Shown here: positions 1 to 64,000 of the stretch, piece after piece
Position numbering within the stretch: position 1 is the first letter of the stretch
Layout of the letters: the number at the start of each line of letters is the position of its first letter
NCBI GenBank assembly: GCA_038063615.1
Contig: JBBTUT010000003.1
Location: forward strand, 1,352-65,351
Origin: Patescibacteria group bacterium
GTDB taxonomy: Bacteria > Patescibacteriota > Minisyncoccia > Phycocordibacterales > UBA1550
Direction: 5' to 3'
Length of the DNA stretch: 64,000 nucleotides
The notes under the pieces: generated by a model
Told to the model about the DNA's origin: nothing
Databases searched by the model: none
What the model saw: only the letters and a program-made list of their open reading frames with translations
Made by a program: the position numbers and the translations under genes

Positions 1-2238
1 TACTCGCGGTATTTGCGGATGAAAGGGTTTAATGTGATGCATCCGATCGGCTGGGATGCATTTGGGCTTCCGGCAGAAAACTATGCAATCAAAACGGGGA
101 TACATCCCGACCAGAGCACCCATCAAAATATCAAGAATTTTATCGCGCAGATGAAAGGGTTGGGTTTTTCGTCCGATTGGACGCGCGAGATCGATACATC
201 TTCACCTGAATATTATCGATGGACGCAATGGTTCTTTCTTCTTCTTTATAAAAATGGCTTGGCGTACAAAAAGAAAGCAAAAGTAAATTGGTGTGAGTCG
301 TGCAAGACGGGCCTTGCAAACGAGCAGGCCCAAGGGGGTCTTTGTGAGCGGTGTAAAAATACTGTGATCCAAAAAGATCTCGAACAGTGGTTTTTCAAGA
401 TCACTGATTATGCCGATGACCTTATCAATGATCTCGATAAGGTTGATTGGCCTTCGTCTACGGTCGCCCAGCAGCGCAATTGGATTGGCAGGAGTGAGGG
501 CGTTGAATTCAGTATGTCAATCGACGGGACAGATACATCGATAGCGGTGTACACCACGCGCATCGATACGGTTTTTGGGATGACCTATGTAGTGCTCGCG
601 CCGGAGCATCCGCTTGTTGAGACACTCTTGTCCGCGGTGAAAAATAAAAGCGAAGTTGAGGGATATATACAGGCGTCGACAAAGAAGACTGAGCTCGAAC
701 GCACCGAACTTGCGAAAGAAAAAACGGGAGTTGTCCTCGAGGGAATTCTCGCAATAAATCCGTTCACAAAAAAACCGGTACCAGTGTTTCTCGGCGACTA
801 TGTTTTGGGCAACTACGGTACGGGCGCGGTGATGGCGGTGCCAGCGCATGATGAACGGGATTTTGAATTTGCAAAAAAATATAATTTATCGATTGTTCCG
901 GTAATTGACGGATTTGACGGCAGTGAGGCATATATAAAAGACGGAACACTTATAAATTCTGGGGAATTTTCCGGCATGTTGTCTGAGGAAGCGCGAGAGA
1001 AGATGGCGTCGTGGCTCCTGTCAGAAGAGTCTGGTTTTAAGAAAGTGAATTATCGTCTTCGCGACTGGCTCATTTCGCGCCAGCGCTATTGGGGTGCGCC
1101 GATACCTGTTATTTACTGCACCATGTGTGGCGAAGTGCCGGTTCCGGAAAAAGATTTGCCGGTCTTGTTACCCAAGGATGTGGATTTTCATCCGACGGGG
1201 GAGTCACCACTCAGGCAATCAAAAAGTTTTCATGAAGTCTTGTGTCCAAAGTGCGGGATGAAAGCAACGCGCGAGTCGGACACGATGGATACTTTTGTAT
1301 GTTCGAGCTGGTACTATTTCCGCTTTGCAGATCCGAAGAATGACAAAGAATTCGCTTCGCGCGAAAAAATAGAGAAGTGGCTTCCCGTCGATATGTATAT
1401 GGGTGGAGCGGAGCATGCCGTCCTTCATCTTATGTATGCGCGTTTCTTCACAAAAGTTTTGAAAAAGCTTGATTACATTGATTTTGACGAGCCATTCTTG
1501 AAAGTTTGTCATCAAGGAATGATCCTCGCTTCCGACGGACGCAAGATGTCAAAGTCTCTTGGTAATGTGATCAACCCGAACGAGCTCGTAGAAAAGTTTG
1601 GAGCAGACACGCTTCGCCTGCATGAGATGTTTCTGGGACCGCTTGAGGATATGAAAGCGTGGAATTCGGATACGATCATCGGACCGCGCCGTTTCCTCGA
1701 GCGCGCGTGGAAGCTAAAAAATAAATTACAACAGACGACCGACAACGAACAACAAGAAAATCAAAAACTAGATACAATTCTTCACAAGACCATCAAAAAA
1801 GTCACCGATGACATCGAATCATTCAGTTTCAATACGGCGATTTCGGCGATGATGATGCTGATCAATGAGATGGAAAAGGCGCCGGTCGTTTCTAGTGAGC
1901 ATTATGAGATTTTTCTCAAGCTCCTCGCTCCGTTCGCTCCGCACATTTCAGAGGAGTTGTGGTCCGCTGTCGGCAACACAGAGTCGATTCACCTGTCCCC
2001 GTGGCCGGTGTTTGATGGTACAAAAATTGTTGAGAGCGAGGTGACGATCGCGATCCAAGTAAATGGCAAGATGCGCGACACGATCGTGGTGCCCGCTGAT
2101 GCTGAAGAAGATGTCATAAAGGGGATGGCGCTCGCACGACCCGCGGTCGCAAAATGGGTGGATGGCAAGGACATAAAGAAGGTTATCGTGGTAAAAGGAA
2201 AAATCATAAATATTGTGGTCGGTGAAACACCGTTGTAA
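1..2238 (+). CDS. leuS: Leucyl-tRNA synthetase, 5'-truncated by window edge
   Basis: Open frame runs from base 1. Class I aaRS motifs MHPIGWDAFGLP and KMSKSLGN. CP1 editing domain and C-terminal LeuRS region present. Confidence 0.9.
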   Translation, partial: YSRYLRMKGFNVMHPIGWDAFGLPAENYAIKTGIHPDQSTHQNIKNFIAQMKGLGFSSDWTREIDTSSPEYYRWTQWFFLLLYKNGLAYKKKAKVNWCESCKTGLANEQAQGGLCERCKNTVIQKDLEQWFFKITDYADDLINDLDKVDWPSSTVAQQRNWIGRSEGVEFSMSIDGTDTSIAVYTTRIDTVFGMTYVVLAPEHPLVETLLSAVKNKSEVEGYIQASTKKTELERTELAKEKTGVVLEGILAINPFTKKPVPVFLGDYVLGNYGTGAVMAVPAHDERDFEFAKKYNLSIVPVIDGFDGSEAYIKDGTLINSGEFSGMLSEEAREKMASWLLSEESGFKKVNYRLRDWLISRQRYWGAPIPVIYCTMCGEVPVPEKDLPVLLPKDVDFHPTGESPLRQSKSFHEVLCPKCGMKATRESDTMDTFVCSSWYYFRFADPKNDKEFASREKIEKWLPVDMYMGGAEHAVLHLMYARFFTKVLKKLDYIDFDEPFLKVCHQGMILASDGRKMSKSLGNVINPNELVEKFGADTLRLHEMFLGPLEDMKAWNSDTIIGPRRFLERAWKLKNKLQQTTDNEQQENQKLDTILHKTIKKVTDDIESFSFNTAISAMMMLINEMEKAPVVSSEHYEIFLKLLAPFAPHISEELWSAVGNTESIHLSPWPVFDGTKIVESEVTIAIQVNGKMRDTIVVPADAEEDVIKGMALARPAVAKWVDGKDIKKVIVVKGKIINIVVGETPL

Positions 2239-2367
2239 AATAAGGGTTTTTTGGAAAATTGTCGGGGGACTTGCAAAAAGCTTGACTCTATGCCCATTTA
2301 ATGATAGAAAGTAGTTACTTTGTGTTAGAAAATAAACAATTAATAATAGATTTTAAACAACGCACAT

Positions 2368-3396
2368 ATGTCTGTCATCACTTTTAAACCAAAACAGGTC
2401 GTCAAACGCTTACTCTCGTCTCTTTCGCCGCGCGCGCTCGATGTGATGACCAAGCGCTACGGTCTCGGCGAAGAAACAAACCGCATGACCTTGGAAGGTA
2501 TCGGCGGGACCTATGGTATTACTCGCGAACGCGTGCGCCAGATCGAAAATTTTGCATTGGGAACGATCAAGAAGTCGGACGCATTCAAAAAAGAAACGGC
2601 GGTGTTCGAGGAGCTCAATAAGCTCGTCATCTCCATGGGCGGCGTTGTGTGCGAAGAAGATTTTTTGATGCACATTTCCAAAGATGTAAGCACGCAGAAT
2701 CAGATCTATTTTCTCCTTGTGCTCGGCGAACAATTCAAGCGCGAAAAAGAAGACGAGCAGTTCAGACACCGCTGGATCGTCGATGACAAAACTTCGATGA
2801 AGGTTCACGATGCGATCAAAGAGCTTTACAAATCGCTCTCTCACGAAGACCTCGTTCCCGAGAGCGAGATTGTCGCCGCGTTCCTCAAGCACTTGAGAGA
2901 TGTGTCCGAGGAATACAAGAACGAAGAGGTCACGAAACGCTGGCTCTCTATTTCAAAAACTATTGCGAAAAATCCGCTCGGTGAGTGGGGTATCGCAGAA
3001 TCGCCGAATGTCAACGCGCGCGGTATGCGCGACTATGCGTACCTGATCATCCGCAAGCACGGATCACCGATGCATTTCACGGAGGTTGCAAAATCGATTA
3101 CGCAAGTTTTCGGCAAGAAAGCCCACATCGCCACCTGCCACAACGAACTCATCAAGGACAGCCGTTTCGTCCTCGTCGGTCGCGGACTGTACGCGCTCTC
3201 ATCGTGGGGATATGAAAAAGGCGTAGTGAGAGATGTCATCGCCAAGGTTCTCAAAAAAGAAGGTCCGCTCGCCAAAAAAGATATCATCGACCGCGTGCTC
3301 AAAGAGCGCTATGTAAAAGAGAATACGGTATTCGTAAATCTTCAAGACCCAAAGTTGTTCAAGAGGACGAAAGACGGGAGATATGCGTTGGCGTAA
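2368..3396 (+). CDS. HTH protein with sigma-70 region-4-like motif (GITRERVRQIE) and C-terminal HARE-HTH-like domain
   Basis: TRERVRQIEN is a classic sigma region 4.2 helix. LIIRKHGSPMHFTEVAKSI resembles HARE-HTH (RpoE delta-like). Confidence 0.45.
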   Translation: MSVITFKPKQVVKRLLSSLSPRALDVMTKRYGLGEETNRMTLEGIGGTYGITRERVRQIENFALGTIKKSDAFKKETAVFEELNKLVISMGGVVCEEDFLMHISKDVSTQNQIYFLLVLGEQFKREKEDEQFRHRWIVDDKTSMKVHDAIKELYKSLSHEDLVPESEIVAAFLKHLRDVSEEYKNEEVTKRWLSISKTIAKNPLGEWGIAESPNVNARGMRDYAYLIIRKHGSPMHFTEVAKSITQVFGKKAHIATCHNELIKDSRFVLVGRGLYALSSWGYEKGVVRDVIAKVLKKEGPLAKKDIIDRVLKERYVKENTVFVNLQDPKLFKRTKDGRYALA

Positions 3397-3413
3397 AAGA
3401 AGTCTATAAAGTC

Positions 3414-3475
3414 GAAAGTCCGTAAAGTCCATAAAGTAGATGCATTTGTATCCACTTTTGACTTTACGGACTTTT
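3414..3475 (+). terminator. Stem-loop with 15-nt perfect stem aaagtccgtaaagtc/gactttacggacttt
   Basis: Inverted repeat read directly, downstream of the 2368-3396 gene. Confidence 0.4.
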
Positions 3476-3530
3476 AGCTTTTAACTTGCGCGCGTTATGC
3501 GCGCGCGGTATGATATGGAGTATGAACATC

Positions 3531-4775
3531 TGGCAGACTCTCGGTTTTTCGGAACTTTTTCATCAGACCGTCGCAACCCTCGTCTCGGCTTTCGCTTGGT
3601 TCCCCTATTGGGGGCCGATATTTTTTGGGTATGTATTTTGGCATCAGTGGATGCACTTCGTGCAGGGGTACTTTATGTCGCGCACCAACTGGGTGCTCCT
3701 CGAGGTGAAAGTTCCCAAGGAAACTTTCAAATCACCGCTCGCTATGGAGATCGTGCTCAATGCGCTGTATCAAACAAGCGCGGGGAATTGGTACGATAAA
3801 ATGTGGAAAGGAAAAGTGAAAGATTATTTTTCCCTTGAAATGGTTTCTATCGACGGGCATATTAAGTTTTTCATTCGCGCCCCGGCACTTTATAAAAATG
3901 TCATTGAGGCCCAGCTCTATGGTCAGTACCCCGATGTAGAGATTTACGAGGTGCCGGACTATGTCCGCTATGTGGATTATCAAGGGAATGACGGAGACTG
4001 GAAAATTATTGCGGCCGAATACGGACTTACCAAGCCAGACCCATACCCGATAAAGACATATGTCGATTATGGTCTCGACAAAGATCCGAAAGAAGAATTT
4101 AAAATTGATCCGCTCACCTCTATCATTGAATACCTCGGCTCTGTCGGCAAAGGCGAGCAGATTTGGATCCAGATCATCGTGCAGGCGGCGGGGAATCGCT
4201 ACCATATTAAAGCAGGTAAAAAGGAGGGACAACTGGGGGATTGGAAGGATGAAGCAAAGGATATTGTAAAGAGTCTTACTACGAAAGAAAGTAAGGATAA
4301 GGATGGGAAAATGGTTATAGTATCTAAGGTACTGGAAATGACCGAAGGGGATCGCGATGTGGTCAAAGCTATCGAGCGGAGTACAGGCAAGCTTGGTTTT
4401 GATTGTGGTGTTCGCGCTATATACTTGTCTAAAAAGGATAAATACAATGTAAGCAATCTTCGGGCGCTCGGCGGACTTTTACGACCTTTTACCACAAACA
4501 ATTTAAACGGGTTCAAAACGGTAACTACGACCTTTGGCTGGAGTTATCCATGGCAGGATTATAAAGAGATGCGCCTAAACGCGAAGAGAAAGAAAATTTT
4601 CAAGGCGTACAAATATCGCTCGTGGTTTCATTTGCCGCGTAAGCTGAAGCCTTTCGTGCTCAATACCGAGGAGCTCGCGACCATCTATCACTTCCCCGGA
4701 GGTGTGGCTCAGACGCCGACATTTGGTCGTATCCCATCGCGCAAGTCAGAGGCGCCGGTCAATTTGCCAATATAG
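3531..4775 (+). CDS. Hypothetical membrane protein (two N-terminal TM helices plus large soluble domain)
   Basis: Long ORF. Start chosen at the first ATG after a GGTATGAT -10-like box; ORF track begins at TTG 3486. Hydrophobic N-terminus. No family recognised. Confidence 0.4.
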   Translation, partial: WQTLGFSELFHQTVATLVSAFAWFPYWGPIFFGYVFWHQWMHFVQGYFMSRTNWVLLEVKVPKETFKSPLAMEIVLNALYQTSAGNWYDKMWKGKVKDYFSLEMVSIDGHIKFFIRAPALYKNVIEAQLYGQYPDVEIYEVPDYVRYVDYQGNDGDWKIIAAEYGLTKPDPYPIKTYVDYGLDKDPKEEFKIDPLTSIIEYLGSVGKGEQIWIQIIVQAAGNRYHIKAGKKEGQLGDWKDEAKDIVKSLTTKESKDKDGKMVIVSKVLEMTEGDRDVVKAIERSTGKLGFDCGVRAIYLSKKDKYNVSNLRALGGLLRPFTTNNLNGFKTVTTTFGWSYPWQDYKEMRLNAKRKKIFKAYKYRSWFHLPRKLKPFVLNTEELATIYHFPGGVAQTPTFGRIPSRKSEAPVNLPI

Positions 4776-4778
4776 AGT

Positions 4779-4912
4779 TGAATGGGGAATGGGGAAGGGG
4801 GAATGAATATCGAATATCGAATGTTGAATATCGAATGTTGAATGTTGAATGTTGAATGTTGAATGTTGAATGTTGAATGTTGAATATCGAATGTTGAATG
4901 TTGAATGTTGAA
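4779..4912. repeat. Heptamer tandem repeat array (GAATGTT/GAATATC/GAATGGG units, about 17 copies)
   Basis: Direct reading: gaatggggaatgggg...gaatatcgaatgttgaatgttgaatgtt... Confidence 0.9.
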
Positions 4913-4915
4913 TTA

Positions 4916-4961
4916 GCAAAAACGCCTCCTATGTCCTATAGGACATAGGAGGCGTTTTTGC
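4916..4961. terminator. 46-nt perfect palindrome gcaaaaacgcctcctatgtcctataggacataggaggcgtttttgc
   Basis: Perfect inverted repeat with CTATAG centre, T-rich flank. Likely bidirectional intrinsic terminator. Confidence 0.7.
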
Positions 4962-5032
4962 TTCAAATATCAAATATCAAATAAACATAGATTTATTTCA
5001 GAATTACATTTGGCTATGTTATAATTTTATAC

Positions 5033-6127
5033 ATGGAACAAACACTGGGAGAACAACCAACAGCGGACACTGCTACTGAATTAACAAATTCAGCAACGGG
5101 TCAGACGATTGACAAAGAAGAAGAGAAAGCAGTAGAGAAGCTTCCTCGGACGGCTTTTCTCGCATCGCTCGGCATCGAAAATCGTTCGGCGAAAATCGTG
5201 CTCACAGGCGCGCTCGGAATCGTATTTTTTGCCACGCTCATTTCGTTTCTTTTGATGCCGCCACGCGACTTTCCCAAAGATAAAACGATTACGGTCAGGA
5301 GCGGTGTTTCTCTCGGGCAGGTGTCGCTCCTCCTAAAAGATGAGCACCTTATTCGCTCGCGCACTCTTTTTGAACTCTGCTCAAGGGCTGTCGGCGGGGA
5401 CAAACCGATTCTCGCGGGACAATACTTGTTCAAAGATTCCGCTTACGCATGCACCATCGCAATGCGTATCGCGCGCGGTATTTCGGGTATACCGAGCGTA
5501 CGCGTGACTATTCCCGAGGGAATGTCAAACAAGGAAGTTGCCGTGGTCATTGCGAAACTGCTTCCCGGCTTTGACTCCGCTTTTTTCCTTGAAAACGCGC
5601 GACAAAAAGAGGGGTATCTTTTCCCTGACACTTATTTGCTTTCCACGAGCGTGAATACCGAGAAGATCGTGTCGATAATGAGCGCAAATTTTGAGAAAAA
5701 GATAGAATCATGGATCCCGATCATCGAGTCCTCGGGACGCTCTCTCCGCGATACCATTATTATGGCGTCCATCCTCGAAAAAGAAGCAACTACCGACGAA
5801 GACAAAGAGCTCGTTTCAGGCATCCTTTGGAAGCGCATCAAGATCGGAATGCCACTTCAGGTTGACGCGACATTCATGTATCTTTTTAATAAAAAGTCGA
5901 GTGATATTACGCAAGCGGATCTCCAAATGAAATCAGTGTACAATACCTATCGCAACAAAGGTCTGCCGGGCGGCCCCATCGGCAATCCGGGTATCGCTGC
6001 CATCCGCGCGGCCATCCGCCCAAAAGATTCTCCATACCTCTACTATCTCTCCGACGACAAAGGCGTGATGCACTATGCGAAAACTTTTGCCGAGCATGTG
6101 GTGAATAAGGGGAAGTACTTAAGATAG
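5033..6127 (+). CDS. mltG: Endolytic murein transglycosylase MltG (YceG family)
   Basis: N-terminal TM segment. YceG-like motifs (EGYLFPDTY, GLPxGPIxNPG, YLYYL). TGTTATAAT extended -10 box 7 nt upstream of the ATG. Confidence 0.8.
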   Translation: MEQTLGEQPTADTATELTNSATGQTIDKEEEKAVEKLPRTAFLASLGIENRSAKIVLTGALGIVFFATLISFLLMPPRDFPKDKTITVRSGVSLGQVSLLLKDEHLIRSRTLFELCSRAVGGDKPILAGQYLFKDSAYACTIAMRIARGISGIPSVRVTIPEGMSNKEVAVVIAKLLPGFDSAFFLENARQKEGYLFPDTYLLSTSVNTEKIVSIMSANFEKKIESWIPIIESSGRSLRDTIIMASILEKEATTDEDKELVSGILWKRIKIGMPLQVDATFMYLFNKKSSDITQADLQMKSVYNTYRNKGLPGGPIGNPGIAAIRAAIRPKDSPYLYYLSDDKGVMHYAKTFAEHVVNKGKYLR

Positions 6128-6210
6128 AATATCGAATATGGAATGTTGAATATGGAATGGGTGTGTTAACCCGTATTTATTCAATATTCAATATTCGATA
6201 TTCGATATTC
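6127..6210. repeat. Heptamer repeat hairpin: gaatatcgaatatggaatgttgaatatggaatgg ... tcaatattcaatattcgatattcgatattc
   Basis: Forward and reverse-complement copies of the same GAATATC/GAATGTT units flank a 20-nt spacer between mltG and mnmA. Confidence 0.8.
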
Positions 6211-6215
6211 AGCAC

Positions 6216-7391
6216 ATGAAATTGCAGAAAAAATTAAAAAGATCCGCTAACTCAGCAAAAAAGAACAGTGTGGAAGGCAAGCGTGTCTTTGTCGGGATGT
6301 CGGGCGGGGTGGACTCGTCAGTTGCGGCGGCGCTTCTCAAAAAAGAGGGATATGAAGTGACGGGTGTTTTTATGAAGGTGTGGCAGCCGGATTTTTTGCC
6401 ATGCACTTGGCGCGAGGAACGACTGGATGCGATGCGCGTGGCGGCACAGCTCGGTATTCCGTTTTTGTCGTGGGATTTTGAGCGCGAATACAAGGAGGGA
6501 GTTGCGGACTATATGATTCGAGAATACCGTGCGGGCAGAACGCCGAATCCCGATGTCATGTGCAACAAGGAAGTGAAGTTCGGCGCGTTTTTCCGCAGGG
6601 CGATCGCAGAGGGTGCGGACTTTGTGGCGACGGGGCACTATTCGCGTACGGCGCGAATAGTGCGAGTCAAAAGTGTAAAGTCAAAAGTCAAAAGTCCGAA
6701 TGCAGAATACATGATGTTAAAGGGAGCAGACTCCACGAAAGACCAGTCGTACTTTTTGTGGACACTTGGACAGGAGCAATTGTCGAAGACTTTGTTTCCG
6801 ATCGGTGGGTTCAAAAAGTCACAAGTGCGCGCGCTTGCGAAAAAGTTTGGGCTTCCCGTTGCTGAGAAAAAAGACAGCCAAGGGCTTTGCTTCATGGGGA
6901 AGCTTGATATGAAAGATTTTCTCGCGCATTTTATGGAGGAGAAAGAGGGGAGTGTGGTCAATGAAAAAGGGGAGACTATTGGTACTCATCGCGGAGCATA
7001 TTTTTACACGCTCGGCGAGCGACACGGTTTTACTATCACGCAAAAAGGGACGGATAATGCGCCGTACTATGTCGTGGCGAAAGATCTGAGTACAAACATC
7101 ATTACCGTCGCGCATAAAGTAAAAAACACTCTCGAGTATGCTGTCAAAGAATTACAACTATCGCAAATAAATTTTTGCCGAGGAACCGTGCCTGACCTTG
7201 CCCGCGCATACACCGCGCAAGTACGCTATCACGGCGAACAATATTCTTGCCGTCTTGTTACACTTGGAGGTTCAACCTCCAAGTTGTCTTTCATGTTGCA
7301 ATTCAAAAAACCGGTTATGGCGGATGCCGGTCAATCAGTTGTGATTTATGATGGTATGGAATGTGTTGGTGGTGGGGTGATAGAAAAATAA
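6216..7391 (+). CDS. mnmA: tRNA-specific 2-thiouridylase MnmA
   Basis: PP-loop SGGVDSS. Conserved MnmA Cys residues. Contains an in-frame low-complexity insert VKSVKSKVKSP encoded by GTCAAAA-like heptad repeats (about 6660-6705). Confidence 0.85.
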   Translation: MKLQKKLKRSANSAKKNSVEGKRVFVGMSGGVDSSVAAALLKKEGYEVTGVFMKVWQPDFLPCTWREERLDAMRVAAQLGIPFLSWDFEREYKEGVADYMIREYRAGRTPNPDVMCNKEVKFGAFFRRAIAEGADFVATGHYSRTARIVRVKSVKSKVKSPNAEYMMLKGADSTKDQSYFLWTLGQEQLSKTLFPIGGFKKSQVRALAKKFGLPVAEKKDSQGLCFMGKLDMKDFLAHFMEEKEGSVVNEKGETIGTHRGAYFYTLGERHGFTITQKGTDNAPYYVVAKDLSTNIITVAHKVKNTLEYAVKELQLSQINFCRGTVPDLARAYTAQVRYHGEQYSCRLVTLGGSTSKLSFMLQFKKPVMADAGQSVVIYDGMECVGGGVIEK

Positions 7392-7398
7392 CGAGGGG

Positions 7399-7450
7399 CG
7401 CTTACTGGTATCTATTTCAAGCTATAGCTTGAAATAGATACCAGTAAGCG
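7399..7450. terminator. 52-nt perfect palindrome cgcttactggtatctatttcaagctatagcttgaaatagataccagtaagcg
   Basis: Perfect inverted repeat. Shares a 32-nt core (ATCTATTTCAAGCTATAGCTTGAAATAGAT) with the palindrome at 8980-9025. Confidence 0.7.
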
Positions 7451-7505
7451 AGTAAGCGACGAGAAGAGTTTTGTTTTGTGCTCGCGCGCATGGTAAACTT
7501 ATCAA

Positions 7506-8360
7506 ATGGTAAAAGAGCGAAATGCCGTCGCGTGGGTGATAAAGAGCACGGGGGAGCGGGAGCGGTTTTCTTTGACCAAGCTTCGGCGTTCACTCGTGCG
7601 TTCAGGCGCGGATAAAGAGACTGTTGAAACGGTCATATCGCACATCATTCCAGAGCTTCATGATGGGATGAAGACTTCGCAGATTTACAAGCATGCGTAC
7701 TCGATCCTCAAGAAGAGTAAATACCCAGTGGCTATCCGCTACTCGCTCCGCAAGGCGGTGATGGAGCTTGGACCGAGCGGATTTCCGTTTGAAAAATATG
7801 TAGCAGAGGTGCTGAGGCGCAAGGGGTACAGAGCGCAGACGGGCGTGATACTTCCCGGCTTTTGCGTATCGCATGAAGTGGATGTGCTCATGGAAAAAGA
7901 CAATCGTCATATTTTTGCCGAGTGCAAGTTCCACAATCAGCAGGGTATCAAGACCGATGTGAAGGTCGCGCTCTATGTGCACGCGCGGTTCCTCGATCTG
8001 CAAAAAGGGCACGATATGAAAGAGGGCGCGGTGCCGAAAATTCACGAGGGGTGGCTCATCACCAATACGAAACTCACGCTTGATGCTATCCAATATGCAC
8101 AATGCGCAGGACTCAATGTTATCGGGTGGGACTATCCCGAACAGGGCAACTTGCAAGACCTCATCTTGGAGACGGGGGTGCACCCGCTCACCTTCCTTTC
8201 GACGCTGAGCCAGAGTGATAAAAATAGTCTCCTCGAGCAGGGAATCGTGATGTGTCGTGATCTCAAAAATAGCCCCGCTCCGCTCAAATCAATAGGATTT
8301 TCGGACGAGCAGATAAAAAATGTCGTGAATGAGATCGACAAGGTGTGCCAAGAATTTTAA
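7506..8360 (+). CDS. ATP-cone domain protein fused to an Mrr-cat-like restriction-endonuclease fold domain
   Basis: N-terminal ATP-cone pattern (VIKSTGERERFSLTKLRRSL...). C-terminal FEKYVAEVLRRKGY...DVLME...ECKF...ITNTKLTLDAIQYA matches the Mrr catalytic-domain pattern. Confidence 0.55.
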   Translation: MVKERNAVAWVIKSTGERERFSLTKLRRSLVRSGADKETVETVISHIIPELHDGMKTSQIYKHAYSILKKSKYPVAIRYSLRKAVMELGPSGFPFEKYVAEVLRRKGYRAQTGVILPGFCVSHEVDVLMEKDNRHIFAECKFHNQQGIKTDVKVALYVHARFLDLQKGHDMKEGAVPKIHEGWLITNTKLTLDAIQYAQCAGLNVIGWDYPEQGNLQDLILETGVHPLTFLSTLSQSDKNSLLEQGIVMCRDLKNSPAPLKSIGFSDEQIKNVVNEIDKVCQEF

Positions 8361-8389
8361 GTTCTAGGAAGGGGAGTCCTTCCTAGAAC
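8361..8389. terminator. Hairpin gttctaggaagg-ggag-tccttcctagaac
   Basis: Perfect 12-nt stem immediately after the stop of the 7506-8360 gene. Confidence 0.6.
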
Positions 8390-8438
8390 TTCCTGAAATT
8401 TTTGAAATTACCAAAAGTTTGATACAATATAGTTATAT

Positions 8439-8912
8439 ATGATCACCGACATTTTTCCTCTCGATACTATTGATATGCTCCTCAAGCTGGTGGCGGCGCT
8501 TTTTTTGGGGATGTCGCTTGGAGTGGAGCGCGCAATAGCTGGCAAGACTGCCGGCATGCGCACCTATGGCTTGGTGACGATGGGGTCGGCGCTCTTTGTC
8601 ATTGTTTCAATTTCTGCCGCCGGCGGTCTGGCTTCCACAGAGGCGATCCGTGAGTCGCTCCGCTTTTCCGGTCAAATTTTGCCGGGGATTGGGTTTATCG
8701 GCGCCGGACTTATTATTTTCAGGGGTTCGAAAGTGAGCGGTATCACGACGGCAGCCGGTATTTGGGTCTCCGCCGGTGTCGGCGTTTCCGTCGGATATGG
8801 GCTATACACAGTCGCGGTCGCGACGACCATCATGGTACTCATTATTTTTACCGGATTTTGGTATGTTGAAAACAAAGTGAAGTCACTCGCGCATCTTTCT
8901 CAGGAGGACTAA
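8439..8912 (+). CDS. MgtC/SapB family membrane protein
   Basis: LKLVAALFLGMSLGVERAIAGKTAGMRTYGLV is the MgtC signature region. TGATACAAT extended -10 box just upstream; apparently leaderless. Confidence 0.75.
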   Translation: MITDIFPLDTIDMLLKLVAALFLGMSLGVERAIAGKTAGMRTYGLVTMGSALFVIVSISAAGGLASTEAIRESLRFSGQILPGIGFIGAGLIIFRGSKVSGITTAAGIWVSAGVGVSVGYGLYTVAVATTIMVLIIFTGFWYVENKVKSLAHLSQED

Positions 8913-8979
8913 TGGAGGAAAAGCGCCAGAGGGGGGGATGGGGAATAGTGAAGAGAACAGGGAAGATTTCATAATAAGT

Positions 8980-9025
8980 CCACTAACATCTATTTCAAGC
9001 TATAGCTTGAAATAGATGTTAGTGG
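8980..9025. terminator. 46-nt perfect palindrome ccactaacatctatttcaagctatagcttgaaatagatgttagtgg
   Basis: Perfect inverted repeat. Same 32-nt core as 7399-7450 but different outer stem. Confidence 0.7.
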
Positions 9026-9092
9026 ACTGTGATGGTTGACGGTATATAGTTGTGTTGGCGGAGGAAGGCAATTTGGTATAAGATAGGCGGAT

Positions 9093-10865
9093 ATGGATTC
9101 ACGAGAAATCAGGCGGCGATTCCTTTCATTTTTTGAGAAGCGCGGACATACGGTCATTCCTTCGGCGCCACTGGTGCCGGAGAATGATCCGTCGGTGCTT
9201 TTTAATACTGCGGGGATGCAGCCACTGGTGCCGTATCTCATGGGTGTCCCGCATCCGAGCGGTGCGCGTCTGGTGAATGCGCAAAAATGTGTGCGCACGC
9301 AGGACATCGACGAGGTCGGGGACAAGACGCATGACACTTTTTTTGAAATGCTCGGCAACTGGTCGCTGGGGGACTATTTCAAAGAAGATGCCATCAAATG
9401 GAGTTTTGAATTTTTGACCTCGAAAGAGGAAGGGCTCGGTCTCGACCCTGCGCGTCTCTATGTCACAGTATTCGAGGGCAACGATGATGCGCCGCGCGAT
9501 AATGAAGCGTTCGAGATCTGGAAAAAATATATGCCGGAGAAACGCATCTATTTTATGTCGGCAAAGTCAAACTGGTGGAGTCCGGGAGACAACGGTCCGT
9601 GCGGTCCCGATACGGAAATGTTTTATGATATTACCGAGCATGGACTTGGCGACATGACCAAAGAAGAATATATGGCTGCTGACGACCGACAGGATGTTGT
9701 CGAGATATGGAACGATGTGTTTATGGAGTATGAAAAAAAAGACGGCAAAGTCATCGGCAAGCTCGCAAAGAAAAATGTCGATACGGGCTCCGGTCTTGAG
9801 CGCGTGGCGATGGCGGTGCAGGGGAAAGATAATGTTTTTGATACTGATCTTTTTGAGCCACTGATGCACAGGATCCTTGATCTATCCGGCGGCACAATCA
9901 AAAGTGTTCGCGCGGCGCGTATTGTGGCGGATCATATTCGCACCTCGGTGATGATGATCGCGGACGGTGTGCGTCCCTCAAATACGGATCAGGGGTATAT
10001 TTTGCGCAGGCTTCTTCGTCGTGCGGTGCGTTTTGCGGATATTCTCGGGGTGGGACATGGGATGCTTTCCGAGCTCGTGCCAATCGTTGCCGAGAAATAT
10101 AAAGGTGTGTACGACAATGTCGCGGACATGGATGGCGCGATAGTCAAAGAGATATGGGAAGAAGAGGACAAATTCAGAAAGACGCTTGAGCGCGGGCTAA
10201 AAGAACTCACGCACCTCCTTAAGAAGGGAGCGGTTTCAAGTATCGATGCTTTTACTCTTTTTTCAACATACGGTTTTCCTATCGAGATGACTGAAGAGCT
10301 TGCAAAAGAGGAGGGAATCTCTGTCGACACGGCGGGATTTTATACTGAATTTAAAAAGCACCAAGAGCTCTCCCGTGCCGGCGCAGAGCAAAAGTTTAAA
10401 GGCGGGCTCGCGGATACAAGCGAGTCGTCGGTCAAGTACCATACCGCGACGCACATGCTCAATCAGGCGCTCCGCACGGTGCTCGGCGAGCATATCTCTC
10501 AAAAGGGTTCCAACATCACCGCCGAGAGGCTCCGCTTCGATTTTGCGCACGATGCGAAAATGACCGACGAACAAAAGAAAGCAGTCGAGGACTTGGTCAA
10601 TCAAAAGATCGCCGAAGCATTGCCGGTGACCTATGAGGATATTTCAATAGAAGAAGCAAAAAATCGCGGAGCCATTGGTGTCTTTGGCGAAAAATACGGA
10701 GAGGTGGTGCGCGTGTACCAAGTTGGCGAAGGCGACAAGCGGTTCAGTATCGAAATGTGCGGTGGTCCGCATGTGAAAAATACGAGCGAGCTTGGACATT
10801 TCAAAATTCAAAAAGAGGAGGCGGTCGCACAAGGAATTCGTAGAATTAAAGCGGTGCTGGAATAA
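9093..10865 (+). CDS. alaS: Alanyl-tRNA synthetase, short form lacking the C-terminal C-Ala domain
   Basis: N-terminus matches AlaRS class II core (LVPENDPSVLFNTAGM, FFEMLGNWSLGDYFK). HxxxH editing-domain motif (HTATHMLNQAL) near the C-terminus. 590 aa. Confidence 0.85.
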   Translation: MDSREIRRRFLSFFEKRGHTVIPSAPLVPENDPSVLFNTAGMQPLVPYLMGVPHPSGARLVNAQKCVRTQDIDEVGDKTHDTFFEMLGNWSLGDYFKEDAIKWSFEFLTSKEEGLGLDPARLYVTVFEGNDDAPRDNEAFEIWKKYMPEKRIYFMSAKSNWWSPGDNGPCGPDTEMFYDITEHGLGDMTKEEYMAADDRQDVVEIWNDVFMEYEKKDGKVIGKLAKKNVDTGSGLERVAMAVQGKDNVFDTDLFEPLMHRILDLSGGTIKSVRAARIVADHIRTSVMMIADGVRPSNTDQGYILRRLLRRAVRFADILGVGHGMLSELVPIVAEKYKGVYDNVADMDGAIVKEIWEEEDKFRKTLERGLKELTHLLKKGAVSSIDAFTLFSTYGFPIEMTEELAKEEGISVDTAGFYTEFKKHQELSRAGAEQKFKGGLADTSESSVKYHTATHMLNQALRTVLGEHISQKGSNITAERLRFDFAHDAKMTDEQKKAVEDLVNQKIAEALPVTYEDISIEEAKNRGAIGVFGEKYGEVVRVYQVGEGDKRFSIEMCGGPHVKNTSELGHFKIQKEEAVAQGIRRIKAVLE

Positions 10866-10904
10866 TTGAATTAAGATTTCTTCTCGTGCTATACTGAATG
10901 CACG

Positions 10905-12098
10905 ATGGCTTTTTCTTTTTTTACAAAACGCATACAGAACGAAGGTGTTGCCCTCCTTATAGACATTGGGTCGGCGAGCGTTGGGGGCGCGCTGGTGAAA
11001 ATTGAGAAAGGCAGAGCCCCGCACATTCTAGCGACGACGCGCGAAGATATTTCATTTCAAGAGGAGCTCTCCTCGACGCGTTTTGTGCTCGCGATGAATC
11101 ACGCTCTCGACCGAGCGCTGAAAACAGTTCAGGCAAAAATAAAAACAACAGGGGTTGGGGCTCCGGCACACATTTTCTGCACACTTTCATCGCCATGGTT
11201 CATTTTAAAAAGCCGTCATATCCATATTGCGCGAGAAAAAGCATTTGAAGTGTCTGAGCGTTCTCTTGAAGAATTTTTAAACGAGGAGATAGAGAAGTTG
11301 AAAGGGGAGCTCAAAGAAACGCTTCCGCCAAAGGATGTGCGGATCATCGAAAAGAATATCATCCAGATGAAGCTCAATGGCTATGAGGTGAAAAATCCTT
11401 ACGGGCGGGAAATATCGCAAATGGAGCTCACGATGACCGTCGGCGTCTCTTCTTTGCGGGTCATTCAGAGTATCGAAAGGAAATTGAGCAATTTTTTCCA
11501 CACGACTTCGCTTCATTTTGGCGTGTTTCCTCTCGCGGCGTTTAGCACTATTCGAGATATGTTCTCCGACGAAAAGAATTTTCTTTTTCTCGATATTACC
11601 GGCGAAGCGACCGATGTATCGTTGGTGAACAATGACCTTCTGGTGAGCACCATGTCGTTCCCCTATGGCAAAAACTTTTTCATCCGTGAAATATCCACGG
11701 GGCTCCATACTCCTCACGAGGAAGCGGTGTCATTGCTGAACATGTTTCTTGCGGGGACATTGGACGGCTCGAAGCATAACGATGTGAAAAACCTCGTCGA
11801 GTATGTAGAAAATAAATGGCTGGCGCGGTTTGAAAAAATACTCGCCTCGTTTTCGGGGCAGGGAGTCCTCCCGCGCACGGTGTTCTTTACGGCGGACACC
11901 GATATTGCAGAGCTTTTTTCGAAAATTATCGGCAGAGCGAAAATAGAACCTCGCACAAGTGAACCTCTCGATATCAAGCATCTCGACCAGTTTCTCGCGG
12001 CGAAGTTCGTCTCGTTCGAGAGCGAGGTCATTCGCGATCCGTTCATCGCGGTCGAAGCGCTTCTCGCGGCAAAGATCGTTTCATCATTAAAAAAATAA
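10905..12098 (+). CDS. Actin-fold ATPase-like protein (FtsA/PilM-like), hypothetical
   Basis: LLIDIGSASVGGALV and FLDITGEATDVSLV resemble the phosphate-1 and phosphate-2 motifs of the ASKHA fold. No firm family call. Confidence 0.35.
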   Translation: MAFSFFTKRIQNEGVALLIDIGSASVGGALVKIEKGRAPHILATTREDISFQEELSSTRFVLAMNHALDRALKTVQAKIKTTGVGAPAHIFCTLSSPWFILKSRHIHIAREKAFEVSERSLEEFLNEEIEKLKGELKETLPPKDVRIIEKNIIQMKLNGYEVKNPYGREISQMELTMTVGVSSLRVIQSIERKLSNFFHTTSLHFGVFPLAAFSTIRDMFSDEKNFLFLDITGEATDVSLVNNDLLVSTMSFPYGKNFFIREISTGLHTPHEEAVSLLNMFLAGTLDGSKHNDVKNLVEYVENKWLARFEKILASFSGQGVLPRTVFFTADTDIAELFSKIIGRAKIEPRTSEPLDIKHLDQFLAAKFVSFESEVIRDPFIAVEALLAAKIVSSLKK

Positions 12099-12102
12099 AA
12101 AT

Positions 12103-13437
12103 ATGGATGATATTATTCGAAAACCGATGAAAGATGTGATTGTACCGCACAATGAGATCGCGCGCCGACCGGCTATGGCTCCGGAACCCCGTCACGAGGA
12201 GGGGAAAGGAGAGGACCGCATCGAAAAGAATCCATTTTTTGAAAAAGGTCCGAGCAGGGGAGGATTTGCTCCTGAAGGAAAGAAGTCAGGTTCGCGGAAC
12301 ATTATTTGGATCTTTGCCGTCCTCGTTCTTCTCGGCGCCGTATTCCTTGTCGCAAACTATTTTTCGTCGGCGACGGTCGAGATCGCTCCCCTCACGCGCA
12401 ATGCGCGTATCGAGCACGACTTTGTCGCGACGGCGTTGAAAGGGGCCACCGAAGACGACCTCGCTTTCAATTTTACGAGTATCACCGAGGAGAAGACAAA
12501 AGAAGTGCCGGCGACGATAGAGAAAAAGATCCAAAAGAAAGCGTCGGGCAGGGTGCTTATTTTCAACGCGTACAATAGTAGTAGCCAGCGACTGATCAAA
12601 AATACGCGCCTCGAATCGGCGGACCGCAAGATCTTCCGCATCGATGAATCGGTGGTGGTCCCCGGAATGAAGGTTGTTGGCGGAAAAAGCGTACCGGGAT
12701 CGGTTGAAGCTATCGTATACGCCGATGTGCCGGGAAAAGAATACAACATCGGGCTCGGAGACTTCACGATTCCCGGGTTCAAGGGCGATCCGCGCTATGC
12801 GAAGTTTACCGCGCGTTCCAAAACGGAATTTCCCATCAGCGGGGGATTTTCGGGAACCATAAAAGTTCCCTCGGACGAAGCGGTTCTCTCCGCGCAGGAT
12901 GAGCTCAAGCAAGACCTCAAAAAAATTGCTGTTGAAAAAGTGCGCGCGGAAGTTCCCGAGGGCATGTCATTATTCCCGGGGAGCATGGTCATCAAGTTTG
13001 AAGAAGTACCGCAGGAGCTCACTGCGAGCGATGTGTCAAAGGTCATCGTGCGCGCCACCGCCTCGGTATTTTTCTTCGACACCGATCTGCTTGCGCGGAA
13101 GTTTGCCGAGGCGTCGCTGTCAGAATATAAAGGGAACCATCTTTCCGTTTCCAATATGTCCGCGCTCGCTTTTTCTTTCATTGACCCCGTGGACAATGTG
13201 ATTTTGTCCGACCTGTCAAAGATTCGTTTTCATATAGTTGGCGACGCGGTGTTTGTGGGACAGATCGACGAGCAAAAGATCCGCTCCGCGCTCATCGGGA
13301 AAAATAAAAAAGATTTCGGCAAGATCATCATCGACCAAAACAATGTCGGAAAAGCGGAGGCGGTGATCCGTCCGATGTGGAAGACGGCATTTCCACTTGA
13401 CCCCGCAAAGATCACGATAAAAATACTCAATGATTGA
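12103..13437 (+). CDS. Hypothetical membrane-anchored protein (single N-terminal TM helix)
   Basis: Long ORF, 4 nt after the previous gene. TM segment IIWIFAVLVLLGAVFLVANYF. Confidence 0.4.
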   Translation: MDDIIRKPMKDVIVPHNEIARRPAMAPEPRHEEGKGEDRIEKNPFFEKGPSRGGFAPEGKKSGSRNIIWIFAVLVLLGAVFLVANYFSSATVEIAPLTRNARIEHDFVATALKGATEDDLAFNFTSITEEKTKEVPATIEKKIQKKASGRVLIFNAYNSSSQRLIKNTRLESADRKIFRIDESVVVPGMKVVGGKSVPGSVEAIVYADVPGKEYNIGLGDFTIPGFKGDPRYAKFTARSKTEFPISGGFSGTIKVPSDEAVLSAQDELKQDLKKIAVEKVRAEVPEGMSLFPGSMVIKFEEVPQELTASDVSKVIVRATASVFFFDTDLLARKFAEASLSEYKGNHLSVSNMSALAFSFIDPVDNVILSDLSKIRFHIVGDAVFVGQIDEQKIRSALIGKNKKDFGKIIIDQNNVGKAEAVIRPMWKTAFPLDPAKITIKILND

Positions 13438-13473
13438 CGCCGGCATATACTTTTGGTATTATACAATCTCACA

Positions 13474-13689
13474 ATGGCAGAAATAGAAAAAGAAGAAATT
13501 GTCCAAGGGGAAGTCATCGAATCGCTTCCGAGTGCGATGTTTCGCGTAGAGTTTCCTGACGGGAAGGTCCTCATATCTTACCTTGCGGGCAAAATGCGCT
13601 TGCATCGTATCAAGGTGCTGGTGGGGGACAAGGTTTTGGTGAAGATTGACCCCTATGGCGGAAAGGGCAGGATCACCAAGAGATTGTAG
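13474..13689 (+). CDS. infA: Translation initiation factor IF-1
   Basis: S1-like IF-1 signature (VIESLPSAMFRVEFPDGKVLISYLAGKMR...IKVLVGDKVLVKIDPYGGKGRI). TGGTATTAT extended -10 box upstream. Confidence 0.85.
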   Translation: MAEIEKEEIVQGEVIESLPSAMFRVEFPDGKVLISYLAGKMRLHRIKVLVGDKVLVKIDPYGGKGRITKRL

Positions 13690-13720
13690 GGACAATTGTC
13701 AATTGTTTTTAGTCAATTGT

Positions 13721-13741
13721 GGCATCCGCTTCGCGGATGCC
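13721..13741 (+). terminator. Hairpin ggcatccgc-ttcg-gcggatgcc
   Basis: Perfect 9-nt stem after infA. Confidence 0.5.
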
Positions 13742-13790
13742 TTGCATTTAATTTCAAAATGCGGTAGAGTACTCAAATCGTTTTAAAAAT

Positions 13791-13904
13791 ATGAAAGTAC
13801 GAGCATCAGTAAAGAAAATCTGCGTGAAATGCAAGACGGTCAAGCGCGGTGATCGTATTCGCGTCATCTGCGCAGACCCGCGCCATAAGCAGCGCCAAGG
13901 ATAG
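13791..13904 (+). CDS. rpmJ: 50S ribosomal protein L36
   Basis: Translates to [37 protein letters not shown] (37 aa), the canonical L36 zinc ribbon. Absent from the ORF track because it is shorter than 60 aa. Confidence 0.9.
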
Positions 13905-13935
13905 ATATTTTTTCATTAATTATTCATTTTATATT

Positions 13936-14316
13936 ATGCGCATCCTAGGAGTAACTATACCGGACGAAAAGAGATTGGAGATCAGCTTGACCGCGGTGTA
14001 CGGTATCGGTCGTGCTCGCGCAAAGGAGCTTCTCGACAAAGCAAAGATCGAGCACGGCAAACGCGCCAAAGAGCTCTCCGCTGACGACGAGGCAAAGATC
14101 CGCAAGATGGTCGAAGGCCTCACGCTCGAAGGCGATCTCAAGCGTGAAATCTCGACCAATGTCAAACGGCTGAAGGAGATCAAATCCTACCGCGGTTCGC
14201 GCCATATGAAAAAGCTTCCTGCACGGGGACAGCGCACCAAGACGAACTCGCGCACGGTGCGTGGCAATGTGAGGAAGACGATGGGTAGCGGGCGTCGTAA
14301 GGCAGACAAGAAGTAA
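13936..14316 (+). CDS. rpsM: 30S ribosomal protein S13
   Basis: MRILGVTIPDEKRLEISLTAVYGIGRARAKEL is the S13 N-terminal signature. The ORF-track start at 13849 is an upstream in-frame extension. Confidence 0.9.
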   Translation: MRILGVTIPDEKRLEISLTAVYGIGRARAKELLDKAKIEHGKRAKELSADDEAKIRKMVEGLTLEGDLKREISTNVKRLKEIKSYRGSRHMKKLPARGQRTKTNSRTVRGNVRKTMGSGRRKADKK

Positions 14317-14412
14317 TTTAACAAACAACAAACAACTGACAACTAACAACAAGCACGGGGGAGAAGGCATTGATTGTAGAGAGTAAGTCGTGAGTTGTAA
14401 GTCAAAAACACC

Positions 14413-14847
14413 ATGGGCAAAAAACGAATTATCAAAAAAGAAGGACAGAGTGTTGATCAGGGATTGGTATCCCGCGCTCTTTCTCGCACCGCAAAAAAGA
14501 AGCTCGTTCAGGGAACGCTCTTTGTTCAGTCGACCTATAACAATACAAAGGTGCTCCTTGCCGACAATGTCGGGAACGCACTCGTATGGTCGTCGTCCGG
14601 TTCGCTCGGTTTCAAGGGGGCGAAGAAGGGGACCCCGTTTGCCGCCGCAAAGGTCGGCGAGCTCGTGGGAGAAAAGGCGGCGGCAATCGGTATCAAAGAA
14701 GTTGTCGTCGTCGTGAAAGGCGTTGGTGCCGGCCGTGAGAGCTCGATTCGCGGGTTCAATTCAAAAGGCATTGACATTACTTTGATCCGCGATGTGACTC
14801 CCGTCCCGCACAATGGACCGAAGCCAAAGAAGCCACGCAGAATCTAA
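14413..14847 (+). CDS. rpsK: 30S ribosomal protein S11
   Basis: VQSTYNNTKVLLADNVGNALVWSSSGSLGFKGAKKGTPFAA ... DVTPVPHNGPKPKKPRR. Confidence 0.9.
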   Translation: MGKKRIIKKEGQSVDQGLVSRALSRTAKKKLVQGTLFVQSTYNNTKVLLADNVGNALVWSSSGSLGFKGAKKGTPFAAAKVGELVGEKAAAIGIKEVVVVVKGVGAGRESSIRGFNSKGIDITLIRDVTPVPHNGPKPKKPRRI

Positions 14848-14883
14848 TTGTCCATTTTATTTTAATCGTTTTAGTATTTGCAT

Positions 14884-15516
14884 ATGATCACCGACCAGAA
14901 ATGTAAAAAATGCCGTCGTGCCGGAGAAAAACTCTTCCTCAAAGGAGAACGATGCTTCACGCCGAAATGCGCAATGGAGCGCAAGCCGTATCCTCCGGGA
15001 CGGCTTATCTCCGAGAAGAAGCATCGTTCGTCGGTGACCGAGTACGGTACGCAGATGAAGGAGAAGCAAAAGGTGCGCAATACCTATCGTGTTACCGAAA
15101 AACAGTTTTCAAACTATGTGAAAGAAGCTTCCGGCAAGCGCGGAGCAAACCCGGCAGAAAACCTTTTTGAGAGCTTGGAGTCGCGCCTCGACAGCGCCGT
15201 ATTCCGCGCTGGATTCGCGGGATCTCGTTCGCTTTCGCGCCAGATGGTGGCGCATGGGCATATTACGGTCAATGGGCGCCGTACCACCATCGCGTCTCGC
15301 CAGCTCAAAGTCGGCGATGTCCTCGCGATTCGCGCGGGAAGTGCCGGCTCGAAGCTTTTTGAAGGGTTGGGTGAGAAATGGAAGACCGCAACCGTGCCGA
15401 CATGGATCAAGACTGATGCCGGCAAGCTCACTGCAGTATTTCAGGGCAAGCCGAAGGTTGGACAAGGGGAGTCGTCGTTCAACCTCACTTCGGTCATTGA
15501 GTTTTACAGCCGTTAG
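14884..15516 (+). CDS. rpsD: 30S ribosomal protein S4 (with N-terminal Cys4 zinc ribbon)
   Basis: CKKCRRAGEKLFLKGERCFTPKC followed by an S4 domain (RLDSAVFRAGFAGSRSLSRQMVAHGHITVNGRR). ATG at 14884; ORF track starts at TTG 14878. Confidence 0.85.
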   Translation: MITDQKCKKCRRAGEKLFLKGERCFTPKCAMERKPYPPGRLISEKKHRSSVTEYGTQMKEKQKVRNTYRVTEKQFSNYVKEASGKRGANPAENLFESLESRLDSAVFRAGFAGSRSLSRQMVAHGHITVNGRRTTIASRQLKVGDVLAIRAGSAGSKLFEGLGEKWKTATVPTWIKTDAGKLTAVFQGKPKVGQGESSFNLTSVIEFYSR

Positions 15517-15585
15517 CCGTTAGCGTTTGCATTTATCAAGAAGATAATGTATAGTTTCCTCGTCTAATTTATATTTTAAATCACT

Positions 15586-16554
15586 ATGCTCGACTACAAC
15601 ATCACATTGCCATCGAAACCGAAAGTTCTCGCAGAGGACGGTTTTAAAGGGAGTTACGAGATTGAAGGCCTTTACCCGGGGTACGGACATACGCTTGGCA
15701 ATTCCCTCCGCCGCATCATCCTTTCTTCGCTTTTCGGCGCGGCTATTACGACGGTGAAGATTGACGGCGTATCGCACGAGTTCTCAACGCTCGAGGGCGT
15801 GAAAGAGGATGTCATCACCATTCTTCTCAATTTGAAAAAAGCGCGATTCAAGCTTTCGACGATGGAGCCACAGACGGTGACGCTTTCGGTCAAAGGGGCA
15901 AAAAATGTGACCGCCGGCGACATCAAAGTTTCCGGTCAGGTGGAAGTTTTGAATCCTGAACAGCACATCGCAACCTTGACCGACAAGAGCGCGTCGCTCA
16001 ATATCGAGATTGTGGTGGCAAAAGGCTTCGGATATGTTCCAAAGGAGGTGCATCAGAAGGAAAAGGTGGACATCGGCACTATCGCCGTGGATGCAATCTT
16101 TACGCCTATTCGCCGTGTAAACTACGAAGTGGACAACATGCGCGTAGGTGATCGTACCGACTACAATCGTTTGAGCATCAGCATCGAGACCGACGGGACT
16201 ATTTCTCCGCGCACCGCGCTCGAGGCATCGATTGAGATCATGATAAACCAGCTCAAGGCGATTATCGGTTTCGTCGAAAAAGAGGAAGTCGAGAAAAAGG
16301 AAGCTGCGACAAAAGCGGATGAGAAGCCGGCAAAGAAAGAAACGGCAGACAATGATTTCTTGAAGACGCGCGTAGAGAGTCTCGACCTTTCCGCTCGCAC
16401 GACGAACGCGCTTTCAAACGCAAACATCCGCACGATCGGCGGGCTTGCACGCAAGACCGAAGAGGACCTTTTGGAGATCGACGGTTTGGGCGACAAGGGC
16501 ATTCAGGAGATCAAGCGCGCACTCGGAGCACACGACATCACGCTCAAGGCATAA
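15586..16554 (+). CDS. rpoA: DNA-directed RNA polymerase subunit alpha
   Basis: GYGHTLGNSLRRILLSSL N-terminal domain motif. C-terminal alphaCTD (ARTTNALSNANIRTIGGL). Confidence 0.9.
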   Translation: MLDYNITLPSKPKVLAEDGFKGSYEIEGLYPGYGHTLGNSLRRIILSSLFGAAITTVKIDGVSHEFSTLEGVKEDVITILLNLKKARFKLSTMEPQTVTLSVKGAKNVTAGDIKVSGQVEVLNPEQHIATLTDKSASLNIEIVVAKGFGYVPKEVHQKEKVDIGTIAVDAIFTPIRRVNYEVDNMRVGDRTDYNRLSISIETDGTISPRTALEASIEIMINQLKAIIGFVEKEEVEKKEAATKADEKPAKKETADNDFLKTRVESLDLSARTTNALSNANIRTIGGLARKTEEDLLEIDGLGDKGIQEIKRALGAHDITLKA

Positions 16555-16591
16555 ACTATTGACTATTTACTACTAACTATCAACTGCTACC

Positions 16592-16954
16592 ATGAAACAT
16601 CACAAGTCGATTCGAAAATTTGGACGAGACCACGCAGGACGCATTGCGCTCCTCCGCTCCCTCGCGCTTGCGCTCATTACGCGCGAGCACATTCAGACGA
16701 CCGAGGCGCGCGCCAAGGAACTCCGTCCATTCATCGAAAAGCTCGTGACTCATGGTCGCGTAGCCGACCTCGCATCTCGCCGTCTTATCATTTCTCGCTT
16801 GGGCGGTGTGGATGGCGAGAGCGGTGCGAAAAAGATCATCGAAGAGATCGCGCCTCGCTACAAAGAGCGTGCGGGCGGGTACACTCGTGTTTTGAAACTC
16901 CCTCGTCGTCAAGGGGATGCAAGCAAAATGGCAATTATTGAATTTGTGAATTAA
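16592..16954 (+). CDS. rplQ: 50S ribosomal protein L17
   Basis: MKHHKSIRKFGRDHAGRIALLRSLALALITREHIQTTEARAKELRP. Confidence 0.9.
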   Translation: MKHHKSIRKFGRDHAGRIALLRSLALALITREHIQTTEARAKELRPFIEKLVTHGRVADLASRRLIISRLGGVDGESGAKKIIEEIAPRYKERAGGYTRVLKLPRRQGDASKMAIIEFVN

Positions 16955-16956
16955 CA

Positions 16957-17004
16957 GACAACAGACAACAGACAACAGACAACAGACAACAGACAACAGA
17001 TACG
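16957..17004. repeat. (CAGACAA)x7 tandem heptamer followed by GTCGTAAGTCGTAAGTTGTAGGTTGTAAG (about 17020-17050)
   Basis: Direct reading. The two blocks are roughly complementary. Confidence 0.85.
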
Positions 17005-17065
17005 GGTACGAAAGCAGAGCATCCGTCGTAAGTCGTAAGTTGTAGGTTGTAAGTTAAACTAAACC

Positions 17066-17410
17066 ATGACCTATAAAATTGACGCAAAAGGAAAATCCGT
17101 AGGACGCGTCGCCACCGAGGCGGCGAGTGTTCTCATGGGCAAAACTTCACCCGCATTTCAGAAGCACTTGGCCGCCGATGTCGAGGTGGTGATCGAGAAT
17201 GCATCGAAGGCGACGATCGCGCCAAGCAAGCTCGGTGAGGTTCGCACAAAATCATTCTCCGGCTATCCGGGAGGACTCAAGGAGCGCACGACAGCGCAAG
17301 TCATCGAGAAGAAAGGCTTTGGCGAGATTTTTATTCATGCTATTTCTCGTATGATCCCGCGCAATCGCTTGCACAAAGTGCGCATGAAGAATTTAACGAT
17401 CACCGAATAA
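17066..17410 (+). CDS. rplM: 50S ribosomal protein L13
   Basis: L13 family pattern. Position immediately upstream of rpsI. Confidence 0.85.
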   Translation: MTYKIDAKGKSVGRVATEAASVLMGKTSPAFQKHLAADVEVVIENASKATIAPSKLGEVRTKSFSGYPGGLKERTTAQVIEKKGFGEIFIHAISRMIPRNRLHKVRMKNLTITE

Positions 17411-17411
17411 T

Positions 17412-17915
17412 ATGACGACCAAAGATACTACAACAGAAAAAGAAGTTAAGGAGAAAGCGGCGGTAAAAAAGGCGCCTGTAGCAAAGGCAGTCGCTGGCAA
17501 GCCCGCTGTCGCAAAGGCGGTGGCTGGCAGGTACATCGAGGCTGTCGGTCGTCGCAAGACTTCGACCGCGCGCGTGCGTATTACAGAAGCCACAAAAGAA
17601 AGTGTCGTTGTGAACGACAAGGATGTAAAAACTTATTTTCCTACAGCAGAGCTTCAGAAGATCGTCGCCGAGGCAGTTGAAAAATCAAAGGTTGCAGGCA
17701 AGTTTGCCGTTTCGGTGCTCGTCAAGGGCGGAGGTATCCACTCGCAAGCCGAGGCAGTTCGTCACGGACTCTCCCGTACGATCATAAAGTTTGACGAAGA
17801 GACCAGAAAGCGCCTCAAGAAACTCGGCTTTCTCAAGCGCGACCCACGCATGAAAGAGCGCCGCAAGTTCGGCCTCAAAAAGGCGCGCAAGGCACCACAA
17901 TGGTCCAAGCGTTAA
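17412..17915 (+). CDS. rpsI: 30S ribosomal protein S9 (with Ala/Lys-rich repetitive N-terminal extension)
   Basis: C-terminus GLKKARKAPQWSKR is the S9 signature. N-terminal AVAKAVAGKPAVAKAVAG duplication. Confidence 0.9.
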   Translation: MTTKDTTTEKEVKEKAAVKKAPVAKAVAGKPAVAKAVAGRYIEAVGRRKTSTARVRITEATKESVVVNDKDVKTYFPTAELQKIVAEAVEKSKVAGKFAVSVLVKGGGIHSQAEAVRHGLSRTIIKFDEETRKRLKKLGFLKRDPRMKERRKFGLKKARKAPQWSKR

Positions 17916-18052
17916 AATATTGAGCGACTGCTTCGTTGCGACGCAGGAAATCTCTGTCAATGTACTCCGTGTACATCTCCGTCGATTTCCTTTCCGCGCC
18001 TCGCATTCATCTCAATATTTGAATGTTTAATTTAAAGATTTTACAAACACAA

Positions 18053-18089
18053 AGAGCGGGATTGCCTTCGGCAATCCCGCTCTTTGCTT
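18053..18089 (+). terminator. Hairpin agagcgggattgcc-ttcg-gcaatcccgctctt plus T-rich tail
   Basis: Perfect 14-nt stem after the r-protein operon. Confidence 0.75.
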
Positions 18090-18140
18090 TATCTCATAAA
18101 AGGTGATAAAATCTCATATATTAGATAATATCAGTAAATT

Positions 18141-19202
18141 ATGGACGATAACGCACGAAAATTTGACCACCGAGTAAAAAACCCCGAGCCCCATATCGTG
18201 GCGCTTTTGGCAGCGATAGACGAAGCGCGCGGCGTTTTCCGCGTTGGCGTTCGTATGACCCCGCAGGCAATCAGCACCCTCCGAAGGTCGATACTGGTGA
18301 CATCGGCCGGCGCATCGACTCGTATTGAAGGGTCGAAACTTTCAGATGAGGAGGTAAAGAAGATTATGCAGGGGCTCTCGATCTCAAAGTTTGCCGATCG
18401 TGATTCCCAAGAAGTGCAGGGGTACCTTGAGACGCTCCAAAATGTTTTCGACAGTTTTCAAACATTAGCACTTCGAGAAAGTACCATCCAAGCACTCCAC
18501 AAAGAGCTTCTCAAGTATTCAACCAAAGACGATCTTCATAGAGGCGAGTACAAAAAGAAAGAAAACATCGTTGGTGTCTTCGGCGAAGACGGCAAAGTTG
18601 CACGCATCGTATTTGAAACTACTCTTGCATGGCAAACACCCGCAGAGATGACCGAGCTCGTAGAGTGGACGCACGAGGCACTCGAAAAGAAACGATTTCA
18701 TCCGCTGCTCATTATCGGCAATTTTCTTATAGAATTTCTCAAGATTCATCCATTTGAAGATGGCAACGGGCGCCTCTCTCGCGTACTCACCAATATGCTT
18801 CTTCTTCGATCTGGTTATACATTTGTGCAGTTCGTTTCGCATGAGCAACTTGTCGAGAAGCGCAAGGATGAATACTATCTCGCACTGCGTGAGTCCCAGA
18901 AAACATTTAAAACGGAGAGCGAATCGATCGCGCCGTGGCTCAATTTCTTTTTGTCTATCGTAAAAGAACAAGCAACCAAAGCACTGGCACTTGTGGACAA
19001 GGAGCATGAAGAAGGCTTGTCGCCGAAGCAAAACGAGGTGCTTCAATTCTTTGCGTCGGTACCCGAAGCAAGCCCCGCCGAAATTGCGGCCGCAACTGGT
19101 ATGATTATTGTCACAGTGAGAAAATCGCTCGAACGGCTTCTTGAGCTTGGGAAAGTGAAGCGCATCGGTCGCGGGAGAGGAACGCGGTATGTGAGGATTT
19201 AA
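18141..19202 (+). CDS. Fic/DOC family protein (AMPylase-type) with C-terminal winged-helix
   Basis: Canonical Fic motif HPFEDGNGRLSRVLTNMLL. Confidence 0.85.
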   Translation: MDDNARKFDHRVKNPEPHIVALLAAIDEARGVFRVGVRMTPQAISTLRRSILVTSAGASTRIEGSKLSDEEVKKIMQGLSISKFADRDSQEVQGYLETLQNVFDSFQTLALRESTIQALHKELLKYSTKDDLHRGEYKKKENIVGVFGEDGKVARIVFETTLAWQTPAEMTELVEWTHEALEKKRFHPLLIIGNFLIEFLKIHPFEDGNGRLSRVLTNMLLLRSGYTFVQFVSHEQLVEKRKDEYYLALRESQKTFKTESESIAPWLNFFLSIVKEQATKALALVDKEHEEGLSPKQNEVLQFFASVPEASPAEIAAATGMIIVTVRKSLERLLELGKVKRIGRGRGTRYVRI

Positions 19203-19294
19203 ATTTATGACATCATTTTGGGAATTTAGTATAGGGGATGAATGTGGGAATCCAGTAGTTCATTATTGGTTCAAAAAGTGGTAGGATTACAAAA

Positions 19295-20251
19295 ATGGAA
19301 AAGAAATCTTTAAATAAAAACTTGCACAAGGCAAGCGCTGAAAAGAAAGACGAGTTTTACACTCAACTCGCTGATGTTGAAAAGGAACTCAGGCACTACA
19401 AAGACCAATTTCGTGGTAAGGTGGTATTTTGTAATTGTGATGATCCAAGAGAAAGCAACTTTGTTAAATATTTCAGTACAAATTTTGAACATTTGGGGCT
19501 GAAGAAATTAATCGCAACGCATTACAAAGATGCAAATTTGTTTACAAGGGAGACACCATATAAACTAGTGTACGCTGGCGACAAGAACGGGAATCGCATG
19601 CCTGATACGGATGAGTTTATGACCGAAATGATCGGCACGGGCGATTTCCGTAGCGAGGAATGTATTGAATTACTCAAAGAAGCCGATATAGTAGTAACCA
19701 ACCCACCATTTTCTTTGTTTCGTGAGTATGTCGCACAGCTGATGGAATACAATAAAAAGTTTTTGATTCTTGGCAATCAGAATGCCATTACATACAAGGA
19801 TACATTTAAGCTTATTAAAGAAAACAAATTGTGGCTGGGTTATGACAATGGTGGCACAAAGTGGTTTCAGGTTCCTGTGGGCTATGACATACAAACCGAA
19901 TCGAGAATAAAAGTCGAAAATGGTATTAAGTTTTTCAGCATGGGTAGCATAGTATGGTTTACAAACCTAGACACCACAAAGCGCCATGAAAAATTAGTGC
20001 TTTACAAAAAATACACGCCTGAAGAATACCCTAATTACGATTACCAAGACATTATAGAGGTTTCAAAAGTAGCAGAAATACCATTTGACTACGATGGAAC
20101 GATGGCGGTCCCGAAAACTTTTATTGATAAATATAACCCAAAACAATTTGAGTTGTTGGGTTTTTTGAACGGTGGTGGCAAGGACGAGACAGTACTAAGT
20201 AAACATCCATTCGCGAGAATCTTAATAAGAAATAAGGAAATAAAAAAATAA
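19295..20251 (+). CDS. N6-adenine DNA methyltransferase (gamma-class, NPPF motif IV)
   Basis: DEFYTQ motif-X-like N-terminus. IVVTNPPFSLF catalytic motif. AT-rich (about 36% GC). Confidence 0.6.
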   Translation: MEKKSLNKNLHKASAEKKDEFYTQLADVEKELRHYKDQFRGKVVFCNCDDPRESNFVKYFSTNFEHLGLKKLIATHYKDANLFTRETPYKLVYAGDKNGNRMPDTDEFMTEMIGTGDFRSEECIELLKEADIVVTNPPFSLFREYVAQLMEYNKKFLILGNQNAITYKDTFKLIKENKLWLGYDNGGTKWFQVPVGYDIQTESRIKVENGIKFFSMGSIVWFTNLDTTKRHEKLVLYKKYTPEEYPNYDYQDIIEVSKVAEIPFDYDGTMAVPKTFIDKYNPKQFELLGFLNGGGKDETVLSKHPFARILIRNKEIKK

Positions 20252-20252
20252 C

Positions 20253-21344
20253 ATGAAAATTGAACTTCATCGAATTTCTGTGCGCGAAGTTATTGTCGGC
20301 TACAAGGATAGTGCTGAAGAGGGCGTTGTAGCTTATGGTGGCAAACTCGATATTCGCCCAAAATATCAACGCGAATTTGTTTATAACGGCAAACAGCGCG
20401 ACGCTGTTATTGAGACAATTAAAAATGGTTTTCCGCTCAATGTGATGTATTGGGTTAAAACCGATGAGGGCAATTACGAAGTTTTAGACGGACAGCAACG
20501 CACTATTAGCATAGGACAATATATAAATGGTGATTTCTCATTAAATAATTTCAATTTTCATAACTTGACGGATGAAGAGCAAAAACAAATTTTGGATTAT
20601 GAATTGATGATTTATTTCTGCGAGGGTAATGATAGGGAAAAATTGAACTGGTTCAAAATCATCAACATTGCTGGAGAGAAACTGACCGAACAAGAATTGC
20701 GCAATGCGGTATATACTGGCCCATGGCTTTCTGACGCAAAGCTTAAATTCAGTAAATCAAGCTGCGCGGCGTACCTTTTAGCACACGACGGCGGGCAGTT
20801 AGTGAGTGGATCTCCCATCCGTCAAGAATATTTGGAGACCGCGCTTTCGTGGATCAATGATGGCAAAATAGAAGATTACATGGCAAAGCATCAGCATGAC
20901 ACGAACGCCGATGAATTGTGGAACTATTTCCAAAATGTAATTGCATGGGTGCGAGCGACTTTTACGAATTACCGCCGAGAAATGAACAGTGTAAAGTGGG
21001 GCGAGCTGTACAACAAATTCAAAGACAAGAAACTGAATGCTGGCAAACTGGAAACCGAGATCAATGAGTTGATGCAAGACGAGGATGTGACGAAAAAATC
21101 CGGCATTTATCCGTATGTTTTGACGAGGCAGGAAAAATATCTTTCAATTCGCGCTTTTACCGAGAAGCAAAAGAGGGAAGTATACGAAAAACAAAAAGGC
21201 ATCTGCGTAAAATGCAAGAAACATTTTGGAATAGAAGAAATGGAAGCAGACCATATAACACCTTGGCATGAGGGAGGAAAAACAAATGCCAAAAATTGCC
21301 AAATGTTGTGTAAACAAGACAATCGCACCAAATCTGGAAAATAA
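20253..21344 (+). CDS. DUF262 (ParB/GmrSD-N-like, DGQQR motif) plus C-terminal HNH nuclease domain protein
   Basis: YEVLDGQQRTISI (DUF262). C-terminal CVKCKKH...ADHITPWHEGGKTNAKNCQMLCKQDN (HNH). Starts 2 nt after the methyltransferase stop. Confidence 0.75.
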   Translation: MKIELHRISVREVIVGYKDSAEEGVVAYGGKLDIRPKYQREFVYNGKQRDAVIETIKNGFPLNVMYWVKTDEGNYEVLDGQQRTISIGQYINGDFSLNNFNFHNLTDEEQKQILDYELMIYFCEGNDREKLNWFKIINIAGEKLTEQELRNAVYTGPWLSDAKLKFSKSSCAAYLLAHDGGQLVSGSPIRQEYLETALSWINDGKIEDYMAKHQHDTNADELWNYFQNVIAWVRATFTNYRREMNSVKWGELYNKFKDKKLNAGKLETEINELMQDEDVTKKSGIYPYVLTRQEKYLSIRAFTEKQKREVYEKQKGICVKCKKHFGIEEMEADHITPWHEGGKTNAKNCQMLCKQDNRTKSGK

Positions 21345-21390
21345 TATGACGAGTAGTCTTTTTGCAAAGGTAGAATATGAATTTTTGTCA

Positions 21391-21412
21391 TACTGGGTCA
21401 GGTACCCTTTCC
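21391..21412. repeat. REP-like element tactgggtcaggtaccctttcc
   Basis: Same GGTCAGGTACCCTTTCC core as the hairpins flanking the IS200-like transposase at 35024-35098. Confidence 0.6.
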
Positions 21413-21470
21413 TAAAATTGAATCCAAAAACTAAAATTAAAAATTTTGATGAGGCGGGGGCTGTGGTAGA

Positions 21471-22016
21471 ATGAAATGCATGAAGAATAACAGTGGTAAA
21501 ATTTCAAAGGAGAAGATTTTACCAAACATTGTTTTGAGGTATTATCATTCGCCACAGAAACGGAGTGATAATAAATTATCGGGAATTACTTGCGCCTTCT
21601 GTCTTGAAAAAAACATAATAAATATCGGCGGTGGTTTCCATGACAAAAAGGGTAAACCCCATCAGATTTGCGAAAAATGCGCGGTATGGCGATATCGAGA
21701 TGATAACGGGTTCCGTACTCTGTCCGCAGCAAAAGCGCGCCGCCGTAGAATATTTGATGTTGGGTATATATTTAACGAAATGGTGATTGATAGGTATATA
21801 AGCATAAAGGGTGTTAAAAATTACGATGCCTTACCCACTGGGGTTGCGGATGTGATTTTTATAGATGCTGCTAATCTTTACAACTATCTTTTTAGTAAGG
21901 AGGATAAAATTAGAATCGAAGAAATTGAGAGGCAGGATGAGATTGCGGACGAATTGCGAAAGAGGATTGAAATTATTGATTTCAAAAAATATTTTACCGA
22001 AAAAGGACTTTTGTGA
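21471..22016 (+). CDS. Hypothetical Cys4 zinc-ribbon protein
   Basis: CAFC...CEKC zinc-ribbon-like motifs. Preceded by TGTGGTAGAATGAAATG (-10-like TAGAAT abutting the ATG); first residues MKCM shared with ORF 24356. Confidence 0.45.
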   Translation: MKCMKNNSGKISKEKILPNIVLRYYHSPQKRSDNKLSGITCAFCLEKNIINIGGGFHDKKGKPHQICEKCAVWRYRDDNGFRTLSAAKARRRRIFDVGYIFNEMVIDRYISIKGVKNYDALPTGVADVIFIDAANLYNYLFSKEDKIRIEEIERQDEIADELRKRIEIIDFKKYFTEKGLL

Positions 22017-22063
22017 TGTAACTTGGTTTGACGATATGGCGTGGTACATGGTAGTATTGTTGC

Positions 22064-22192
22064 ATGAAACAGCAATTTACTGCAGTATATAAAAAGAGTG
22101 GAAAATGGTATCTTGGGTGGGTTGAGGAAATTTCCGGCGTGAATACACAAGGTCGTACACTTGCTGAAGCGCGCGAAAATCTTAATGAATAG
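22064..22192 (+). CDS. HicB-like (UPF0150) antitoxin-family small protein, possibly C-terminally truncated
   Basis: MKQQFTAVYKKSGKWYLGWVEEISGVNTQGRTLAEARENLNE fits the UPF0150/HicB consensus (...pGcvtqGetleEAlenl.ea). 42 aa, below the ORF-track cutoff. Stop immediately followed by a REP-like element. Confidence 0.5.
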   Translation: MKQQFTAVYKKSGKWYLGWVEEISGVNTQGRTLAEARENLNE

Positions 22193-22222
22193 GTGTCAGG
22201 TACCTTTGACTTGAATTTGAGC
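22191..22222. repeat. REP-like element aggtgtcaggtacctttgacttgaatttgagc
   Basis: Related to 24249-24290 and to the RAYT-flanking hairpins. Confidence 0.55.
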
Positions 22223-22253
22223 AGAATCTTCCCCGGCATGTTATAGTTGCTGT

Positions 22254-22517
22254 ATGGTAACTTTTACCAAACACGCGAAAGATAAGTTTGGAATTCTGAA
22301 AAAACATAAATTTTCAGTATCTGAGGAGCAGGTTTTGGCGACTGTTGCGATGCCTGACCTGATTGATCATTCTCGAATTCCGCTCTTGGTAGCTCAACGA
22401 AAAATTGACAGGAACCTTGTATTGAGGGTAGTATATAAGCAAGAAAGAGGAACCGTAAAGATAATCACATTTTATCCGGGGAAATCTAAACAATATAAAA
22501 ATGAAAACAAAAGATAA
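22254..22517 (+). CDS. DUF4258-like small protein (putative toxin component)
   Basis: FTKHAKDKF...SEEQV...RVVY...IITFYP pattern resembles DUF4258. Overlaps the next gene by 17 nt. Confidence 0.4.
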   Translation: MVTFTKHAKDKFGILKKHKFSVSEEQVLATVAMPDLIDHSRIPLLVAQRKIDRNLVLRVVYKQERGTVKIITFYPGKSKQYKNENKR

Positions 22518-22743
22518 AGCAAAAATTTCATACGAGCCGGAATCCGATGTTTTAATGTGGGAAATATCTGGCAGTTCTATCGATTATGCTAAAGAAATTG
22601 GCAATTTTGTAGTGCATTTTACAAAAAACAATGTACCCGTTTTGATCGAGATATTGGAGGCGAGTAAATTTTTGGCAAAGACAAAAAATGTCGTAGAGAA
22701 AGGGAGCAGTGTTTTTATAAAAAGACACGCTTTGGCGGTGTAG
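22501..22743 (+). CDS. DUF2283-like small protein (putative antitoxin partner of DUF4258)
   Basis: ISYEPESDVLMWEISGSSIDYAKEIGNFVVHFTKNNVPVLIEILEAS matches the DUF2283 consensus. Confidence 0.45.
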   Translation: MKTKDKAKISYEPESDVLMWEISGSSIDYAKEIGNFVVHFTKNNVPVLIEILEASKFLAKTKNVVEKGSSVFIKRHALAV

Positions 22744-22889
22744 ATTTTGCATAATTGGGACAGTCACGATTGTTTCGTAAATTATGTGGTGTAGTTTGGG
22801 TGCAAACTCAATGCAGGTTACTTTTGTAGCATTATAGTAGTCAATTTACTCAAGAGAGGTGGCGTTTTGTAAATCTCAAAGACGCAGGA

Positions 22890-24182
22890 TTAGCATAATT
22901 GCTCATACAGCTCGAGTTCCTCGCGCGGGTCGCTCCACTCGACTTCGTTGATATCAAATCGTGTTACATCAGAAAGCTCTTTGCGTACGGCATCATCCAC
23001 TTCATCAGGACCGTACCCCGCTTGCTCTGCCGTCCACCAGAGAGTCTCCTCATGTTCAGGATGTTTCTTGTCTTTGAGAATGTCCATTTTTTCATAGTAC
23101 CCAAAAAGTGCGCCGGAATCTTCGTATGGGCAACGATTCTTGCCTGCGAGAATATCCGGTACTTTCATACCATCAGTGCGTGGAAGTATTTTTTCAAGTG
23201 TGATCCTATGCCCCCAACCGTCTCCGAAGTCATACATATACCATACCGCGTCTTTTTCTTTTTTCAGAAAATCTGATATCCCCGTATTCCTTTCGTCGAG
23301 CGACGCCTTGTCAGAAAAAATTTCATCGTCCGGATGCGGAATCTTGATGCTTGTTGCGTCTCTGCTGGTATATGGCGAGCAATCAAAAAATTCATGCAAG
23401 TGATACCCGAACCACCCCATCGCGTCTTGAATGGCAACATGCAAATCAAAGAAAGAATATTCCTCAGGTACAATAATCCTGCGCCAAATGAGTGGCTTTG
23501 AGCCGGAAAGCTCTATTTTGAGTCGCAGAATATTATTGCCGGTAATATGCTTGGCGGGTTTTGCGTGCGCGACATCCGTTTGAGGAGCCATACTTTTTCT
23601 TCTTTGCTCCAATTGTTCTTCCACATGCCGCATTGTTTCTTCTGTCGCGAAAGCTTGCGCGAGTTTAGTCGCATCGCCACCTTCACCTTTTCTTATTAAC
23701 TCACACATCGCGCACCCACCACATCCTTCAAATTCGGAAGTAACGGAAAAATGGGGGGACCCCGATAACCACTCTTCGGCAATTTGACCCGCTTCGTCCG
23801 CGAGATATTGATGCCAGCCATGAACCCAGCCGTCAGTGTTTTCTTTCAGGTGTCTCTCCATGGCGCGCCAATTCCCTGAACTAAGCGCCTTCACTGCTCC
23901 GCGCGCTTCATCTCCAGATGCCATGACTGACAGAATATCAGCGATAAAGTCGCGCGCAATCTGGTCGCGATATTCGTCATTGAGATGCTCGACGAGAAAA
24001 TATTGTTTTGAGTTTCCAATTTTTATCACCCAGTCGTGTAAACCTTTTACTGAGGAAACCGCAACCAGTGTGCCAGTCTTTATGTCCAAGTATTGCTGCG
24101 GGTAATCCTCGGTGGCAAGAATCGCATCTACGACTGCCTCAATATCCACTCGAACTCGGTTGGGGAGATACCATGCGTCCAT
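22890..24182 (-). CDS. pRiA4b ORF-3-like domain protein (N-terminal UPF0158-like region)
   Basis: ILRLKIELSGSKPLIWRRIIVP ... FFDLHVAIQDAMGW ... YMYDFGDGWGHRITLE matches the PRiA4_ORF3 family pattern. Confidence 0.5.
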   Translation of the reverse strand: MDAWYLPNRVRVDIEAVVDAILATEDYPQQYLDIKTGTLVAVSSVKGLHDWVIKIGNSKQYFLVEHLNDEYRDQIARDFIADILSVMASGDEARGAVKALSSGNWRAMERHLKENTDGWVHGWHQYLADEAGQIAEEWLSGSPHFSVTSEFEGCGGCAMCELIRKGEGGDATKLAQAFATEETMRHVEEQLEQRRKSMAPQTDVAHAKPAKHITGNNILRLKIELSGSKPLIWRRIIVPEEYSFFDLHVAIQDAMGWFGYHLHEFFDCSPYTSRDATSIKIPHPDDEIFSDKASLDERNTGISDFLKKEKDAVWYMYDFGDGWGHRITLEKILPRTDGMKVPDILAGKNRCPYEDSGALFGYYEKMDILKDKKHPEHEETLWWTAEQAGYGPDEVDDAVRKELSDVTRFDINEVEWSDPREELELYEQLC

Positions 24183-24248
24183 AATGTTGATAGTATGCTC
24201 GTATCGTTCATAATAATCAAGGCTCTAGACTAGTTAACCTAGGGGGGA

Positions 24249-24290
24249 TAGGTGTCAGGAGATACTGGGTCAGAGACCTTTGACTCAAAA
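24249..24290. repeat. Composite REP-like element ataggtgtcaggagatactgggtcagagacctttgactcaaaac
   Basis: Contains both the aggtgtcagg (as at 22191) and gatactgggtcag (as at 21391) variants. Confidence 0.55.
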
Positions 24291-24295
24291 CTTCC

Positions 24296-24338
24296 AACGG
24301 CTCATTTCCGCCCATTTGAGCCGTTGGGGTTTTGTTGA
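24296..24338 (+). terminator. Hairpin caacggctca-tttccgcccattt-gagccgttgg plus ggttttgtt
   Basis: Perfect 10-nt stem plus U-tract. Confidence 0.55.
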
Positions 24339-24355
24339 GGTAAGTCTGTGGTAGA

Positions 24356-24544
24356 ATGAAATGTATGACAGAAGAAGAAATCGCGGTTAAACAACTATCG
24401 GAGGAATACGCAGGACTCTCTGATTTTTTATTGCGTGCGTCGTCTGATGAAAAGAAGAAAATAATCACTGAAGCGGCTCGTCGTGCGAACGAGGATCAGT
24501 TCGAGGTTTTTACTAAAGCAAGGCTTAAGATTGGGGCGAATTAG
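24356..24544 (+). CDS. Hypothetical small protein (62 aa)
   Basis: Preceded by TGTGGTAGAATGAAATG, identical to the module at 21460. Starts MKCM like ORF 21471. Followed by a conserved terminator-like element. Confidence 0.4.
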   Translation: MKCMTEEEIAVKQLSEEYAGLSDFLLRASSDEKKKIITEAARRANEDQFEVFTKARLKIGAN

Positions 24545-24617
24545 TGATATTGAGTGTTAGCCCCACACCCGCACAGACTAAGAATAGTATAATGATGTGC
24601 GGGCAAAAATAGGCAAA

Positions 24618-24680
24618 AGAAAAGGGCTCCTTAGGTAATTAGCCGTTCGGAACCCTTTTCGTCTGAATATACTCATACTA
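24618..24680. repeat. Conserved terminator-like element aaaagggctccttagg...ccgttcggaacccttttcgtctgaatatac (second copy at 53749-53815)
   Basis: About 60-nt similarity between the two copies, with aaaggg/cccttt stem. Confidence 0.65.
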
Positions 24681-24743
24681 CCAAAGGAGACGAGAAAGTC
24701 AAGTTTCACCTATTCGCTTGATGTGATAAGATAGAAGCACATT

Positions 24744-25379
24744 ATGATAGACAAAGAACACGACGAAAAAGACGAGGAAGTGGTGGGGGCGGAAGCTCCT
24801 GCGGGGGCTCTTGACACGCAGGAGGATGCTCTGTATAGTAGCGAGGCTCCGGAGATAAGTTTTGAGAGTGAAGAGGATTTGGAGAGTCCGGCGCTTGCGC
24901 TCAAGAAGTTGCGCGAGAAACTGAAGGGCTGCGAGAAAGAAAAGAAGGAATATCTCGATGGATGGCAGAGGATGCGCGCGGACTTTGCAAATGCGCGCAA
25001 AGAAGAAGAGACTCGTCGCGGAGAGATGATCAAGTTTGCGGCAGAAGGGCTCGTCGACGACTTGCTACCCGTGCTCGATAGCTTTTCGATGGCGTTTTCA
25101 AACAAAGAGGCATGGGAAAAAGTGGACGCAAACTGGCGCAAAGGGGTTGAATATATTTACGCGCAAATGTATTCTGTCCTCGAGTCGAGGGGGCTCACGG
25201 AGATTGGGAAAGTGGGCGAGCAGATCGATCCGCGACTCTATGTTGCCGTCGAGGAAATACCGGCGACAGAACCTTCTCAAGCGAATACGGTCGCGGAGGT
25301 TGTCCAAAAAGGGTATCGTCTTCACAGTAAAGTTATCCGTCCGGCAAAAGTGAAAGTGTTTGGTTCCGCGAAGCCGTAA
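24744..25379 (+). CDS. grpE: Nucleotide exchange factor GrpE
   Basis: Coiled-coil N-terminus. GrpE core (DGWQRMRADFANARKE ... GYRLHSKVIRPAKVKV). Confidence 0.85.
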   Translation: MIDKEHDEKDEEVVGAEAPAGALDTQEDALYSSEAPEISFESEEDLESPALALKKLREKLKGCEKEKKEYLDGWQRMRADFANARKEEETRRGEMIKFAAEGLVDDLLPVLDSFSMAFSNKEAWEKVDANWRKGVEYIYAQMYSVLESRGLTEIGKVGEQIDPRLYVAVEEIPATEPSQANTVAEVVQKGYRLHSKVIRPAKVKVFGSAKP

Positions 25380-25427
25380 AAATAATGTGTCGAAATTTAT
25401 TAAATAATTAATCATCACAACAACATC

Positions 25428-27332
25428 ATGGCAAAAATTTTAGGCATTGACTTGGGTACAACGAATTCAGCGGTCGCTATCATCGAAGGTGGTGAACCGC
25501 GCATCGTAGAAAATATAGAAGGCGCGCGCACGACGCCGTCCATTGTCGCTGTTTCAAAGAGCGGCGAGCGTTTGGTGGGACTTCTTGCAAAACGGCAAGC
25601 GGTGACCAATCCGCAGAATACGCTTTTTGGCATCAAGCGCATGATCGGGCATACATTTGAAGACGAGGGTGTCCAGCGCGATAAAAAGACCGCGCCGTTT
25701 GCCATTGACCGCTCGACGACCGGCGGGGTGATGGTGAAGATGGGCGACCGACAGTATCGTCCGGAAGAAATTTCCGCAATGGTCCTCCAGAAGCTCAAGG
25801 CGGACGCGGAGGCGAAGCTCGGCGAGAAGATCACCGAGGCGGTCATCACCGTGCCTGCATATTTCAACGACTCACAGCGCCAAGCGACCAAAGACGCGGG
25901 GCAGATTGCGGGCTTCGATGTAAAGCGCATCATCAACGAGCCTACGGCGGCTGCTCTCGCATATGGTTTTAATAAAAAGAAAGATGAGAAGATCGTCGTC
26001 TATGATTTCGGCGGAGGCACCTTTGATGTGTCGGTGCTTGAAGTGGGTGGTGATGTTATCGAAGTGAAATCGACCGATGGTGATGTACATATGGGAGGCG
26101 AGGATATCGACCAGAAGATCATCAAGCACATTGCGAGCGAATTCAAAAAGGAATCAGGCATCGATGTGTCGACCGATGTGATGGCGCTTCAGCGCTTGAA
26201 GGAGGCGGCGGAAAAGGCAAAGCACGAGCTTTCGACGACGACAGAATCGGAGATAAACATCCCATTCATCACTTCCGGCGCAGAGGGTCCAAAGCATCTC
26301 CTTATGAAGCTTTCTCGCGCAACTCTCGATGACCTCGCACGCGAATACATCGACAAATCGATCGAGATCACCAAGCGCGCCATCGCGGCGTCGCCGTTCA
26401 AAAAAGAAGACATCAACGAAATCATTATGGTCGGCGGACAGACCCGTATGCCCGCTATCGTGAATGCGGTGAAGGAGCTTTTCGGCAAGGAGCCAAATCG
26501 CTCGATCAACCCCGATGAAGTGGTGGCGATCGGCGCGGCTATTCAGGCGGGAATTTTGCAGGGTGATGTGAAAGATGTGCTCTTACTCGATGTCATCCCA
26601 CTCTCGCTCGGCATTGAAACATTTGGCAATGTCGCGACGAAGCTCATCGAAAAGAATACGACGATTCCCGCATCGCGCTCGCAGGTGTTCTCGACAGCGG
26701 CGGATAATCAAACATCAGTCGAAATCCATGTTGTGCAGGGTGAGCGCCCAATGGCACCGGACAACAAGTCTCTCGGCAGATTTATTTTGGACGGCATTCC
26801 GCCGGCACACCGCGGTATGCCGCAAGTGGAAGTCTCTTTCGATGTGGACGCAAACGGCATCTTGCAGGTAAAGGCAAAGGAAAAGACGACCGGCAAAGAG
26901 CAATCGATACGCATCGAGGCAAGCTCGGGCCTTTCAAAAGATGATATCGCGCGCATGCAAAAAGAGGCGGAGATGAACGCAGAGGAGGATGCGAAAAAAC
27001 GCGATACAGCGGAAACTAAAAATGTACTTGAGCAGATGGTGTACACTGCTGAAAAAGCGCTCCGCGACAATGGCGACAAAGTTTCTGCGGAGATCAAAAC
27101 AGCAGTGGAAGAAAAGCTTGCGAATGCAAAGACGGCAAGCACGGGCACCGATATTGACGCGATGAAGAAAGCATCCACGGAGCTTTCAGAAGAGCTTTCA
27201 AAAATCGGTGAAGCGATGATGAAGAGTGCTGAGGGCGCGAAACCGGAAGGCGCCGGTGAAAATCCCGAAGGAGGCGACGGGAAAGTGCATGATGCGGAGT
27301 ACCGCGACGGGGAGGACAAGAAAGACAATTAA
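25428..27332 (+). CDS. dnaK: Chaperone DnaK (Hsp70)
   Basis: [31 protein letters not shown] Hsp70 signatures. Confidence 0.95.
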
Positions 27333-27410
27333 CATGTGACAATTGACATGTGACAAGGGCGAACCAGTATTTCGTCAATGGTCAAAAGTCAGTTGTCAAA
27401 TGTTCCCAGT

Positions 27411-28490
27411 ATGGCAAAGGATCACTACAAAACACTCGGCGTTGAAAAGGGCGCATCTCAAGACGAAATCAAAAAAGCGTTTCGCAAGCTTGCGCACCAG
27501 CATCATCCCGACAAGGGCGGTGATGAGAAGAAATTCAAAGAGGCGAGCGAGGCGTATCAAGTACTCTCTGACGAAAAGAAGCGTACCGAATATGACACCT
27601 ATGGAAGTGCTGGGCCTAGTCAGGGTTTTGGCGGTGGGCAAGGAGGAGGTTTTGACTATTCCGGCTTCGGTGGTTTTCAAGGCGGGCAAGGGTTTGAGGG
27701 GGTGGATCTGAACGACATTTTTGGTGACTTTTTCGGCGGGGGAAATGGTCGCGGGCGCACGCAAGCGCGCCGAGGGCGCGACATTTCAGTAGACCTCGAG
27801 ATCTCATTTTCCGAGGGCGTGTTTGGTGTGGAGCGCAAAGTGTTCATCACGAAAACTTCAGCGTGTGGTACCTGCCACGGCAGTGGTGCAAAGCCGGGCA
27901 CGAAAACGAAAACCTGCGCCGAGTGTAAAGGGCAGGGTCGCATCCAAGAAATGAAGCGCTCGTTCCTCGGCACTATTTCTCAGGTGCGCGAGTGTTCTGC
28001 GTGCGCGGGTACCGGCAAGATTCCCGAGGAAAAGTGCACGGACTGCAAAGGGCACGGCGTCCTCCGCAAGCAAGAGGAAATCACTATCCGTGTTCCATCT
28101 GGTATTCAAAACGGCGAGATGGTGCGCTTGATGGGCGCGGGCGAAGCGGTGCAAAACGGCACGGCGGGGGATTTGTATGTCAATATCCACATCGCACCGC
28201 ACAAAGTTTTCAAGCGCGAAGGGGTCAACCTCGTGATGAACCTCGGCGTGAAGCTTACCGACGCGCTCCTTGGTGCCGAGCACTCTATCGAAACTCTCGA
28301 CGGGCAGATAAAGGTCAAAATTCCGCGCGGAGTTTCCTCGGGAGAGACATTGCGCGTGCGAGAAAAAGGCGTACCGTTTGCTCAAAAACACCGCGGTGAC
28401 CTCCTCATCAAAGTCGAAGTGAAAACCCCCGCGAAACTTTCCCGCACAGCGGAAAAACTCATCGAGAATCTTCGTGAGGAGGGGATATAA
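27411..28490 (+). CDS. dnaJ: Chaperone DnaJ
   Basis: J-domain HYKTLGV...HHPDK. Gly/Phe region. Four CxxCxGxG zinc-finger repeats. ORF track starts at in-frame ATG 27378. Confidence 0.9.
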   Translation: MAKDHYKTLGVEKGASQDEIKKAFRKLAHQHHPDKGGDEKKFKEASEAYQVLSDEKKRTEYDTYGSAGPSQGFGGGQGGGFDYSGFGGFQGGQGFEGVDLNDIFGDFFGGGNGRGRTQARRGRDISVDLEISFSEGVFGVERKVFITKTSACGTCHGSGAKPGTKTKTCAECKGQGRIQEMKRSFLGTISQVRECSACAGTGKIPEEKCTDCKGHGVLRKQEEITIRVPSGIQNGEMVRLMGAGEAVQNGTAGDLYVNIHIAPHKVFKREGVNLVMNLGVKLTDALLGAEHSIETLDGQIKVKIPRGVSSGETLRVREKGVPFAQKHRGDLLIKVEVKTPAKLSRTAEKLIENLREEGI

Positions 28491-28495
28491 CTATT

Positions 28496-29191
28496 ATGAT
28501 TTTTTTTGCAATCACACCGTTCATCTTGCAGACGCTCGTATACCCATTCACTTGGGTTTCGCTCAGCTTTTTCGCAAAAATTCGCATTTTGGGTAAAGAG
28601 AATATTCGCGGGCATAAACACGGAGTGATATTTGCGGTCAATCATGCAAGCGAGCTTGACCCAATCCTCATCCCCGCAACACTCGATCCATTTTCGCGCC
28701 TAATGCCGATGTTTTATCTCGCGCGCGAGAGTGCATTCTACGAGAAGAGCGGGCTTGCGAAATATATCTACGGCGGACTTTTTTTCAAGATCTGGGGCGC
28801 GTACCCGGTGACCGTAGGAACAAGAGGCGACTATGAGCATGCACTCAGGCACCATATCAAAATTCTTGAACGCGGGAAGAGTATCTGTATTTTCCCTGAG
28901 GGAGGCAAAACAAAAAACGGCGAAATCGGCGAAGGAAAGCCGGGCGTCGCATACCTCCTCTGGCGCACCGGCAGACCCGTGATCCCTGTCGCCATCCGCG
29001 GCCACTATCAAATGAGTGCGCATAGATTCCTCACCCGCAAACACTCCATCACCGTTTCCTACGGCGCACCCATCACCAAAGAAGAGCTCTTTGGTGCGCG
29101 AGCAGATGCGATCTCGCCAACCCGCGAAGAATTAAAAGTAGCCACGCAAGTTATTATGTCGCGTATTCGGGAGATGTATGAGGGGATATAA
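28496..29191 (+). CDS. plsC: 1-acyl-sn-glycerol-3-phosphate acyltransferase
   Basis: NHASELD (HX4D) and FPEGG acyltransferase motifs. Confidence 0.8.
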   Translation: MIFFAITPFILQTLVYPFTWVSLSFFAKIRILGKENIRGHKHGVIFAVNHASELDPILIPATLDPFSRLMPMFYLARESAFYEKSGLAKYIYGGLFFKIWGAYPVTVGTRGDYEHALRHHIKILERGKSICIFPEGGKTKNGEIGEGKPGVAYLLWRTGRPVIPVAIRGHYQMSAHRFLTRKHSITVSYGAPITKEELFGARADAISPTREELKVATQVIMSRIREMYEGI

Positions 29192-29202
29192 GATTTTTTC
29201 TT

Positions 29203-31002
29203 ATGAAATCAAAACATTCCAATATCGAATATCCGGAAGTTCGCATGCGTGATGTGGCGTCTTCTTTGTGGCAAGGGATGAGCAAAAGCTGGGTTATGAT
29301 GCTCGCCATCCTCTTTGGTATTGGGGGAGCAAATGCTTTTGAAATTGTAATACCACTCTATTATAAAAAGTTTTTTGATACTCTTTTGTTGCCGGAGTCC
29401 AAGGCAGAGCTTTCGCCACAACTTGTTCATATCATTCTCTTTATTTTATTGCTTAACGGAGCTGGTTGGGTTTGTTGGCGTATTGGATCGTATGCGATCA
29501 TACGCGTTCAAGCAAGATCAATGGCGACTCTTCGCCAACAAGCTTATGACCGTCTTTTGCATCATTCATATAGTTTTTTTGCCAATAATTTCACTGGGGC
29601 ATTGGTTCAGCGTGTCGGGAGATATGCCCGTGCATTTGAACGCATCACAGACCGTATCACATGGGATATTCTCCCACTCATTGTGCGTATTTCCGGTGCG
29701 GTCATTATTACTGCGTACATCTTTCCAATGCTCGCCACTATCATTTTTGGGTGGGTGGTTTTGTATATGGCGGTCAATGTTGTTTATTCGAGGTGGCGCC
29801 TAAAATATAACCTGCAAATGGTAGAAGCGGACTCGCGCACGACTGCGGTGCTTGCCGATACTATTACCAATCAAAACAATATTGATATTTTCAGCCAACA
29901 CGCATACGAGCAGAAGTATTTTAAAGAGGTAACAGATGATCAGGCAAAAATTACTTTTCGTAATTGGGGTGTCGGTCAGGTGCTCGATGCCATGCAAGCG
30001 GCACTCATTGTCCTTATGGAGTTCGCAATTTTTTATCTCCTTATTCACTACTGGGAACAGGGGCCTGTTATGGTGGGGACATTTATCATGGTCCAGCTGT
30101 ATGTTTTGGGACTCGGAAAGAGATTATGGGATTTTGGACGCATCATCCGCGACGCTTATGAAGGATATGCGGATGCTAAAGAAATGGTGGAGATTATGAA
30201 ACTTCCATATGAAATAAAAGATGTGCCTGCTGCGGTACCGCTTCATGTTTCTGGCGGGGAGATTGTTTTCAGTGATGTTTCGTTCGCCTTCAACCAAACA
30301 CGCGAAGTTTTGCAAAATATAAACTTCACGATCAAGGCCGGTGAAAAGATTGCTCTCGTTGGTCCGTCTGGCGCAGGCAAGACGACATTCGTGCGCCTGC
30401 TTTTGCGGTTTTATGATGTGACGAGTGGCAAGATTTTGATTGATGGTCAGAACATTCGTTATGCAACACTTGAAACGCTTCGCAACAAGGTGAGTCTTGT
30501 CCCGCAGGACCCGCTTCTTTTCCACCGAACTATTATGGAGAACATTCGCTATGGCAAGCCCAGCGCGACAGAGGCCGAGGTCATGGAGGCCGCACGCCTA
30601 GCACATTGCGATGAGTTTATAAATGCATTGCCAAAACAATACGAAACATATGTGGGAGAGAGAGGGATAAAACTTTCCGGCGGGGAACGACAGCGGGTTG
30701 CCATTGCGCGTGCTATTTTGAAAAATGCACCAATACTCGTACTTGATGAAGCAACATCAAGCTTGGACTCGCATTCCGAAGCGCTCATTCAGGACGCGCT
30801 TGATACATTAATGAAAGGTAAGACTGTCGTTGTCGTTGCCCATCGTCTATCAACCATCCGCAAGATGGACCGCATTGCGGTACTCAAAGACGGGGCCATC
30901 ATCGAGGAAGGCACTCACGACGACCTAACCAAACAAAACGGCAGTCTCTACGCAAAGCTCTGGGACCTCCAAGCCGGCGGATTTTTACGCGAAGAGGATT
31001 GA
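29203..31002 (+). CDS. ABC exporter, fused permease/ATPase (MsbA-like), canonical signature
   Basis: 6-TM N-terminal domain. Walker A GPSGAGKTT, signature LSGGERQR, Walker B ILVLDEATS. Confidence 0.85.
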   Translation: MKSKHSNIEYPEVRMRDVASSLWQGMSKSWVMMLAILFGIGGANAFEIVIPLYYKKFFDTLLLPESKAELSPQLVHIILFILLLNGAGWVCWRIGSYAIIRVQARSMATLRQQAYDRLLHHSYSFFANNFTGALVQRVGRYARAFERITDRITWDILPLIVRISGAVIITAYIFPMLATIIFGWVVLYMAVNVVYSRWRLKYNLQMVEADSRTTAVLADTITNQNNIDIFSQHAYEQKYFKEVTDDQAKITFRNWGVGQVLDAMQAALIVLMEFAIFYLLIHYWEQGPVMVGTFIMVQLYVLGLGKRLWDFGRIIRDAYEGYADAKEMVEIMKLPYEIKDVPAAVPLHVSGGEIVFSDVSFAFNQTREVLQNINFTIKAGEKIALVGPSGAGKTTFVRLLLRFYDVTSGKILIDGQNIRYATLETLRNKVSLVPQDPLLFHRTIMENIRYGKPSATEAEVMEAARLAHCDEFINALPKQYETYVGERGIKLSGGERQRVAIARAILKNAPILVLDEATSSLDSHSEALIQDALDTLMKGKTVVVVAHRLSTIRKMDRIAVLKDGAIIEEGTHDDLTKQNGSLYAKLWDLQAGGFLREED

Positions 31003-31010
31003 GCGAAATA

Positions 31011-31053
31011 TAAATTCCCCAATTTAACCCTATAGGGCGCGATTGGGGAATTT
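31011..31053. terminator. Nested hairpin aaattccccaat-ttaaccctatagggcgcg-attggggaatttt
   Basis: Inverted repeat with CCCTATAGGG core. Confidence 0.55.
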
Positions 31054-31086
31054 TGAAGTTTCTTATTTTTCTGTGTTGGTAATTTT

Positions 31087-31132
31087 CCAAATCCGCCAGC
31101 TTGGACCTATAGGTCCAAGCTGGCGGATTTGG
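31087..31132. terminator. 46-nt perfect palindrome ccaaatccgccagcttggacctataggtccaagctggcggatttgg
   Basis: Perfect inverted repeat with CTATAG centre. Confidence 0.7.
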
Positions 31133-31191
31133 AATTTCGATTTTGCTACGCTATATCGTGATACGAGAGACTGTGATATAATGCTCAAAAT

Positions 31192-32997
31192 ATGGAGGAT
31201 AAAAATACAAAATTGTCATTTTTGAAATTTCTGGATACGCTGAGGTGGTTGTTTGTTTATAATATAAAACTGGCGCCTGTGGCGGCCAGCTTCAACGCGT
31301 TTGCCGCTATCTTTTCGACGGCGAGTCCTTTGGTCAATGCATATATTTTTGCGAGATTGTTGGATGATGTCATAAAGATTGCTACGGCGCATGGAGATCC
31401 GAAAGAAATCATCCCGATGCTCGGGGTGCTCCTTGCATATAATTTGATTAATTCAGCAATCAATGCCACAAACGGATATGCATCGCAGGTGATGAGTGCT
31501 GCAACTCAGTACAAGTCACCACAAATCTTATATCGCCACATTCATTCATTGGGCATTCAGACACTGGAAAATCCTGAAGTTGCCAATAAGATACAACGGT
31601 CAAAGGAAATCATCGGAGCATTATATGGTGATTTTGAACGGGCAGTAGCATTCTTCGCAAAAATCTTCACGCTGATTGCCGCGGCCTTTATTGTAGTCAA
31701 AGTGATGCCTGTAGTAATGGCGATCATTGCCATCTCGATACTTCCGGAGATGGCCTCAAATAAATTCCATATGAGGAAAGAATGGAAGCTATATAGAGAT
31801 GAGACCGAAAATAGACGGAGGGCGAATTTCATTTTTTCTTCGCTCATAGAAACTTCAAACCTCCAAGAGGTCACCATAACCTCCGCGTATGAATATCTGA
31901 ATAATGTATACAAAAAATTCGCTGACTGGTTTACAAAGGAGGACTTAAAGATTCTTAAGGGTTGGCAATTTTTTGGTTTTCTGTTTGGGTCAATAACAGA
32001 TGTCACCAGCATCTTTGGGTACTTCACCATTTTAAAAAACCTTTTTAGTGGAATTGCTTCCATTGGTACGGCGACATTTCAAATGAGGTCGTTAGACACT
32101 TTTGTCAACAACTTGCTGACCGTGGGGAATGCATATGTCGGGCTCACCGAGAGGTGTATCCGTATGAGCGAGATCAAAGAATTGTTCGAGATGAAGCCGA
32201 TGGTTTCTGATGGCGGTGTGGAGATGGCAGTCTCTGCGGATGCCCCGAACATATCATTGAAGGGAGTCAGTTTCAAATACCCAAACTCCGATCGGTTTAT
32301 TATCAATGACCTGAACCTCGAGATTAAGCCGGGAGAAAAGATTGCAATCGTCGGAGAAAACGGCGCGGGAAAGACTACGCTCGTGAAATTGTTGAGCAGA
32401 TTTTACAAGGTGGACAAGGGTGGTGTCTATTTGAACGATGAGAATATCAATGACATTAAGATAGACAGTTGGTACAAGAATCTGGGAGTGCTGTTTCAGG
32501 AATACAATACCTACGGGTCACTGACGCTGAAAGAAAATATCCTTTTGGGAGATGCGCACCGAGAGCCGGATGAGGCGAAAATGAAGATTGCGGCGGACAG
32601 GGCAAATGTCAATTCATTCATTTCCAATTATAAAAATGGGTACGATCAGGTGCTCAGCGAAAAATTCAAAGGAGGCACCCGCCCGAGTACGGGGCAGTGG
32701 CAGAAGATTGCCATCGCGCGGTTCTTTTATCGTGATTCGCCCGTTGTTATTTTCGACGAGCCCACGGCTTCCATTGATGCGGTTGCGGAGGCGGAGATCT
32801 TTGGGCAAATTTACGAATTTTTCAAAGACAAAACGGTGATTATTATCTCGCACCGATTCTCAACAGTGCGCAATGCGGACAAGATCTATGTCTTGGACGG
32901 CGGGAAAATAGCAGAAAGCGGCAATCATGACCAGCTGATGAAGCTGAAAGGGAAGTACCACAAAGCGTTTATCATTCAGGCCGAGGGGTATAAGTAA
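31192..32997 (+). CDS. ABC exporter, fused permease/ATPase, degenerate signature motif (probable heterodimer partner of 29203-31002)
   Basis: Walker A GENGAGKTT, Walker B VIFDEPTASID, but signature STGQWQK instead of LSGGQ. Confidence 0.8.
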   Translation: MEDKNTKLSFLKFLDTLRWLFVYNIKLAPVAASFNAFAAIFSTASPLVNAYIFARLLDDVIKIATAHGDPKEIIPMLGVLLAYNLINSAINATNGYASQVMSAATQYKSPQILYRHIHSLGIQTLENPEVANKIQRSKEIIGALYGDFERAVAFFAKIFTLIAAAFIVVKVMPVVMAIIAISILPEMASNKFHMRKEWKLYRDETENRRRANFIFSSLIETSNLQEVTITSAYEYLNNVYKKFADWFTKEDLKILKGWQFFGFLFGSITDVTSIFGYFTILKNLFSGIASIGTATFQMRSLDTFVNNLLTVGNAYVGLTERCIRMSEIKELFEMKPMVSDGGVEMAVSADAPNISLKGVSFKYPNSDRFIINDLNLEIKPGEKIAIVGENGAGKTTLVKLLSRFYKVDKGGVYLNDENINDIKIDSWYKNLGVLFQEYNTYGSLTLKENILLGDAHREPDEAKMKIAADRANVNSFISNYKNGYDQVLSEKFKGGTRPSTGQWQKIAIARFFYRDSPVVIFDEPTASIDAVAEAEIFGQIYEFFKDKTVIIISHRFSTVRNADKIYVLDGGKIAESGNHDQLMKLKGKYHKAFIIQAEGYK

Positions 32998-33039
32998 TTG
33001 GGAGGGGAAACAAACAACTGACAACTAACAATCGACAAT

Positions 33040-33149
33040 ATGAATCCCGTTAGAAGTTTTTCTGTAATTTTTACAGAAGACAAATAAGCAGATAATTGGT
33101 AAGATAATATTGATAATTAATTTTTAATAACTAAACTTCTAACGGGATG
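33040..33149. mobile_element. MITE-like miniature element with 15-nt terminal inverted repeats TCCCGTTAGAAGTTT, flanked by ATGAA/ATGAAAA, sitting on the eno start codon
   Basis: atgaaTCCCGTTAGAAG ... CTTCTAACGGGatgaaaat. Same termini as the GIY-YIG element at 56684-57019. Confidence 0.7.
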
Positions 33150-34436
33150 AAAATAAAATCAATCAATGCGCGAGAGGTATTAGATAGCAGGGGGAATCCA
33201 ACTGTCGAGGCGGTGGTCATTTTGGAAAATGGTTCGATTGGTTCTGCGATGGTGCCGTCGGGGGCTTCTACGGGGAAATACGAGGCGGTGGAGCTTCGCG
33301 ATGGTGATACAGAGAGGTACGGCGGACTCGGTGTATTGAAAGCGGTGGGGAATATCAAAAATGAGATTGCGGGAGCTTTGGTCGGGATGGATGCCGCAGA
33401 CCAGAGGGCTATCGATACCGCGATGATCGCGCTCGACGGGACGGAAAACAAAACCAAGCTTGGCGCGAATGCAATCTTGGCGGTGTCTCTCGCTGTTGCA
33501 AAAGCAGAGTCGGTGGCGGAGGGTAAGCCGTTGTATGACTATCTCACAAAATTCAATCCAGATTTCAACGGGAAATTCATCATGCCGATACCGATGATGA
33601 ATATAATGAACGGAGGCAAGCATGCGAGCTGGGCGACGGACATTCAGGAATATATGATCGTGCCTGTTGGTGCCGGCTCGGTCACTGAAGCAGTGAGAGT
33701 ATGCGCGGAAGTGTATGCGTGCCTCAAAAAGACATTGAAAGAAAAAGAATATGCTACCAATGTCGGTGACGAGGGTGGTTTTGCTCCCGCAGTGAAAGAC
33801 AATAAAGAGCCGTTTGAACTGATGTCCGAAGCTGTTGCGAAAGCCGGCTATACGCTTGGCAAAGATGTTTTCTTCGGCATCGACGCCGCCGCTTCTGAAT
33901 TTTTCGAGAACGGTTTGTACCAGCTCCGCAAAGAGGGGAAGAGCGTAAATGGCGAAGAGCTGTCTTCTTTCTATCGCGGGCTTGCAGAAGAGTACCCGAT
34001 CATTTCGATGGAGGATATTTTTGCCGAAGATGACTGGGAATCCTTTGGTAAGTTTACCACTGAGAATGGCAGTCACACGCAGATTGTCGGTGACGATTTG
34101 TATGTCACTAATATGAAGAGATTGGAGCGTGGTGTCGCGGAGAAAACGACCAACTCTATTTTGATCAAATTGAATCAGATCGGAACATTGACCGAAACGA
34201 TTGACACAATCCTTTTGGCGGAAAAGAATAATTTTACTTCGATTATCTCTCATCGGAGTGGCGAAACGGAAGATACTTTTATTGCCGACCTCGTCGTCGC
34301 GATGGGTACCGGACAGATCAAAACGGGTGCACCGTGTCGCAGTGAGCGCACCGCAAAGTACAATCGCTTGATGGCGATAGAAGAGGAAGTAGGCGACAAA
34401 GCAGAGTATGCGAAGTTTCCGTTTCTAAAAAAATAA
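33147..34436 (+). CDS. eno: Enolase
   Basis: Full-length enolase (SGETED, catalytic Lys/Glu regions, IKLNQIGTLTETI). Confidence 0.95.
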   Translation: MKIKSINAREVLDSRGNPTVEAVVILENGSIGSAMVPSGASTGKYEAVELRDGDTERYGGLGVLKAVGNIKNEIAGALVGMDAADQRAIDTAMIALDGTENKTKLGANAILAVSLAVAKAESVAEGKPLYDYLTKFNPDFNGKFIMPIPMMNIMNGGKHASWATDIQEYMIVPVGAGSVTEAVRVCAEVYACLKKTLKEKEYATNVGDEGGFAPAVKDNKEPFELMSEAVAKAGYTLGKDVFFGIDAAASEFFENGLYQLRKEGKSVNGEELSSFYRGLAEEYPIISMEDIFAEDDWESFGKFTTENGSHTQIVGDDLYVTNMKRLERGVAEKTTNSILIKLNQIGTLTETIDTILLAEKNNFTSIISHRSGETEDTFIADLVVAMGTGQIKTGAPCRSERTAKYNRLMAIEEEVGDKAEYAKFPFLKK

Positions 34437-34437
34437 A

Positions 34438-34462
34438 GGGACACCGGAATGTCCCTTTTGGT
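34438..34462 (+). terminator. Hairpin gggacaccggaatgtccc plus ttttgg
   Basis: Perfect stem after the eno stop. Confidence 0.7.
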
Positions 34463-34577
34463 CAGCGCCAGCGCCTACTCTTCTTGTTTGCCGGTTCAGG
34501 ATGATGCGAGGAATGATGCTCACACAGCGTGTGCAAACATTTTTTTTGGTCGCACGCCCCATTTTCTATCCATACCC

Positions 34578-34817
34578 TTAAATTAGTTTTACCATTTGGG
34601 CAATCTTGGTTTTCTGCCATTCCCATACCCACCTCCTTTTAAATTTTTTCCTCTCAGGGTTTCTGTCCTGCGGTGTACCGGAGATCATCCCCGCAAACAC
34701 ACGGACATTTCTGTGTGTCGTGCCGAAAGTTTCATCGATAGACTTTGCCGAAGGAAAATCATAATTGAAAATTTCCTTCTTGCTCATACCGAGTATTCTT
34801 CGAGCTACTATGCTCAT
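34578..34817 (-). CDS. Hypothetical small protein (79 aa) with strong Shine-Dalgarno
   Basis: AAAAAGGAGGcagacATG on the minus strand. No homology recognised. Confidence 0.3.
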   Translation of the reverse strand: MSIVARRILGMSKKEIFNYDFPSAKSIDETFGTTHRNVRVFAGMISGTPQDRNPERKKFKRRWVWEWQKTKIAQMVKLI

Positions 34818-35023
34818 GTCTGCCTCCTTTTTAAGAACTATGAATTTTATTCTTCCCTAAAACTACTCTTAAATCACCAAAAAGTCAAAAGTTGCGGGTT
34901 CTGCTATAATGCGGTTTGTATGTCTGACCAAAACAAAACAGAGGCAAATTCACTCGATCAAAAAGAACAGATGAAAAAAGGTTTGCGCGCGGTATGGCGC
35001 CATGTGCGACCGTTTAAAAAAGG

Positions 35024-35798
35024 GGGAAAGGGGGTCAGGTACCCTTTCCCTTTACTTCTGGGGAAAGGGGGTCAGGTACCCTTTCCCTTTACTTCTGATA
35101 TACTAACCATATGCCTCGCATCACTCGTACCGACATCGGCAATCATTGCTATCATGTCATAAACCGTGCCAACGCGCGTATGCCGATTTTCTTCGCAGAA
35201 AAGGACTATGTTTTGTTTGAGCAAGTCCTAGAGGAAGCGCAAGAAAAGTTCTCTATGAGAATCCTCGCATACTGCCTCATGCCAAACCATTTTCACCTTG
35301 TGTTGTATCCAAAAAATGATGGTGACATGGGAAAATTCATGCAATGGCTCACGCTCACCCATACCCAGCGCTGGCATCAGGCGAACAATACGAAAGGAAG
35401 TGGGCATCTCTACCAAGGAAGGTACAAATCTTTTTTGATACAGGGCGACAACCATCTTCTCTCTGTTATTCGTTATGTCGAGCGAAACTCGCTTCGCGCA
35501 AAACTTGTTAGAAAAGCAGAGAACTGGGGTTTTTGTAGTTTAGCACGACGACTATCAATCAACACAAGAAAAAAGAAACTCTTGTCAGCATGGCCGATAC
35601 CGGAGCCAAGAGATTATCTCTCATTTGTTAGCACCCCGCAAACAAAAGAAGAGGAAGAAAGCATCAGAGGATCTGTCGTAAGAGGGAAGCCGTTTGGTGC
35701 AGATGCATGGGCTACAAAAATGATCGAGAAGTTTGGACTTGAAGCTACCGTGCGCTCGACAGGGAGACCCAAAAAGGGTACCTGACCCCCTTTTTCTC
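35024..35798 (+). mobile_element. IS200/IS605-like (RAYT-like) element: two tandem 38-nt left hairpins, a Y1 transposase gene, and an inverted right hairpin
   Basis: Left: gggaaagggggtcaggtaccctttccctttacttctg twice (35024-35098). Right: aaaaagggtacctgaccccctttttctc (35771-35798), inverted. Transposase stop TGA lies inside the right hairpin. Confidence 0.7.
35111..35785 (+). CDS. IS200-like / REP-associated tyrosine transposase (Y1 HUH)
   Basis: HUH motif in CLMPNHFHLVLYP. Transposase_17-like N-terminus (YHVINRANARMPIF). Confidence 0.7.
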   Translation: MPRITRTDIGNHCYHVINRANARMPIFFAEKDYVLFEQVLEEAQEKFSMRILAYCLMPNHFHLVLYPKNDGDMGKFMQWLTLTHTQRWHQANNTKGSGHLYQGRYKSFLIQGDNHLLSVIRYVERNSLRAKLVRKAENWGFCSLARRLSINTRKKKLLSAWPIPEPRDYLSFVSTPQTKEEEESIRGSVVRGKPFGADAWATKMIEKFGLEATVRSTGRPKKGT

Positions 35799-36467
35799 AA
35801 AAGAGCGATGCGCGGGGTTGATATTCTGCGTCAATATGATATCCACCCGGGGGTGATTTGTACTGTTACCAAGAAAACGGTGAAATATGCCGAAGAAATC
35901 CTTCATGGGTTGGTTTCTGCCGGTTTCAAAAACATCGCTTTCAACGCCTTTTATAACACGGCATCGGAAAGTGGCGGAGACGAGTATGGGTTATCGGATA
36001 AAGACTGGTACGGTTTCCTTAGAGAAATCTTTGAATCATGGCTGGAAATTAATGATGAAACGATTCGTGTGCGCGAGCTGGATGCTATACTGGCGTGGAC
36101 GCTAGGGAAGTCAACAAACGAATGTTCTTTCCGCGGAAGTTGCGATAAATGGTTTGCGATTGACCACGCAGGTGATGTTTACCCTTGTGAAAGGTTTGGG
36201 AAGAAAGTCAATTTTGGAAGTCTTGATTCTCTTGGGGTCTACGGAAATCTCATTATGAGTCAAACTTTTCTTGAGTGGAAAGATTCAATCCAAGTATTAC
36301 CGAGTAAATGCAGGGCTTGCACTTTTCTATCATTGTGTAACAATGGTTGTAGTAGTCATAGGCAAGCTGATGATCAAGGGGTGCCTCTTTATACCTATTG
36401 TGAAAGTCGGCTGGATTTCTATGGTTTTGTACAAAATCGGATAAAGAAAGGAGGTGAGACGCTATGA
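35733..36467 (+). pseudogene. Radical-SAM/SPASM maturase (anSME-like) C-terminal fragment; N-terminal Cx3Cx2C core missing, interrupted by the IS element
   Basis: Twitch/SPASM Cys clusters (CSFRGSCDKWFAIDHAGDVYPCERF; CRACTFLSLCNNGC) align with the C-terminal half of anSME-type enzymes. No CxxxCxxC. The frame enters from the IS right hairpin. A separate 35-codon ORF upstream of the IS (34921-35025) has its own TATAAT. Confidence 0.6.
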
Positions 36468-36770
36468 ACAGTGGTTCTTTAGTATCAAGTAGTAAGGGAG
36501 GCAGATCTTTGCTTTCTTCAAATAGGGCACTTCAAGGTGCTTTTGGAAGGATTGAGAGTTTATCCGCAAGAGGAGAAACTGGTTACAGTGATTCTTCAGG
36601 AGAAGAAGGTGGCTGGGATGACGGCAAGCATTCAGATGGGTATGATGACTCAAGTGAACACAATGATTCATCTACTTAGTAATTGAAAGTGAATAGGTGG
36701 GTGATAATTAATTCACTATCATTAAAACGCGGGTTTGCAAAAATCCGCGTTTCTTTTTATTATATAAAAT

Positions 36771-37583
36771 ATGAATCATATAAACACAGACTTATTATTA
36801 TCAGACGAAGAGCATCTCGCGCTCCCAAAAGAAATAAGACAAAAAGTGCCGTACCTGTATTCTTTTGAGTGTAATGGTCAAATTCTTTACTACTTTGGTT
36901 CTAAACATGTGATGGACCCGAAACATCCCCAGTTTGAATTTCTGCACGAAAAATGGCAGGACTTTTTAGATAAAACGCGTGGCAGAAAATCGATAGTAAT
37001 CCATGAGGGAATCGTGAATGAAAAGAATTTAATATCTCTAGAGCGTGTGATTGAACAACATGGCGAATCCGGTGCCATTGTGTACTGGGCGGACAAGGAT
37101 AAGGTGCCTTGTTTTCGCCCTGAGCCAACGATAGCTGATGAGACCAGAGAATTATTGAAGGAATTTTCTCGAGAGGATATATTCTACTTTTTTATGATGA
37201 GAGGAACGGCAACATGGCAGAGAAAAGTTGCTCCTGAAAATTTTAACGAATTTATCACACGAAATATCCAACGCTATAAAAAAGAATTAGACTGGTCTGG
37301 TTTTGATTTTTCTTTTGAATCTGCAATTGGGAAAGTGCATAAAAAGATCTTTGGAAAAGAATTTAGTTTGGAAGACAAGGACTTTTTGGCACAAATCAAG
37401 AATCTTTCATTTTATGAATCTCACATTAATAAAGTAGCAAAAAGTTCTTTGAGAATAAGGGATGTTTTTATTTTGGAACACATAGGAAAGTATTGGTATG
37501 AAGGATATAATATTTTTATTGTTTACGGCTCGCACCATGCTAGAATTCAAGAACGAGCGATTAAGGATATGGTAGAAGCATAA
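36771..37583 (+). CDS. Hypothetical protein (270 aa)
   Basis: Long AT-rich ORF. No family recognised. Confidence 0.35.
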   Translation: MNHINTDLLLSDEEHLALPKEIRQKVPYLYSFECNGQILYYFGSKHVMDPKHPQFEFLHEKWQDFLDKTRGRKSIVIHEGIVNEKNLISLERVIEQHGESGAIVYWADKDKVPCFRPEPTIADETRELLKEFSREDIFYFFMMRGTATWQRKVAPENFNEFITRNIQRYKKELDWSGFDFSFESAIGKVHKKIFGKEFSLEDKDFLAQIKNLSFYESHINKVAKSSLRIRDVFILEHIGKYWYEGYNIFIVYGSHHARIQERAIKDMVEA

Positions 37584-37724
37584 AATTAAGGTCAATTGTA
37601 CCAAAACCCATAACTAGCATAAAAGATTTTTGTTCTTGTTGCTGGCATGGTATGATTGAATGGAAGAAAATGAGGTTGAGAGGGTTTTTGATTCTATCGC
37701 ATTAGGTATTTAAAAATATCATGA

Positions 37725-37967
37725 ATTCAGAATATTACTCTGTTGATGTGGATGTGTGTATAATTACTCGAAAAAAGCTTGACATTTTGTTCTTAGCGCG
37801 ATACTCTTTTGGTAGACAGTAGCGGATGCTTTGAGATTGGCTTGAGGTGACGCTAGGGTACTTTAAAAAGGGAGGTGATGCCACGCAACTTTGTAAGGTA
37901 TTAGGAGGTTCGGCTCGAGATTGGCTTGAGATGACTCCAAAGATTTCTTTAAAAAAGGAGATTTATT
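37725..37967 (+). promoter_or_regulatory. Promoter (TTGACA-N17-TACTCT) plus about 190-nt conserved 5' leader, copy A
   Basis: About 85% identical to 39200-39434. Contains two internal copies of GAGATTGGCTTGAG. Confidence 0.5.
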
Positions 37968-38189
37968 ATGAAAAAAAGTAAAAATGCTACACCCAGCCAT
38001 AACCCTTTTGCTTCTGAAGGGTTCAAACTATCTTCCTATACCCACAAATGCTGTTGCGTTGCGGTGCGTATAGGGGACACTGTGGACCTCCGTGACACCA
38101 AAAACCCAAATAGTCCCACGCTTTCTTTCAATAGGAAAGAGTGGAAGGCCTTTGTGAAAGGCGTGCAGTCCGGCGAGTTCAATGTCTGA
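37968..38189 (+). CDS. DUF397 (BldB-like) small protein, copy A
   Basis: FKLSSYTHKCCCVAVRIGDTVDLRDTKNPNSPTLSFNRKEWKAFVKGVQSGEFNV fits the DUF397 consensus (KSSYS..CVEVA...VRDSKDP.GP.L.F...EW.AF..GVK.GEFD). Confidence 0.55.
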   Translation: MKKSKNATPSHNPFASEGFKLSSYTHKCCCVAVRIGDTVDLRDTKNPNSPTLSFNRKEWKAFVKGVQSGEFNV

Positions 38190-38249
38190 GCTGAAGAAGC
38201 TTCGGAGGGGGTGTTTTTACACTCCCTCCGTTTTTATTTAAATAATAGT

Positions 38250-38993
38250 ATGGAAAAGAAACTAAAAATAAAAGTATCAGAAAAGAATTATATATACGGA
38301 CGACTGAGCGGATCATCTCGCCAACCGCTTTTTATCGTTGTCCACGGCCTTCCTGGGTCAATGGACGAAGATTTTTATCTAAACGCAACACGCTGGTTTG
38401 TAAAACGAGGGTATGCTTCGTTTCGTTTTAATCTTTATGGCACAGAGAAAAATTCTCGGCAAATGATGGACTCAACACTAAAAACACATGCATCCGATAT
38501 TGATGCGGCCGTGCGTTATTTCCGTGGGAAAAAATTTCAGAAGATATTTATTGCGGGGCACAGTTACGGTGGTCCAAGCATCTTACTTTCAAGTGAGCAA
38601 AAATTTGACGGAGCGGTCCTATGGGATCCTTCATATAAAGTATCATTCACAAAAACACAGCACGGTTTTCCTGCCGTAAAATATATCAAGGAGATAAAAG
38701 GGTATATTATGAATTGGGGAACAAATCTTATTGTCGGAAAGGCAATGGCTGACGAGGCAAATACGATAAACTGGAACGAACTCACCAAGAATTTTCATCT
38801 GCCCCTAAGAATCATCGCTGCTGGGAAAGGGCACTTGGTGCGCGGTGCGAAACATTATTTTAGGACGGCCAATGACCCCAAGGAACTGACAGTCATCAAA
38901 GACGCAACTCATTATTTTAATGATACGGAAGATATGCGCGAAAAAGTATTCAAAATTTCAGAAGATTGGTTCAAAAAAATATCAAATAGATAG
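38250..38993 (+). CDS. Alpha/beta-hydrolase fold protein (esterase/peptidase-like)
   Basis: Nucleophile elbow GHSYGG. ORF track starts at 38211. Confidence 0.6.
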   Translation: MEKKLKIKVSEKNYIYGRLSGSSRQPLFIVVHGLPGSMDEDFYLNATRWFVKRGYASFRFNLYGTEKNSRQMMDSTLKTHASDIDAAVRYFRGKKFQKIFIAGHSYGGPSILLSSEQKFDGAVLWDPSYKVSFTKTQHGFPAVKYIKEIKGYIMNWGTNLIVGKAMADEANTINWNELTKNFHLPLRIIAAGKGHLVRGAKHYFRTANDPKELTVIKDATHYFNDTEDMREKVFKISEDWFKKISNR

Positions 38994-38999
38994 AAGATA

Positions 39000-39050
39000 G
39001 CCGTGTTTTTTTGTTTTCTTTTTTTGTGCGGGGCGTGGTATGATTGGGGG
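39000..39050. repeat. 51-nt module gccgtgtttttttgttttctttttttgtgcggggcgtggtatgattggggg, duplicated exactly at 50127-50178
   Basis: Terminator tail plus GGCGTGGTATGAT extended -10 box. Identical copy upstream of the 50202 gene. Confidence 0.8.
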
Positions 39051-39199
39051 GAGAAGGGAAATTTAATTTAAAAAATCAATGGCAACAGATCATTTTGGGG
39101 AAGTTGTGCGAGCCGTGCGTAAGGAGGGACTTTATCCGGAAATCCCGATTGTTCAAAGTGCTGCAACGGAGACAAAAATTGTTGTCGACGGGAAAGACT

Positions 39200-39434
39200 T
39201 CTTACTCTGTTGATGTGGAGGTGTGTGGGTAATTACTCGAAAAAAGCTTGACAGTTTGTTCGTGGTGGGATACTCTGTGGGTAGACGGTAGTGGATGCTT
39301 TGAGGTGGGCTCGAGGTGGCGCTAGTGTACTTTAAAAAGAAAGGAGGTGATGAAAAATTGATATTGATTGGGAGGTTCGACTCGAGATTGGCTTGAGACG
39401 ACTCCAAAGAGCTCTTTAAAAAAGGAGATTTGCC
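39200..39434 (+). promoter_or_regulatory. Promoter plus conserved 5' leader, copy B
   Basis: Paralogous to 37725-37967. Confidence 0.5.
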
Positions 39435-39623
39435 ATGAAAAAGAGTAAGAACACTCGTGTGAGCAAGAATGAGCGTGGTGATAAAGTTATCACTCTGTGT
39501 GGGGTCAGTAACTGTTGCCCTACGGTGACGATTGATAGGGGAGGCAACCATGTCATCAAAGATGACTTCGGAGGTTCAGTCGTACTATCTAAAGAGCAGT
39601 TCGGGATGCTCAAAGAGGTTTAA
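39435..39623 (+). CDS. DUF397-like small protein, copy B (divergent)
   Basis: MKKSKN start shared with copy A. VITLCGVSNCCPTVTIDRGGNHVIKDDFGGSVVLSKEQFGML resembles the DUF397 core. Confidence 0.4.
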   Translation: MKKSKNTRVSKNERGDKVITLCGVSNCCPTVTIDRGGNHVIKDDFGGSVVLSKEQFGMLKEV

Positions 39624-39680
39624 CCGTAGTTCCACTGCATCAAGACGCCTCAAGCTTTACTGTGCGAGGCGTCTATTTTT

Positions 39681-40682
39681 ATGAAAAAACAACATACAGA
39701 ACTTTTATTTGTTCAGATTACCCCTGAGTGTAATATGGGTTGTCGATATTGTCCTTTTTCTAACCAAAATAATCTTATAAATAGACAAAATAATTTTAGT
39801 GCGCAGATCAATTCAATCAAAAACACTTTTGACTCAAAATCTTTCACAGAGAGTTCTTTCGGTGAGTTAATTGTATATGGAGGAGAGGCGCTTCTTTACT
39901 TTGACCAAGTTAAAAGAATAATTAATGAATATAAAAATTTCCGACATTACGGAAAAATAACAGTATGCACTAACGGCATTCTTATTAATCAAGATGTCAT
40001 TACCTATTGTAAAACCAACAAGATAAATGTGACTATAAATATGGATGGGGATTTTAATTTAGTCGCAAGTAATAAATTTTTTTCTAAAACAGATTGGGCT
40101 AAACTCACTGGTAATATAAAAGGACTTCATTCAGAGGGAATACCATATGATTTCTCTACGACCATTACACCTCACTTTATTGAAAATTTTAATTCACAAG
40201 TAAAATTTTTAGAATCTTTGCACCCGAGAATGATAGGTTTTAATTTTTTGAGGGATACTCAAGCACAAAAAGAATTTGGAATAAGCAACCCTGATAATTA
40301 TTTGCAAGATGCTACTTCTTTGGTGTTTAAATATAACTCAGTTGTGAATTTTAATCGAAATAAAAAACTGAGAGCTTTTAAAGAGAAAAAACAGATTTCT
40401 GATTGTATATGTTCTGGGATGGGTATAACTATCCTCGCAACCGGTGAATATACGACATGCGGAATATTTCCATCTCAAAGATGCAGGACATCAAGAGAGG
40501 TAATCAGCATCATGAAGGAAAATTATAAAAAATTATTTTTAGACATAGAACTAGGACAAAACATAAAAGACTTACCAACTTTTGGAGGAGGTTGTTCAAA
40601 GCTCTTGCGAGAGGACAATAAAAGATTTTCTTATTATAATGCTTGGGTAAGTTTTGAACAGTTTAATTATGAAAAATTATAA
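39681..40682 (+). CDS. Radical SAM enzyme with C-terminal SPASM domain
   Basis: CNMGCRYC (Cx3Cx2C) at residues 17-24. C-terminal Cys clusters (CICSGMG...CGIFPSQRC...GGGC). Confidence 0.75.
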   Translation: MKKQHTELLFVQITPECNMGCRYCPFSNQNNLINRQNNFSAQINSIKNTFDSKSFTESSFGELIVYGGEALLYFDQVKRIINEYKNFRHYGKITVCTNGILINQDVITYCKTNKINVTINMDGDFNLVASNKFFSKTDWAKLTGNIKGLHSEGIPYDFSTTITPHFIENFNSQVKFLESLHPRMIGFNFLRDTQAQKEFGISNPDNYLQDATSLVFKYNSVVNFNRNKKLRAFKEKKQISDCICSGMGITILATGEYTTCGIFPSQRCRTSREVISIMKENYKKLFLDIELGQNIKDLPTFGGGCSKLLREDNKRFSYYNAWVSFEQFNYEKL

Positions 40683-41457
40683 AATAGGGGTTATTGGCGG
40701 CTCTGGGATATACACTCTGCAAGACTATAAGTTTTTTGCAGGTAATTTTGACAATGAGTACAAAGATAGTGAGTTGGGAATAGAAAAATATAAATTTAGT
40801 AATTGTGAAATATATTTTTTATCTAGACATGGCAAAAATCATATGATCCTACCTCACGAGATAGATTATTTGACCAATATTAAGGCATTTGATGATTTGA
40901 AAGTTGATTGCATCATATCTTTTTGCACTGTTGGTTCATTAGATTCTAATTTCCAGCCCGGCTTGTATGTTACCCCAAAAGATATCATTGATTTTACCTA
41001 CAACAGGAAAGGATGGAACTACACCAAAGAAAACAAGCATGTTGATATACAGCCAGTTTTTGGCGAGGATTTAATGAGAGTTTGTAAGCAACTGTTTAAT
41101 AATATTAATGTTCCATTGAATAATGAGGGAACACTTGTTGTAATTGAAGGACCAAGGTTTGCTACTCTGGCAGAGCAAAATATGTACAAAATATTCGGTG
41201 GTAGTTTTTTGAATATGACCCAAGCGCAAGAAATTTATTTGTCGCATGTTTTCCAAATCCCATTTATTTCTCTGTGCCACATAACCGACCTGACCTCAAT
41301 CGTAAATAAAAACTATGACCTAACTTCAAGTGATGCGATATCGGTATTCAAAAGCAATTACAGTAAAGTGGAGAGGATATTGAGCGCGCTGGTCAAATAT
41401 TTAAGTGAAAATAAACCAGAAATAAAGTATCATAGTGATAAGCAAACTTTCGTGTAA
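40672..41457 (+). CDS. Purine nucleoside/5'-methylthioadenosine phosphorylase family protein (MTAP-like)
   Basis: IGVIGGSGIY N-terminus, SRHGKNHMILPHEIDY, VIEGPRFATLAE, HITD: PNP_UDP_1/MTAP pattern. Overlaps the radical-SAM gene end. Confidence 0.65.
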   Translation, partial: KNYKIGVIGGSGIYTLQDYKFFAGNFDNEYKDSELGIEKYKFSNCEIYFLSRHGKNHMILPHEIDYLTNIKAFDDLKVDCIISFCTVGSLDSNFQPGLYVTPKDIIDFTYNRKGWNYTKENKHVDIQPVFGEDLMRVCKQLFNNINVPLNNEGTLVVIEGPRFATLAEQNMYKIFGGSFLNMTQAQEIYLSHVFQIPFISLCHITDLTSIVNKNYDLTSSDAISVFKSNYSKVERILSALVKYLSENKPEIKYHSDKQTFV

Positions 41458-41550
41458 CTGCTTGCTATTTTTTACAATATGTTGTACTCTATCCTGAGGA
41501 TAAGTACCTTAACAATGGTATAATAAATTAGCAACAAAAGGAGGCCGATT

Positions 41551-43227
41551 ATGATAAAAGTACAAAATCTTCAGAAAAGCTACGGTTCATTAACAGTGCT
41601 CTCCGATATTTCTTTTTCACTTGGAAGAGGACAGAAGGTGGCATTGGTTGGACTCAATGGAACCGGGAAAACAACTCTGCTTAAAATTGTGGCCGGTCTT
41701 GAGGAGCAGGATGCTGGAAAGATCGACCTTGCAACGGATGCCTGTATCGGTTATCTACCTCAAGATACGGGCCTTTCGGGGAACGAACCCATTATGGACT
41801 ATCTGAGGAAAGTGTCTGGCATTGATGTGCTCGAGAAAGAAATAGGAATTTTGTCTTCTGAGCTGGGTGACCCTGAAAAGGTCAAGCGTTACGGTGATGT
41901 TCGCAGTAAATATGAGCATCTCGACGGTTACTCTTTTGCTCACAGAGCAGAAGTGATGCTTTCAGGATTCGGGCTTGAAGATGTTGGGCTTGACCGCCCA
42001 CTGTCTAATCTGAGCAGTGGGCAGAAAAGCAAAGTGGTACTTGCGGGTATTTTGCTTAAGGGTGTTGATTTGCTTTTGCTTGATGAGCCTACGAACAACC
42101 TCGATCTCCCTGCTCTCATTTGGCTCGAGGATTTTCTGCAAAAATCCAAGGCATCATGCATCGTTGTTTCGCATGACCGCAGATTTCTCGACAAAGTTGT
42201 AAGAAAGATCTTCGAAATTGATTGGCGTACACGCGCACTTACCATCACTGGAGGCACATATAGTGATTATCTGGAAATGGTGGCAAAGCGTGTTGCATGT
42301 CAAAAGGAAGAGTACCGGCTTCAACAGGAGGAAATCGAGCGTCTGAACGAACGGGCGCGCGAAAAGAAGGCGGATGCTACTCGAGGATCACACTGGTCTC
42401 CACGCGACAATGACAAGTTTTTAAAGGGGTTTAAGCGTGATCGTGCTACGAAGTCTTCGAAGGCGGCAAAGGCTATTGAAAAGCGGGTAGAACAAATGGA
42501 TAAGATTGAAAAGCCAATAGAAAGAAAGCCGTTTGAGATACCTCTCAATGCTGAAGTTGATTCTGGTACGCTTGATGTTCGTCTCTCAGATGTTGTGATT
42601 GAATACCCAAACACTTTCCGTATTGGCCCACTGTCTTTTGAGGCACGCTATGGTAGCAGGGTCGGCATAATGGGTCTAAACGGATCAGGAAAATCGACAT
42701 TGCTAAAGACCATAACTGGACAGATGGCGCCTACTCACGGGAAAATTGAGGTTGGTTCTGGTCTCAGGATTGGCAATATGATGCAGGAGCACGAAACGCT
42801 TCCTCGCGAACGCACATTGCTTGAGTTTCTTGAAGAACGGGCACATCTAAGCAAGCAGGATTCATATGCCAAACTGTCAAAGTTTGGGTTCGATGAAAGA
42901 CAGGTCAAGTTGCCTATCAGCACCTTAAGTCCGGGTGGGCGCGCGCGCCTCCTGCTAGCTTTATTCTCAGCCCAGTCGGTCAATATGCTTGTTTTGGATG
43001 AGCCAACAAACCATCTCGATATCGAAGCACTGAATGCCCTTGAAGAAACACTGAGAACTTATCGTGGCACGGTACTGCTCGTCTCTCATGACAGATATTT
43101 CATCGAAAAAGCTTCGCTGGATACAACTTATGTTTTGTCTGACGGAGCTCTGACAAAGATTCCTGATTTTAAGACTTATGTTAAAACAGCAGAAGAGAAA
43201 GCACGAAAGTTGCTTAAACTGTTATGA
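41551..43227 (+). CDS. ABC-F family ATPase (two ABC domains, no TM domain)
   Basis: GLNGTGKTTLLK / LSSGQKSKVVLA / LLLDEPTNNLD, then GLNGSGKSTLLK / LSPGGRARLLLA / LVLDEPTNHLD with an inter-domain linker. Confidence 0.85.
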   Translation: MIKVQNLQKSYGSLTVLSDISFSLGRGQKVALVGLNGTGKTTLLKIVAGLEEQDAGKIDLATDACIGYLPQDTGLSGNEPIMDYLRKVSGIDVLEKEIGILSSELGDPEKVKRYGDVRSKYEHLDGYSFAHRAEVMLSGFGLEDVGLDRPLSNLSSGQKSKVVLAGILLKGVDLLLLDEPTNNLDLPALIWLEDFLQKSKASCIVVSHDRRFLDKVVRKIFEIDWRTRALTITGGTYSDYLEMVAKRVACQKEEYRLQQEEIERLNERAREKKADATRGSHWSPRDNDKFLKGFKRDRATKSSKAAKAIEKRVEQMDKIEKPIERKPFEIPLNAEVDSGTLDVRLSDVVIEYPNTFRIGPLSFEARYGSRVGIMGLNGSGKSTLLKTITGQMAPTHGKIEVGSGLRIGNMMQEHETLPRERTLLEFLEERAHLSKQDSYAKLSKFGFDERQVKLPISTLSPGGRARLLLALFSAQSVNMLVLDEPTNHLDIEALNALEETLRTYRGTVLLVSHDRYFIEKASLDTTYVLSDGALTKIPDFKTYVKTAEEKARKLLKLL

Positions 43228-43230
43228 GCA

Positions 43231-43275
43231 TAGAACCCAACAAGCATAAAAGCTTGTTGGGTTCTATTTATTTCG
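43231..43275 (+). terminator. Hairpin agaacccaacaagc-ataaa-gcttgttgggttct plus atttatttc
   Basis: Perfect 14-nt stem after the ABC-F stop. Confidence 0.7.
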
Positions 43276-43414
43276 GCATGGATTTTAGTATGCCGATGTA
43301 TTCAATGCAAAATTTCTTTCATTTTTCGCATCGGGCGTGGTATAATTGAAATGTAAAAGTTCGTACAAATACTGATTCGAGCGTTGGGTATGAGAAAAAT
43401 AGTTTGTTTTTAAA

Positions 43415-44182
43415 ATGATAAAATTAACTTTTATTGGAAGTGGCTGTTGGCAGGGTATTCCAGCGCCTTTTGGTGCGGATAAAATTAGCCAGAATGTAGA
43501 ATGGGGTTCAAAAGATTTTCGCTTTAGGACATCTCTCCATATTGAAACTGAAAATGGGAAAAGTATTGTAGTTGAGGCAACACCTGATATTAGGTTGCAA
43601 TCATGGAAGTTTAAGTTAGGAAAACCTGATGCTATTCTTGTTTCTCATTGGCACTGGAATCATTTATTTGGGTTGCTCGATTTAGATTGGTTTGCTAAAA
43701 AGAACCCACTTATTGTCTATGGGAATAGTGTGACGAAAGAGTGGTACGAAGAAAGGATGAATCATGTGAATGTTAATTTTCAAACATTTAAGTCGTATGA
43801 GCCGTTTGAAATTGATAATCTTAGGATTACTCCTGTTGCCGTTGAACATGTCAGCGGTACAGATGGGTTTCTGTTTGAAGATTTAAATAGTGGCAAAAGA
43901 TTTGCGTATCTTTCTGATTTAAGTGGGATACCCGATGATACCGTTGGAATGATTAGAGATATTGATTTAATCATCACCGATGTCACATACATTGAATCAG
44001 ATATAAATGATGACCCTACTCATTTAAAGAAGGATCAAATTATTCCGTTTCTCAAGAATCTCAAAGCAAAGGAAATAGTTCTAGTAAACATAGGGTCGTA
44101 TCAAAAGCTTACGCACGATGACCTCGAACAAAAATTTCCTCAATATGCTATTGCGTATGACGGAATGGAGCGATGGTTTTAA
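43415..44182 (+). CDS. MBL-fold metallo-hydrolase-like protein (variant HWHWNH motif)
   Basis: VSHWHWNHLFGL sits where HxHxDH normally is (Asp replaced by Asn). TGGTATAAT box at about 43330. Confidence 0.55.
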   Translation: MIKLTFIGSGCWQGIPAPFGADKISQNVEWGSKDFRFRTSLHIETENGKSIVVEATPDIRLQSWKFKLGKPDAILVSHWHWNHLFGLLDLDWFAKKNPLIVYGNSVTKEWYEERMNHVNVNFQTFKSYEPFEIDNLRITPVAVEHVSGTDGFLFEDLNSGKRFAYLSDLSGIPDDTVGMIRDIDLIITDVTYIESDINDDPTHLKKDQIIPFLKNLKAKEIVLVNIGSYQKLTHDDLEQKFPQYAIAYDGMERWF

Positions 44183-44221
44183 TAGCTATCTAAAAAAGAA
44201 ATTAATATTAAACTATATATT

Positions 44222-45343
44222 ATGAAGTTAAAATCAAATCTCATAGACCAGTTGGACAAGGCAGACAGCCTATTTAAAAACGAAATAATATCCGAATTTG
44301 GAATTCCTGTTTATAATCCAGAATCTCATTATTTGGAGCTAACAAAATCAAAGTATTATTGGGCGTTACTTACCCTCCGCCATTGCCTCAAGGTCTCATC
44401 TGACCAGTACTTTAGTGTTGATGTTGGGGCTACTAACATAGATTTATTTATGATGACACCAAGTGTTTCTTCTCCAATGGGACCAGGTTCTGATTCTGAG
44501 GCAATACCGATAAAGTTTGGGAACCTGGTTACTTTTCTTGTTGATTCGTCCCAGTTTGGTTTTGAGCCACTACTAATTAATAATTTTGATAAAGTATATT
44601 GCTACCTCCCTTCAATGCGTGGTGAAGATCACGACAAGAGGCATCTTAATCAATTTTATCATTGTGAAGCAGAAATAAGAGGAGAATTAGGTGATTTAAC
44701 CCCAATCATAGAAAAATATATTAAGATTTTGGCCGAGACATTAAAAGCTTTGCCAAATCTAACTGAAAAAATTAGTGCTAATATGTCCGCCACAAATAGT
44801 GCAATAGAAGCTATAATATCGGCTGATAAATTCCCTGTGATTACTTTTGACGAAGCGATTGTGTTGTTGGAAGAAAACGGGCATCAGTCACTTGTCAATT
44901 ATTCCGAACATGGGCGGGACATTACTTCTTATGGGGAAATTATTTTATCAAAGATGTTAGGATTTAAAACACCTTTTTGGGTGCACGGCTATGATCGTGG
45001 CAGAGTTGCTTTTTATCAAAAGCCAGACCCTAATAACCTTGACAAGGTTATTAATGCTGACTTAATCTTCCCACCACTTTTTGAAGGGGCATTTGGTGGG
45101 GAAATTGTTGGATGCGGACAGAGACAGGACAATAAAAGTGAGATACTTGAGTCATTGAGAATTCAAAATATATCATCTGAGCCATACGAATGGTATATAA
45201 ATTTGAGAGAGTTACCAGAGTACAAAACCACTTCCGGTTTTGGGCTTGGCATAGAAAGATTTATAACATGGGCACTCGGTCATGATGATATTAGAAATTC
45301 TATTCCGTACCCTCGTCTGAAGAATGTACTAACCTTACCATAA
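44222..45343 (+). CDS. Class II aaRS-like catalytic-core protein (AspRS/AsnRS paralog lacking anticodon-binding domain; AsnA / AS-AR-like)
   Basis: Motif 2-like MRGEDHDKRHLNQFYHCEAEI and motif 3 GFGLGIERFITW. Homologous to the C-terminal half of the aspS at 58349. No OB-fold N-terminus. Confidence 0.65.
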   Translation: MKLKSNLIDQLDKADSLFKNEIISEFGIPVYNPESHYLELTKSKYYWALLTLRHCLKVSSDQYFSVDVGATNIDLFMMTPSVSSPMGPGSDSEAIPIKFGNLVTFLVDSSQFGFEPLLINNFDKVYCYLPSMRGEDHDKRHLNQFYHCEAEIRGELGDLTPIIEKYIKILAETLKALPNLTEKISANMSATNSAIEAIISADKFPVITFDEAIVLLEENGHQSLVNYSEHGRDITSYGEIILSKMLGFKTPFWVHGYDRGRVAFYQKPDPNNLDKVINADLIFPPLFEGAFGGEIVGCGQRQDNKSEILESLRIQNISSEPYEWYINLRELPEYKTTSGFGLGIERFITWALGHDDIRNSIPYPRLKNVLTLP

Positions 45344-45347
45344 AAAT

Positions 45348-46208
45348 ATGAAAAATATGCCAAACTACTACAATAAAGTTACTGAATATTTTAACGAGAA
45401 AGCATCTAGTTATGATGAAGTTGACAACCAAAAATATTGGGTGTTGTCCGATATGTTCTTTAAAGAAATTCTACGAAGAGAACTCCCGGCACTTATTGGG
45501 GACAAAAAACATATCAACCTTTTAGATGCTGGAGCTGGCACTGGTCGCTGGACAATTTTTTTTGATGAAATATTTAAAGATCAATATGATATAACAGGCA
45601 CCCTTGTAGATATTTCAAGTAAAATGCTTGATGAGGCATCTAAAAAATTAAAGGCAAGTGGCGCAGACACCCGCTTTAAGATTAAGAACACTAATATTGA
45701 AAATCTCGAAGATTTCCCCAATAAGAATTTTGATTTAAGTTTATCTTTCTATAATGTCATAAGCTTCGTGGAAGATCCTAAACGGGCACTTACTGAAATA
45801 CATCGAGTTTTGAGTGATGATGGTGTGCACATAAGTATTGTAGCTAATAAATATCATGCATACTACTTTTCGTTCCTTACTAACCGGCTCTCATCAATAG
45901 ATTCAATAAAAAAAGACTCGAAGGTTCGTTTCAATGACCTCATGCCGGCTATCCACTGCTTTACCCCAGAAGAACTAAAAGATCTTTATCTCTCGGCTGG
46001 TTTTAAAACCTGTAGGGTTATTGGTGGCCCAAATTTTATTTATCCTGGAATGGAAGAAACTTATGTGCACGGCAGCACCCCCTCATTGCAAGAGAAGCTT
46101 GCTGAGGCTGATAATTTCCAAAAAATACTAGAAGCCGAACTTGAGTACTACAACATGCCTGATATTGTGGGAAGAGGGAATGTATTACTCGCAATTGCCA
46201 CTAAATAG
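45348..46208 (+). CDS. Class I SAM-dependent methyltransferase
   Basis: Motif I LLDAGAGTGRWT. Confidence 0.65.
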   Translation: MKNMPNYYNKVTEYFNEKASSYDEVDNQKYWVLSDMFFKEILRRELPALIGDKKHINLLDAGAGTGRWTIFFDEIFKDQYDITGTLVDISSKMLDEASKKLKASGADTRFKIKNTNIENLEDFPNKNFDLSLSFYNVISFVEDPKRALTEIHRVLSDDGVHISIVANKYHAYYFSFLTNRLSSIDSIKKDSKVRFNDLMPAIHCFTPEELKDLYLSAGFKTCRVIGGPNFIYPGMEETYVHGSTPSLQEKLAEADNFQKILEAELEYYNMPDIVGRGNVLLAIATK

Positions 46209-46218
46209 AAACATTCTT

Positions 46219-47259
46219 ATGTCTACTCTCTCACTAAAACCACACTATTTGGAAAAAGGGGATACCGTCGGGCTAATAAGCCCAGCTGCCCCCCTTGCTG
46301 GGTTGGTGCCTCACCGTACTGACCAAGGAATCAAAATGTTGGAAGAGCTTGGTTTTAAGATAAAAATTGGATTGAACGCTATGAATATAACTGGCTATAC
46401 TGCTGGCACTGCAGAAGAAAGGGCGTCAGATATAAATAACTTTTTTGCTGACCCAGAAGTAAAAGGAATTGTTTCTTTTATAGGGGGGAATCATTCGAAT
46501 CAAATTTTAGAATATCTTGATTTTGATATTATTAAAAAAAACCCGAAAGTATTTATTGGGTACTCTGATATTACTGTTCTGCATTTAGCCATATATGCAA
46601 TGACTGAGCTAACTACTTTTTATGGTCCAGCAGTTTTGACACAGTTTGCTGAAAATCCTGCAATAATGGAATATACAAAAAAATATTTTTTGAAAGCAGT
46701 TACACAAAAAAGTCCAATTGGCGTGATCGAGCAATCAGTAGAGTGGACAGATGAAACTCTAAATTGGTTCACAAAAGAAGATTTGCAAGGAGCACGCCAG
46801 ATGAAGCTTAATTCCGGATGGAGATGGCTTAAGAGTGGTACGGCTCAGGGGAAATTACTCGGTGGGTGTCTTGCCTCAATGATGCATCTTCGTGGAACAA
46901 AGTATTGGCCAGATTTTGAAAAGGCAATTTTATTTTGGGAAATCTCCGAGGGTGAGGCAGATTTTCGTTTAGGAGAGAGTGTGTCAACAATAGATGCGCA
47001 TTTAACCGATTTGGAGTTGTCTGGCGTCTTCACCTCTATTCAGGGAATGATAGTCGGTCGTCCTTTTGGATATGACTCAGGCCAAGAACAAAAATTAATA
47101 GAAAAAATTTTAGAGAGAACAAAAAAGTATTCATTCCCAATTCTTTATGGTGTTGATATCGGACACACAGACCCGATGATCACTCTTCCTATTGGGGTAA
47201 AAGTAATGATTAATTCAGACAAGAATATTTTTGAAATTTTAGAGAGTGGCGTAATGTAG
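46219..47259 (+). CDS. Peptidase S66 family (LD-carboxypeptidase LdcA / microcin C immunity MccF-like)
   Basis: GYSDITVLH nucleophile motif. C-terminal DIGHTDP catalytic His region. ORF track begins at 46141. Confidence 0.7.
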   Translation: MSTLSLKPHYLEKGDTVGLISPAAPLAGLVPHRTDQGIKMLEELGFKIKIGLNAMNITGYTAGTAEERASDINNFFADPEVKGIVSFIGGNHSNQILEYLDFDIIKKNPKVFIGYSDITVLHLAIYAMTELTTFYGPAVLTQFAENPAIMEYTKKYFLKAVTQKSPIGVIEQSVEWTDETLNWFTKEDLQGARQMKLNSGWRWLKSGTAQGKLLGGCLASMMHLRGTKYWPDFEKAILFWEISEGEADFRLGESVSTIDAHLTDLELSGVFTSIQGMIVGRPFGYDSGQEQKLIEKILERTKKYSFPILYGVDIGHTDPMITLPIGVKVMINSDKNIFEILESGVM

Positions 47260-47379
47260 AACCTCATGGTTGAATGTACCACCGGGGCACTTGACAAATT
47301 ACAAGAACTAATATACATTGTTGCTAGTTTAGTTTTTTGAAATTTCACAAAGGAAACAAACAAATAAGGAGGTGCTAAG

Positions 47380-48675
47380 ATGACACATACAATGTTTGTC
47401 CAGGCGCATTTGGGTGCTGAGTTTTCCGGGATGGCTAGAGTTTTATCCAAGAGGCATATCGGCAAGATTTTATTTTGTGGGGCACGCCTTTTGGAAGAAA
47501 ACATTCAGTTAGTATTTAGAGAGGAACACCTCGCAAACTATCGACACATCGTTAGTCTGCCGAGAGGGAGTTTGCTCAAGGTCTCTGGGAATAAAATACA
47601 TACTCGGAGCGGCACACCATCACTGGAAATAACTTCCGCAGACATTATCCATATCGTCAAAGAAAACTTACCAGATAAACAAAATTGCCTGAGTAGGTCG
47701 CTTCGATATCGTCGCCGAACGATTGATCTTATGACGAACGACACATCTTTCGTCTTTTTTAGGAGGCAATCAGAGGTCTTGATGATAATAAGGAAGTTTC
47801 TTTATGATTTGGGGTATCATGAGTTCATTACTGGCACATTGCAGGAAGTGTTTGAAGGTGGACAGTCTGTGTCTTTCGACACATACTGCAAGGCGACTGG
47901 TAAAAATGTTACTCTTAGCTTAACAAGTGAACTGAAGCTTAGGCGGTTGCTTGTCTCTGGGTTTGATCGTGTGTTTGAGATTGCTCAATCATTTCGAAAT
48001 GAAGGTTCTGACAAACTACATTCTCCTGAGTTTACTCTTTTGGAAATGTATGCTCGCAGTTCTGGACATTTAGAAATGATGGAATTGCTTGAGTCAATGG
48101 TTTCAGAAATTGCTGGGAAAATACAAGATGATTCCGATGTCCTGTTTACTCCAGAAAGATACCGTGCTCCGTTTCAGCGTATTCTTTTTCGAGAGGTATT
48201 CGAAAATCATTTTGGTGATTTTAGCAGATTTAACATTCAGTATTTCTCAGAATTAATGCCAGAGATGTTCAATGTGGCAATGTCTCATTTCACTTGGACA
48301 ATGAAGCTCATTGAAAAAGTGATTCTTCCAACTATTCGTGGACCAGCATTTCTTGTTGAGTTACCAGTTGGAATGTCTCCATTCGTTAAAAATTCAAGCG
48401 ATGGTGTAACCACACAGAGAGCATTCTTTGTCGCTGATGGATTATTTGTCGCCGATATTTATTCTGACGAGAATAATCCAGACATAATACAAAAGAATCT
48501 CGAACAGCAATCAATGGCGGTTGGGAATGTCTTAAATAAAGATTATGTTGAGATATTATCGCTTGGGCTTGGCGAGTCAGCCGGTCTAGGCATGGGCTTA
48601 AATCGTTTATCGATGCTCTTTTTGGGCACTTTGCCTCGCGATATTAAAGAAACTATATTGTACCCAATTCTCTAA
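47380..48675 (+). CDS. Lysyl-tRNA synthetase-like paralog (class IIb, divergent)
   Basis: OB-fold-like N-terminus. Motif 2 FRNEGSDKLHSPEFTLLEMY. Degenerate motif 3 GLGMGLNRLSMLF (Asn in place of the conserved Asp). Confidence 0.6.
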   Translation: MTHTMFVQAHLGAEFSGMARVLSKRHIGKILFCGARLLEENIQLVFREEHLANYRHIVSLPRGSLLKVSGNKIHTRSGTPSLEITSADIIHIVKENLPDKQNCLSRSLRYRRRTIDLMTNDTSFVFFRRQSEVLMIIRKFLYDLGYHEFITGTLQEVFEGGQSVSFDTYCKATGKNVTLSLTSELKLRRLLVSGFDRVFEIAQSFRNEGSDKLHSPEFTLLEMYARSSGHLEMMELLESMVSEIAGKIQDDSDVLFTPERYRAPFQRILFREVFENHFGDFSRFNIQYFSELMPEMFNVAMSHFTWTMKLIEKVILPTIRGPAFLVELPVGMSPFVKNSSDGVTTQRAFFVADGLFVADIYSDENNPDIIQKNLEQQSMAVGNVLNKDYVEILSLGLGESAGLGMGLNRLSMLFLGTLPRDIKETILYPIL

Positions 48676-48689
48676 AAAGGAGGTCTATC

Positions 48690-50090
48690 ATGAACCGTTA
48701 CCCCGATTCTTTTTACAAGAGTCACTCTATTCTTCAAGTAATATCTGAGCATGAAGATTTAGTTAAGGATGTAACCGAAGTCACTACTGCAGGGAGAGTG
48801 CTTGCGCGACGAGCTTTTGGTAAAATCATATTCCTCGATATCCAGGATTTTTCTTCAAAGATCCAGTGCTATGCGAGGGAGGATATCTTAGGTTCGACTA
48901 AACAGGTATTTATTGCGAAGCAACTCAAAGTTGGAGATGTTGTTGGCGTGCGTGGCACAGCGTTCCTCCCAAAATCAGGAGAAAAGTCTATTAAGCTTAC
49001 TGATATATTTTTGCTTTCGGAAACAACTCTTCCGTTCCCAGAAAAATATCACAGGCTAGTAGACCAAGAGGCCCGTTATCGCCAGCGTTATCTTGATCTC
49101 ATTATGAATTCTGATACGCGGAAGATTTTCCAGACACGGTTCTTGTTGTTGAAAGAACTGCGCCGTTTCCTTGATGGTCGTGGCTTTATTGAGGTAGAAA
49201 CACCGATATTCCAACATACCCCTTGCGGTGCATCGGCGAACCCATTTCGGACACGGCACGACGCAAAAGGAATTGATCTTTATCTTCGTATCTCACCAGA
49301 GACATATCTTAAGCAGTTGATAGTAGCTGGGATAGATAGGGTGTATGAGATTGGTAAAAACTTTCGAAACGAGGGGGTTGACCCGACACATCTTCAAGAG
49401 TTTACGATGCTCGAGTTCTATGTCTCCTATTGGAGCTATCGTGAGAATATCGTGTTTGTTCAAGAGCTGTTGCGAGAAATCATTCAGAGGAGCACTGGCG
49501 GGCTGTCTATCCCATGCAACGAGATAACACTCGATTTTGGCGCAGAATGGAGCCATGTGAAATATCGAGATGTTTTACTTTCTGGAACGGGGATAGATGT
49601 TCTTGAGATGCGGAATACTACGGAGCTTCTGGCTGAAATGAAGCGGTGTGGTGTTGAAATTGAGCATGAGAAAGTGGAGTCGCTGGGTTCGATGGTTGAT
49701 AAGCTGTACAAGCGTTTTGTACGACCAAATCTTGTTCAGCCAACAATCTTAATGCAGCATCCAGCATATTTACTGCCTCTTGCTCGCCCAAGTGATGAAG
49801 ACCCTCGTGTTGCGGACTCATTTCAGGTACTGGTTAACGGGTGGGAGATAGTCAAAGCGTATTCGGAACTGGCTGACCCGGAGCTACAACGGTCACTCCT
49901 CGAAGGTCAATCTCAGTCTCGTAAAGACGGCGACAAAGAAGCCATGTTTTTAGATGAAGATTTTCTTCTTTCTTTAAAGTATGGCATGCCACCTGTCTCT
50001 GGGGTTGGAATTGGTATTGATCGGCTTCTCGCGATTCTTACTAATCAACGAAACCTCAATGAAGTTGTTTTGTTCCCTTTGATGAAGTAG
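48690..50090 (+). CDS. lysS: Lysyl-tRNA synthetase (class IIb), canonical motifs
   Basis: Motif 1 region, motif 2 FRNEGVDPTHLQEFTMLEFY, motif 3 GVGIGIDRLLAIL. N-terminal anticodon-binding OB fold. Confidence 0.75.
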   Translation: MNRYPDSFYKSHSILQVISEHEDLVKDVTEVTTAGRVLARRAFGKIIFLDIQDFSSKIQCYAREDILGSTKQVFIAKQLKVGDVVGVRGTAFLPKSGEKSIKLTDIFLLSETTLPFPEKYHRLVDQEARYRQRYLDLIMNSDTRKIFQTRFLLLKELRRFLDGRGFIEVETPIFQHTPCGASANPFRTRHDAKGIDLYLRISPETYLKQLIVAGIDRVYEIGKNFRNEGVDPTHLQEFTMLEFYVSYWSYRENIVFVQELLREIIQRSTGGLSIPCNEITLDFGAEWSHVKYRDVLLSGTGIDVLEMRNTTELLAEMKRCGVEIEHEKVESLGSMVDKLYKRFVRPNLVQPTILMQHPAYLLPLARPSDEDPRVADSFQVLVNGWEIVKAYSELADPELQRSLLEGQSQSRKDGDKEAMFLDEDFLLSLKYGMPPVSGVGIGIDRLLAILTNQRNLNEVVLFPLMK

Positions 50091-50099
50091 CATAGTTCT

Positions 50100-50140
50100 T
50101 CTTTGTTTCCTTGCACGGCTATTGATTTTAAAATCAATAG
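50100..50140 (+). terminator. Hairpin acggctattgatttt-aaaatcaatagccgt plus U-tract, followed by the duplicated 51-nt module
   Basis: Perfect stem after lysS. Confidence 0.7.
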
Positions 50141-50201
50141 CCGTGTTTTTTTGTTTTCTTTTTTTGTGCGGGGCGTGGTATGATTGGGGGAACGGAACGA
50201 T

Positions 50202-51275
50202 ATGGAATTCGCTTTTTTAGTACACCCAAGGGATTTGTCGGATGTTTTTAAAAAATATCCGTTGCTTAAGTTTTTCCCTGTATCATTGACCGAATTCTTT
50301 CTATTAAAATTTTGGCCACCTGTTTTTGTTGCAAAAATAACAGGGTTAAAATTGGTGGGTGGTGGTAATTCTACAAATGGGTGTGTTCTTAGCATTCCTT
50401 TAACCGCAAGGCAGATGATGGAGAATAGGACTGTTGCTTCGAAAAAGATATTAGATGCGACAATTTTTGCTAAAAACATTGGTGTGAAAATTATTGGATT
50501 GGGGGCTCTGACTTCCTCCCTTAGTAAAGGCGGGTTAGATTTAATAGATAAAGTAGATATCAATATAACGACAGGGCATGCTTATACCGCATACAATGTA
50601 ACAAAAAATATATTTGAACTTTGTCGTATTCTCGATCTTGATAAAACAAAAATAACTGTTGCAATTGTTGGGGCGGCTGGGTCTATTGGTTCTACCTCAG
50701 CTCGAGTTCTTGCTCGTGCTGGGTACCAGAATCTACTACTGGTTGATCTTGAAAGAAAGCGACACTTTTTTGAAAAACTCGAAAGCGAACTTAGGAATTT
50801 TAATAGTGGGATTAATATTAAGTTTTCACATCAAATCAAAGATATTATTAATGCTGATGTTGTCATTACTGCAACAAACGCTCCAGAGGCTTTGGTAGAA
50901 GCAGGAGACCTTAAGGTTGGAGCTATCGTTGTTGATGATGCTCAACCATCTGATATTTCAGAAAATGTTTTTGAGAGAGAAGATGTTCTAGTTGTTTCTG
51001 CTGGAGTTGTACATACTCCAAATATCGAAACTCATTTTAATTTCGGGTTAGCAGATAAGTTTGATAATTTTTGTTGCCTTGCCGAGTTGCTGATTTTGGC
51101 ATCGCATAAATGGGACAAACATTATATAATTGATCGAGCAACTCTTGAATCAGTTGATGAAATAGCTGAGTGGGGGGAAGCACTTGGTTTTCATTTGGCA
51201 AAGTTTCAAAACCCAAGAGGGCTAATCTCCACGGAAAAACTCAGTGAAATAAAAAGAATAATTCATCAAAAATAA
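50202..51275 (+). CDS. Acyl-ACP-reductase-like NAD(P)-dependent thioester reductase (AAR / glutamyl-tRNA-reductase superfamily)
   Basis: Architecture parallels cyanobacterial AAR: N-terminus FAFLVHP, W-PP...ITG block, GLGALTS, Rossmann VAIVGAAGSIGS, and conserved catalytic-Cys context NFCCLAELLIL (AAR: MFACFAEAMLL). ORF track begins at TTG 50184. Confidence 0.55.
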   Translation: MEFAFLVHPRDLSDVFKKYPLLKFFPVSLTEFFLLKFWPPVFVAKITGLKLVGGGNSTNGCVLSIPLTARQMMENRTVASKKILDATIFAKNIGVKIIGLGALTSSLSKGGLDLIDKVDINITTGHAYTAYNVTKNIFELCRILDLDKTKITVAIVGAAGSIGSTSARVLARAGYQNLLLVDLERKRHFFEKLESELRNFNSGINIKFSHQIKDIINADVVITATNAPEALVEAGDLKVGAIVVDDAQPSDISENVFEREDVLVVSAGVVHTPNIETHFNFGLADKFDNFCCLAELLILASHKWDKHYIIDRATLESVDEIAEWGEALGFHLAKFQNPRGLISTEKLSEIKRIIHQK

Positions 51276-51276
51276 A

Positions 51277-53061
51277 ATGATACTTAACCTTGATATCAAA
51301 AATACATTAATATTGATTATCGCGGTAATCAATATTACATACGGCGCAATCATTTATTTAAAAGATAAAAAGAGCGCTACCAGTAGCTGGTTTTTCCTTT
51401 TGGCCGTCTCGGTGGGATTATGGGGAGTAAGTATGTTTTTATTTCGATCTGCTCAAGAAGAGTATTTGGCCAGTATTTTTTCAAGAATTTTGTATTTCTC
51501 AGCAGCGGTTATCCCCATCGTGTTTATTTATTTTTCAGCTGTCTTCCCAAGTGTTTCATCTGTATTTGGTTTTCGACAAAAATATATTCTGCCAATCCCA
51601 TTTTTTATAATAGCTTTATTCTCCTTAACTCCTGATTATCTGGTAAAGAGTACGCAGATTCTAGTAGGTGAAGAAACACACATTTTATTTAATAATTTTT
51701 ATCATACACTTTATGTTTTTTACATAAATATTTTTTTCGCATACGGATATTTTTTATTGGTTAAAAAATATTTTGTAAGCAGATTTCAAGATGTTGTTTT
51801 AAGTAAGCAAATTATTTATATTATCGCAGGAACATTTATTTCGACAATGATTGGTGTTTTTACAAACCTGCTTGGACCATATATGGGTATATTTAAGTTT
51901 AATTGGGTTGGTCAAATTGGAAATGTCGTTATGATTTCAGCTATCTCATATGCAATAGCTAAACATCAGTTGTTTAACATCAAACTCATCCTCGTTGAAT
52001 TGGCGATTTTGTTGCTTAATATGTTTCTTTTGTTCAATGTGTTTACTTCGCATGCGACGGTGGACTTTGTGCTCAATATCTCGGTGTCATTGTTTGTCTT
52101 TATCTTCAGCATCATCCTTATGCGCGGTATTTACAAGGATATTCGGGACAGAGAGCGGATCGAGGGATTGGCGAAAGAGATGGCGGTGACGAACGAGAAG
52201 CTCCATATACTGGAACAACAAAAGACGGAGTTTGTGTCCATCGCTTCGCACCAGCTCCGCACTCCGCTGACAGTCATCAAGGGCTATGCGTCGATGATCC
52301 TCGAGGGGACTTTTGGCACCATTGCCACTCCGGTGCACGATGCTATGGACAAGCTGTACAAGTCGAGCGAGAGGATCGTGGCACTGGTGGAGGACCTGCT
52401 GACGGTGTCGCGACTGGAGCAGGGGAGAGGCGCGCTTCATTTTGAGACGGTGGACCTCGTGAGAGTCATTCAAATGGTGACGATGGAAATGGATGAAGAT
52501 ATCAAGAGGTCAAATCTCGACTTCTCGTTTACGGTGGAAGAGGGGGGAGAATTCCCCGTCGCAATCGACGAGAAAAAGTTCAAGCAAGTGGTGAAGCACA
52601 TCCTCGACAATGCCATCGAGTACACAAACGCCCCCGGCAGAGTGCGTATCGCTATCAATGAAGACAACATCGCCGACAAAATCCGTCTCACGGTTTCTGA
52701 TACCGGGGTGGGGATGACCGCGGAGCAGATCCAGAGTATTTTTGAGAGGTTTAATTTGAAGATTAAAGAGCAGACGACAAACGACGGACAACAGACGACG
52801 GGGGAAGGGGAAAGGAAAAAGGAAGGAAAGTTTTTATGGCCGAGCCACGAATCAGCTGATTCGAAGTTGAAAGTGGAAAGTGGAATACAAGAATCAAAAT
52901 CAGAAGAACCAGAGACAGAGGCGCCAAACCAGCGCACGCCCGGTATCGGGCTCTACATTGCGCAGGAAATTATCGAAGCCCACCACGGCACCCTGCACAT
53001 CGAGTCCGCCGGCATGAACGAAGGCACGACGGTGATCGTGGAGTTGCCGAGGGCTAAATAA
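51277..53061 (+). CDS. Membrane sensor histidine kinase (multi-TM sensor, HisKA, HATPase_c with low-complexity insertion)
   Basis: H-box SIASHQLRTPLTVIKGY. G1 DTGVGM and G2 GIGLYIA are separated by an about 45-aa Gly/Glu/Lys-rich insert. Confidence 0.8.
   Translation: MILNLDIKNTLILIIAVINITYGAIIYLKDKKSATSSWFFLLAVSVGLWGVSMFLFRSAQEEYLASIFSRILYFSAAVIPIVFIYFSAVFPSVSSVFGFRQKYILPIPFFIIALFSLTPDYLVKSTQILVGEETHILFNNFYHTLYVFYINIFFAYGYFLLVKKYFVSRFQDVVLSKQIIYIIAGTFISTMIGVFTNLLGPYMGIFKFNWVGQIGNVVMISAISYAIAKHQLFNIKLILVELAILLLNMFLLFNVFTSHATVDFVLNISVSLFVFIFSIILMRGIYKDIRDRERIEGLAKEMAVTNEKLHILEQQKTEFVSIASHQLRTPLTVIKGYASMILEGTFGTIATPVHDAMDKLYKSSERIVALVEDLLTVSRLEQGRGALHFETVDLVRVIQMVTMEMDEDIKRSNLDFSFTVEEGGEFPVAIDEKKFKQVVKHILDNAIEYTNAPGRVRIAINEDNIADKIRLTVSDTGVGMTAEQIQSIFERFNLKIKEQTTNDGQQTTGEGERKKEGKFLWPSHESADSKLKVESGIQESKSEEPETEAPNQRTPGIGLYIAQEIIEAHHGTLHIESAGMNEGTTVIVELPRAK
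52801..52885. repeat. 85-nt element (ggggaagggg...aagtttttatggccgagc...aatcagctgattcgaagt.gaaagt) inserted in-frame in the kinase ATP-lid; second copy at 56216-56300
   Basis: Shared 19-nt and 24-nt blocks between the two loci, read directly. Confidence 0.7.
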
Positions 53062-53242
53062 TTTTGTGGATATGTTTTTTGCAAAATTATCGCCCGAACA
53101 TTTGTAAACAAATGTTTTAGAGGGAGGGGCAGTTAAATAGCCAATAGTGAATAGTCAATAATATTACGCGGCGACCCCTCTGTTTTTGTGTTTGGTGTGG
53201 TAGAATGATATGGAGGAAAAAGATTCTAGTATATATTGGTAT

Positions 53243-53764
53243 ACAAACATGTCTCAAGAAAAAAATTTAGCGTTTATTGACGGACAAAACTTACACCTAG
53301 GAACCACGCAAAATGGGTGGAAAGTTGATCATAATAAATTGAGAGTGTATTTGAAAGATAAGTATCATGTAACGGAAGCATATTATTTTTTGGGGTATGT
53401 CTCAGAAGAAGAACAAGACCTCTACAATAATCTGCAAAAAGCAGGATTCATTGTTTTGTTCAAGGAACACAACTCAAATCTGAAAGCAAAAAAGAAAGGG
53501 AATGTTGATACCGATATTGTGTTTGAAATAATGAAACACCTTGTTGACAATAAAGATTTTGACAAGTTTCTTTTGGTTTCTGGTGATGGTGATTATAAAA
53601 AGGTGGTTGATTATTTGATAAAGAAAAACAAATTTAGAAAGATCCTTTTCTCAAATAAAAAATTCGCTTCTTCTTTGTTTAAAAGCCTAGGATCTGAATT
53701 CTTCGATTACATGGAAAACTTCAAAACATACATAGAGTGGTCTAAAAAAGAAAAGGGCTCCTAA
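53243..53764 (+). CDS. NYN/LabA-like domain protein
   Basis: KNLAFIDGQNLHLGT, GNVDTDIV, LVSGDGDY motifs. An upstream in-frame ATG at 53210 follows a GGTAGAAT box. The stop lies inside the conserved terminator-like element. Confidence 0.7.
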   Translation, partial: TNMSQEKNLAFIDGQNLHLGTTQNGWKVDHNKLRVYLKDKYHVTEAYYFLGYVSEEEQDLYNNLQKAGFIVLFKEHNSNLKAKKKGNVDTDIVFEIMKHLVDNKDFDKFLLVSGDGDYKKVVDYLIKKNKFRKILFSNKKFASSLFKSLGSEFFDYMENFKTYIEWSKKEKGS

Positions 53765-53815
53765 GGCACTAACACCTTTCGGATCCCTTTTCGTCTGGAT
53801 ACACAGCCATTATAT
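53749..53815. repeat. Second copy of the terminator-like element (aaaagggctcctaagg...cggatcccttttcgtctggatacac)
   Basis: See 24618-24680. Confidence 0.65.
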
Positions 53816-53861
53816 AGTATCTGTAGTCGAAAAGTCAAGCGTTTTGTGTTATATTACTTTT

Positions 53862-54206
53862 ATGATTATTAAGATCGTTGAAGATACTATCAGTGTAGAC
53901 GAGCTACGGGAAATAGCTACGGAATACTATATCGATATGGTAAAGGGCGTGGTGGATATTTCAAAGGGGACAGTTGCTTTCGGTGGAGAATACCATATGG
54001 ACGCGAATGTGAAGATCTTGGAAAATGGGTCTGTTCAGCGTGATGTGTGGGGATTTAATATCTTTTTTGACCGACCGCAAGAGGAACGAATTGAGTTTAC
54101 TTCGCTTATCAATATCCGACCGCAAGCGGGGAATAGATCGATGGAAGTGGAAGATGAGATGACCCGCAAGAAAATGCGTGATATTATTGACCGCAAAATT
54201 ACTTGA
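53862..54206 (+). CDS. Hypothetical protein
   Basis: ORF only. Start chosen at MIIKIVED. Confidence 0.3.
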   Translation: MIIKIVEDTISVDELREIATEYYIDMVKGVVDISKGTVAFGGEYHMDANVKILENGSVQRDVWGFNIFFDRPQEERIEFTSLINIRPQAGNRSMEVEDEMTRKKMRDIIDRKIT

Positions 54207-54210
54207 TACC

Positions 54211-54504
54211 ATGGAACGAACTCCTCTTTTTTATTTGGCAAATCTTGGCAGTGAAGTGAATAGGATTTTTGTATTGAAGGAGAAAGGGCTATTGAAGGAA
54301 GCGGGGGAAGCGCATACTCGGGCAAATGGCATTATAGAAAAACTTTTGAGTCATCCAGAGCTCGAAGGCAGGACGGAGGAGGTCAGAATGTTGAAGGATT
54401 ATTTGGAGCAGTCTCTGGGGAGCGAGCGAACCGAATTTTTGAAGAAGGAATGGCAGGGGTATTTTTCTCCGTATGCGAATAGGTTGTTTTCTGTGAGCTC
54501 GTAG
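54211..54504 (+). CDS. Hypothetical helical protein
   Basis: ORF only. Start chosen at MERTPLFY. Confidence 0.3.
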   Translation: MERTPLFYLANLGSEVNRIFVLKEKGLLKEAGEAHTRANGIIEKLLSHPELEGRTEEVRMLKDYLEQSLGSERTEFLKKEWQGYFSPYANRLFSVSS

Positions 54505-54556
54505 GGTTGTGGATATTTGAGTAAAATTTTTTGCCGGGGCGTGGTATACTTTTCGT

Positions 54557-56215
54557 ATGTCCGTTACGGTACTTGCAATTGTGCAAAATATTTCGATTGA
54601 GGGATGGGGTGTCTCGGCTGCGGGACTGCTCGCGGTATTTTTTTCGAGCATTGTCTTTTGGCAGGATCCTGCGAAGCGCAGTAACAGAACTTTTTTATTT
54701 TTTGGGGCGGCTGTCAGCGTGTGGGGCATTGCGTTCGCGGTCTTCACGGGGACATACGGCACTCCCGCTATCCATGGCGCGCTGTCGATGATTTATCTTG
54801 TCGCGCCACTCGTGCCTCTCTCGCTATTCCTTTTTTTGTATGATTTTTCAATAAAAGGAAGCCCATTTTCATTTTGGAAATTTGCTGGAATTTTCACTCC
54901 TTATTTGTGTCTTGCGGGATTGCTTTCTATTCCCAATTTCATCACCGGTTACGACGAAACGCTGGATGGTGGCTTGGGGGGCAGGGTTTTTGGAAAAGGA
55001 TACCCGATCTATAGCTTCTACATGCTCGCATTCCTTTCTGCGGGGGTCATTGTCCTCATTAAAAAATATCGCGAGAGTGCGGGGATATTCAAATTTGCAA
55101 TCAGAAATATTCTGCTTGCGTTTTTCGCGATGAGCGTTCTTGCTACCACGGTGATGCTCCTTTTTCCTCTTTTTTGGGTAGGGTACGACTTGTTTTGGGT
55201 CGGGCTCCTCGGCGTAATCATCTTTGAGTTTGTCATCGCACTCATCCTTATCAAATATAATTTTTTGAGCTTGAAGGTCATTGCGACCGAGTTTTTCATT
55301 TCAATCATTGCTCTGGTTTTGGTTGTGGAGCTTTTCCTCGCGACTTCGACGCTCGACTTGCTCATCAAGGCGGGTATCGCGATGCTCATTATTTTTTCAA
55401 GTTCATTTCTCGTCGGAAGCATCAAGCGCGAGATCCAGTCCAGCGACAAAATCGCGCGCCTCTTGGGCGACCTCGACTATATGCACAAACAGCTCAAGGT
55501 GCTCGACAAGAAAAAGTCTGATTTCCTCTCTATCGCTTCACACCACTTGCGCGATCCGCTGACCGCTATCAGGGGGTATGCCTCGATGCTCACCGAGGGT
55601 TCCTTTGGTGAGCTCTCGGTATCCTTGAGAGAAGCTGTTGAAAAAATCCTCGATTCGAGCGAACGCCTCATCACGATGATCTCTGATTTTATGGATATTT
55701 CGCGCATCGAGAGCGGGGATATGAATTATAAGTTTGTTGATGTCGATATGAAGAAGCTGGTGCTCGACCTTGCTGATGAAATGAAGTTCAACGCCGAGCG
55801 CGCACATCTTGGGTTTAATGTTGCGGTAGGCAAGGACTTGTTGAAAGATGAATCGTTCGTGACGGTGGGAGATGCGGGCAAGTTGCGTCAAGTGGTTTCA
55901 AATATCATTGATAACTCGATCAAATACACTCCGCAGGGTGAACTGTCGCTCCTGCTTTCCAAGAGTCCGGACCGAAAGAAAATACTTTTCAGTGTCTCGG
56001 ATACGGGTATCGGCATGAATGCAAGCACGCTCGAAAAGATTTTCAGAAAATTCAGCCGTGCCGATGGGGTAAGCAAAGTCTATACCGAGGGCACCGGTCT
56101 GGGTCTCTATGTGGCAAAGGAGATCATCAAAAAACACGAAGGGCGCATCTGGGCGGAGTCCAAAGGCGAGGGTATGGGTTCGAGTTTCTATATGGAGTTG
56201 GAGGCGAAGGTGTAG
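54557..56215 (+). CDS. Membrane sensor histidine kinase (second copy)
   Basis: H-box SIASHHLRDPLTAIRGY. N, G1 (DTGIGM) and G2 (GTGLGLYVA) boxes. GGCGTGGTATACT box directly upstream; likely leaderless. Confidence 0.8.
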   Translation: MSVTVLAIVQNISIEGWGVSAAGLLAVFFSSIVFWQDPAKRSNRTFLFFGAAVSVWGIAFAVFTGTYGTPAIHGALSMIYLVAPLVPLSLFLFLYDFSIKGSPFSFWKFAGIFTPYLCLAGLLSIPNFITGYDETLDGGLGGRVFGKGYPIYSFYMLAFLSAGVIVLIKKYRESAGIFKFAIRNILLAFFAMSVLATTVMLLFPLFWVGYDLFWVGLLGVIIFEFVIALILIKYNFLSLKVIATEFFISIIALVLVVELFLATSTLDLLIKAGIAMLIIFSSSFLVGSIKREIQSSDKIARLLGDLDYMHKQLKVLDKKKSDFLSIASHHLRDPLTAIRGYASMLTEGSFGELSVSLREAVEKILDSSERLITMISDFMDISRIESGDMNYKFVDVDMKKLVLDLADEMKFNAERAHLGFNVAVGKDLLKDESFVTVGDAGKLRQVVSNIIDNSIKYTPQGELSLLLSKSPDRKKILFSVSDTGIGMNASTLEKIFRKFSRADGVSKVYTEGTGLGLYVAKEIIKKHEGRIWAESKGEGMGSSFYMELEAKV

Positions 56216-56300
56216 GGAGGGGTAAAAAAGTTTTTATGGCCGAGCTTGCGCCCAAGGCGTGAACCTGCTGATTCAGAATCAGCTGATTCGAAGTGGAAAG
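56216..56300. repeat. Copy of the 85-nt element immediately after the kinase stop codon
   Basis: See 52801-52885. Confidence 0.7.
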
Positions 56301-56340
56301 TATGGTGTAGGAGCCGGCAAGAAGGAGATACAAAAAAACA

Positions 56341-56360
56341 CGGAGAACTTTTGTTCTCCG
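56341..56360. terminator. Hairpin cggagaac-tttt-gttctccg
   Basis: Perfect 8-nt stem. Confidence 0.5.
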
Positions 56361-56396
56361 TGAGAATGATCTAGTTTCCGCGAAATTCAGACATGG

Positions 56397-56573
56397 TTAC
56401 CGTCCGGCTAATTTTTTTCGGAATTCCTCGCGCCCATGGAGCAATCCTTTCATGTATTCTTCATTGTCTTTTTCCTGTGCCTTACCTTTTGGTATAGGGT
56501 AAGGTGGTTTAGACGGCAACCCATTACTACCATCGTTGAAACCTTTTCCCCTAGGACTCTTTTTTTGGTTCAT
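56397..56573 (-). CDS. Hypothetical small protein (58 aa) with strong Shine-Dalgarno
   Basis: Minus-strand ATG preceded by AAGGAGGAGAAAA. Translates MNQKKSPRGKGFNDGSNGLPSKPPYPIPKGKAQEKDNEEYMKGLLHGREEFRKKLAGR. Confidence 0.3.
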   Translation of the reverse strand: MNQKKSPRGKGFNDGSNGLPSKPPYPIPKGKAQEKDNEEYMKGLLHGREEFRKKLAGR

Positions 56574-56683
56574 TTTTCTCCTCCTTTGTTTTTTGTACGA
56601 TTTAACATCCTCAGTGTATTCTACATACGAAATAATAAAATGTCAATATCTCCGCAATTTCATTTTTCTGCTATTATACAGAA

Positions 56684-57019
56684 ATGAATCCCGTTAGAGA
56701 TTCCCTGCCCACTTTCGCCAGAACACAAATTTGAGCTCAAGTGATGGCGGGCGGGCTCAGTTATGTATTATGTTTATGTTATTCAGAATGACAAAGGTAC
56801 ATGGTATACTGGCAGCACAGGAGACCTACGGAAACGCTTGAGGGAGCATAACACTGGCAGGTCAACTTGGACAAAAGGTAAGGGGGCGTGGGAGGTTATT
56901 TATTACGAAGCATGTCTTAATGAGCAAGATGCTCGGTCGAGAGAAATGTATTTAAAATCGGGAATGGGTAAGCGCTATCTAAAAACTAGACTCAAGCGTT
57001 TCCTATCTCTAACGGGATG
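56684..57019. mobile_element. GIY-YIG nuclease-encoding element with 12-nt terminal inverted repeats TCCCGTTAGAGA/TCTCTAACGGGA, flanked by ATGAA/ATGAAAA, on the trpS start codon
   Basis: atgaaTCCCGTTAGAGA ... TCTCTAACGGGatgaaaaag. The nuclease stop TGA overlaps the trpS ATG (gggATGA). Gene-less derivative at 33040-33149. Confidence 0.7.
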
Positions 57020-57020
57020 A
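56763..57020 (+). CDS. GIY-YIG nuclease domain protein (UPF0213-like, 85 aa)
   Basis: MYYVYVIQNDKGTWYTGSTGDLRKRLREHN matches the GIY...YIG motif. Confidence 0.75.
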   Translation: MYYVYVIQNDKGTWYTGSTGDLRKRLREHNTGRSTWTKGKGAWEVIYYEACLNEQDARSREMYLKSGMGKRYLKTRLKRFLSLTG

Positions 57021-57988
57021 AAAAGACGCTGCTTTCGGGGGTCAAGCCGACGGGTACGGCTCATATCGGCAACTATTTTGGCGCGATGCGCCAGTTTGTG
57101 GATTTTCAGGATGAGTACCGTCAGTTTATTTTTATTGCAAACTATCACGCGCTCACGAGCGTGTCTGATGGCGCGCTTTTGCGCAAGCTTTCGCTCGAGC
57201 TCGCGATGGACTATCTCGCTGTCGGCGTCGACCCGAAAAAAACGACGATGTTCCTCCAGTCTGATGTGCCCGAGGTGACCGAGCTCGCGTGGATATTCAA
57301 CACCATCACGACGGTGCCGTACCTCATGCGCGCGCATGCGTACAAAGACGCCGAGGCGAAAAACAAAGAGGTGAATGTCGGGCTTTTTGATTACCCTATT
57401 CTCATGGCGGCGGATATTTTGATATACGGCGCGGATGTCGTGCCCGTCGGTCTCGACCAGAAACAGCACATCGAGATCGCGCGCGATACGGCGCAAAAAT
57501 TCAATCGCACATTTGGCGAGACATTCACCGTGCCCGAACCACTCATTCTCGAAGAGGTGCAGACTATCATGGGCACCGACGGGCGCAAGATGAGCAAGAG
57601 CTATGGAAACGGGATTGGACTTTTTGCTTCAGATGAGGAGATCCGAAAAGCGGTGATGAGTATCCCGACTGATTCAAAAGGGGTAGAAGAACCGAAAGAC
57701 CCGGAGGTCTGCAAGGTATTTTATTTCCACAAATTGGTGAGTGGCAATGATTTGGAAAGTATCCGCGCACGCTACCTCGCGGGGGGCATTGGGTATAAAG
57801 AGTCGAAAGATATTTTGTTCGAGAATATGCGCGCATTCATCGCGCCGATGCGCGCGCGGAGAGATGAGATCGCGCGCGACCCGGAGGCGGTCATCCGCAT
57901 TCTCCGCGAGGGGGGAGAGGTCGCGCGGGCGGAAGCGCGAAAGAAAATGAATGAGGTGCGGGAGAAGGCGGGGCTGATATTAAAATAA
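57017..57988 (+). CDS. trpS: Tryptophanyl-tRNA synthetase
   Basis: Class I motifs TGTAHIGNYFG (HIGH-like) and KMSKS. 323 aa. Confidence 0.9.
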   Translation: MKKTLLSGVKPTGTAHIGNYFGAMRQFVDFQDEYRQFIFIANYHALTSVSDGALLRKLSLELAMDYLAVGVDPKKTTMFLQSDVPEVTELAWIFNTITTVPYLMRAHAYKDAEAKNKEVNVGLFDYPILMAADILIYGADVVPVGLDQKQHIEIARDTAQKFNRTFGETFTVPEPLILEEVQTIMGTDGRKMSKSYGNGIGLFASDEEIRKAVMSIPTDSKGVEEPKDPEVCKVFYFHKLVSGNDLESIRARYLAGGIGYKESKDILFENMRAFIAPMRARRDEIARDPEAVIRILREGGEVARAEARKKMNEVREKAGLILK

Positions 57989-57993
57989 ATACC

Positions 57994-58257
57994 ATGGGAT
58001 TTTTGGAAAGAATTATAAATAGAACAGAAAAGCTGATCAATCCGAAGCAACATTCGTTCGATATCAAGCAGTCGGCGCAGACAGAGCTCATACAAAAGGC
58101 GGGCGGAGATGATTTCGCGGGGACTTGGATCGATGCGAATGGAAGACGGTTTGAAGAGCTGGTAAATGACCCGAGGTACAACTTTATCGAACGACTGGGG
58201 GATGAGAAGACGCACGCCGAGGCGCTCAAAGAGATAGATAGTAAACTTTATCACTAA
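57994..58257 (+). CDS. Hypothetical small protein (87 aa)
   Basis: ORF only. Confidence 0.3.
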   Translation: MGFLERIINRTEKLINPKQHSFDIKQSAQTELIQKAGGDDFAGTWIDANGRRFEELVNDPRYNFIERLGDEKTHAEALKEIDSKLYH

Positions 58258-58263
58258 CGGGGA

Positions 58264-58314
58264 TAGAATGTTGAATATCGAATATCGAATATTGAATATG
58301 GAATGGGGAATGGG
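58264..58314. repeat. Heptamer repeat block gaatgttgaatatcgaatatcgaatattgaatatggaatggggaatggg
   Basis: Same unit family as 4779-4912 and 6127-6210. Confidence 0.85.
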
Positions 58315-58348
58315 TACGCTAACTTTATTAACTTTACAAACTAAATTC

Positions 58349-59686
58349 ATGGAACGCACATACATAAAAGATTTAAAGGAGCACATAGGTACGGAAGTTG
58401 TTGTCGCTGGCTGGGTGGATATTCGCCGCGACCACGGCAAGCTCATTTTTCTCGACCTCCGCGATATGTCCGGCAAGGTGCAGATGGTAGCGCTCCCGAA
58501 CCATCCCGAGGCTGTAGCTCTCGCCAGCACGGTGCGTTCCGAATGGGTCATCGAGGTGCGCGGCATGGTGAATGCGCGCCCGCCGAAGATGGTGAAAGAG
58601 GGTGTGTTGAATGGCGAGCTTGAGATCGAGATGCTTGAGGTCAAAGTGCTTTGCAAAGCGCAGGAGCTTCCTTTTGAGCTCGGCACAGAACTTAATCTCG
58701 ATACCTATCTCGACAATCTTCCGCTAACGCTTCGCGAAGAAAAAGCGCATGCGGTGTTCAAGGTGCAGGCAATGATTATTCACGCATTCCGTAATTTTCT
58801 CGTTGGCGAGGGCTTCACCGAGTTTCAAGCACCGAAGCTCATTGGTGAGGATGCCGAGGGCGGCGCAAACTCGTTTAATGTGGAATATTTTGGTCATACC
58901 GCGCACCTTGCGCAGAGTCCACAGCTCTACAAACAAATAATGGTCGGCGTGTTTGAGCGCGTGTTTACGACGGGCAATGTATACCGCGCAGAAAAGCACA
59001 GCACAACGCGACATATCAATGAATACACGAGCCTCGACATAGAGATGGGATTCATCAAAGACCATACTGATGTGATGAATATGGAAAATCGAATTCTTGC
59101 CTATATCGTGAAAGAGCTCAAAGAAAAATGCTCTGATGAATTTGCACTTTTTGGTGCCACAATACCCGAAGTGCCGGAGAAAATTCCCGCAATGAAACTC
59201 CGTGAAGCGCAGGAAATCATCAAGAAAGAAACAGGGGAGGACTGCACAAAAGAGCTCGACCTCGAGCCGGCACACGAGCGCTTCCTTTGCGAATATGCGA
59301 AGAAAGAATTCAATTCAGATTTTATTTTTATCACGCATTTCCCAATTTCAAAGCGACCATTCTATACTTATGAGGATGAAAATGACATTGGCTATGCAAA
59401 GGGCGGAGACCTGCTTTTCCGCGGTGTTGAGATCACTACGCTCGCACAACGCATCCACGACTACGACACTCTCGTCGCGTCGATGAAGACAAAAGGCCTC
59501 GACCCTGAAAAATTCCGCTTCTACCTGCAAGCCTTCAAGTATGGTATGCCTCCGCATGGCGGCTTTGGTCTCGGCCTCGAGCGCCTCACCGCAAAGCTCC
59601 TCGGCCTCGAAAATGTGAAAGAAGCGACTTTGTTCCCCCGCGACCTGAATCGGATTGATACCTTGTTGTCGACTAAATTGGGATAA
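58349..59686 (+). CDS. aspS: Aspartyl-tRNA synthetase, archaeal/eukaryotic type (probably non-discriminating)
   Basis: EYFGHTAHLAQSPQLYKQ, YRAEKHSTTRHINEY, FRFYLQAFKYGMPPHGGFGLGLERL, LFPRD match archaeal-type AspRS. ORF-track start at 58268 reads through the repeat block. Confidence 0.8.
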   Translation: MERTYIKDLKEHIGTEVVVAGWVDIRRDHGKLIFLDLRDMSGKVQMVALPNHPEAVALASTVRSEWVIEVRGMVNARPPKMVKEGVLNGELEIEMLEVKVLCKAQELPFELGTELNLDTYLDNLPLTLREEKAHAVFKVQAMIIHAFRNFLVGEGFTEFQAPKLIGEDAEGGANSFNVEYFGHTAHLAQSPQLYKQIMVGVFERVFTTGNVYRAEKHSTTRHINEYTSLDIEMGFIKDHTDVMNMENRILAYIVKELKEKCSDEFALFGATIPEVPEKIPAMKLREAQEIIKKETGEDCTKELDLEPAHERFLCEYAKKEFNSDFIFITHFPISKRPFYTYEDENDIGYAKGGDLLFRGVEITTLAQRIHDYDTLVASMKTKGLDPEKFRFYLQAFKYGMPPHGGFGLGLERLTAKLLGLENVKEATLFPRDLNRIDTLLSTKLG

Positions 59687-59708
59687 AGTACCTAACCATG
59701 TTGGTATT

Positions 59709-60254
59709 ATGTTAAACAAAATTAATAAAAACCAAGGAATCCCAGCTCTTTTTGCACTGATCTTGTCTGGCGCAACTTTCTTTTTCTCCGATCAAAAATG
59801 GTGGGTTCTAGTTATTATTATGATAACTATTTTGCTTATGGTCAGTATTCATTTGTATGAAAAAAGGAAGCCAAAAAATTTCAAAGACACACAAAAAGCA
59901 TCTAGAATTCTCTTTGTTGATGACAAGGAGTGTCAAATTGTAACAAATCTACGGCGGAATAATTTTGATGTTAGAAAAATCGATGACATTTTATCACCGG
60001 CGACGGACATTGATGTGCAGTGGGCGAATATAATTTTTGTTGATTATAAAGATGTTGGTAAAAAACTTTGTGGCAAAAAAGAAGGGCTTGGGCTCATCAG
60101 TGAATTGAAGCGTGTTTATGGAGACAAAAAACGCTATATTATTTATTCATCAGTGCAGGATTTTGACGGGCTGGTCGAATTTCCTTATATTAGGAAAAAT
60201 GCCTCTTATGATGAGTTTATTTCATTAATTACCGCAGAAATAACCAAATTATGA
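59709..60254 (+). CDS. Hypothetical membrane protein with REC-like cytoplasmic domain
   Basis: Two TM helices, then ILFVDDKECQIV... resembling a receiver-domain start. Confidence 0.3.
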   Translation: MLNKINKNQGIPALFALILSGATFFFSDQKWWVLVIIMITILLMVSIHLYEKRKPKNFKDTQKASRILFVDDKECQIVTNLRRNNFDVRKIDDILSPATDIDVQWANIIFVDYKDVGKKLCGKKEGLGLISELKRVYGDKKRYIIYSSVQDFDGLVEFPYIRKNASYDEFISLITAEITKL

Positions 60255-61252
60255 TTTGCTTGAAGGTTACAGTTCCAACCAGCGGTGTGGTAGTGAATTC
60301 ATTTCCAGATGACTTTACTGTGCCAAAACAAGAAAGTCAAAAGAACAAAAAGTCTCGTTATTTTCGTAAAAATACCTCATTCGGTATTTTGGAATTTTTG
60401 TTGATTGAAGAGGAGAGAGTCGCTAATAGCAATAAGGTCTTCAATGCTTTTGTCGTTGCAATCGAAACGGCGTTAGAAAAATCTATCTCCCATAATTTAG
60501 AAAAAGCTCGGGAGATGGCAGATGATTACCTCCATAATATAATAAAGATCCACGGGAATCAGAAAAGTATAGTAGAACGATGTGTCTTTGGGGCGGAAGG
60601 ACAGGAAAGTTATACCGATTTTGTTTCAGTGGTTAAAGAAAATGTGCAAAGAAACCCTGATATGTTCGCTGAAGATATTTGCGCTCTTTCGAAGGAGATA
60701 AGATTGGTAGATTACCACATCGGTGGCTACAATCTCCTTCGTGACGCATCTTCAAGAGTTACGATTACAGATAACCATAACCTCAAGAAGTTTTTACTCG
60801 GACTTTCTCATTTGTTTTTCGAGTTTTTTAGAAAGAACAATGTGGTGGTGAGTCTTCATGATATTAGCGAAAGTTTTCTTTGCTCCTTTGAATATGAGAC
60901 ATTTAATATTGCAATGCATAGCTTTCTTGAAAACACGGTTAAGTACTCAAAACCCTATTCTAGAATAATAGTTTATACACGGACTGAGTCAGGTGAGTTA
61001 ATATTTCAAATGGAAAGTGTTCGCATTGAGAAAGATGAAATTATTAAGATCTTTGAAAGAGGGGTTTTTGGTCGCTGTGTGCCGGAAGATTTGAGAGGAA
61101 GTGGTATTGGTATGTATCAATTAAAAAAAGCTTTGGATAGGAGTAGGATATCAGTTACTGTTTCTCCGGATCATTCCCAAAGCTCGGAAGTGAACGGAGT
61201 TAGATATACAAAAAATACTTTTTCTTTTCGTTTTCCAAAATACTCGAACTAA
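60251..61252 (+). CDS. Histidine-kinase-like ATPase domain protein (non-canonical)
   Basis: C-terminal HATPase_c-like region (LENTVKYSKP...GSGIGMYQLK). Confidence 0.4.
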   Translation: MICLKVTVPTSGVVVNSFPDDFTVPKQESQKNKKSRYFRKNTSFGILEFLLIEEERVANSNKVFNAFVVAIETALEKSISHNLEKAREMADDYLHNIIKIHGNQKSIVERCVFGAEGQESYTDFVSVVKENVQRNPDMFAEDICALSKEIRLVDYHIGGYNLLRDASSRVTITDNHNLKKFLLGLSHLFFEFFRKNNVVVSLHDISESFLCSFEYETFNIAMHSFLENTVKYSKPYSRIIVYTRTESGELIFQMESVRIEKDEIIKIFERGVFGRCVPEDLRGSGIGMYQLKKALDRSRISVTVSPDHSQSSEVNGVRYTKNTFSFRFPKYSN

Positions 61253-61323
61253 GTGCTATTTTATAAGTACTGTTGGTATGTTTTGTATTAAAAAACGATT
61301 GGCGGTATACTGAGCTTGTTAAT

Positions 61324-62985
61324 ATGTCCAAATTAAAAGATACCCCCATTGTTGATAGACCCCGAGAAAAATTCTTGGAAAAGGGTGCCGACGCGCTTAC
61401 CAAGAGCGAGCTTTTGGCCATTCTTCTCGGAAGTGGTATCAAGGGAACGAATGTCAAAAAACTTTCCGAGCAAATTCTCAGAAAATTCGGGAAAAAGTTT
61501 TTTGATGTGACGGTTGACGATCTTTGCCAGGTTAACGGAATAGGGCAGGCGAAAGCTTTGCAAATAGTTTCCGCGATTTCTCTGACAAAAAGAATTTATG
61601 AGGAACAAAAACCTCAAGAAAATCTGGTGCTTTCCGCAAACGATGCCGCTTTGCTTGTTTCCGATTTAAAAAATAAAAAACAGGAGCATCTCGTTTGTTT
61701 GTATTTAAACGCTCGGAATGTTTTGCTTCAAAAAGAAACTGTTTCAATCGGAACGCTCGACAGAAGCATCGTGCATCCGAGAGAAATTTTTGCTCCCGGA
61801 TTGAAATTGCACGCAGCGGGGGTAATTTTGATTCACAACCATCCGTCCGGCGATCCGACTCCAAGCAATCAAGACAAAGAGATTGCTTGGAAAGTCGTGG
61901 AAGCTGGGAAATTGATGGGCGTTAATGTTATTGATTTTATTATTGTTGCGGAAAACGGCATTCACAGTGTTTTGGGTGAAATAAAGAAAAAAAAGGATTT
62001 TTCAAGTGTCGAGTATGTCGCGGACGGCGAGCAAGCGTCTTTGTTCGACATGTTGGTGGATGAAAGATCTTTTATGAGCTACAAAGTGTCAGCACTGCAA
62101 AAAGCGACGAGCAAAAATGACAAAATAAAAGTTATAGATCTGTTCGCGGGGATAGGGGGCTTTCATTTGGCATTTCACAATGCTGGGGCGGAGTGCGTGT
62201 TTGCTTCCGAGTGGGATACTCCGGCGCGTAAAACTTACCAGCATAATCTTTACAACATATCCCCGGAACTTTTTGACTCGGGAAGTTTTGTCGGCGATAT
62301 TACAAAAGTCAATCCAAAAGATATACCCGATTTCAATATTTTATGCGCAGGGTTCCCGTGCCAGCCGTTTTCGCAAGCGGGTTTTAAAAAGGGGTTCAAC
62401 GAAACAAAAGGGACGCTTTTCTTTGATATCGTAAACATAATCAACGAGAAAAAACCCCAAGCGTTTTTCTTAGAAAATGTTCGGCATTTGTTTAAGCACG
62501 ATAACGGTCGCACATTTGAAACAATAAAAAAAATTATTGAAGAAGATTTGGGGTATTCTTTTTTCTATAAAATAATTAAGGCTTCCGACTATGGATTACC
62601 GCAACACAGGCCACGCCTTTTTATGGTTGGGTTCAAAGATAAAAGTATAGATTTTAAGTTTCCGGATCCAGTACCGTTGAAATATACGCTTTCGGATGTT
62701 TTTGGTGGAAAATGCGAAAAAGATGTCGGCTTTACTCTCCGCGTAGGTGGTCGTGGCAGTAGAATTGAGGATAGGCACAACTGGGATGCGTATATTGTTG
62801 ACGGAAAGGCCAGAAGGCTCGGTTCGAAAGAGGGAATAAAGATGCAAGGATTTCCCAACGATTTCGAGTTCCCTGTTACAGAGGTTCAAGCTATGAAGCA
62901 ACTGGGAAATTCTGTTGCGGTTCCCGCCATACAAATGGTGGCGGAGGAAATCGTCAAACAACTTAAAAAACATGGAAAACAATAA
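61324..62985 (+). CDS. RadC-like JAB/MPN domain fused to DNA (cytosine-5)-methyltransferase
   Basis: N-terminus has HhH and JAMM motif (HNHPSGDPTPSNQD). C-terminus has C5-MTase motifs I (DLFAGIGGF), IV (GFPCQPFS), ENV and QLGNSVAVP. One continuous ORF. Confidence 0.7.
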   Translation: MSKLKDTPIVDRPREKFLEKGADALTKSELLAILLGSGIKGTNVKKLSEQILRKFGKKFFDVTVDDLCQVNGIGQAKALQIVSAISLTKRIYEEQKPQENLVLSANDAALLVSDLKNKKQEHLVCLYLNARNVLLQKETVSIGTLDRSIVHPREIFAPGLKLHAAGVILIHNHPSGDPTPSNQDKEIAWKVVEAGKLMGVNVIDFIIVAENGIHSVLGEIKKKKDFSSVEYVADGEQASLFDMLVDERSFMSYKVSALQKATSKNDKIKVIDLFAGIGGFHLAFHNAGAECVFASEWDTPARKTYQHNLYNISPELFDSGSFVGDITKVNPKDIPDFNILCAGFPCQPFSQAGFKKGFNETKGTLFFDIVNIINEKKPQAFFLENVRHLFKHDNGRTFETIKKIIEEDLGYSFFYKIIKASDYGLPQHRPRLFMVGFKDKSIDFKFPDPVPLKYTLSDVFGGKCEKDVGFTLRVGGRGSRIEDRHNWDAYIVDGKARRLGSKEGIKMQGFPNDFEFPVTEVQAMKQLGNSVAVPAIQMVAEEIVKQLKKHGKQ

Positions 62986-64000
62986 TACAAAAGCAAACAA
63001 GGGCGAGTGGTCCGAATTCTATGCTTTCCTGAAAATTCTGGAGCAAAAACAACTTCCGGCCGCTGATAAAAATCTTAACCCGATAGCAGGGAAATTTTTC
63101 GTATTTCATAAAGTTATCAGAGAAGAAAAGGATGAGCCGATAAAAATATACGATATTTCCGCTGGGACGGAGATACTTATTACGAGTGAAGACGGTTCCG
63201 TATTAAAGAAAGTTTCAGACGAAAATCTAAACTCAAAAATCTTTAATATTTTTGAGAAAATAAGAAACGGACAGAGCGCATCCTTTGAGATTTCTGAAGC
63301 AAAAGCCGTCATGGAAGAATTTTTGTGCACAAAAGTTAAAGCAAGCAATGATAAAAAAGCCGATATCGTTGCGGTCATTTATGATAGAATCTCCGAAACG
63401 ATGCCGATGTTAGGGTTTTCGGTAAAGTCCATGATTGGCGGTGCATCAACACTACTCAACGCGGGGAAGACGACGAATTTTGTTTTTAAAGTTGGAGGGT
63501 TTAGCGGGGAAATTGGAGAAGTAAACGGTATCGACAGTAAGTCAAAAATCAGAGATCGCCTGTCCGCAATTATTGAGAAAGGTGGGGTTTTGTCGTTTGA
63601 TCATGTTTTGAGTGAGGCGTTTGCCTCGAATCTGAAAAACATAGATACCGCTTTTCCGAAATTTGTTGCGCAAATGCTACTCGATTTTTTTCTCGGAAAA
63701 GAGTCAACGGTTAGCGGGCTTATAAATGAACTGACAAAAAATAGCGAATTCAACAAAGAGTTCGGGCTTTCTCTTTCCGGTTATGAACTGAAGTTTAAAA
63801 ACTTTCTTGATGCGATTGCGCTCGGTATGGTGCCAAGCGTGGAATGGGACGGGTTTACGAAGGCGCACGGCGGATATATTGTAGTAAAAGAAAACGGCGA
63901 TGTCCTCTGTTACCACCTCTACAATAGAGACGAATTTCGCTCCTACCTGTATGAAAATACAAAATTTGAAAGTGCAAGCAGTACGAGACATGATTATGGA
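62972..64000 (+). CDS. Hypothetical protein, 3'-partial (runs off window); candidate type II restriction endonuclease partner of the C5-MTase
   Basis: Open frame with no stop to the window end. Start overlaps the MTase stop by 14 nt. Functional call rests on position only. Confidence 0.3.
   Translation, partial: MENNNTKANKGEWSEFYAFLKILEQKQLPAADKNLNPIAGKFFVFHKVIREEKDEPIKIYDISAGTEILITSEDGSVLKKVSDENLNSKIFNIFEKIRNGQSASFEISEAKAVMEEFLCTKVKASNDKKADIVAVIYDRISETMPMLGFSVKSMIGGASTLLNAGKTTNFVFKVGGFSGEIGEVNGIDSKSKIRDRLSAIIEKGGVLSFDHVLSEAFASNLKNIDTAFPKFVAQMLLDFFLGKESTVSGLINELTKNSEFNKEFGLSLSGYELKFKNFLDAIALGMVPSVEWDGFTKAHGGYIVVKENGDVLCYHLYNRDEFRSYLYENTKFESASSTRHDYG

Follow-up and report, generated by a model that had tools for sequence, protein, structure and literature searches.

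A covarying stem-loop in duplicated mRNA leaders of Patescibacteria is a candidate regulatory RNA hairpin

Two small genes of a Patescibacteria genome are each headed by a copy of the same promoter and leader, and this duplicated leader carries an imperfect stem-loop that covaries in relatives, has the pairing asymmetry of an RNA made from the sense strand and lies at a near-fixed distance from predicted promoters. It is plausibly a new candidate regulatory RNA hairpin rather than an attenuator, and it is probably no riboswitch either. With a probability of about 0.45, we infer that a hairpin at the 5' end of the mRNA sets its stability or its translation, most likely via a shared factor. Below, the window is the whole 64-kb stretch of DNA analysed.

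Results

One promoter-plus-leader cassette precedes two genes

By alignment, a segment of ~255 bp at 37733-37988 recurs at 39200-39455 with 82-83% identity.

37733..37988, forward strand: cassette A, made of the 5' flank, the promoter, the leader and the first ~7 codons of gene A; its edges are sharp
39200..39455, forward strand: cassette B, a copy of cassette A ahead of gene B (alignment and repeat search)
37779..37807, forward strand: predicted promoter A, TTGACA-N17-TACTCT (motif match)
39248..39276, forward strand: predicted promoter B, TTGACA-N17-TACTCT (motif match)

The alignment starts at 37733/39200 and ends at about codon 7 of either gene. A repeat search returned 37735-37759 against 39202-39226 (96%), 37753-37880 against 39222-39349 (84%) and 37900-37984 against 39367-39451 (88%). 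Segment by segment, A and B are 89% identical in the 5' flank upstream of the -35, 83% in the promoter, 86% in the first hairpin and 94% in the second, 79% in the first Shine-Dalgarno (SD) and 83% in the anti-SD/SD, 81% in codons 1-7, and 48% in the body of a tiny ORF, the lowest value within the cassette; the remaining coding sequence stands at 43%, which is background similarity.

A preliminary description of this DNA had given the leaders ~85% identity and noted that the coding sequences are far more diverged. The strong likeness is real and so is the divergence of the genes, though the figure measured up to the ATG is 82% (195 of 237 columns). Its further step, from identity to selection on the RNA, does not hold: the flank upstream of the -35 is equally conserved, and the orthologous leader of the relative L009 is 75% identical to A while the orthologous coding sequence reaches 85%. 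Paralogous hairpins within a lineage agree at 33/35 and 32/35 positions, those across lineages at 25-27/35. Between L009 and L015, which come from different samples and are treated as a lineage pair with a common genome presumed, the leader outside the hairpin is only ~57% alike. Since paralogous hairpins are closer to each other than orthologous ones, and orthologous leaders are more diverged than their coding sequences, the A/B similarity is, on these comparisons, that of cassette duplication or concerted evolution; both leaders would be copies of one ~255-bp promoter-plus-leader cassette.

TTGACA-N17-TACTCT indeed heads both leaders, as first described, and these are its only two matches in 64 kb (0.02 expected). 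A like arrangement is present in L009 and in orthologues. Because its -10 agrees with only 3/6 consensus bases, promoter A was left unscored by a generic promoter scan. Transcription presumably proceeds from this site, both promoter and start being predictions from sequence.

Each leader folds into two stem-loops

Exact copies of the repeat GAGATTGGCTTGAG stand at 37833, 37917 and 39384 (0 expected in 100 shuffles), and GAGGTGGGCTCGAG at 39302 is a copy of it with 3 mismatches. Two repeats per leader with one altered in B had been reported before, and the repeats are real. The alteration, described as coordinate, is not a double compensatory change; it consists of two loop substitutions and one T>C that turns a G-U into a G-C pair, and the structure is preserved. 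The repeat is the core of a stem-loop, with an inner helix of 6-8 bp, the loop AUUGG and an outer helix around it.

37820..37855, forward strand: hairpin 1 of leader A (fold and covariance model R1)
37904..37938, forward strand: hairpin 2 of leader A (fold; 94% identical to the copy in B)
39289..39324, forward strand: hairpin 1 of leader B, loop GUGGG at 39305-39309 (fold)
39371..39405, forward strand: hairpin 2 of leader B, loop AUUGG at 39387-39391 (fold)

Hairpin 1 of A folds with 37820-37824 paired to 37851-37855 (P1) and 37828-37835 to 37841-37848 (P2) around the loop AUUGG at 37836-37840; an outer extension joins 37811-37814 to 37859-37862. Hairpin 2 of A pairs GGAG (37904-37907) with CUCC (37935-37938) and has the inner helix CUCGAG/CUUGAG and the loop AUUGG at 37920-37924, while the inner helix of hairpin 1 in B is CUUUGAG/CUCGAGG. 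The covariance model R1 gives the first hairpins 16.6 bits (A, E=0.24) and 13.5 bits (B, E=1.3), and the second hairpins, whose sequences are themselves in its seed, 35 bits (A) and 31 bits (B). Across the 64-kb window the four leader hairpins alone score above noise with R1, and no further copies were found. Taken together, the ~160-nt RNA leader may be read as two tandem modules, each composed of an imperfect stem-loop (P1; P2 of 6-8 bp; 5-nt loop AUUGG or GUGGG), an A/U-rich spacer and a Shine-Dalgarno.

An origin from REP or IS200-type transposase-associated hairpins was rejected: only four copies exist, all in the two leaders, and the repeats by the Y1 transposase gene (35023-35096, 21390, 24262) differ in sequence. 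A pseudoknot of the loop with downstream sequence (UUGG with CCAA) was discarded on inspection, as only the window copies have it, L009 and others lack it, and it competes with the outer helix.

The hairpin covaries as an RNA across Patescibacteria

At ~23 distinct Patescibacteria loci, orthologous Cys-rich DUF397-type genes are preceded by the same hairpin, and P2 can be aligned by sequence ahead of these genes. Pairing counts, which are biased in that the hairpins were partly located via hairpin searching, amount in 27 hairpins to 138 Watson-Crick, 36 G-U, 3 A-C and 12 other cells; paired cells make up 87-92% across alignments, 87.3% in an alignment of 15 sequences. In these 15 sequences double changes occur in 7/7 inner (P2) pairs, the covariation score of 0.595 exceeds that of shuffles (0.354; 0/500 shuffles reach it), and slid controls pair at 35-52%. 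The conserved structure with covariation on which the preliminary description had staked its case is thus found in homologues. The excess of G-U over A-C (36 to 3; P=2e-4, composition-corrected) indicates that the structure is one of the sense-strand RNA and not a palindrome in the DNA.

A hairpin with 6 bp or more is present at -60..-30 in 22/29 leaders, against 8.6+/-2.3 in shuffles, and one whose loop also starts with R-U in 16/29, against 1.9. This enrichment in orthologous leaders, along with the covariation, bears out the claim that the repeats form the core of a genuine, structured RNA element. Unseeded R1 matches with every pair kept were obtained in L015 (E=0.0066), L053 (E=0.0026) and L057 (E=0.047, loop AUUGG); another match, at 1835-1877 of L019, is inside a coding region and spurious. 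The loop has A or G at position 1 (22/22), U at position 2 (21/22) and U or G at position 3 (21/22), and it is closed by a G-C pair in 23/27 hairpins. Positions 4-5 are variable, with G4 in 9/22, and loops and internal loop differ by lineage (AUUGG, GUGGU, AUUUC, AUUUU and others). The outer helix is favoured over shuffled flanks as a set (Stouffer Z=-4.2), yet only 4/23 single sequences fall below 5% of shuffles. Most orthologous leaders have one nearly continuous hairpin; L001, L002 and L005 have different leaders.

Two further likenesses were not retained. The hairpins before a 53-aa peptide/radical-SAM operon in L003 score 3.8 bits with R1 at a fold z-score of -0.84, an anecdotal resemblance. 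Pairing of the loop to the SD or start codon, judged by inspection only, would suit the pyrimidine-rich loops and purine-rich SDs of some relatives, but the AUUGG of the window cannot form it.

In the long form the loop lies 27-32 nt past the predicted -10, in the short form 12-15 nt past it, whereas the loop-to-ATG distance varies from 33 to 58 nt. Given this near-fixed spacing, the base of the hairpin is predicted to coincide with the expected start site (~+1). In leader A the loop of hairpin 1 begins 28 nt past the -10, as in single-hairpin orthologues; hairpin 2, in either window leader, is ~85 nt away from the predicted 5' end. Transcripts could also start from promoter-like TGGTATGATTG sites 85-165 nt upstream, and such longer RNAs would carry the hairpins away from their 5' ends.

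The genes downstream

37968..38189, forward strand: gene A, a 73-aa DUF397-type protein with the motif HKCCCVAV (Pfam PF04149, E=2.4e-11)
38203..38240, forward strand: terminator-like hairpin and T-run between gene A and the hydrolase gene (-27.6 kcal/mol, z=-5.8)
39435..39623, forward strand: gene B, a 62-aa Cys-containing protein (no Pfam family)
39643..39672, forward strand: terminator-like hairpin after gene B

Strong terminator-like hairpins stand behind both small genes. The one after gene A is followed by an alpha/beta-hydrolase gene (38250-38993, Pfam), the one after gene B by a radical SAM gene (39681-40682) and then a PNP_UDP_1 gene (40654-41457). Gene A protein has 23 homologues, those named being from Patescibacteria. 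Its likeness to the gene B protein (BLASTP E=7e-4) is driven by a common MKKSKN start, and hhalign gives a probability of 5%. The DUF397 profile had no match in the PDB, and a 44-aa ORF upstream of cassette B none in Pfam or the PDB. In a literature search, papers on DUF397 dealt with Streptomyces XRE-DUF397 pairs, and none describes an RNA motif.

Discussion

A 5'-terminal hairpin acting on the mRNA

We propose that the stem-loop family occupies the very 5' end of an mRNA transcribed from a conserved Patescibacteria operon, which encodes a Cys-rich DUF397-type small protein and then an alpha/beta hydrolase. In the window lineage the leader also heads a second operon, of a small Cys protein and a radical-SAM peptide-maturase-like enzyme. 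The hairpin would act in cis, as RNA and post-transcriptionally, setting the lifetime of the mRNA and the access of ribosomes; its target would be a heavily expressed transcript, kept short by the terminator just past the small gene. Most likely, a putative factor common to both operons would read the R-U-K loop together with the G-C pair that closes it. The first module consists of the hairpin and GGAGGUGAU, its ATG being too close for good use; this module may serve as a stabiliser that combines a 5' stem-loop with ribosome binding, and the second as the real translation start, which a weak local helix could mask in the window lineage.

5' stem-loops, and also ribosome binding without translation, are described as stabilising mRNAs in studies of the aprE leader, STAB-SD and ompA cited in PMC3997798 (its refs 92-95, 106, 109). 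Our leaders resemble such stabilisers (the B. subtilis aprE leader, cryIIIA STAB-SD, the 5' hairpins of E. coli ompA and papA) in having a hairpin at the predicted 5' end, a strong SD-like sequence after it for which translation is not required, and a short, presumably abundant transcript behind. The SD-like GGAGGUGAU follows hairpin 1 in both leaders (37871-37879, 39343-39351), so that the first window module has both determinants of the known stabilisers; in orthologues a genuine SD follows the single hairpin. Known stabilisers, however, are single-gene cases with no conserved loop, whereas R-U-K and the closing G-C are kept here across a phylum-level group, and our element is internally duplicated with one copy far from the 5' end. 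Among ten large window ORFs scanned, RNases J, Y or E were not found. End protection cannot explain the second hairpins, at ~85 nt from the predicted 5' end.

Protein-bound operators (the phage MS2 coat-protein operator, ribosomal-protein and thrS leaders) offer another comparison: a short hairpin, semi-conserved in its loop and closing pairs, here 15-25 nt upstream of the SD, heading two operons and changing with its paralogue within a lineage. Unlike them, it has no sequence relation to any described operator and no predicted partner; a candidate binding protein for the hairpin was not identified. That it is the operator of a dedicated RNA-binding regulator, co-evolving by lineage and tying together two Patescibacteria-specific operons, is a doubtful extension. 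If true, a peptide-modification system of reduced genomes would have its own small post-transcriptional regulon, made of the Cys-rich DUF397-type protein with its hydrolase and of a Cys peptide with radical-SAM maturase and 5'-deoxyadenosine salvage.

To our knowledge, very few regulatory RNAs have been described for Patescibacteria (Candidate Phyla Radiation), which are not growable alone. A covarying leader hairpin tied to a widespread, uncharacterised operon for a triple-cysteine DUF397-type protein and a hydrolase, and common in the window lineage to a radical-SAM peptide operon, gives a handle on how a conserved but uncharacterised system is controlled. For RNA databases it is a candidate for a new family as well, and paralogous hairpins that change together within a lineage make a testable case of a co-evolving RNA-partner pair.

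Alternative readings

The hairpins could instead form a small riboswitch, whose binding of an ion or metabolite would control translation through the exposure or masking of the Shine-Dalgarno. The RNA is structured, covaries and lies just upstream of the SD, which a local helix is predicted to cover in the window lineage.

37941..37964, forward strand: local helix of AGAUUUCUUU with AAGGAGAUUU, covering the SD of gene A (GGAG 37957-37960; fold)

The gene A SD is paired with a probability of 0.98 against 0.50 in shuffles (z=2.2), and values for the window lineage are 0.87-0.98 against ~0.5 (z=2.2-2.5). Tandem hairpins with identical loops also recall guanidine-II (mini-ykkC), which has two small hairpins upstream of the SD, and some relatives carry a sequence-conserved 4-nt bulge, U(U/A/C)AA. 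However, the guanidine-II loop is ACGR, while ours is AUUGG/RUKNN, lineage-variable, in hairpins 84 nt apart that are mostly single, nearly continuous ones in relatives. A search against riboswitch and RNA family models, proposed in the preliminary description, found nothing in Rfam 15 for the window at gathering thresholds, and nothing but noise for 37600-39700 at E<=10. A ligand pocket is as a rule invariant; here loop positions 3-5 and the internal loop vary between lineages, and invariant unpaired nucleotides were not found. Neither was a conserved expression platform: the leaders have no terminator, and SD masking is significant in the window lineage only, not family-wide (Stouffer value 1.3). 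Moreover, loops change together in two operons of one lineage, which fits a macromolecular partner better than a fixed small ligand. Without an Rfam match, with a lineage-variable loop and no family-wide SD sequestration, a riboswitch is unlikely. ANTAR dual-hairpin targets share the two hairpins and, in the window copies, A at loop position 1 and G at position 4. They have hexaloops in hairpins that lie close together, the second overlapping a terminator; ours are pentaloops 84 nt apart, with G4 in the minority and no terminator.

It is very unlikely that the repeats are a DNA-level operator, bound past the promoter by a dimeric transcription factor, for example under neighbouring HisKA_7TM two-component systems. 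They are inverted repeats whose distance from the -10 is fixed, the operon has sensor kinases of a single family next to it in L003 and L010, and the 89% conserved stretch upstream of the -35 suggests extra DNA-level elements. Against this, the G-U to A-C asymmetry is expected only of sense-strand RNA, all seven pairs covary with no fixed half-site sequence, and the second hairpin is ~110 nt downstream of the promoter.

Leader-peptide attenuation, in which translation of a tiny ORF chooses between alternative structures as in trp or erm, had been suggested by two upstream ORFs with SDs of their own.

37870..37904, forward strand: SD-like GGGAGGUGAU (37870-37879) and tiny ORF 37878-37904 (MPRNFVRY, then stop; sequence reading)
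39343..39361, forward strand: SD-like GGAGGUGAU (39343-39351) and tiny ORF 39350-39361 (MKN, then stop; sequence reading)

Both are present as described, with 8 codons (ATG, 7 codons and TAG) in A, 3 (ATG AAA AAT TGA) in B and GGAGGTGAT before each. L009 also has a tiny ORF with a strong SD, and the stop codon in A and L009 touches the base of hairpin 2. The analogy to trp and erm ends with a tiny ORF and SD in a structured leader: no terminator/antiterminator, conserved peptide or regulatory codons are seen here. No cassette segment is less conserved than the ORF body (48%), lengths are 8, 3 and 8 codons with unrelated peptides, and in B the stop (39359-39361) falls 9 nt before hairpin 2 (from 39371). 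The ATG follows GGAGG by 2 nt, which by the usual rules of SD spacing would be too close for efficient initiation, and by unit alignment the second module recurs, in diverged form, as this first SD-ATG region. Intrinsic terminators are absent from the leaders, terminator-like sites occurring solely after the genes, and such an ORF is missing from most orthologous leaders, which have a single hairpin. With its ORF body so poorly conserved and no leader terminator, attenuation is unsupported, and we regard it as highly improbable.

Just as improbable is that neutral segmental duplication explains the A/B similarity and the hairpins are incidental, without a function of their own: promoter segments are copied elsewhere in the genome (38997-39050 equals 50137-50190 at 100%), and the cassette has sharp edges, includes non-leader DNA and adjoins a short ORF ending at its edge, but the hairpin is kept with compensatory changes across many Patescibacteria lineages where the rest of the leader is unalignable, and this covariation largely refutes the idea.

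Duplicated leaders of two small-gene operons

The two alike leaders, internal repeats, promoters and tiny ORFs of the preliminary description were all found in the window sequence, which belongs to a Patescibacteria (CPR) genome. Alignment and a repeat search of the window delimit a cassette of promoter, leader and first codons that is present twice, once in each of operons A and B:

37733-37988, cassette A
37878-37904, tiny ORF of leader A
38203-38230, strong terminator-like hairpin 3' of gene A
39200-39455, cassette B
39350-39361, tiny ORF of leader B
39643-39672, strong terminator-like hairpin 3' of gene B
39435-41457, gene B and the genes that follow it

The pattern TTGACA-N17-TACTCT has only two matches in the 64 kb, both of them the predicted cassette promoters. 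The 14-mer GAGATTGGCTTGAG occurs exactly three times against none expected, and its fourth copy, GAGGTGGGCTCGAG, carries three changes. In folds of both leaders each 14-mer forms a stem-loop apex, (C)UYGAG-AUUGG-CUYGAG(G). Around this inner helix (P2) lies an outer helix (P1): UAGCG/CGCUA in the promoter-proximal hairpin 1 and GGAG..UCG/YGA.CUCC in the SD-proximal hairpin 2. Each hairpin is followed ~12 nt downstream by CUUUAAAAA(A)GGAG and then ATG. Unit alignment resolves the leader into an internal tandem duplication of an ~84-nt module: hairpin, SD, ATG. The first-module SD is GGAGGUGAU, presumably complementary to the bacterial 16S 3' end over 9 nt (the window itself holds no rRNA), and its ATG comes only 2 nt after GGAGG. 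The second-module SD is normally spaced and, in folds of the window lineage, is able to pair with an upstream UUUCUUU tract.

Genes of the two operons

The product of gene A, a DUF397-type protein of 73 aa (Pfam E=2e-11), is 100% identical to the NCBI protein 'DUF397 domain-containing protein [Patescibacteria group bacterium]', and the gene is followed by one for an alpha/beta hydrolase. Close relatives, with an invariant HKCCCVAVR...RDTK, were found in Patescibacteria contigs only; there the gene always precedes an alpha/beta hydrolase gene, short in some. Gene B encodes a 62-aa protein with three Cys and no family match. Downstream in its operon lie genes for a radical SAM enzyme and a PNP_UDP_1 phosphorylase. 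The best NCBIfam matches of the former are all peptide maturases (Cys-rich-peptide, ranthipeptide, SCIFF), far under the cut-offs. In its gene order, operon B looks like one for peptide modification (RiPP-like) that includes 5'-deoxyadenosine salvage.

In two related contigs (L003 5955-8141, L010 1267-2862), HisKA_7TM-type sensor kinase genes adjoin the DUF397-type operon; the window has two such genes, at 51277-53061 and 54557-56215, 12-16 kb downstream of the operon. Three DUF397-type relatives have other leader hairpins in place of the family described below (L001 3900-4000, L002 3900-4000, L005 3890-4000). Their genes adjoin DUF305 and CsoR-type (Trns_repr_metal) genes, with a copper-ATPase gene too in L005; these neighbours hint at a possible link of the triple-Cys protein to metals.

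A covarying hairpin family

We extracted 33 distinct regions upstream of DUF397-type genes. The leaders are scarcely alignable beyond the closest relative, L009, but one hairpin just 5' of the SD aligns by sequence.

Inner helix and loop, selected cases: the window and related loci with orthologues of gene A
Window: CUCGAG-AUUGG-CUUGAG
L009: CCCGAG-GUGGU-CUUGGG
L011: ACUUGGG-AUUUC-CCCAAGU
L012: UCAAG-AUUUU-CUUGA
L031: UGUUGAG-AUUUC-CUCAGCG
L033: UGUCGAG-GUAUU-CUCGGUA
L038: ACUUGCGG-AUUUC-CUGCAAGU

In a MAFFT alignment of 15 sequences, 87.3% of the cells of a 7-bp helix are paired and all 7 pairs are changed on both sides; control registers slid along the same alignment reach 35-52% pairing. 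The covariation check proposed in the preliminary description bears out the structure, with a score of 0.595 against 0.354+/-0.041 for shuffled alignments (0/500 shuffles reach 0.595). Over 27 hairpins we counted 138 Watson-Crick, 36 G-U, 3 A-C and 12 other cells. The excess of G-U over A-C (P=2e-4, composition-corrected) indicates that it is the sense-strand RNA that pairs, as opposed to the DNA or a transcript of the other strand. As part of this set was located by hairpin searching, a shuffle control was run on the leaders: 22/29 (8.6+/-2.3 when shuffled) have a hairpin at -60..-30 with 6 bp or more and a loop of 4-6 nt, and 16/29 (1.9+/-1.3) have one whose loop also starts with R-U.

A covariance model built on the 15 aligned sequences recovers unseeded members: the B-type operon L015 (E=0.0066), L053 (E=0.0026) and L057 (E=0.047), the last with a loop, AUUGG, identical to that of the window. 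Over the 64-kb window only the four leader hairpins rise above noise. The loop starts with R-U-K in 21-22 of 22 five-nt loops; 23/27 hairpins are closed by a G-C pair. Outer helices are rarely significant singly; jointly, their stability exceeds that obtained when the flanks are shuffled (Stouffer Z=-4.2). SD masking is significant in window A, copy B and L009 only (z=2.2-2.5), and not family-wide (Stouffer 1.3). That this hairpin is a real RNA structure kept by selection is, in our view, likely.

In L003, two hairpins with loops AAUUGU and AAUUGCA (1881-1928) lie 5' of genes for a 53-aa Cys peptide and a radical SAM enzyme; the first resembles the DUF397-leader hairpin of the same contig (GGAAUUGUCUGG and GGAUUGUCUUG), an anecdotal likeness scoring 3.8 bits only with the covariance model.

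Position relative to predicted promoters

For every hairpin, an unsupervised search picked the best upstream -35/-10 pair. Distances from predicted -10 to loop fall into two tight classes, 27-32 nt for P1+P2 hairpins (28 nt for window hairpin 1) and 12-15 nt for short P2-only ones. Once the 5' arm is subtracted, the structure base coincides with the expected start site in both. The loop-to-ATG distance is far looser (33-58 nt), so that the constraint would be on lying at the 5' end. By position, the single hairpin of relatives corresponds to window hairpin 1, and hairpin 2 holds the SD-proximal place.

Why leaders A and B are alike

Selection on the RNA had been deduced from leaders more alike than their coding sequences, an argument that does not hold. 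Hairpin 2 is the best-matched segment between A and B (94%), but the 45 nt upstream of -35 come second (89%); last within the leader is the body of the tiny ORF (48%). Values elsewhere are 83% for the promoter, 86% for hairpin 1, 79% for the surroundings of the first SD, 83% for the SD region, 81% for codons 1-7 and 43% for the remaining CDS. Moreover, the orthologous window and L009 leaders are 75% identical and their CDS 85% (DNA), whereas the paralogous leaders within the window reach 83%: change in the leaders outpaces change in this CDS, and paralogues resemble each other more than orthologues do.

The contrast is sharp in hairpin 2, which matches at 33/35 positions between window A and B and at 32/35 between L009 (A-type) and L015 (B-type), which come from different samples, against 25-27/35 for cross-lineage pairs; outside it, the L009 and L015 leaders are ~57% alike. 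Judged from these alignments, the hairpin is under concerted evolution in the two operons. Its source could be short gene-conversion tracts, or selection matching both hairpins to one partner.

Copying of promoter segments around this genome seems to occur, as 38997-39050 and 50137-50190 are 100% identical over 54 nt, 11 kb apart. This segment comprises a T-rich tract and an extended -10-like TGGTATGATTGGGGG; a copy with 75% identity precedes cassette A (37627-37658), and TGGTATGATTG-type sites are additionally present at 43338 and 19097. A 44-aa ORF (MATDHFGEVVRAVRKEGLYPEIPIVQSAATETKIVVDGKDFLLC, 39079-39213), without match in Pfam or PDB, starts 3' of the promoter-like site in 38997-39050 and has its stop slightly inside cassette B, past the 5' edge. 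It has the look of a gene's N-terminal remnant, cut off by the cassette.

Proposed mechanism

The best-supported reading, to which we give a probability of roughly 0.45, is of an RNA element that lies at the 5' end of the mRNA and would act in cis, post-transcriptionally. It may be a stabiliser that combines a 5' stem-loop with the binding of ribosomes, with precedents in the B. subtilis aprE leader, the cryIIIA STAB-SD and ompA of E. coli (as cited in PMC3997798). This would explain the start-site-proximal constraint, the strong but ill-spaced SD that follows hairpin 1, and transcripts that are short and bounded by terminators. Alternatively, it may be a sequence-specific operator, which would account for a loop start and closing pairs that are conserved, for the second copy near the SD, and for the way in which the hairpins of the two operons co-vary within a lineage. 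We hold a combination most likely, in which a factor would recognise the 5' hairpin and affect decay or initiation.

A riboswitch is unlikely: unpaired nucleotides vary, a conserved expression platform is absent, and the motif has no match among Rfam family models. Less likely again is a DNA operator, contradicted by the G-U/A-C asymmetry. Leader-peptide attenuation, to which the tiny ORFs had been likened, is very improbable; a terminator scan and folds gave no terminator in leader A or B. Equally improbable is a neutral duplication without function.

By analogy, the leader hairpin would work in the manner of hairpins known as 5' stabilisers or as operators, and no described family matched. 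We regard it, from comparative sequence data, as a candidate for a new family of cis-regulatory RNAs in Patescibacteria, tied to the DUF397-type/hydrolase operon. The covariation is solid and regulatory RNAs of CPR bacteria are scarce, yet the element is a simple hairpin with a putative function.

A repeated TGTGGTAGAATG motif, extended -10-like, lies a few nt 5' of start codons (21462-21487, 24347-24372, 53196-53221). Such an arrangement suggests that leaderless or very-short-leader mRNAs may be common in this genome, in which case leaders of ~160 nt, as in genes A and B, would be unusual.

Other repeats

A REP-type repeat was rejected, the leader hairpin not being dispersed and the repeats beside the nearby Y1 transposase gene differing in sequence. 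This gene is an IS200-type ORF (35111-35785, Pfam E=6e-17). Before it stand, in tandem, two identical 37-nt units (35023-35096) of a repeat that contains a palindrome (GGGGAAAGGGGGTCAGGTACCCTTTCCCTTTACTTCT), with related copies at 21390-21417 and 24262-24289. The 3' end of the transposase ORF is overlapped by a SPASM-domain ORF (35733-36467) that lacks the N-terminal radical-SAM part. Tandem arrays of 7-nt units (TGAATAT / CGAATGT variants) occupy three intergenic sites, 4790-4927, 6105-6179 and 58251-58325.

Follow-up and report, generated by a model that had tools for sequence, protein, structure and literature searches.

In the 64,000-nucleotide stretch of DNA analysed here (the window), positions 43415-50090 of the + strand are one operon-like unit of six genes, which sequence comparison assigns to a modular family of gene cassettes related to the biosynthesis and immunity genes of agrocin 84 (agn), a Trojan-horse antibiotic directed against a tRNA synthetase. 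Two enzymes of this family are constant, an adenylating enzyme with an AgnA-like AsnRS core and an S66 peptidase similar to MccF and AgnC5. Nearly always they are accompanied by a class I SAM methyltransferase and by a second amino-acid-activating enzyme, which varies between cassettes; in the window this variable enzyme is a LysRS-like paralog, and a complete lysS comes after its gene. Related cassettes carrying modules for other amino acids are widespread among Patescibacteria, and no published description of the cassette in this group was found. We think it probable, with modest confidence, that the unit is a cassette of the agrocin 84 type that makes an aminoacyl-nucleotide antimetabolite, carrying a lysine module and self-protected by the S66 peptidase and an aaRS copy, where the product, the target and the protecting Lys enzyme are those that we infer below. 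The original prediction was of a self-resistant locus whose metabolite inhibits an aaRS or is of the aminoacyl-adenylate type, and this central idea is backed by three core proteins with homologues in the experimentally defined agn cluster and by a Xenorhabdus plasmid of like architecture.

All nine ORFs of the predicted co-directional cluster were found on the + strand where they had been placed, and their families were as predicted (Pfam and NCBIfam), including an MBL hydrolase with the motif HWHWNH, an aaRS core without an anticodon domain, an S66 protein of the MccF family and an AAR-like reductase. The following six of them make up the unit, in this order: an MBL-fold hydrolase (PhnP/PRK02113-like, 43415-44182), the AsnRS-catalytic-core paralog (44222-45343), the methyltransferase (45348-46208), the S66 serine peptidase (46219-47259), the LysRS-like paralog (47380-48675) and lysS (48690-50090). 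Intergenic gaps within the unit are 4-120 bp, and the best promoter-like site of the region (TTGACA-17-TACATT, 10/12 matches, 47291-47319, + strand) falls in the 120-bp gap 5' of the LysRS-like gene. The unit boundaries are marked by two terminator-like hairpins on the + strand, one directly 3' of the ABC-F stop codon (43230-43267, 16-pair stem and T tract) and the other directly 3' of lysS (50113-50146, 15-pair stem and T7). Because these hairpins separate the ABC-F gene (NF000355 match, 421 bits against a cut-off of 380) and the reductase gene (AAR/PigE-N-terminal-like) from the unit, both are regarded as neighbours and not as members, so that six of the nine genes remain in one unit. Neither is conserved alongside the cassette: ABC-type genes lie near it in two of 23 comparable loci, and the reductase has one weak match (24% identity, in L100).

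The low-GC block that had been described holds for the MBL, AsnRS-like, methyltransferase, S66 and LysRS-like genes (GC 0.37-0.41, window mean 0.445) and for the reductase (0.37), but not for ABC-F (0.46) and lysS (0.445), which are at the window mean. The housekeeping genes leuS, alaS, trpS and aspS were found in the window as predicted, and the GC of trpS and aspS (0.49-0.54) is above that of the genes from MBL to LysRS-like.

The AsnRS-like protein, the constant enzyme of the cassette family, is a 373-aa catalytic core of class IIb that lacks an anticodon domain and has 32.8% identity to AgnA ("agrocin 84 synthetase"; E 1e-41), and the two have pocket residues in common, plus a family-specific TxSxSSPxGxGS loop. 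The Arg residues of motifs 2 and 3 and the metal ligands D280/E294 are kept, and judging from these residues the enzyme looks active; the AsnRS-type amino-acid pocket (Q111, E115 and R301) is invariant in all cassette variants. This ligase had been called AsnA-like; AgnA-like, for an AsnRS-core-like protein, is the better name. Archaeal-type AsnA identity was rejected because the protein is closer to AsnRS (114 bits to 1x54) than to archaeal AsnA (34 bits to 3p8t), and a fold search also places it nearer AsnRS, with no AsnA structure among the top 50 fold matches.

By its scores the S66 protein falls in the MccF clade, with about 200 bits against structures of MccF and 62-72 bits against LdcA, and LdcA identity was rejected. 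It matches AgnC5 over its full length (35.9% identity, 222 bits). The triad Ser116/Glu241/His316 and the loop residues Trp176/Trp183 are conserved in it, as are the triad and the adenine-stacking loop Trp in 67 sequences, and by sequence the peptidase looks active. The longest ORF for it begins at 46141, and the start chosen by gene callers is 46219. Between loci its identity is 27-63%, diverging much more than the AsnRS-like enzyme (52-66%, except for the outlier L005 at 28%).

The methyltransferase (class I, UbiE-like fold) fills the methyltransferase slot of the cassette; it matches AgnB1 weakly (E 9e-4), and the c7 methyltransferases of sister cassettes match AgnB1 with 38.8% identity (E 6e-70). 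The MBL gene, which is accessory and lineage-specific, lies 39 bp 5' of the AsnRS-like gene, both with low GC, and its one other occurrence found is in L091, a near-identical strain. By analogy its product may be the phosphohydrolase of the cassette, as other variants carry HD or HAD proteins, pAgK84 a NUDIX protein and Pantoea a metallophosphoesterase.

Conservation of the gene neighbourhood was surveyed in an unbiased census, seeded by the AsnRS-like protein, of 23 related metagenome loci with sufficient flanking DNA. Beside the AsnRS-like gene, 22 loci have an S66 gene, 20 have a gene for a SAM methyltransferase and 22 have one for another amino-acid-activating enzyme; the block co-varies, which speaks against a mere collection of core genes. 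The second ligase is LysRS-like, AlaRS-like (core similar to 1riq, E 1e-12), HisRS-like (weak similarity), AspRS-like (in one variant) or an ATP-grasp enzyme (BacD/DdaF-like), and some variants pair a methyltransferase-fold protein with a PLP decarboxylase or an AdoMet decarboxylase. The core genes are together in all related loci examined, with order and orientation shuffled, and their clustering is far beyond chance; in every locus fetched for the LysRS-like family, the AsnRS-like, methyltransferase and S66 genes adjoin. No exporter was found within the six-gene unit and none is consistently present across loci, a MatE gene being adjacent in L176 only, nor were equivalents of agnD-F found, which would modify the nucleoside or supply an uptake moiety. 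Extra aaRS copies beside an MccF-like enzyme and ABC-F had also been named as a hallmark of tRNA-dependent amide ligation; the evidence on this points both ways, as no tRNA gene was found in any cassette locus and the LysRS-like paralog keeps the anticodon-binding fold intact.

The LysRS-like paralog (431 aa, OB anticodon-binding fold and class II core) fills the slot of the second amino-acid-activating enzyme. It is divergent (231 bits against a cut-off of 468), and its family has about 69 clusters, all named members of which are Patescibacteria. One of the two LysRS genes had been predicted to have a degenerate motif 3; this proved wrong, as motif 3 is intact in both (G473/G475/G477/R480 conserved), and the degenerate part of the paralog is the metal and alpha-phosphate site. 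There Phe replaces the Mg/alpha-phosphate ligand E421, which is universal in 112 canonical LysRS, and also stands at position 414, and Asp takes the place of N/K424 and of E428. The paralog is remodelled exactly around the adenylate phosphate site, with the Lys-binding residues E240/E278/Y280 and motifs 2 and 3 kept, and without E421 it may perform no adenylation at all. The class IIb anticodon triad Arg/Phe/Gln is invariant (R25/F32/Q43), and the predicted fold (pLDDT 90.6) has a TM-score (TMq) of 0.86 to a LysRS-tRNA complex.

The lysS gene, which starts 14 bp 3' of the paralog, encodes a full-length class II, actinobacterial-type LysRS of 466 aa that passes the NCBIfam equivalog cut-offs (518 bits against 468) and has a normal active site. 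At least 21 of the 45 clusters of its clade are on the same contig as the paralog, two members picked blind to context both follow AsnRS-like, methyltransferase, S66 and LysRS-like genes, and in every case with checkable context the clade is seen only beside the cassette. The paralog is present in every Lys-type cassette, while lysS is absent from some (no adjacent lysS in L004, L088, L089, L090 and L005). The lysS gene is a candidate for an AgnB2-like self-immunity copy or a housekeeping gene, and may simply be the sole housekeeping LysRS.

In the mechanism that we propose, the LysRS-like paralog would select and bind lysine, and the AgnA-like enzyme would couple an amide or acid derived from an amino acid to a nucleotide at the expense of ATP, a reaction of the kind proposed to form the N-acyl-phosphoramidate bond of agrocin 84. 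The product would be decorated by the methyltransferase, by analogy with MccD or AgnB1, and a phosphate-containing intermediate might be trimmed by the MBL hydrolase. The result would be a stable mimic of an aminoacyl-adenylate, most probably lysyl-adenylate, and would block a tRNA synthetase (LysRS) in other cells, and the producer would be protected by the S66 peptidase, cleaving the aminoacyl-nucleotide amide bond as MccF does, and by the cassette-linked LysRS copy. We favour a biosynthetic role for the paralog and the role of AgnB2 for lysS, and the reverse is possible. If the roles were swapped, the paralog would be the toxin-insensitive LysRS and lysS a sensitive housekeeping gene adjoining the cassette by chance, which would be in keeping with the intact anticodon-binding fold, the remodelling around the phosphate site beside retained Lys-binding residues and motifs 2 and 3, and the presence of the paralog in every Lys-type cassette. 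We consider this unlikely, as AgnB2 keeps an essentially normal catalytic site whereas E421 is lost in the paralog, 19 of 23 sister cassettes fill the slot with truncated aaRS cores or ATP-grasp ligases unable to work as synthetases, and the lysS clade occurs only beside the cassette where context is available.

Rather doubtful, too, is a small Trojan horse of the microcin C kind, in which the AsnRS-like enzyme, with chemistry like that of MccB, would convert asparagine into an isoasparaginyl-adenylate. The second ligase would then attach a carrier amino acid (Lys in the window) at the N terminus, the compound would act on AspRS, and immunity would come from the S66 peptidase alone. The invariant pocket, the AspRS-like paralog of one variant, the ATP-grasp variants resembling ligases of dipeptide antibiotics and the decarboxylase-bearing variants, which echo MccD/MccE aminopropylation, are consistent with it, and MccF-clade peptidases are known to cleave isoasparaginyl-adenylates. 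However, no MccB/ThiF-like enzyme or precursor peptide is present, AgnA has the identical pocket despite the leucine-like amide of agrocin 84, the tight linkage of a full lysS is left unexplained, and the S66 peptidase is far more divergent between loci than the AsnRS-like enzyme.

The AsnRS-like protein has homologues in 941 clusters at E<=1e-8, the top 120 at >=60% identity, and its mean column identity is 74% across several candidate phyla within Patescibacteria (Staskawicz-, Andersen-, Nomura-, Wolfe- and Moranbacteria). This conservation is unusually high for a secondary-metabolite enzyme, and a physiological role would also fit, in which the cassette makes or recycles an aminoacyl-nucleotide or aminoacylated molecule (for the cell envelope or for tRNA or protein modification) needed by many Patescibacteria. 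Dispensable genes are rare in very small genomes such as theirs, and the inconstant exporter and the conserved anticodon-binding residues of the paralog point the same way. Such a role is nevertheless improbable, because the cassette is modular and patchy in its gene content, is linked to neither tRNA genes nor known modification enzymes, and has close homologues on IS-flanked Bradyrhizobium plasmids (59% identity to the AsnRS-like protein of the window) and in Rhizobium and Xenorhabdus antibiotic clusters that also contain additional aaRS genes and pumps. That core genes came together by chance, with AsnA making asparagine, LdcA recycling murein and lysS duplicated, is suggested by the many housekeeping aaRS genes of the window and by the equivalog score of lysS, but is very improbable, being already contradicted by the census (dozens of loci with shuffled order and orientation), by the assignments of the ligase and the peptidase, by a GC below that of the other aaRS genes and by recurrence of the block on plasmids of unrelated bacteria.

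Comparison with known systems gives partial likenesses for single proteins. Archaeal asparagine synthetase A (AS-AR) and E. coli AsnA are also aaRS cores without an anticodon domain, but the window ligase differs in its AgnA-family loop insertion and in its low score to AS-AR. The EF-P modifier EpmA/PoxA (GenX) is likewise LysRS-derived with a non-canonical role; the paralog is set apart from it because it keeps the anticodon-binding domain that EpmA lacks, scores 90 bits with the genX model (cut-off 287) and has no linked epmB or epmC. Microcin C (mcc) shares an MccF-type S66 immunity peptidase with adenine-stacking Trp, a class I methyltransferase-fold tailoring enzyme and a product class (non-hydrolysable aminoacyl-adenylate) that would be that of the window, which lacks the MccA peptide, ThiF-like MccB, the MccC pump and MccE.

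The closest likeness is to the agn cluster on pAgK84 of Rhizobium rhizogenes K84, in which, as in the window, the gene for an AgnA-type AsnRS core precedes one for a SAM methyltransferase, with an aaRS gene after that. This plasmid carries agnA, agnB1, agnB2, agnC1 and agnC5, and thereby shares with the window an MccF-like S66 peptidase (AgnC5), a remote class II aaRS-like protein (AgnC1, remotely ProRS-like) and a complete extra aaRS for self-immunity (AgnB2, a resistant LeuRS about 1000-fold less sensitive to the toxin). AgnA has been proposed to form the N-P bond of agrocin 84, the exact pathway being unknown according to a 2021 review. The aaRS is LeuRS (class I) in agn and LysRS (class II) in the window, whose methyltransferase is weakly AgnB1-like and which lacks equivalents of agnC2-C7 (other than the S66 gene), agnD-F and agnG, and with them genes for hydroxy-acid tailoring, 3'-deoxy-nucleoside synthesis, the opine-mimic moiety and the pump. 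The cassette has 4-6 genes against 17 in agn, and its host is an ultra-small uncultivated bacterium from groundwater.

A megaplasmid of Xenorhabdus bovienii CS03 has genes for an AgnA-like protein, an AgnB1-like methyltransferase and an S66 peptidase in the order of the window and, further on, a full extra aaRS (leuS, 41.6% identity to AgnB2) beside a truncated, ProRS-like aaRS-related protein; this pair is LysRS and LysRS-like in the window, and the megaplasmid additionally has a nucleoside phosphorylase, VOC/GloA proteins and an MFS exporter. This cluster is annotated, and no characterisation of it was found in the literature. It repeats the architecture of the unit; extra aaRS copies beside an MccF-like enzyme had been put forward as a hallmark of such loci. 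The original prediction recognised no described system in the arrangement, but it resembles agn and the agn-like clusters discussed in the 2021 review, including MetRS-bearing variants predicted to target MetRS.

The window was taken from an 82-kb contig of a 0.1-µm-filtered Hainich groundwater metagenome. Nearly all of its genes are carried on the + strand, and leuS, alaS, dnaK, trpS and an archaeal-type aspS are also found in it. The original prediction was a low-GC cluster of nine genes with aminoacyl-tRNA synthetase (aaRS) paralogs at 41551-51275. All nine ORFs were found, and profile searches bore out the protein families assigned to them, except for the subtype of a 373-aa ligase and the state of motif 3 in a LysRS gene. 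The ABC-F protein scores over its NCBIfam cut-off, the motif HWHWNH is present in the MBL-fold hydrolase, and the final gene of the nine encodes an AAR/PigE-N-terminal-like reductase. Low GC content was confirmed from the MBL gene through the LysRS-like gene (0.37-0.41) and for the reductase, while ABC-F (0.46) and lysS (0.445, equal to the window mean) do not share it.

Of the terminator-like hairpins in this region, the two strongest are located directly 3' of ABC-F (43230-43267) and directly 3' of lysS (50113-50146). Because of these positions, the physical unit was set to 43415-50090, in which the genes for MBL, an AsnRS-like enzyme, a SAM methyltransferase (MTase), an S66 peptidase, a LysRS-like paralog and lysS are separated by gaps of 4-120 bp; the top promoter-like site of the region is ahead of the LysRS-like gene. 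ABC-F and the reductase, which had been counted as cluster members, were removed from this cassette, since they are not conserved with it and are set apart by the hairpins. The reductase gene is followed 1 bp on by a gene for a HisKA_7TM histidine kinase (50184-53061). A similar reductase (or CER1-like_C protein) is paired with such a kinase at 9992-12542 of L100 and 16042-19292 of L005, two of the loci fetched for their homologous genes and designated by L-numbers; the two genes may form a conserved pair of their own.

A radical SAM gene and an MTAP-like nucleoside phosphorylase gene with a 29-bp overlap are present at 39681-41457 (GC 0.31-0.34), and the radical SAM protein gave weak SPASM-maturase and viperin-like matches (PADLOC pVip, 42 bits). 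This pair was rejected as a member of the unit, since it is not kept beside the cassette and a terminator-like hairpin intervenes, yet a nucleoside phosphorylase occurs in some cassettes of Patescibacteria (CPR) and in a Xenorhabdus cluster resembling agn, the agrocin 84 cluster of plasmid pAgK84 in Rhizobium rhizogenes K84. No equivalent of the agn exporter (AgnG) or of agnD-F, responsible for the nucleoside and uptake moieties, was found within 43268-50112; the ABC exporters closest to the unit are at 29203-32997, and a MatE gene adjoins the cassette only in L176.

No tRNA genes were detected in the window or in eight loci, and no Rfam matches in the window, and the idea of a dedicated tRNA/RNA element for a new genetically encoded amino acid was therefore dropped. 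An anti-phage defence system was rejected on the PADLOC search, in which the AsnRS-like, S66 and LysRS-like proteins had no match and the MTase had a generic match only. An NYN-domain protein (PADLOC NYN, 31 bits) is encoded a few kb downstream of the cassette (53210-53764) and another at 14275-14820 of the Bradyrhizobium plasmid L171, about 4 kb from a homologous cassette, which may be a coincidence. Elsewhere in the window, a 570-aa ORF at 61273-62985 joins a RadC-family domain (residues 31-233) to a DNA cytosine-5 methyltransferase (287-480), and another low-GC block (0.38-0.41) at 18141-22016 contains three consecutive ORFs of 318-363 aa, for which no NCBIfam match was obtained at E<=1e-20.

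The 373-aa protein, found by profile search to be a class IIb catalytic core, had been labelled AsnA-like. It is far nearer to AsnRS (114 bits to the AsnRS structure 1x54 vs 34 bits to AsnA), lies under all NCBIfam AsnA cut-offs, and has AsnRS at the head of its PDB and fold matches, the scores by which an archaeal-type asparagine synthetase was ruled out. When plasmids were searched with this protein by tblastn, agnA was matched, with 32.8% identity over 89% of the protein (E 1e-36 to 1e-41). AgnA, which has been proposed to form the phosphoramidate bond of agrocin 84 (2021 review, PMC8323819), has 58 of 104 family-invariant residues in common with it. These include the AsnRS-type pocket residues Q111, E115, R133, E135, H141, D280, E294, R301 and R346, and the family-specific TxSxSSPxGxGS loop common to AgnA and the CPR proteins, which corresponds to residues 76-109, a loop modelled by AlphaFold with low confidence. 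Homologues form 941 clusters at E<=1e-8, being far commoner than those of the LysRS-like protein; the best 120 of the 941 clusters all have at least 60% identity and a length of about 372 aa, and the mean column identity of the family is 74%.

The next gene, which starts 4 bp past the AgnA-like gene, encodes a class I SAM methyltransferase with a weak match to AgnB1 (E 9e-4). In sister cassettes, including the LysRS-like-bearing L090, MTases of c7, one of the families obtained by ORF clustering of cassette loci, match AgnB1 with 38.8% identity (E 6e-70), and c7 is, judged by sequence, orthologous to AgnB1. The S66 peptidase matches AgnC5 at full length (35.9% identity, 222 bits) and scores about 200 bits against MccF (structures 3tla/3tyx) vs 62-72 bits against LdcA; its sequence places it in the MccF clade of S66 peptidases. 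The catalytic triad S116/E241/H316 and the loop residues W176/W183 are conserved in it and are kept across 67 cassette S66 proteins, AgnC5 among them. MccF cuts the amide bond of aminoacyl-nucleotides, and its Trp stacks on the adenine (PMC8323819).

The unit contains two LysRS-related genes of different character. The 431-aa paralog obtained 231 bits against the class II LysRS equivalog and did not reach the cut-off of 468. Its family, composed of about 69 clusters of 420-445 aa with 36-70% identity and with all named members in Patescibacteria, is clearly apart from canonical LysRS (at most 185 bits). The structural model (pLDDT 90.6) predicts a complete LysRS fold with an N-terminal five-stranded OB barrel, and it matches the LysRS-tRNA complex of T. 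thermophilus with a TM-score (TMq) of 0.86. The class IIb anticodon-binding Arg/Phe/Gln residues (R25/F32/Q43), which we take to contact U35 as in AspRS and LysRS structures, are invariant in 31 sequences, and motif 2 R262/E264, H270 and F274, motif 3 R480 and the Lys ligands E240/E278/Y280 are retained. Motif 3, thought to be degenerate in one LysRS copy, is thus intact in both genes, and the degeneracy of the paralog is at the Mg/alpha-phosphate site. E421, invariant in 112 canonical LysRS, is changed to Phe, and the other changes are 414 (E/Q) to Phe, N/K424 to Asp, E428 to Asp and A217 to Gly; in contrast, the catalytic site of AgnB2, the agrocin-resistant LeuRS of agn, is nearly unaltered. 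The paralog and the neighbouring lysS are not tandem duplicates, since Firmicute and E. coli-type LysRS resemble the paralog more closely than this lysS does. A genome-collection scan with the LysRS-like alignment used back-translated motifs common to ordinary LysRS, and the matches listed were solely canonical lysS loci of other phyla (L007-L086).

The 466-aa lysS product exceeds both cut-offs (518 bits against 468, and 481 bits against 428), and all of its active-site residues that were checked match 69 LysRS of actinobacterial type. Q414 and K424, considered as odd residues that might signal resistance, are normal in this type and were discarded. Its nearest relatives have 50-60% identity, and at least 21 of 45 clusters are on the same contigs as the paralog; in L175 and L176, clade members picked blind to context, lysS is found directly after the AsnRS-like, MTase, S66 and LysRS-like genes. 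Wherever context was checked, this lysS clade occurs only with the cassette, and the next-best matches beyond the clade belong to other phyla. Compared with the 69 related LysRS, the clade has R245Q, D/E434L and R438L (E. coli numbering) at near-invariant charged, second-shell positions, and these substitutions may be resistance determinants.

Gene-neighbourhood conservation, proposed as a check in the original prediction, was observed for the core block. The LysRS-like gene is accompanied by the AsnRS-like, MTase and S66 genes in L004, L005, L087, L088, L089 and L090, and partly in L006, with varying gene order and orientation; ABC-F, MBL and the reductase are absent in these Lys-type loci. 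Linkage that persists through reshuffling is a classic sign of functional coupling. A metagenome scan with the AsnRS-like protein gave 80 loci, and a subsequent tblastn census with ORF clustering revealed a constant pair, AsnRS-like and S66, plus variable partners. Among 23 loci flanked by 4 kb or more on each side, S66 was present in 22, SAM MTase in 20, a second amino-acid-activating enzyme in 22 and an HD/HAD phosphohydrolase in nine, and the four core genes of the window match this four-function template exactly. The second enzyme is an AlaRS-catalytic-core-like protein (family c2; profile E 1e-12 to Aquifex AlaRS), a HisRS/HisZ-like protein (family c4; marginal profile match), a BacD/DdaF-like ATP-grasp ligase, an AspRS-like paralog (L136; 312 bits, under the cut-off of 353) or, in the window and Lys-type loci, the LysRS-like paralog. 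Single-sequence PDB searches gave no match for c2 or c4, and c4 did not align with AgnC1, which is remotely ProRS-like (PMC8323819).

Occasionally a cassette also encodes an AdoMet decarboxylase, a LysA-like PLP decarboxylase or a shortened RlmN/Cfr-like radical SAM enzyme. Either decarboxylase adjoins an AgnB1-type MTase-fold protein in L113, L143, L169, L165 and L166, and the two could be alternative routes to aminopropyl decoration, by analogy with MccD/MccE in microcin C. The truncated RlmN/Cfr-like enzyme is present in L145, L131, L120 and L136, where AspRS-like, AsnRS-like, S66 (63% identity to that of the window), MTase and ABC-F genes are found with it (8377-16274); it could methylate the product adenine or be a ribosome-resistance gene. 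HIT phosphoramidases (MccH) are immunity factors against microcin C-type adenylates, and a HIT-family protein (weak Pfam match) is encoded just upstream of the cassette in L004 (6336-6812). In three loci, L004 (16478-19493), L088 (16785-19803) and L123, type IV secretion-like genes (PrgI, TraC-like, VirB4/DUF87 ATPase) are located downstream of the cassette at a distance of a few kb.

Our functional proposal is based on the observed gene linkage, the homologies to AgnA and AgnC5/MccF and, in sister cassettes, to AgnB1, the conserved catalytic residues and the unit boundaries. The product would be a stable aminoacyl-nucleotide, probably an N-acyl-phosphoramidate or related lysyl-adenylate mimic, whose nucleotide linkage would be formed by the AgnA-like enzyme using ATP. 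The MTase would decorate the product, a phosphohydrolase, here MBL, would trim an intermediate, and the S66 peptidase and the linked LysRS would protect the producer. The slot of the paralog is taken by truncated aaRS cores in other variants, and in agn and the Xenorhabdus cluster a full extra aaRS is combined with an aaRS-related protein. For these reasons, we favour lysS as an AgnB2-like immunity or alternative enzyme, with the paralog as a putative lysine-selecting biosynthetic (or toxin-binding) component.

It is possible that the roles of the two Lys enzymes are swapped. A physiological, non-antibiotic aminoacyl-nucleotide is also a live reading, since the AsnRS-like protein is very highly conserved and an exporter is not consistently present. 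Alternatively, the product might be an isoasparaginyl-adenylate of the microcin C kind, carried by lysine and directed at AspRS; the unit gaps contain small ORFs that end in Asn, as the precursor peptide MccA does, with no MccB, the ThiF-like nucleotidyltransferase of microcin C, alongside them or elsewhere in the unit. That core genes came together here by chance is contradicted by the census results, by the affinity of the proteins to MccF and AgnA, by the differing GC content and by the homologues on plasmids.

Both agrocin 84 and agn-like clusters in which other aaRS genes are present have been described before. What appears to be new is that a minimal AgnA/MccF-like cassette occurs widely in Patescibacteria, that its aaRS-like partners are modular and that one variant is linked to LysRS; the literature searches gave no description of any of these. 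In a wider reading, which we consider doubtful, there would be a large, hitherto unrecognised modular family of minimal "aminoacyl-adenylate-mimic" toxin cassettes in Patescibacteria and, through horizontal transfer, some rhizobia. A Lys, Ala, His or Asp module or an ATP-grasp enzyme would be swapped around the AgnA-like and MccF-like pair, the products would serve these ultra-small episymbionts to poison or control translation in a host or competitor, and the window version would represent the first natural lysyl-adenylate-type LysRS inhibitor with a linked resistant LysRS. Patescibacteria genomes are among the smallest bacterial ones and, to our knowledge, are thought to be nearly devoid of secondary metabolism. 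A conserved and mobile cassette, with poisons of tRNA synthetases as its predicted products, would supply them with a concrete chemical mechanism for competing with or exploiting other microbes. The exchange of its aaRS-like modules suggests that nature has a toolkit of aminoacyl-nucleotide antibiotics whose targets can be predicted. A minimal cassette of 4-6 genes, as compared with the 17 genes of agn, is also a tractable route to the actual functions of AgnA, AgnB1 and AgnC5, given that the pathway to agrocin 84 has yet to be solved.

In the annotated agn region, agnA, the SAM MTase gene agnB1 and agnB2 are followed further on by agnC5 ("MccF-like protein"). Homologues of AgnA and of the MccF-like AgnC5 are both present in the window, and the co-located complete lysS is the candidate counterpart of AgnB2, a complete product-insensitive aaRS, whereas AgnG and agnD-F belong to agn and are absent from the window unit. 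The sensitivity of AgnB2 to the toxin is about 1000-fold lower, and actinobacterial agn-like clusters have MetRS genes, MetRS being their predicted target (PMC8323819). On a Xenorhabdus bovienii megaplasmid, AgnA-like, MTase (40% identity to AgnB1), S66, nucleoside phosphorylase, VOC and GloA genes are found with leuS (41.6% identity to AgnB2), a ProRS-like "aaRS-related" protein and an MFS pump. A Bacillus pseudomycoides plasmid has MTase, AsnA-like and ATP-grasp genes, and Pantoea plasmids have a GNAT::AsnA-like fusion, an MFS pump and a metallophosphoesterase. On symbiosis plasmids of Bradyrhizobium, S66, AsnRS-like (59% identity to the window protein), HAD and MTase genes are flanked by IS elements. 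In L171, the Bradyrhizobium barranii plasmid pBb323S2a, this block (7955-11740) encodes proteins 47-60% identical to those of CPR "variant A" cassettes and is located between IS elements, adjoining nodU, on a conjugative symbiosis plasmid. Its likeness to the CPR cassettes, the IS flanks and the conjugative plasmid imply horizontal transfer between rhizobia and Patescibacteria. With about 59% identity, the cassette on these plasmids indicates that genes have moved between uncultivated ultra-small bacteria and rhizobia of agricultural importance.

What the first reader, a model, noticed from the sequence alone, without database searches (positions are those of the whole stretch)
44222..45343. 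Stand-alone AspRS/AsnRS catalytic core (AsnA / AS-AR-like) lacking an anticodon-binding domain
Class II motifs 2 and 3 are intact (MRGEDHDKRHL..., GFGLGIERF), and there is clear homology to the C-terminal half of the genuine archaeal-type aspS at 58349. There is no OB-fold N-terminus. Such proteins act as tRNA-independent amino-acid:amine ligases (asparagine synthetase A-like) or feed aminoacyl-adenylates into secondary metabolism.
Basis: partly seen in the sequence, partly recalled or inferred. Interest (0 to 1): 0.55.

Follow-up and report, generated by a model that had tools for sequence, protein, structure and literature searches.

The report
AgnA-like truncated AsnRS gene cassette
This gene looks like the catalytic half of an asparagine-tRNA-charging enzyme, but it is a relative of AgnA, the enzyme proposed to build the antibiotic agrocin 84; in tiny 'candidate phyla' bacteria it nearly always sits beside a microcin-C-type peptidase, usually with a methyltransferase and in about half the cases a second synthetase look-alike, which points to an undescribed pathway for a nucleotide that mimics an activated amino acid.

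Summary
ORF 44222-45343 (373 aa) is an intact class IIb (AsnRS-type) catalytic core with no anticodon-binding domain, and an in-frame stop 39 nt upstream rules out a hidden N-terminus.

It is neither an AsnRS nor an archaeal AS-AR/AsnA orthologue, since all curated cut-offs are missed. It belongs to the family of AgnA, the truncated AsnRS homologue of the agrocin 84 plasmid pAgK84: 33% identity, E 6e-46, and shared signature motifs SSPMGxGSD and DSxQF.

- In about 30 Patescibacteria loci it lies next to a MccF-type S66 peptidase with an intact Ser-His-Glu triad and the adenine-stacking Trp. A SAM methyltransferase accompanies it in most loci.
- In about half of the loci there is also a variable second class II synthetase look-alike. 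Here that is a divergent LysRS paralogue at 47380-48675; elsewhere it is HisZ/HisRS-like or ProRS-like.
- The same module occurs in pAgK84, Xenorhabdus and Bradyrhizobium plasmids.
- Family members are fused to HIT, GNAT, Asparaginase_2 or methyltransferase domains.

Best reading (about 0.6): a tRNA-independent adenylating enzyme in a mobile, low-GC cassette that makes a non-hydrolysable (phosphoramidate) aminoacyl-adenylate mimic. The chemistry is inferred and untested.

Verdict: new variant of a known, uncharacterised kind. Interest 0.68.

The parts
43230..43267 (+). Terminator-like hairpin (16-bp stem) just after the ABC-F gene; likely upstream boundary of the transcription unit
43415..44182 (+). 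MBL-fold metallo-hydrolase (PhnP-like phosphodiesterase family). First gene of the low-GC cassette; role unknown
   Evidence: Pfam Lactamase_B_2 E 1e-21; NCBIfam PhnP/PRK02113 hits below cut-off; GC 0.366
44222..45343 (+). The finding: an AgnA-family, AsnRS-derived class IIb catalytic core, 373 aa, with no anticodon-binding domain
44456..44500 (+). Family-specific loop TPSVSSPMGPGSDSE (aa 79-93). It replaces the class IIb 'flipping loop' and is shared with AgnA
   Evidence: pLDDT is low here, as expected for a mobile loop
44537..44566 (+). LVDSSQFGFE (aa 106-115). Asp108 replaces the first Gln of the QSxQ motif of AsnRS/AspRS. Phe114 sits where AspRS has its Asp-binding Lys
44612..44674 (+). 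Class II motif 2 with R133, E135, H141, F145 and E149 all invariant. E149 is the AsnRS-type Glu, where AspRS has Asp
45053..45127 (+). Acidic Mg2+/ATP ligands D280 and E294, and the side-chain-binding R301 in GGEIVGCGQRQ; all invariant
45233..45262 (+). Class II motif 3, SGFGLGIERF, with invariant R346
45348..46208 (+). Class I SAM-dependent methyltransferase-fold enzyme (locus family f3). It starts 5 nt after the target's stop codon
   Evidence: Pfam. A methyltransferase of one of four families (f2, f3, f4, f7) accompanies the core in most loci. Only family f4 is AgnB1-like; the window protein matches AgnB1 weakly
46219..47259 (+). MccF-type S66 serine peptidase. The likely start is ATG 46219; the mechanical ORF starts at TTG 46141
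   Evidence: PDB MccF E 7e-59 versus LdcA 1e-16 to 1e-19; 36% identity to AgnC5, E 2e-74; Ser/His/Glu triad and adenine-stacking Trp conserved; adjacent to the core in ~30 of 32 loci
47380..48675 (+). LysRS' : a divergent LysRS paralogue, 431 aa, 100% identical to NCBI MEK7568659.1 'amino acid--tRNA ligase-related protein'. It is a conserved fourth member of the cassette
   Evidence: NCBIfam lysS 231 bits versus cut-off 468; distinct family of about 70 clusters; same gene order in L041 and L042, and also linked in L043, L044 and L032; altered acidic ATP/Mg site
48690..50090 (+). Canonical class II LysRS, probably the native housekeeping gene. Its adjacency to the cassette may be chance
   Evidence: NCBIfam 518 bits, above cut-off 468; GC 0.445, near the genome level; five aaRS genes lie in this window
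50113..50146 (+). Terminator-like hairpin (15-bp stem plus T-run) at the end of the gene string
40654..41457 (+). MTAP-like nucleoside phosphorylase in the neighbouring low-GC segment. Membership of the system is possible but unproven
   Evidence: The Xenorhabdus cluster also has a nucleoside phosphorylase, but BLAST finds no similarity between the two

Best explanation
The ORF encodes a tRNA-independent adenylate-forming enzyme of the AgnA family, a lineage that split from AsnRS and lost the anticodon-binding domain.

It is the constant core of a mobile cassette: MBL hydrolase, AgnA-like enzyme, SAM-dependent transferase, MccF-type S66 peptidase, and a LysRS-like paralogue. The cassette appears to have been inserted as a low-GC island in a Patescibacteria genome.

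Proposed mechanism:
1. The enzyme binds ATP and an asparagine-like substrate in a pocket that keeps the AsnRS-type residues.
2. It joins the carboxamide nitrogen to the alpha-phosphate of AMP, giving an N-acyl phosphoramidate (Asp/Asn-NH-AMP). This is a stable mimic of an aminoacyl-adenylate, as in processed microcin C and in the agrocin 84 warhead.
3. The MccF-type peptidase cleaves the acyl-N bond. This either protects the producer or releases adenosine 5'-phosphoramidate as an intermediate.
4. The transferase modifies the product.
5. The variable second synthetase look-alike (LysRS' here) either re-acylates the phosphoramidate with its own amino acid or acts as a resistant or decoy copy of the target.

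Shown: the fold, the intact ATP/Mg site, family membership, synteny, the fusions, and mobility.
Inferred: the substrate, the P-N bond, the order of steps, and any antibiotic role.
For: **Family**
- 33% identity over 335 aa to AgnA, E 6e-46.
- The signature motifs SSPMGxGSD and DSxQF are shared with AgnA and about 100 representative clusters. Full-length AsnRS proteins carry QSSQLYLE and score only up to about 144 bits against the family profile.
- The NCBIfam score pattern matches AgnA-type proteins, not AS-AR-type ones.

**Active site**
- R133, E135, H141, F145, D280, E294 and R346 are invariant.

**Synteny**
- An S66 gene lies next to the core in about 30 of 32 loci.
- That S66 is MccF-like, with the catalytic triad and Trp retained.
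- An AgnB1-like methyltransferase is present in 10 loci at 31-36% identity.
- A second class II aaRS-like gene is found in about half of the loci. It is LysRS', HisZ/HisRS-like f5, or ProRS-like.

**Same module in agrocin-type clusters**
- pAgK84 carries agnA, agnB1 and the resistant LeuRS agnB2, plus the MccF-like agnC5.
- Xenorhabdus carries core, AgnB1-like methyltransferase, S66, nucleoside phosphorylase, a LeuRS 42% identical to AgnB2, a ProRS-like gene and an MFS transporter.

**Fusions to enzyme classes that act on McC-type adenylate mimics**
- HIT, a RimL/MccE-type GNAT, Asparaginase_2 and a methyltransferase.
- Their roles in microcin C immunity are described in PMC8323819.

**Pocket**
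- Pocket residues stay the same whether the linked aaRS gene is LeuRS or LysRS'. This argues for a common Asn-type substrate.

**Mobility**
- Cassette GC is 0.37-0.40 against 0.45-0.49 for neighbouring housekeeping genes.
- Terminator-like hairpins bracket the gene string.
- A copy at 58.7% identity sits on IS-flanked Bradyrhizobium plasmids.

**Literature**
- AgnA was proposed to form the agrocin 84 phosphoramidate bond (PMC8323819 and PMC4392301).
Against: - No member of the AgnA family has been characterised biochemically. The P-N chemistry is a 2006 sequence-based proposal, and the agrocin 84 pathway is still described as unknown.
- The window's methyltransferase belongs to family f3, not the AgnB1-like f4.
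- No exporter is encoded in the window cassette.
- One family member is fused to a PP-binding carrier domain, and one sits inside an NRPS cluster. Those suggest ordinary carboxylate activation in at least some members.
- The role of the S66 peptidase (immunity versus biosynthesis) is not resolved.
- The canonical LysRS next door may simply be a housekeeping gene, since five aaRS genes lie in this window.
- An antibiotic role in episymbiotic CPR bacteria is conjecture.
Confidence: 0.6

Rival explanations
1. It is an ordinary tRNA-independent amino-acid ligase that activates a carboxylate (Asn or Asp) as a normal acyl-adenylate and passes it to a thiol, amine or carrier protein in an unknown secondary-metabolite pathway. 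No P-N bond is formed. The S66 peptidase and the methyltransferase act on that product.
For: The catalytic machinery for standard adenylation is intact. One family member is fused to a PP-binding domain (P0170). Another lies inside a Streptomyces NRPS cluster. A Bacillus homologue is next to an ATP-grasp ligase.
Against: This reading does not explain the near-obligate pairing with MccF-type peptidases, or the fusions to HIT and RimL/MccE-type GNAT domains. The characterised relatives of those enzymes act on stable aminoacyl-adenylate mimics. The window cassette contains no carrier protein.
Confidence: 0.2
2. It is an ammonia-dependent asparagine synthetase (AS-AR/AsnA type) that supplies free asparagine to a metabolically poor CPR cell.
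For: It has the same overall architecture as archaeal AS-AR, a truncated AsnRS core. RefSeq names several homologues, including AgnA, 'asparagine synthetase A'. There are weak hits to NCBIfam PRK06462 models.
Against: All four curated cut-offs are missed (139/322, 127/389, 90/368, 71/309). The solved AS-AR matches only the C-terminal ~120 aa (E 1.7e-7) and ranks 49th by fold. AS-AR-type truncated cores keep the QSxQ motif, whereas this family has DSxQ plus a new loop. The gene lies in a low-GC mobile cassette with MccF-like and aaRS-like genes. The window also encodes a non-discriminating AspRS, which implies the tRNA-dependent route to Asn-tRNA.
Confidence: 0.1
3. It is a split or minimalist AsnRS that still charges tRNA(Asn), with tRNA recognition supplied in trans or through the acceptor stem alone.
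For: Its closest solved structures are AsnRS enzymes, and its pocket residues are AsnRS-like. CPR genomes are known for reduced genes (general knowledge).
Against: No OB-fold partner gene is nearby. The flipping loop and the QSxQ motif are remodelled. The gene is accessory and mobile, and it also occurs in Bradyrhizobium, Xenorhabdus and Agrobacterium, which have normal translation systems.
Confidence: 0.03
4. It is a decaying, inactive gene fragment.
For: None beyond the truncation relative to AsnRS.
Against: More than 100 homologue clusters share the same length, with 60-92% identity and invariant catalytic residues. The structure model is confident.
Confidence: 0.02

Closest known systems
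AgnA ('agrocin 84 synthetase', Arad_15004) of plasmid pAgK84, Rhizobium rhizogenes K84
   Same: Both are truncated AsnRS-type cores of about 350-370 aa. They share 33% identity (E 6e-46) and the SSPMGxGSD and DSxQF signatures. Both sit in a cluster with a MccF-like S66 peptidase (AgnC5), a SAM methyltransferase and an extra aaRS gene.
   Different: The window's cluster has none of the agnC1-C4, agnC6-C7, agnD, agnE or agnG genes. Its methyltransferase is a different family from AgnB1. The linked synthetase is a LysRS paralogue rather than a resistant LeuRS. The host is a CPR bacterium. AgnA's own reaction has never been demonstrated.
Archaeal asparagine synthetase AS-AR (Pyrococcus abyssi; PDB 3p8t, 3rex, 1nnh) and E. 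coli AsnA
   Same: These are also class IIb catalytic cores without an anticodon-binding domain, and they work without tRNA.
   Different: Sequence similarity is only marginal (E 1.7e-7, C-terminal third only). The curated cut-offs are missed. The signature motifs and the genomic context differ.
Asparaginyl-tRNA synthetase (e.g. P. horikoshii 1x54, T. thermophilus 5zg8)
   Same: These are the best structural and sequence matches among solved proteins. Motifs 1-3 are shared, as are the AsnRS-type pocket residues (Glu in motif 2, and Arg in GxxxGGxxR).
   Different: The target has no OB-fold domain. Its flipping loop is replaced, the QSxQ motif reads DSxQ, and the motif 2 loop is one residue shorter. 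Its scores fall far below the asnS cut-offs.
MccB / microcin C system (mccABCDEF)
   Same: This is the proposed functional analogue: conversion of an Asn carboxamide into an N-acyl phosphoramidate linked to AMP (MccB uses two ATP; PMC6385645 abstract). The same immunity enzyme classes are linked to both systems: MccF S66, MccE-type GNAT and MccH-type HIT (PMC8323819).
   Different: MccB is a ThiF/E1-like enzyme acting on a ribosomal heptapeptide and is not homologous to this protein. No precursor peptide or MccB/MccC homologue was noticed in the window; tiny ORFs ending in Asn were not searched systematically.
Other truncated aaRS paralogues with new acceptors (EpmA/GenX, HisZ, SerRS-like amino acid:carrier-protein ligases)
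   Same: The evolutionary theme is the same: an aaRS catalytic core freed from tRNA. The cassette's alternative fourth gene, f5, is itself HisZ/HisRS-like.
   Different: These belong to different aaRS lineages, have different partners, and have known acceptors (own knowledge).

Membership tests
Asparaginyl-tRNA synthetase (AsnRS) | N-terminal OB-fold anticodon-binding domain | tested here: not met
   No PF01336 hit. The AF2 model has only short helices before the core. An in-frame stop lies at 44183.
Asparaginyl-tRNA synthetase (AsnRS) | Reaches the curated NCBIfam asnS score | tested here: not met
   155 bits versus 414 (NF003037) and 149 versus 342.6 (TIGR00457).
Asparaginyl-tRNA synthetase (AsnRS) | Class II motifs 1-3 and ATP/Mg ligands | tested here: met
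Asparagine synthetase AS-AR / AsnA | Reaches the curated NCBIfam 'asparagine synthetase A' score or the Pfam AsnA model | tested here: not met
   139/322, 127/389, 90/368 and 71/309 bits. No AsnA Pfam hit.
Asparagine synthetase AS-AR / AsnA | Close similarity to the characterised P. abyssi AS-AR | tested here: not met
   E 1.7e-7 over aa 247-369 only. Foldseek rank 49.
Asparagine synthetase AS-AR / AsnA | Catalyses Asp + NH3 + ATP -> Asn | not testable with these tools
   Needs an enzyme assay.
AgnA family (truncated AsnRS homologues of agrocin-type clusters) | Full-length similarity to AgnA that exceeds similarity to AsnRS or AS-AR | tested here: met
   148 bits, 33% identity over 335 aa to AgnA. 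Other AgnA-type proteins (Xenorhabdus, Bacillus) give E 2e-52 to 3e-57. Full-length AsnRS representatives score no more than about 144 bits against the family profile, while family members score up to 570.
AgnA family (truncated AsnRS homologues of agrocin-type clusters) | Signature motifs S(I/V)SSPMGxGSD and DSxQFxxE | tested here: met
AgnA family (truncated AsnRS homologues of agrocin-type clusters) | Clustered with a MccF-like S66 peptidase (AgnC5 type) | tested here: met
AgnA family (truncated AsnRS homologues of agrocin-type clusters) | Clustered with an AgnB1-type methyltransferase | tested here: inconclusive
   A SAM methyltransferase is adjacent, but it belongs to family f3 and matches AgnB1 only weakly (27% over 139 aa). 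True AgnB1 homologues (f4) occur in 10 sister loci.
AgnA family (truncated AsnRS homologues of agrocin-type clusters) | Extra aaRS or aaRS-like gene in the cluster | tested here: met
   LysRS' at 47380-48675, conserved in the cassette. Compare LeuRS in pAgK84 and Xenorhabdus.
AgnA family (truncated AsnRS homologues of agrocin-type clusters) | Forms a phosphoramidate (P-N) bond | not testable with these tools
   This is only proposed, even for AgnA itself.
MccB-type (ThiF/E1-like) peptide adenylyltransferase | ThiF/E1 fold and a precursor peptide ending in Asn | tested here: not met
   The fold is class II aaRS. The window has no ThiF domain.

The most novel reading that the evidence does not exclude
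The constant trio (AgnA-like enzyme, SAM-dependent transferase, MccF-type peptidase) may be a general asparagine-dependent device for installing nitrogen on AMP.

1. Asn + ATP gives Asp/Asn-NH-AMP.
2. The S66 peptidase (or the Asparaginase_2 domain in fused forms) releases adenosine 5'-phosphoramidate.
3. A swappable second class II synthetase look-alike then acylates that phosphoramidate with its own amino acid. The look-alike is LysRS' here, HisZ/HisRS-like or ProRS-like elsewhere, and AgnC1 in agrocin 84.

The outcome would be a programmable family of non-hydrolysable aminoacyl-adenylates that poison the matching tRNA synthetase.

This model would explain how the agrocin 84 P-N bond is made. 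It would make CPR bacteria carriers of modular synthetase-inhibitor factories. It would also link the fish and fungal fusion proteins (acyltransferase + Asparaginase_2 + HIT + core) to P-N lipids such as the fish-roe toxin dinogunellin.
Probability: 0.25. Interest if true: 0.9.

Novelty: new variant of a known kind. Interest (0 to 1): 0.68.

Why it matters
Agrocin 84 and microcin C are the textbook 'Trojan-horse' inhibitors of tRNA synthetases. How agrocin's phosphoramidate bond is made has been unknown since its gene cluster was sequenced in 2006. A 2021 review found agrocin-like clusters only in Ensifer and some actinobacteria.

This window shows that the suspected key enzyme, AgnA, belongs to a large and sharply defined family. 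A compact four-gene version of the system is widespread and highly conserved in Patescibacteria. These are organisms with tiny genomes, and I could find no report of such a cassette in them in the papers I could search.

- The constant-plus-variable architecture gives a concrete, testable scheme for the chemistry and for predicting the target synthetase. The constant part is the AgnA-like core and the MccF-like peptidase, usually with a methyltransferase. The variable part is the second synthetase look-alike.
- The domain fusions (HIT, GNAT, Asparaginase_2) support the same scheme.
- If the scheme is correct, it opens genome mining for new synthetase inhibitors. It also suggests a chemical weapon, or a metabolic trick, in the interaction between CPR bacteria and their hosts.
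- It warns against the current automatic annotation 'asparagine synthetase A' for these proteins.

Tried and rejected
1. **Hidden N-terminus.** Rejected. An in-frame stop lies 39 nt upstream, and homologues have the same length.
2. **AS-AR/AsnA orthology.** Rejected on curated cut-offs, PDB similarity and motifs.
3. **S66 as the peptidoglycan LD-carboxypeptidase LdcA.** Rejected. MccF structures match at E ~1e-58 against 1e-16 to 1e-19 for LdcA, and the adenine-stacking Trp is kept.
4. **Family f5 equals AgnC1, or f5 is related to the target family.** hhalign found nothing (probability 0.2 and 0.9). f5 turned out to be HisZ/HisRS-like instead.
5. **Window methyltransferase equals AgnB1.** Only generic similarity.
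6. **Window MTAP-like gene equals the Xenorhabdus nucleoside phosphorylase.** No BLAST hit.
7. **agnC1-C4, C6-C7, D and E homologues in the window.** None found.
8. **Literature on this cassette in CPR bacteria, or on AgnA biochemistry.** Nothing found. The original Kim et al. 2006 paper is not held in the library.
9. **Confirming the composition of dinogunellin from open papers.** Only the P-N bond and the fatty-acid residue could be confirmed.
10. **tRNA genes and Rfam families in the window.** None.
11. **Promoter scan.** Not above chance.

Not done: I did not systematically search for tiny precursor-peptide ORFs ending in Asn.
Full report
**Observation**

The ORF at 44222-45343 (+) encodes 373 aa. 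Pfam places a class II D/K/N synthetase core on residues 103-366 (E 3e-24) and finds no OB-fold.

An in-frame TAG at 44183, 39 nt before the start, excludes a longer N-terminus. More than 100 homologue clusters have the same ~372-aa length. The AlphaFold2 model (pLDDT 88, pTM 0.90) superposes on AsnRS catalytic domains: 1x54 at E 3e-26 and TM 0.77, with AspRS somewhat lower.

Similarity to the window's own non-discriminating AspRS is real but weak: 23% identity, E 2e-15. The protein is AsnRS-like rather than AspRS-like.

**What it is not**

It misses every curated NCBIfam threshold. The asnS models give 155/414 and 149/342.6 bits. The four 'asparagine synthetase A' models give 139/322, 127/389, 90/368 and 71/309.

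The crystallised archaeal AS-AR matches only the last ~120 residues (E 1.7e-7) and ranks 49th by fold. Truncated AsnRS cores of the AS-AR type keep the canonical QSxQ motif and score best on different NCBIfam models than this protein does.

**What it is**

A tblastn search of plasmids with the neighbouring S66 peptidase led to pAgK84, the agrocin 84 plasmid. Its agnA gene product ('agrocin 84 synthetase', described in the literature as a truncated AsnRS homologue without the anticodon-binding domain) is 33% identical to the target over 335 aa, E 6e-46.

Both proteins share two features absent from AsnRS, AspRS and LysRS:
- The loop S(I/V)SSPMGxGSD replaces the class IIb flipping loop.
- DSxQFxxE replaces QSxQ.

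A profile of the CPR subfamily, searched against 1.84 billion representative proteins, finds about 100 clusters with these signatures. Genuine full-length AsnRS proteins appear only at or below ~144 bits.

The residues that bind ATP and Mg2+ in class II enzymes are invariant: R133, E135, H141, F145, D280, E294 and R346. The enzyme should therefore be catalytically active.

Three positions distinguish Asn from Asp recognition in class IIb enzymes. This mapping is my own knowledge of E. coli AspRS K198, D233 and R489, transferred through the alignments. In the target they are F114, E149 and R301, which is the AsnRS pattern. They are the same in AgnA and in the Xenorhabdus homologue, although those clusters are linked to LeuRS rather than LysRS.

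**Context in the window**

The gene sits in a tight same-strand string:

| Coordinates | Gene |
|---|---|
| 43415-44182 | MBL hydrolase |
| 44222-45343 | target |
| 45348-46208 | SAM methyltransferase (5-nt gap after the target) |
| 46219-47259 | S66 peptidase |
| 47380-48675 | divergent LysRS paralogue (LysRS') |
| 48690-50090 | canonical LysRS |

- Strong terminator-like hairpins lie at 43230-43267 and 50113-50146.
- The first five genes have GC 0.37-0.40. The canonical LysRS has 0.445, the upstream ABC-F 0.46, and AspRS and enolase 0.49. An IS200-like transposase lies about 8 kb upstream of the cassette, at 35111-35785. The cassette therefore looks horizontally acquired.
- The window also carries LeuRS, AlaRS, Trp/TyrRS and AspRS genes. 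Adjacency to the canonical lysS may therefore be coincidental.

**Comparative genomics**

Thirty-one related loci from species-representative genomes are all Patescibacteria-type MAGs. Some record titles name other taxa. ORF clustering shows an S66 gene next to the core in about 30 of 32 loci. Two of the exceptions are truncated contigs, so only L025 truly lacks one.

- **The S66 peptidase.** It matches microcin-C immunity peptidases MccF at E ~1e-58 and murein LD-carboxypeptidases only at 1e-16 to 1e-19. It is 36% identical to AgnC5. It keeps the Ser/His/Glu triad and the Trp that stacks on adenine in MccF (the role of W186 is described in PMC8323819).
- **The methyltransferase.** A 260-290-aa SAM methyltransferase is present in most loci, in four sequence families. 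One of them (f4, in 10 loci) is the AgnB1 orthologue at 31-36% identity.
- **The second class II synthetase look-alike.** About half of the loci add one.
  - LysRS' is a distinct family of about 70 clusters. In four of four contexts examined it lies in the cassette, and in L041 and L042 the order is the same as in the window: core, methyltransferase, S66, LysRS'.
  - f5 is a 380-aa family that Pfam (24 of 39 members) and a confident model (pLDDT 90; Foldseek HisZ/HisRS at E 3e-14) identify as a HisZ/HisRS-like core without an anticodon domain. It is present in 9 loci.
  - A ProRS-like protein is present in L029 and L031.
- **LysRS' active site.** It keeps the motif 2 and 3 arginines and the Glu/Tyr that bind the lysine side chain. 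The acidic ATP/Mg motif is replaced ('RFE..wE..SELNDP' becomes 'raf...f..tDEnd'), and the OB domain is only faintly detectable.

**Outside the CPR**

- **Xenorhabdus bovienii megaplasmid.** It carries the core (42% identical to AgnA), an AgnB1-like methyltransferase, S66, a nucleoside phosphorylase, VOC, GloA, a LeuRS 42% identical to the resistant AgnB2, a ProRS-like protein and an MFS transporter.
- **Bradyrhizobium plasmids.** They carry S66, the core, a HAD hydrolase and a methyltransferase, flanked by IS elements. The core is 58.7% identical to the window protein. This gene set is also seen in a Moranbacteria locus, which indicates inter-phylum transfer.
- **Pantoea agglomerans plasmids.** A GNAT-core fusion is followed by an MFS transporter.
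- **Fusions elsewhere.** The core is joined to HIT, to a RimL/MccE-type GNAT, to a methyltransferase, to Asparaginase_2 (+HIT), or to a PP-binding domain. The largest fusions are eukaryotic: goby fish, chytrid and Talaromyces.

MccF, the MccE acetyltransferase domain and the HIT protein MccH are the three known enzymes that disarm processed microcin C (PMC8323819). All three classes are linked to this family, either by adjacency or by fusion.

**Mechanism**

What is shown:
- An active-looking, tRNA-independent AsnRS-derived adenylating enzyme.
- Membership of the AgnA family.
- A conserved, mobile cassette with a MccF-type peptidase, usually with a SAM-dependent enzyme, and often a second aaRS-like protein.

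What I infer:
- The family uses ATP and an Asn-type substrate to make an N-acyl phosphoramidate, that is, a stable aminoacyl-adenylate mimic.
- True acyl-adenylates are too labile to need MccF-, GNAT- or HIT-type partners.
- The only characterised products linked to such gene sets are agrocin 84 and microcin C, and both contain this bond.

Precedents for turning a carboxamide nitrogen into a P-N bond exist in the literature:
- MccB uses two ATP to do this on the terminal Asn of a peptide (PMC6385645 abstract).
- N-phospho-L-glutamine is a known biosynthetic intermediate (PMC6429109).

The pocket is constant while the second aaRS-like gene varies. For that reason I favour, at lower confidence, a two-stage scheme. 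The core plus the peptidase would generate adenosine 5'-phosphoramidate from Asn. The variable look-alike (LysRS' here) would then acylate it. The alternative is that S66 and LysRS' serve purely for self-protection.

**Rivals**

- An ordinary carboxylate-activating ligase (0.2) is supported by one PP-binding fusion and one NRPS context.
- Asparagine synthetase (0.1), a minimalist AsnRS (0.03) and a dead gene (0.02) fit the data poorly, for the reasons given above.

**Known versus new**

AgnA's existence and the proposal that it forms the P-N bond date from 2006. The pathway is still described as unknown, and agrocin-like clusters were reported only from Ensifer and actinobacteria.

I found no paper on this cassette in Patescibacteria, on the LysRS' or f5 families, or on the domain fusions. 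I therefore rate it as a new variant of a known but uncharacterised kind.

**Limits**

- Everything about substrate, product and biological role is inference from sequence, structure prediction and gene neighbourhood.
- The 31 loci were found with peptide patterns taken from the query, so prevalence cannot be estimated.
- Four of the LysRS' contexts were selected through LysRS' itself.
- The residue-to-function mapping relies on textbook knowledge of AspRS and AsnRS, not on a ligand-bound model.

Noticed in passing
window 47380-48675; loci L032, L041-L044: A distinct family of LysRS-like paralogues ('amino acid--tRNA ligase-related protein', about 425-440 aa, about 70 clusters). They are embedded in the AgnA-like/methyltransferase/S66 cassette. 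The motif 2 and 3 arginines are kept, but the acidic ATP/Mg motif is replaced and the OB fold is degenerate.
   Followed up: partly
L004, L008, L017, L019, L024, L029-L031, L033 (family f5; e.g. L008:1863-3014): An unannotated ~380-aa 'hypothetical' family occupies the fourth position of many cassettes. It is a HisZ/HisRS-like class II core without an anticodon domain (Pfam tRNA-synt_His in 24 of 39 members; AF2 pLDDT 90; Foldseek HisZ at E 3e-14).
   Followed up: yes
L039 (Xenorhabdus bovienii CS03 megaplasmid NZ_FO818638.1, 11599-28579): An apparently undescribed agrocin-84-like cluster in an insect-pathogen symbiont: AgnA-like, AgnB1-like methyltransferase, S66, nucleoside phosphorylase, VOC, GloA, a LeuRS 42% identical to the resistant AgnB2, a ProRS-like protein and an MFS transporter.
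   Followed up: partly
L036 (Bradyrhizobium barranii pBb323S2a; also B. elkanii plasmids): An S66 / AgnA-like / HAD / methyltransferase module, 45-59% identical to CPR proteins. It is flanked by IS elements next to nodU, and its GC is lower than its surroundings (0.52 vs 0.58-0.60). This suggests inter-phylum transfer. A NYN-domain gene lies nearby, as it does in the window (53210-53764).
   Followed up: partly
P0153 (Knipowitschia caucasica CAL1572859.1, 1569 aa), P0171 (chytrid KAJ3415921.1), P0225 (Talaromyces KUL89395.1): Eukaryotic fusion proteins: carnitine-type acyltransferase + Asparaginase_2 + HIT + AgnA-like core. Fish-roe dinogunellins are adenosine lipids with a P-N bond (PMC6429109, PMC7463754). 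From memory, and unverified here, they also contain an Asn-derived aminosuccinimide. The fish protein could therefore be their synthase.
   Followed up: partly
L037 (Pantoea agglomerans plasmids, e.g. NZ_CP034476.1 115857-117452): A GNAT (Acetyltransf_3, RimL/MccE-like) + AgnA-like core fusion of 531 aa, followed directly by an MFS transporter. This looks like a minimal producer, immunity and export pair.
   Followed up: no
L001, L005, L006, L010, L012, L013, L034 (upstream S66 copy, ~360-390 aa): In cassettes with two tandem S66 genes, the longer copy lacks the catalytic His and the Trp loop, and in some loci (L005, L010, L012) also the nucleophile Ser. It is probably a non-catalytic paralogue.
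   Followed up: partly
window 13-2238, 9093-10865, 48690-50090, 57017-57988, 58268-59686: Five housekeeping aaRS genes lie in 64 kb: LeuRS (cut by the window edge), AlaRS, LysRS, Trp/TyrRS-type, and a non-discriminating archaeal-type AspRS. No tRNA genes and no Rfam hits were found in the window.
   Followed up: partly
window 37753-37984 and 39222-39451; ORFs 37968-38189 and 39435-39623: Two copies (84-88% identical, about 1.47 kb apart) of a ~230-nt segment. Each leads into a small MKKSKN... ORF (73 and 62 aa) with a Cys-rich, DUF397-like look. Neither matches any Rfam family.
   Followed up: partly
window 35111-36467 and 39681-41457: An IS200-like transposase overlaps or abuts a SPASM-domain fragment (35733-36467). 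Further on lies a very low-GC (0.31-0.34) radical SAM/SPASM maturase-like gene and an MTAP-like phosphorylase. This may be a second acquired segment or an extension of the cassette.
   Followed up: no
window 41551-43227: An ABC-F protein that passes the NCBIfam 'ribosomal protection-like ABC-F' cut-off (421 vs 380 bits). It lies immediately upstream of the cassette, but its GC is native (0.46) and a terminator follows it.
   Followed up: no
window 22890-24182 (-) and 61273-62985 (+): A PRiA4_ORF3-like protein is the only large minus-strand gene. There is also a RadC-JAB + C5 cytosine DNA methylase fusion.
   Followed up: no
L041, L042 (downstream of the cassette): In two complete-looking CPR genomes the cassette lies beside PrgI / TraC-like / VirB4-like (type IV secretion or conjugation) genes and giant proteins of 2000-2750 aa.
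   Followed up: no
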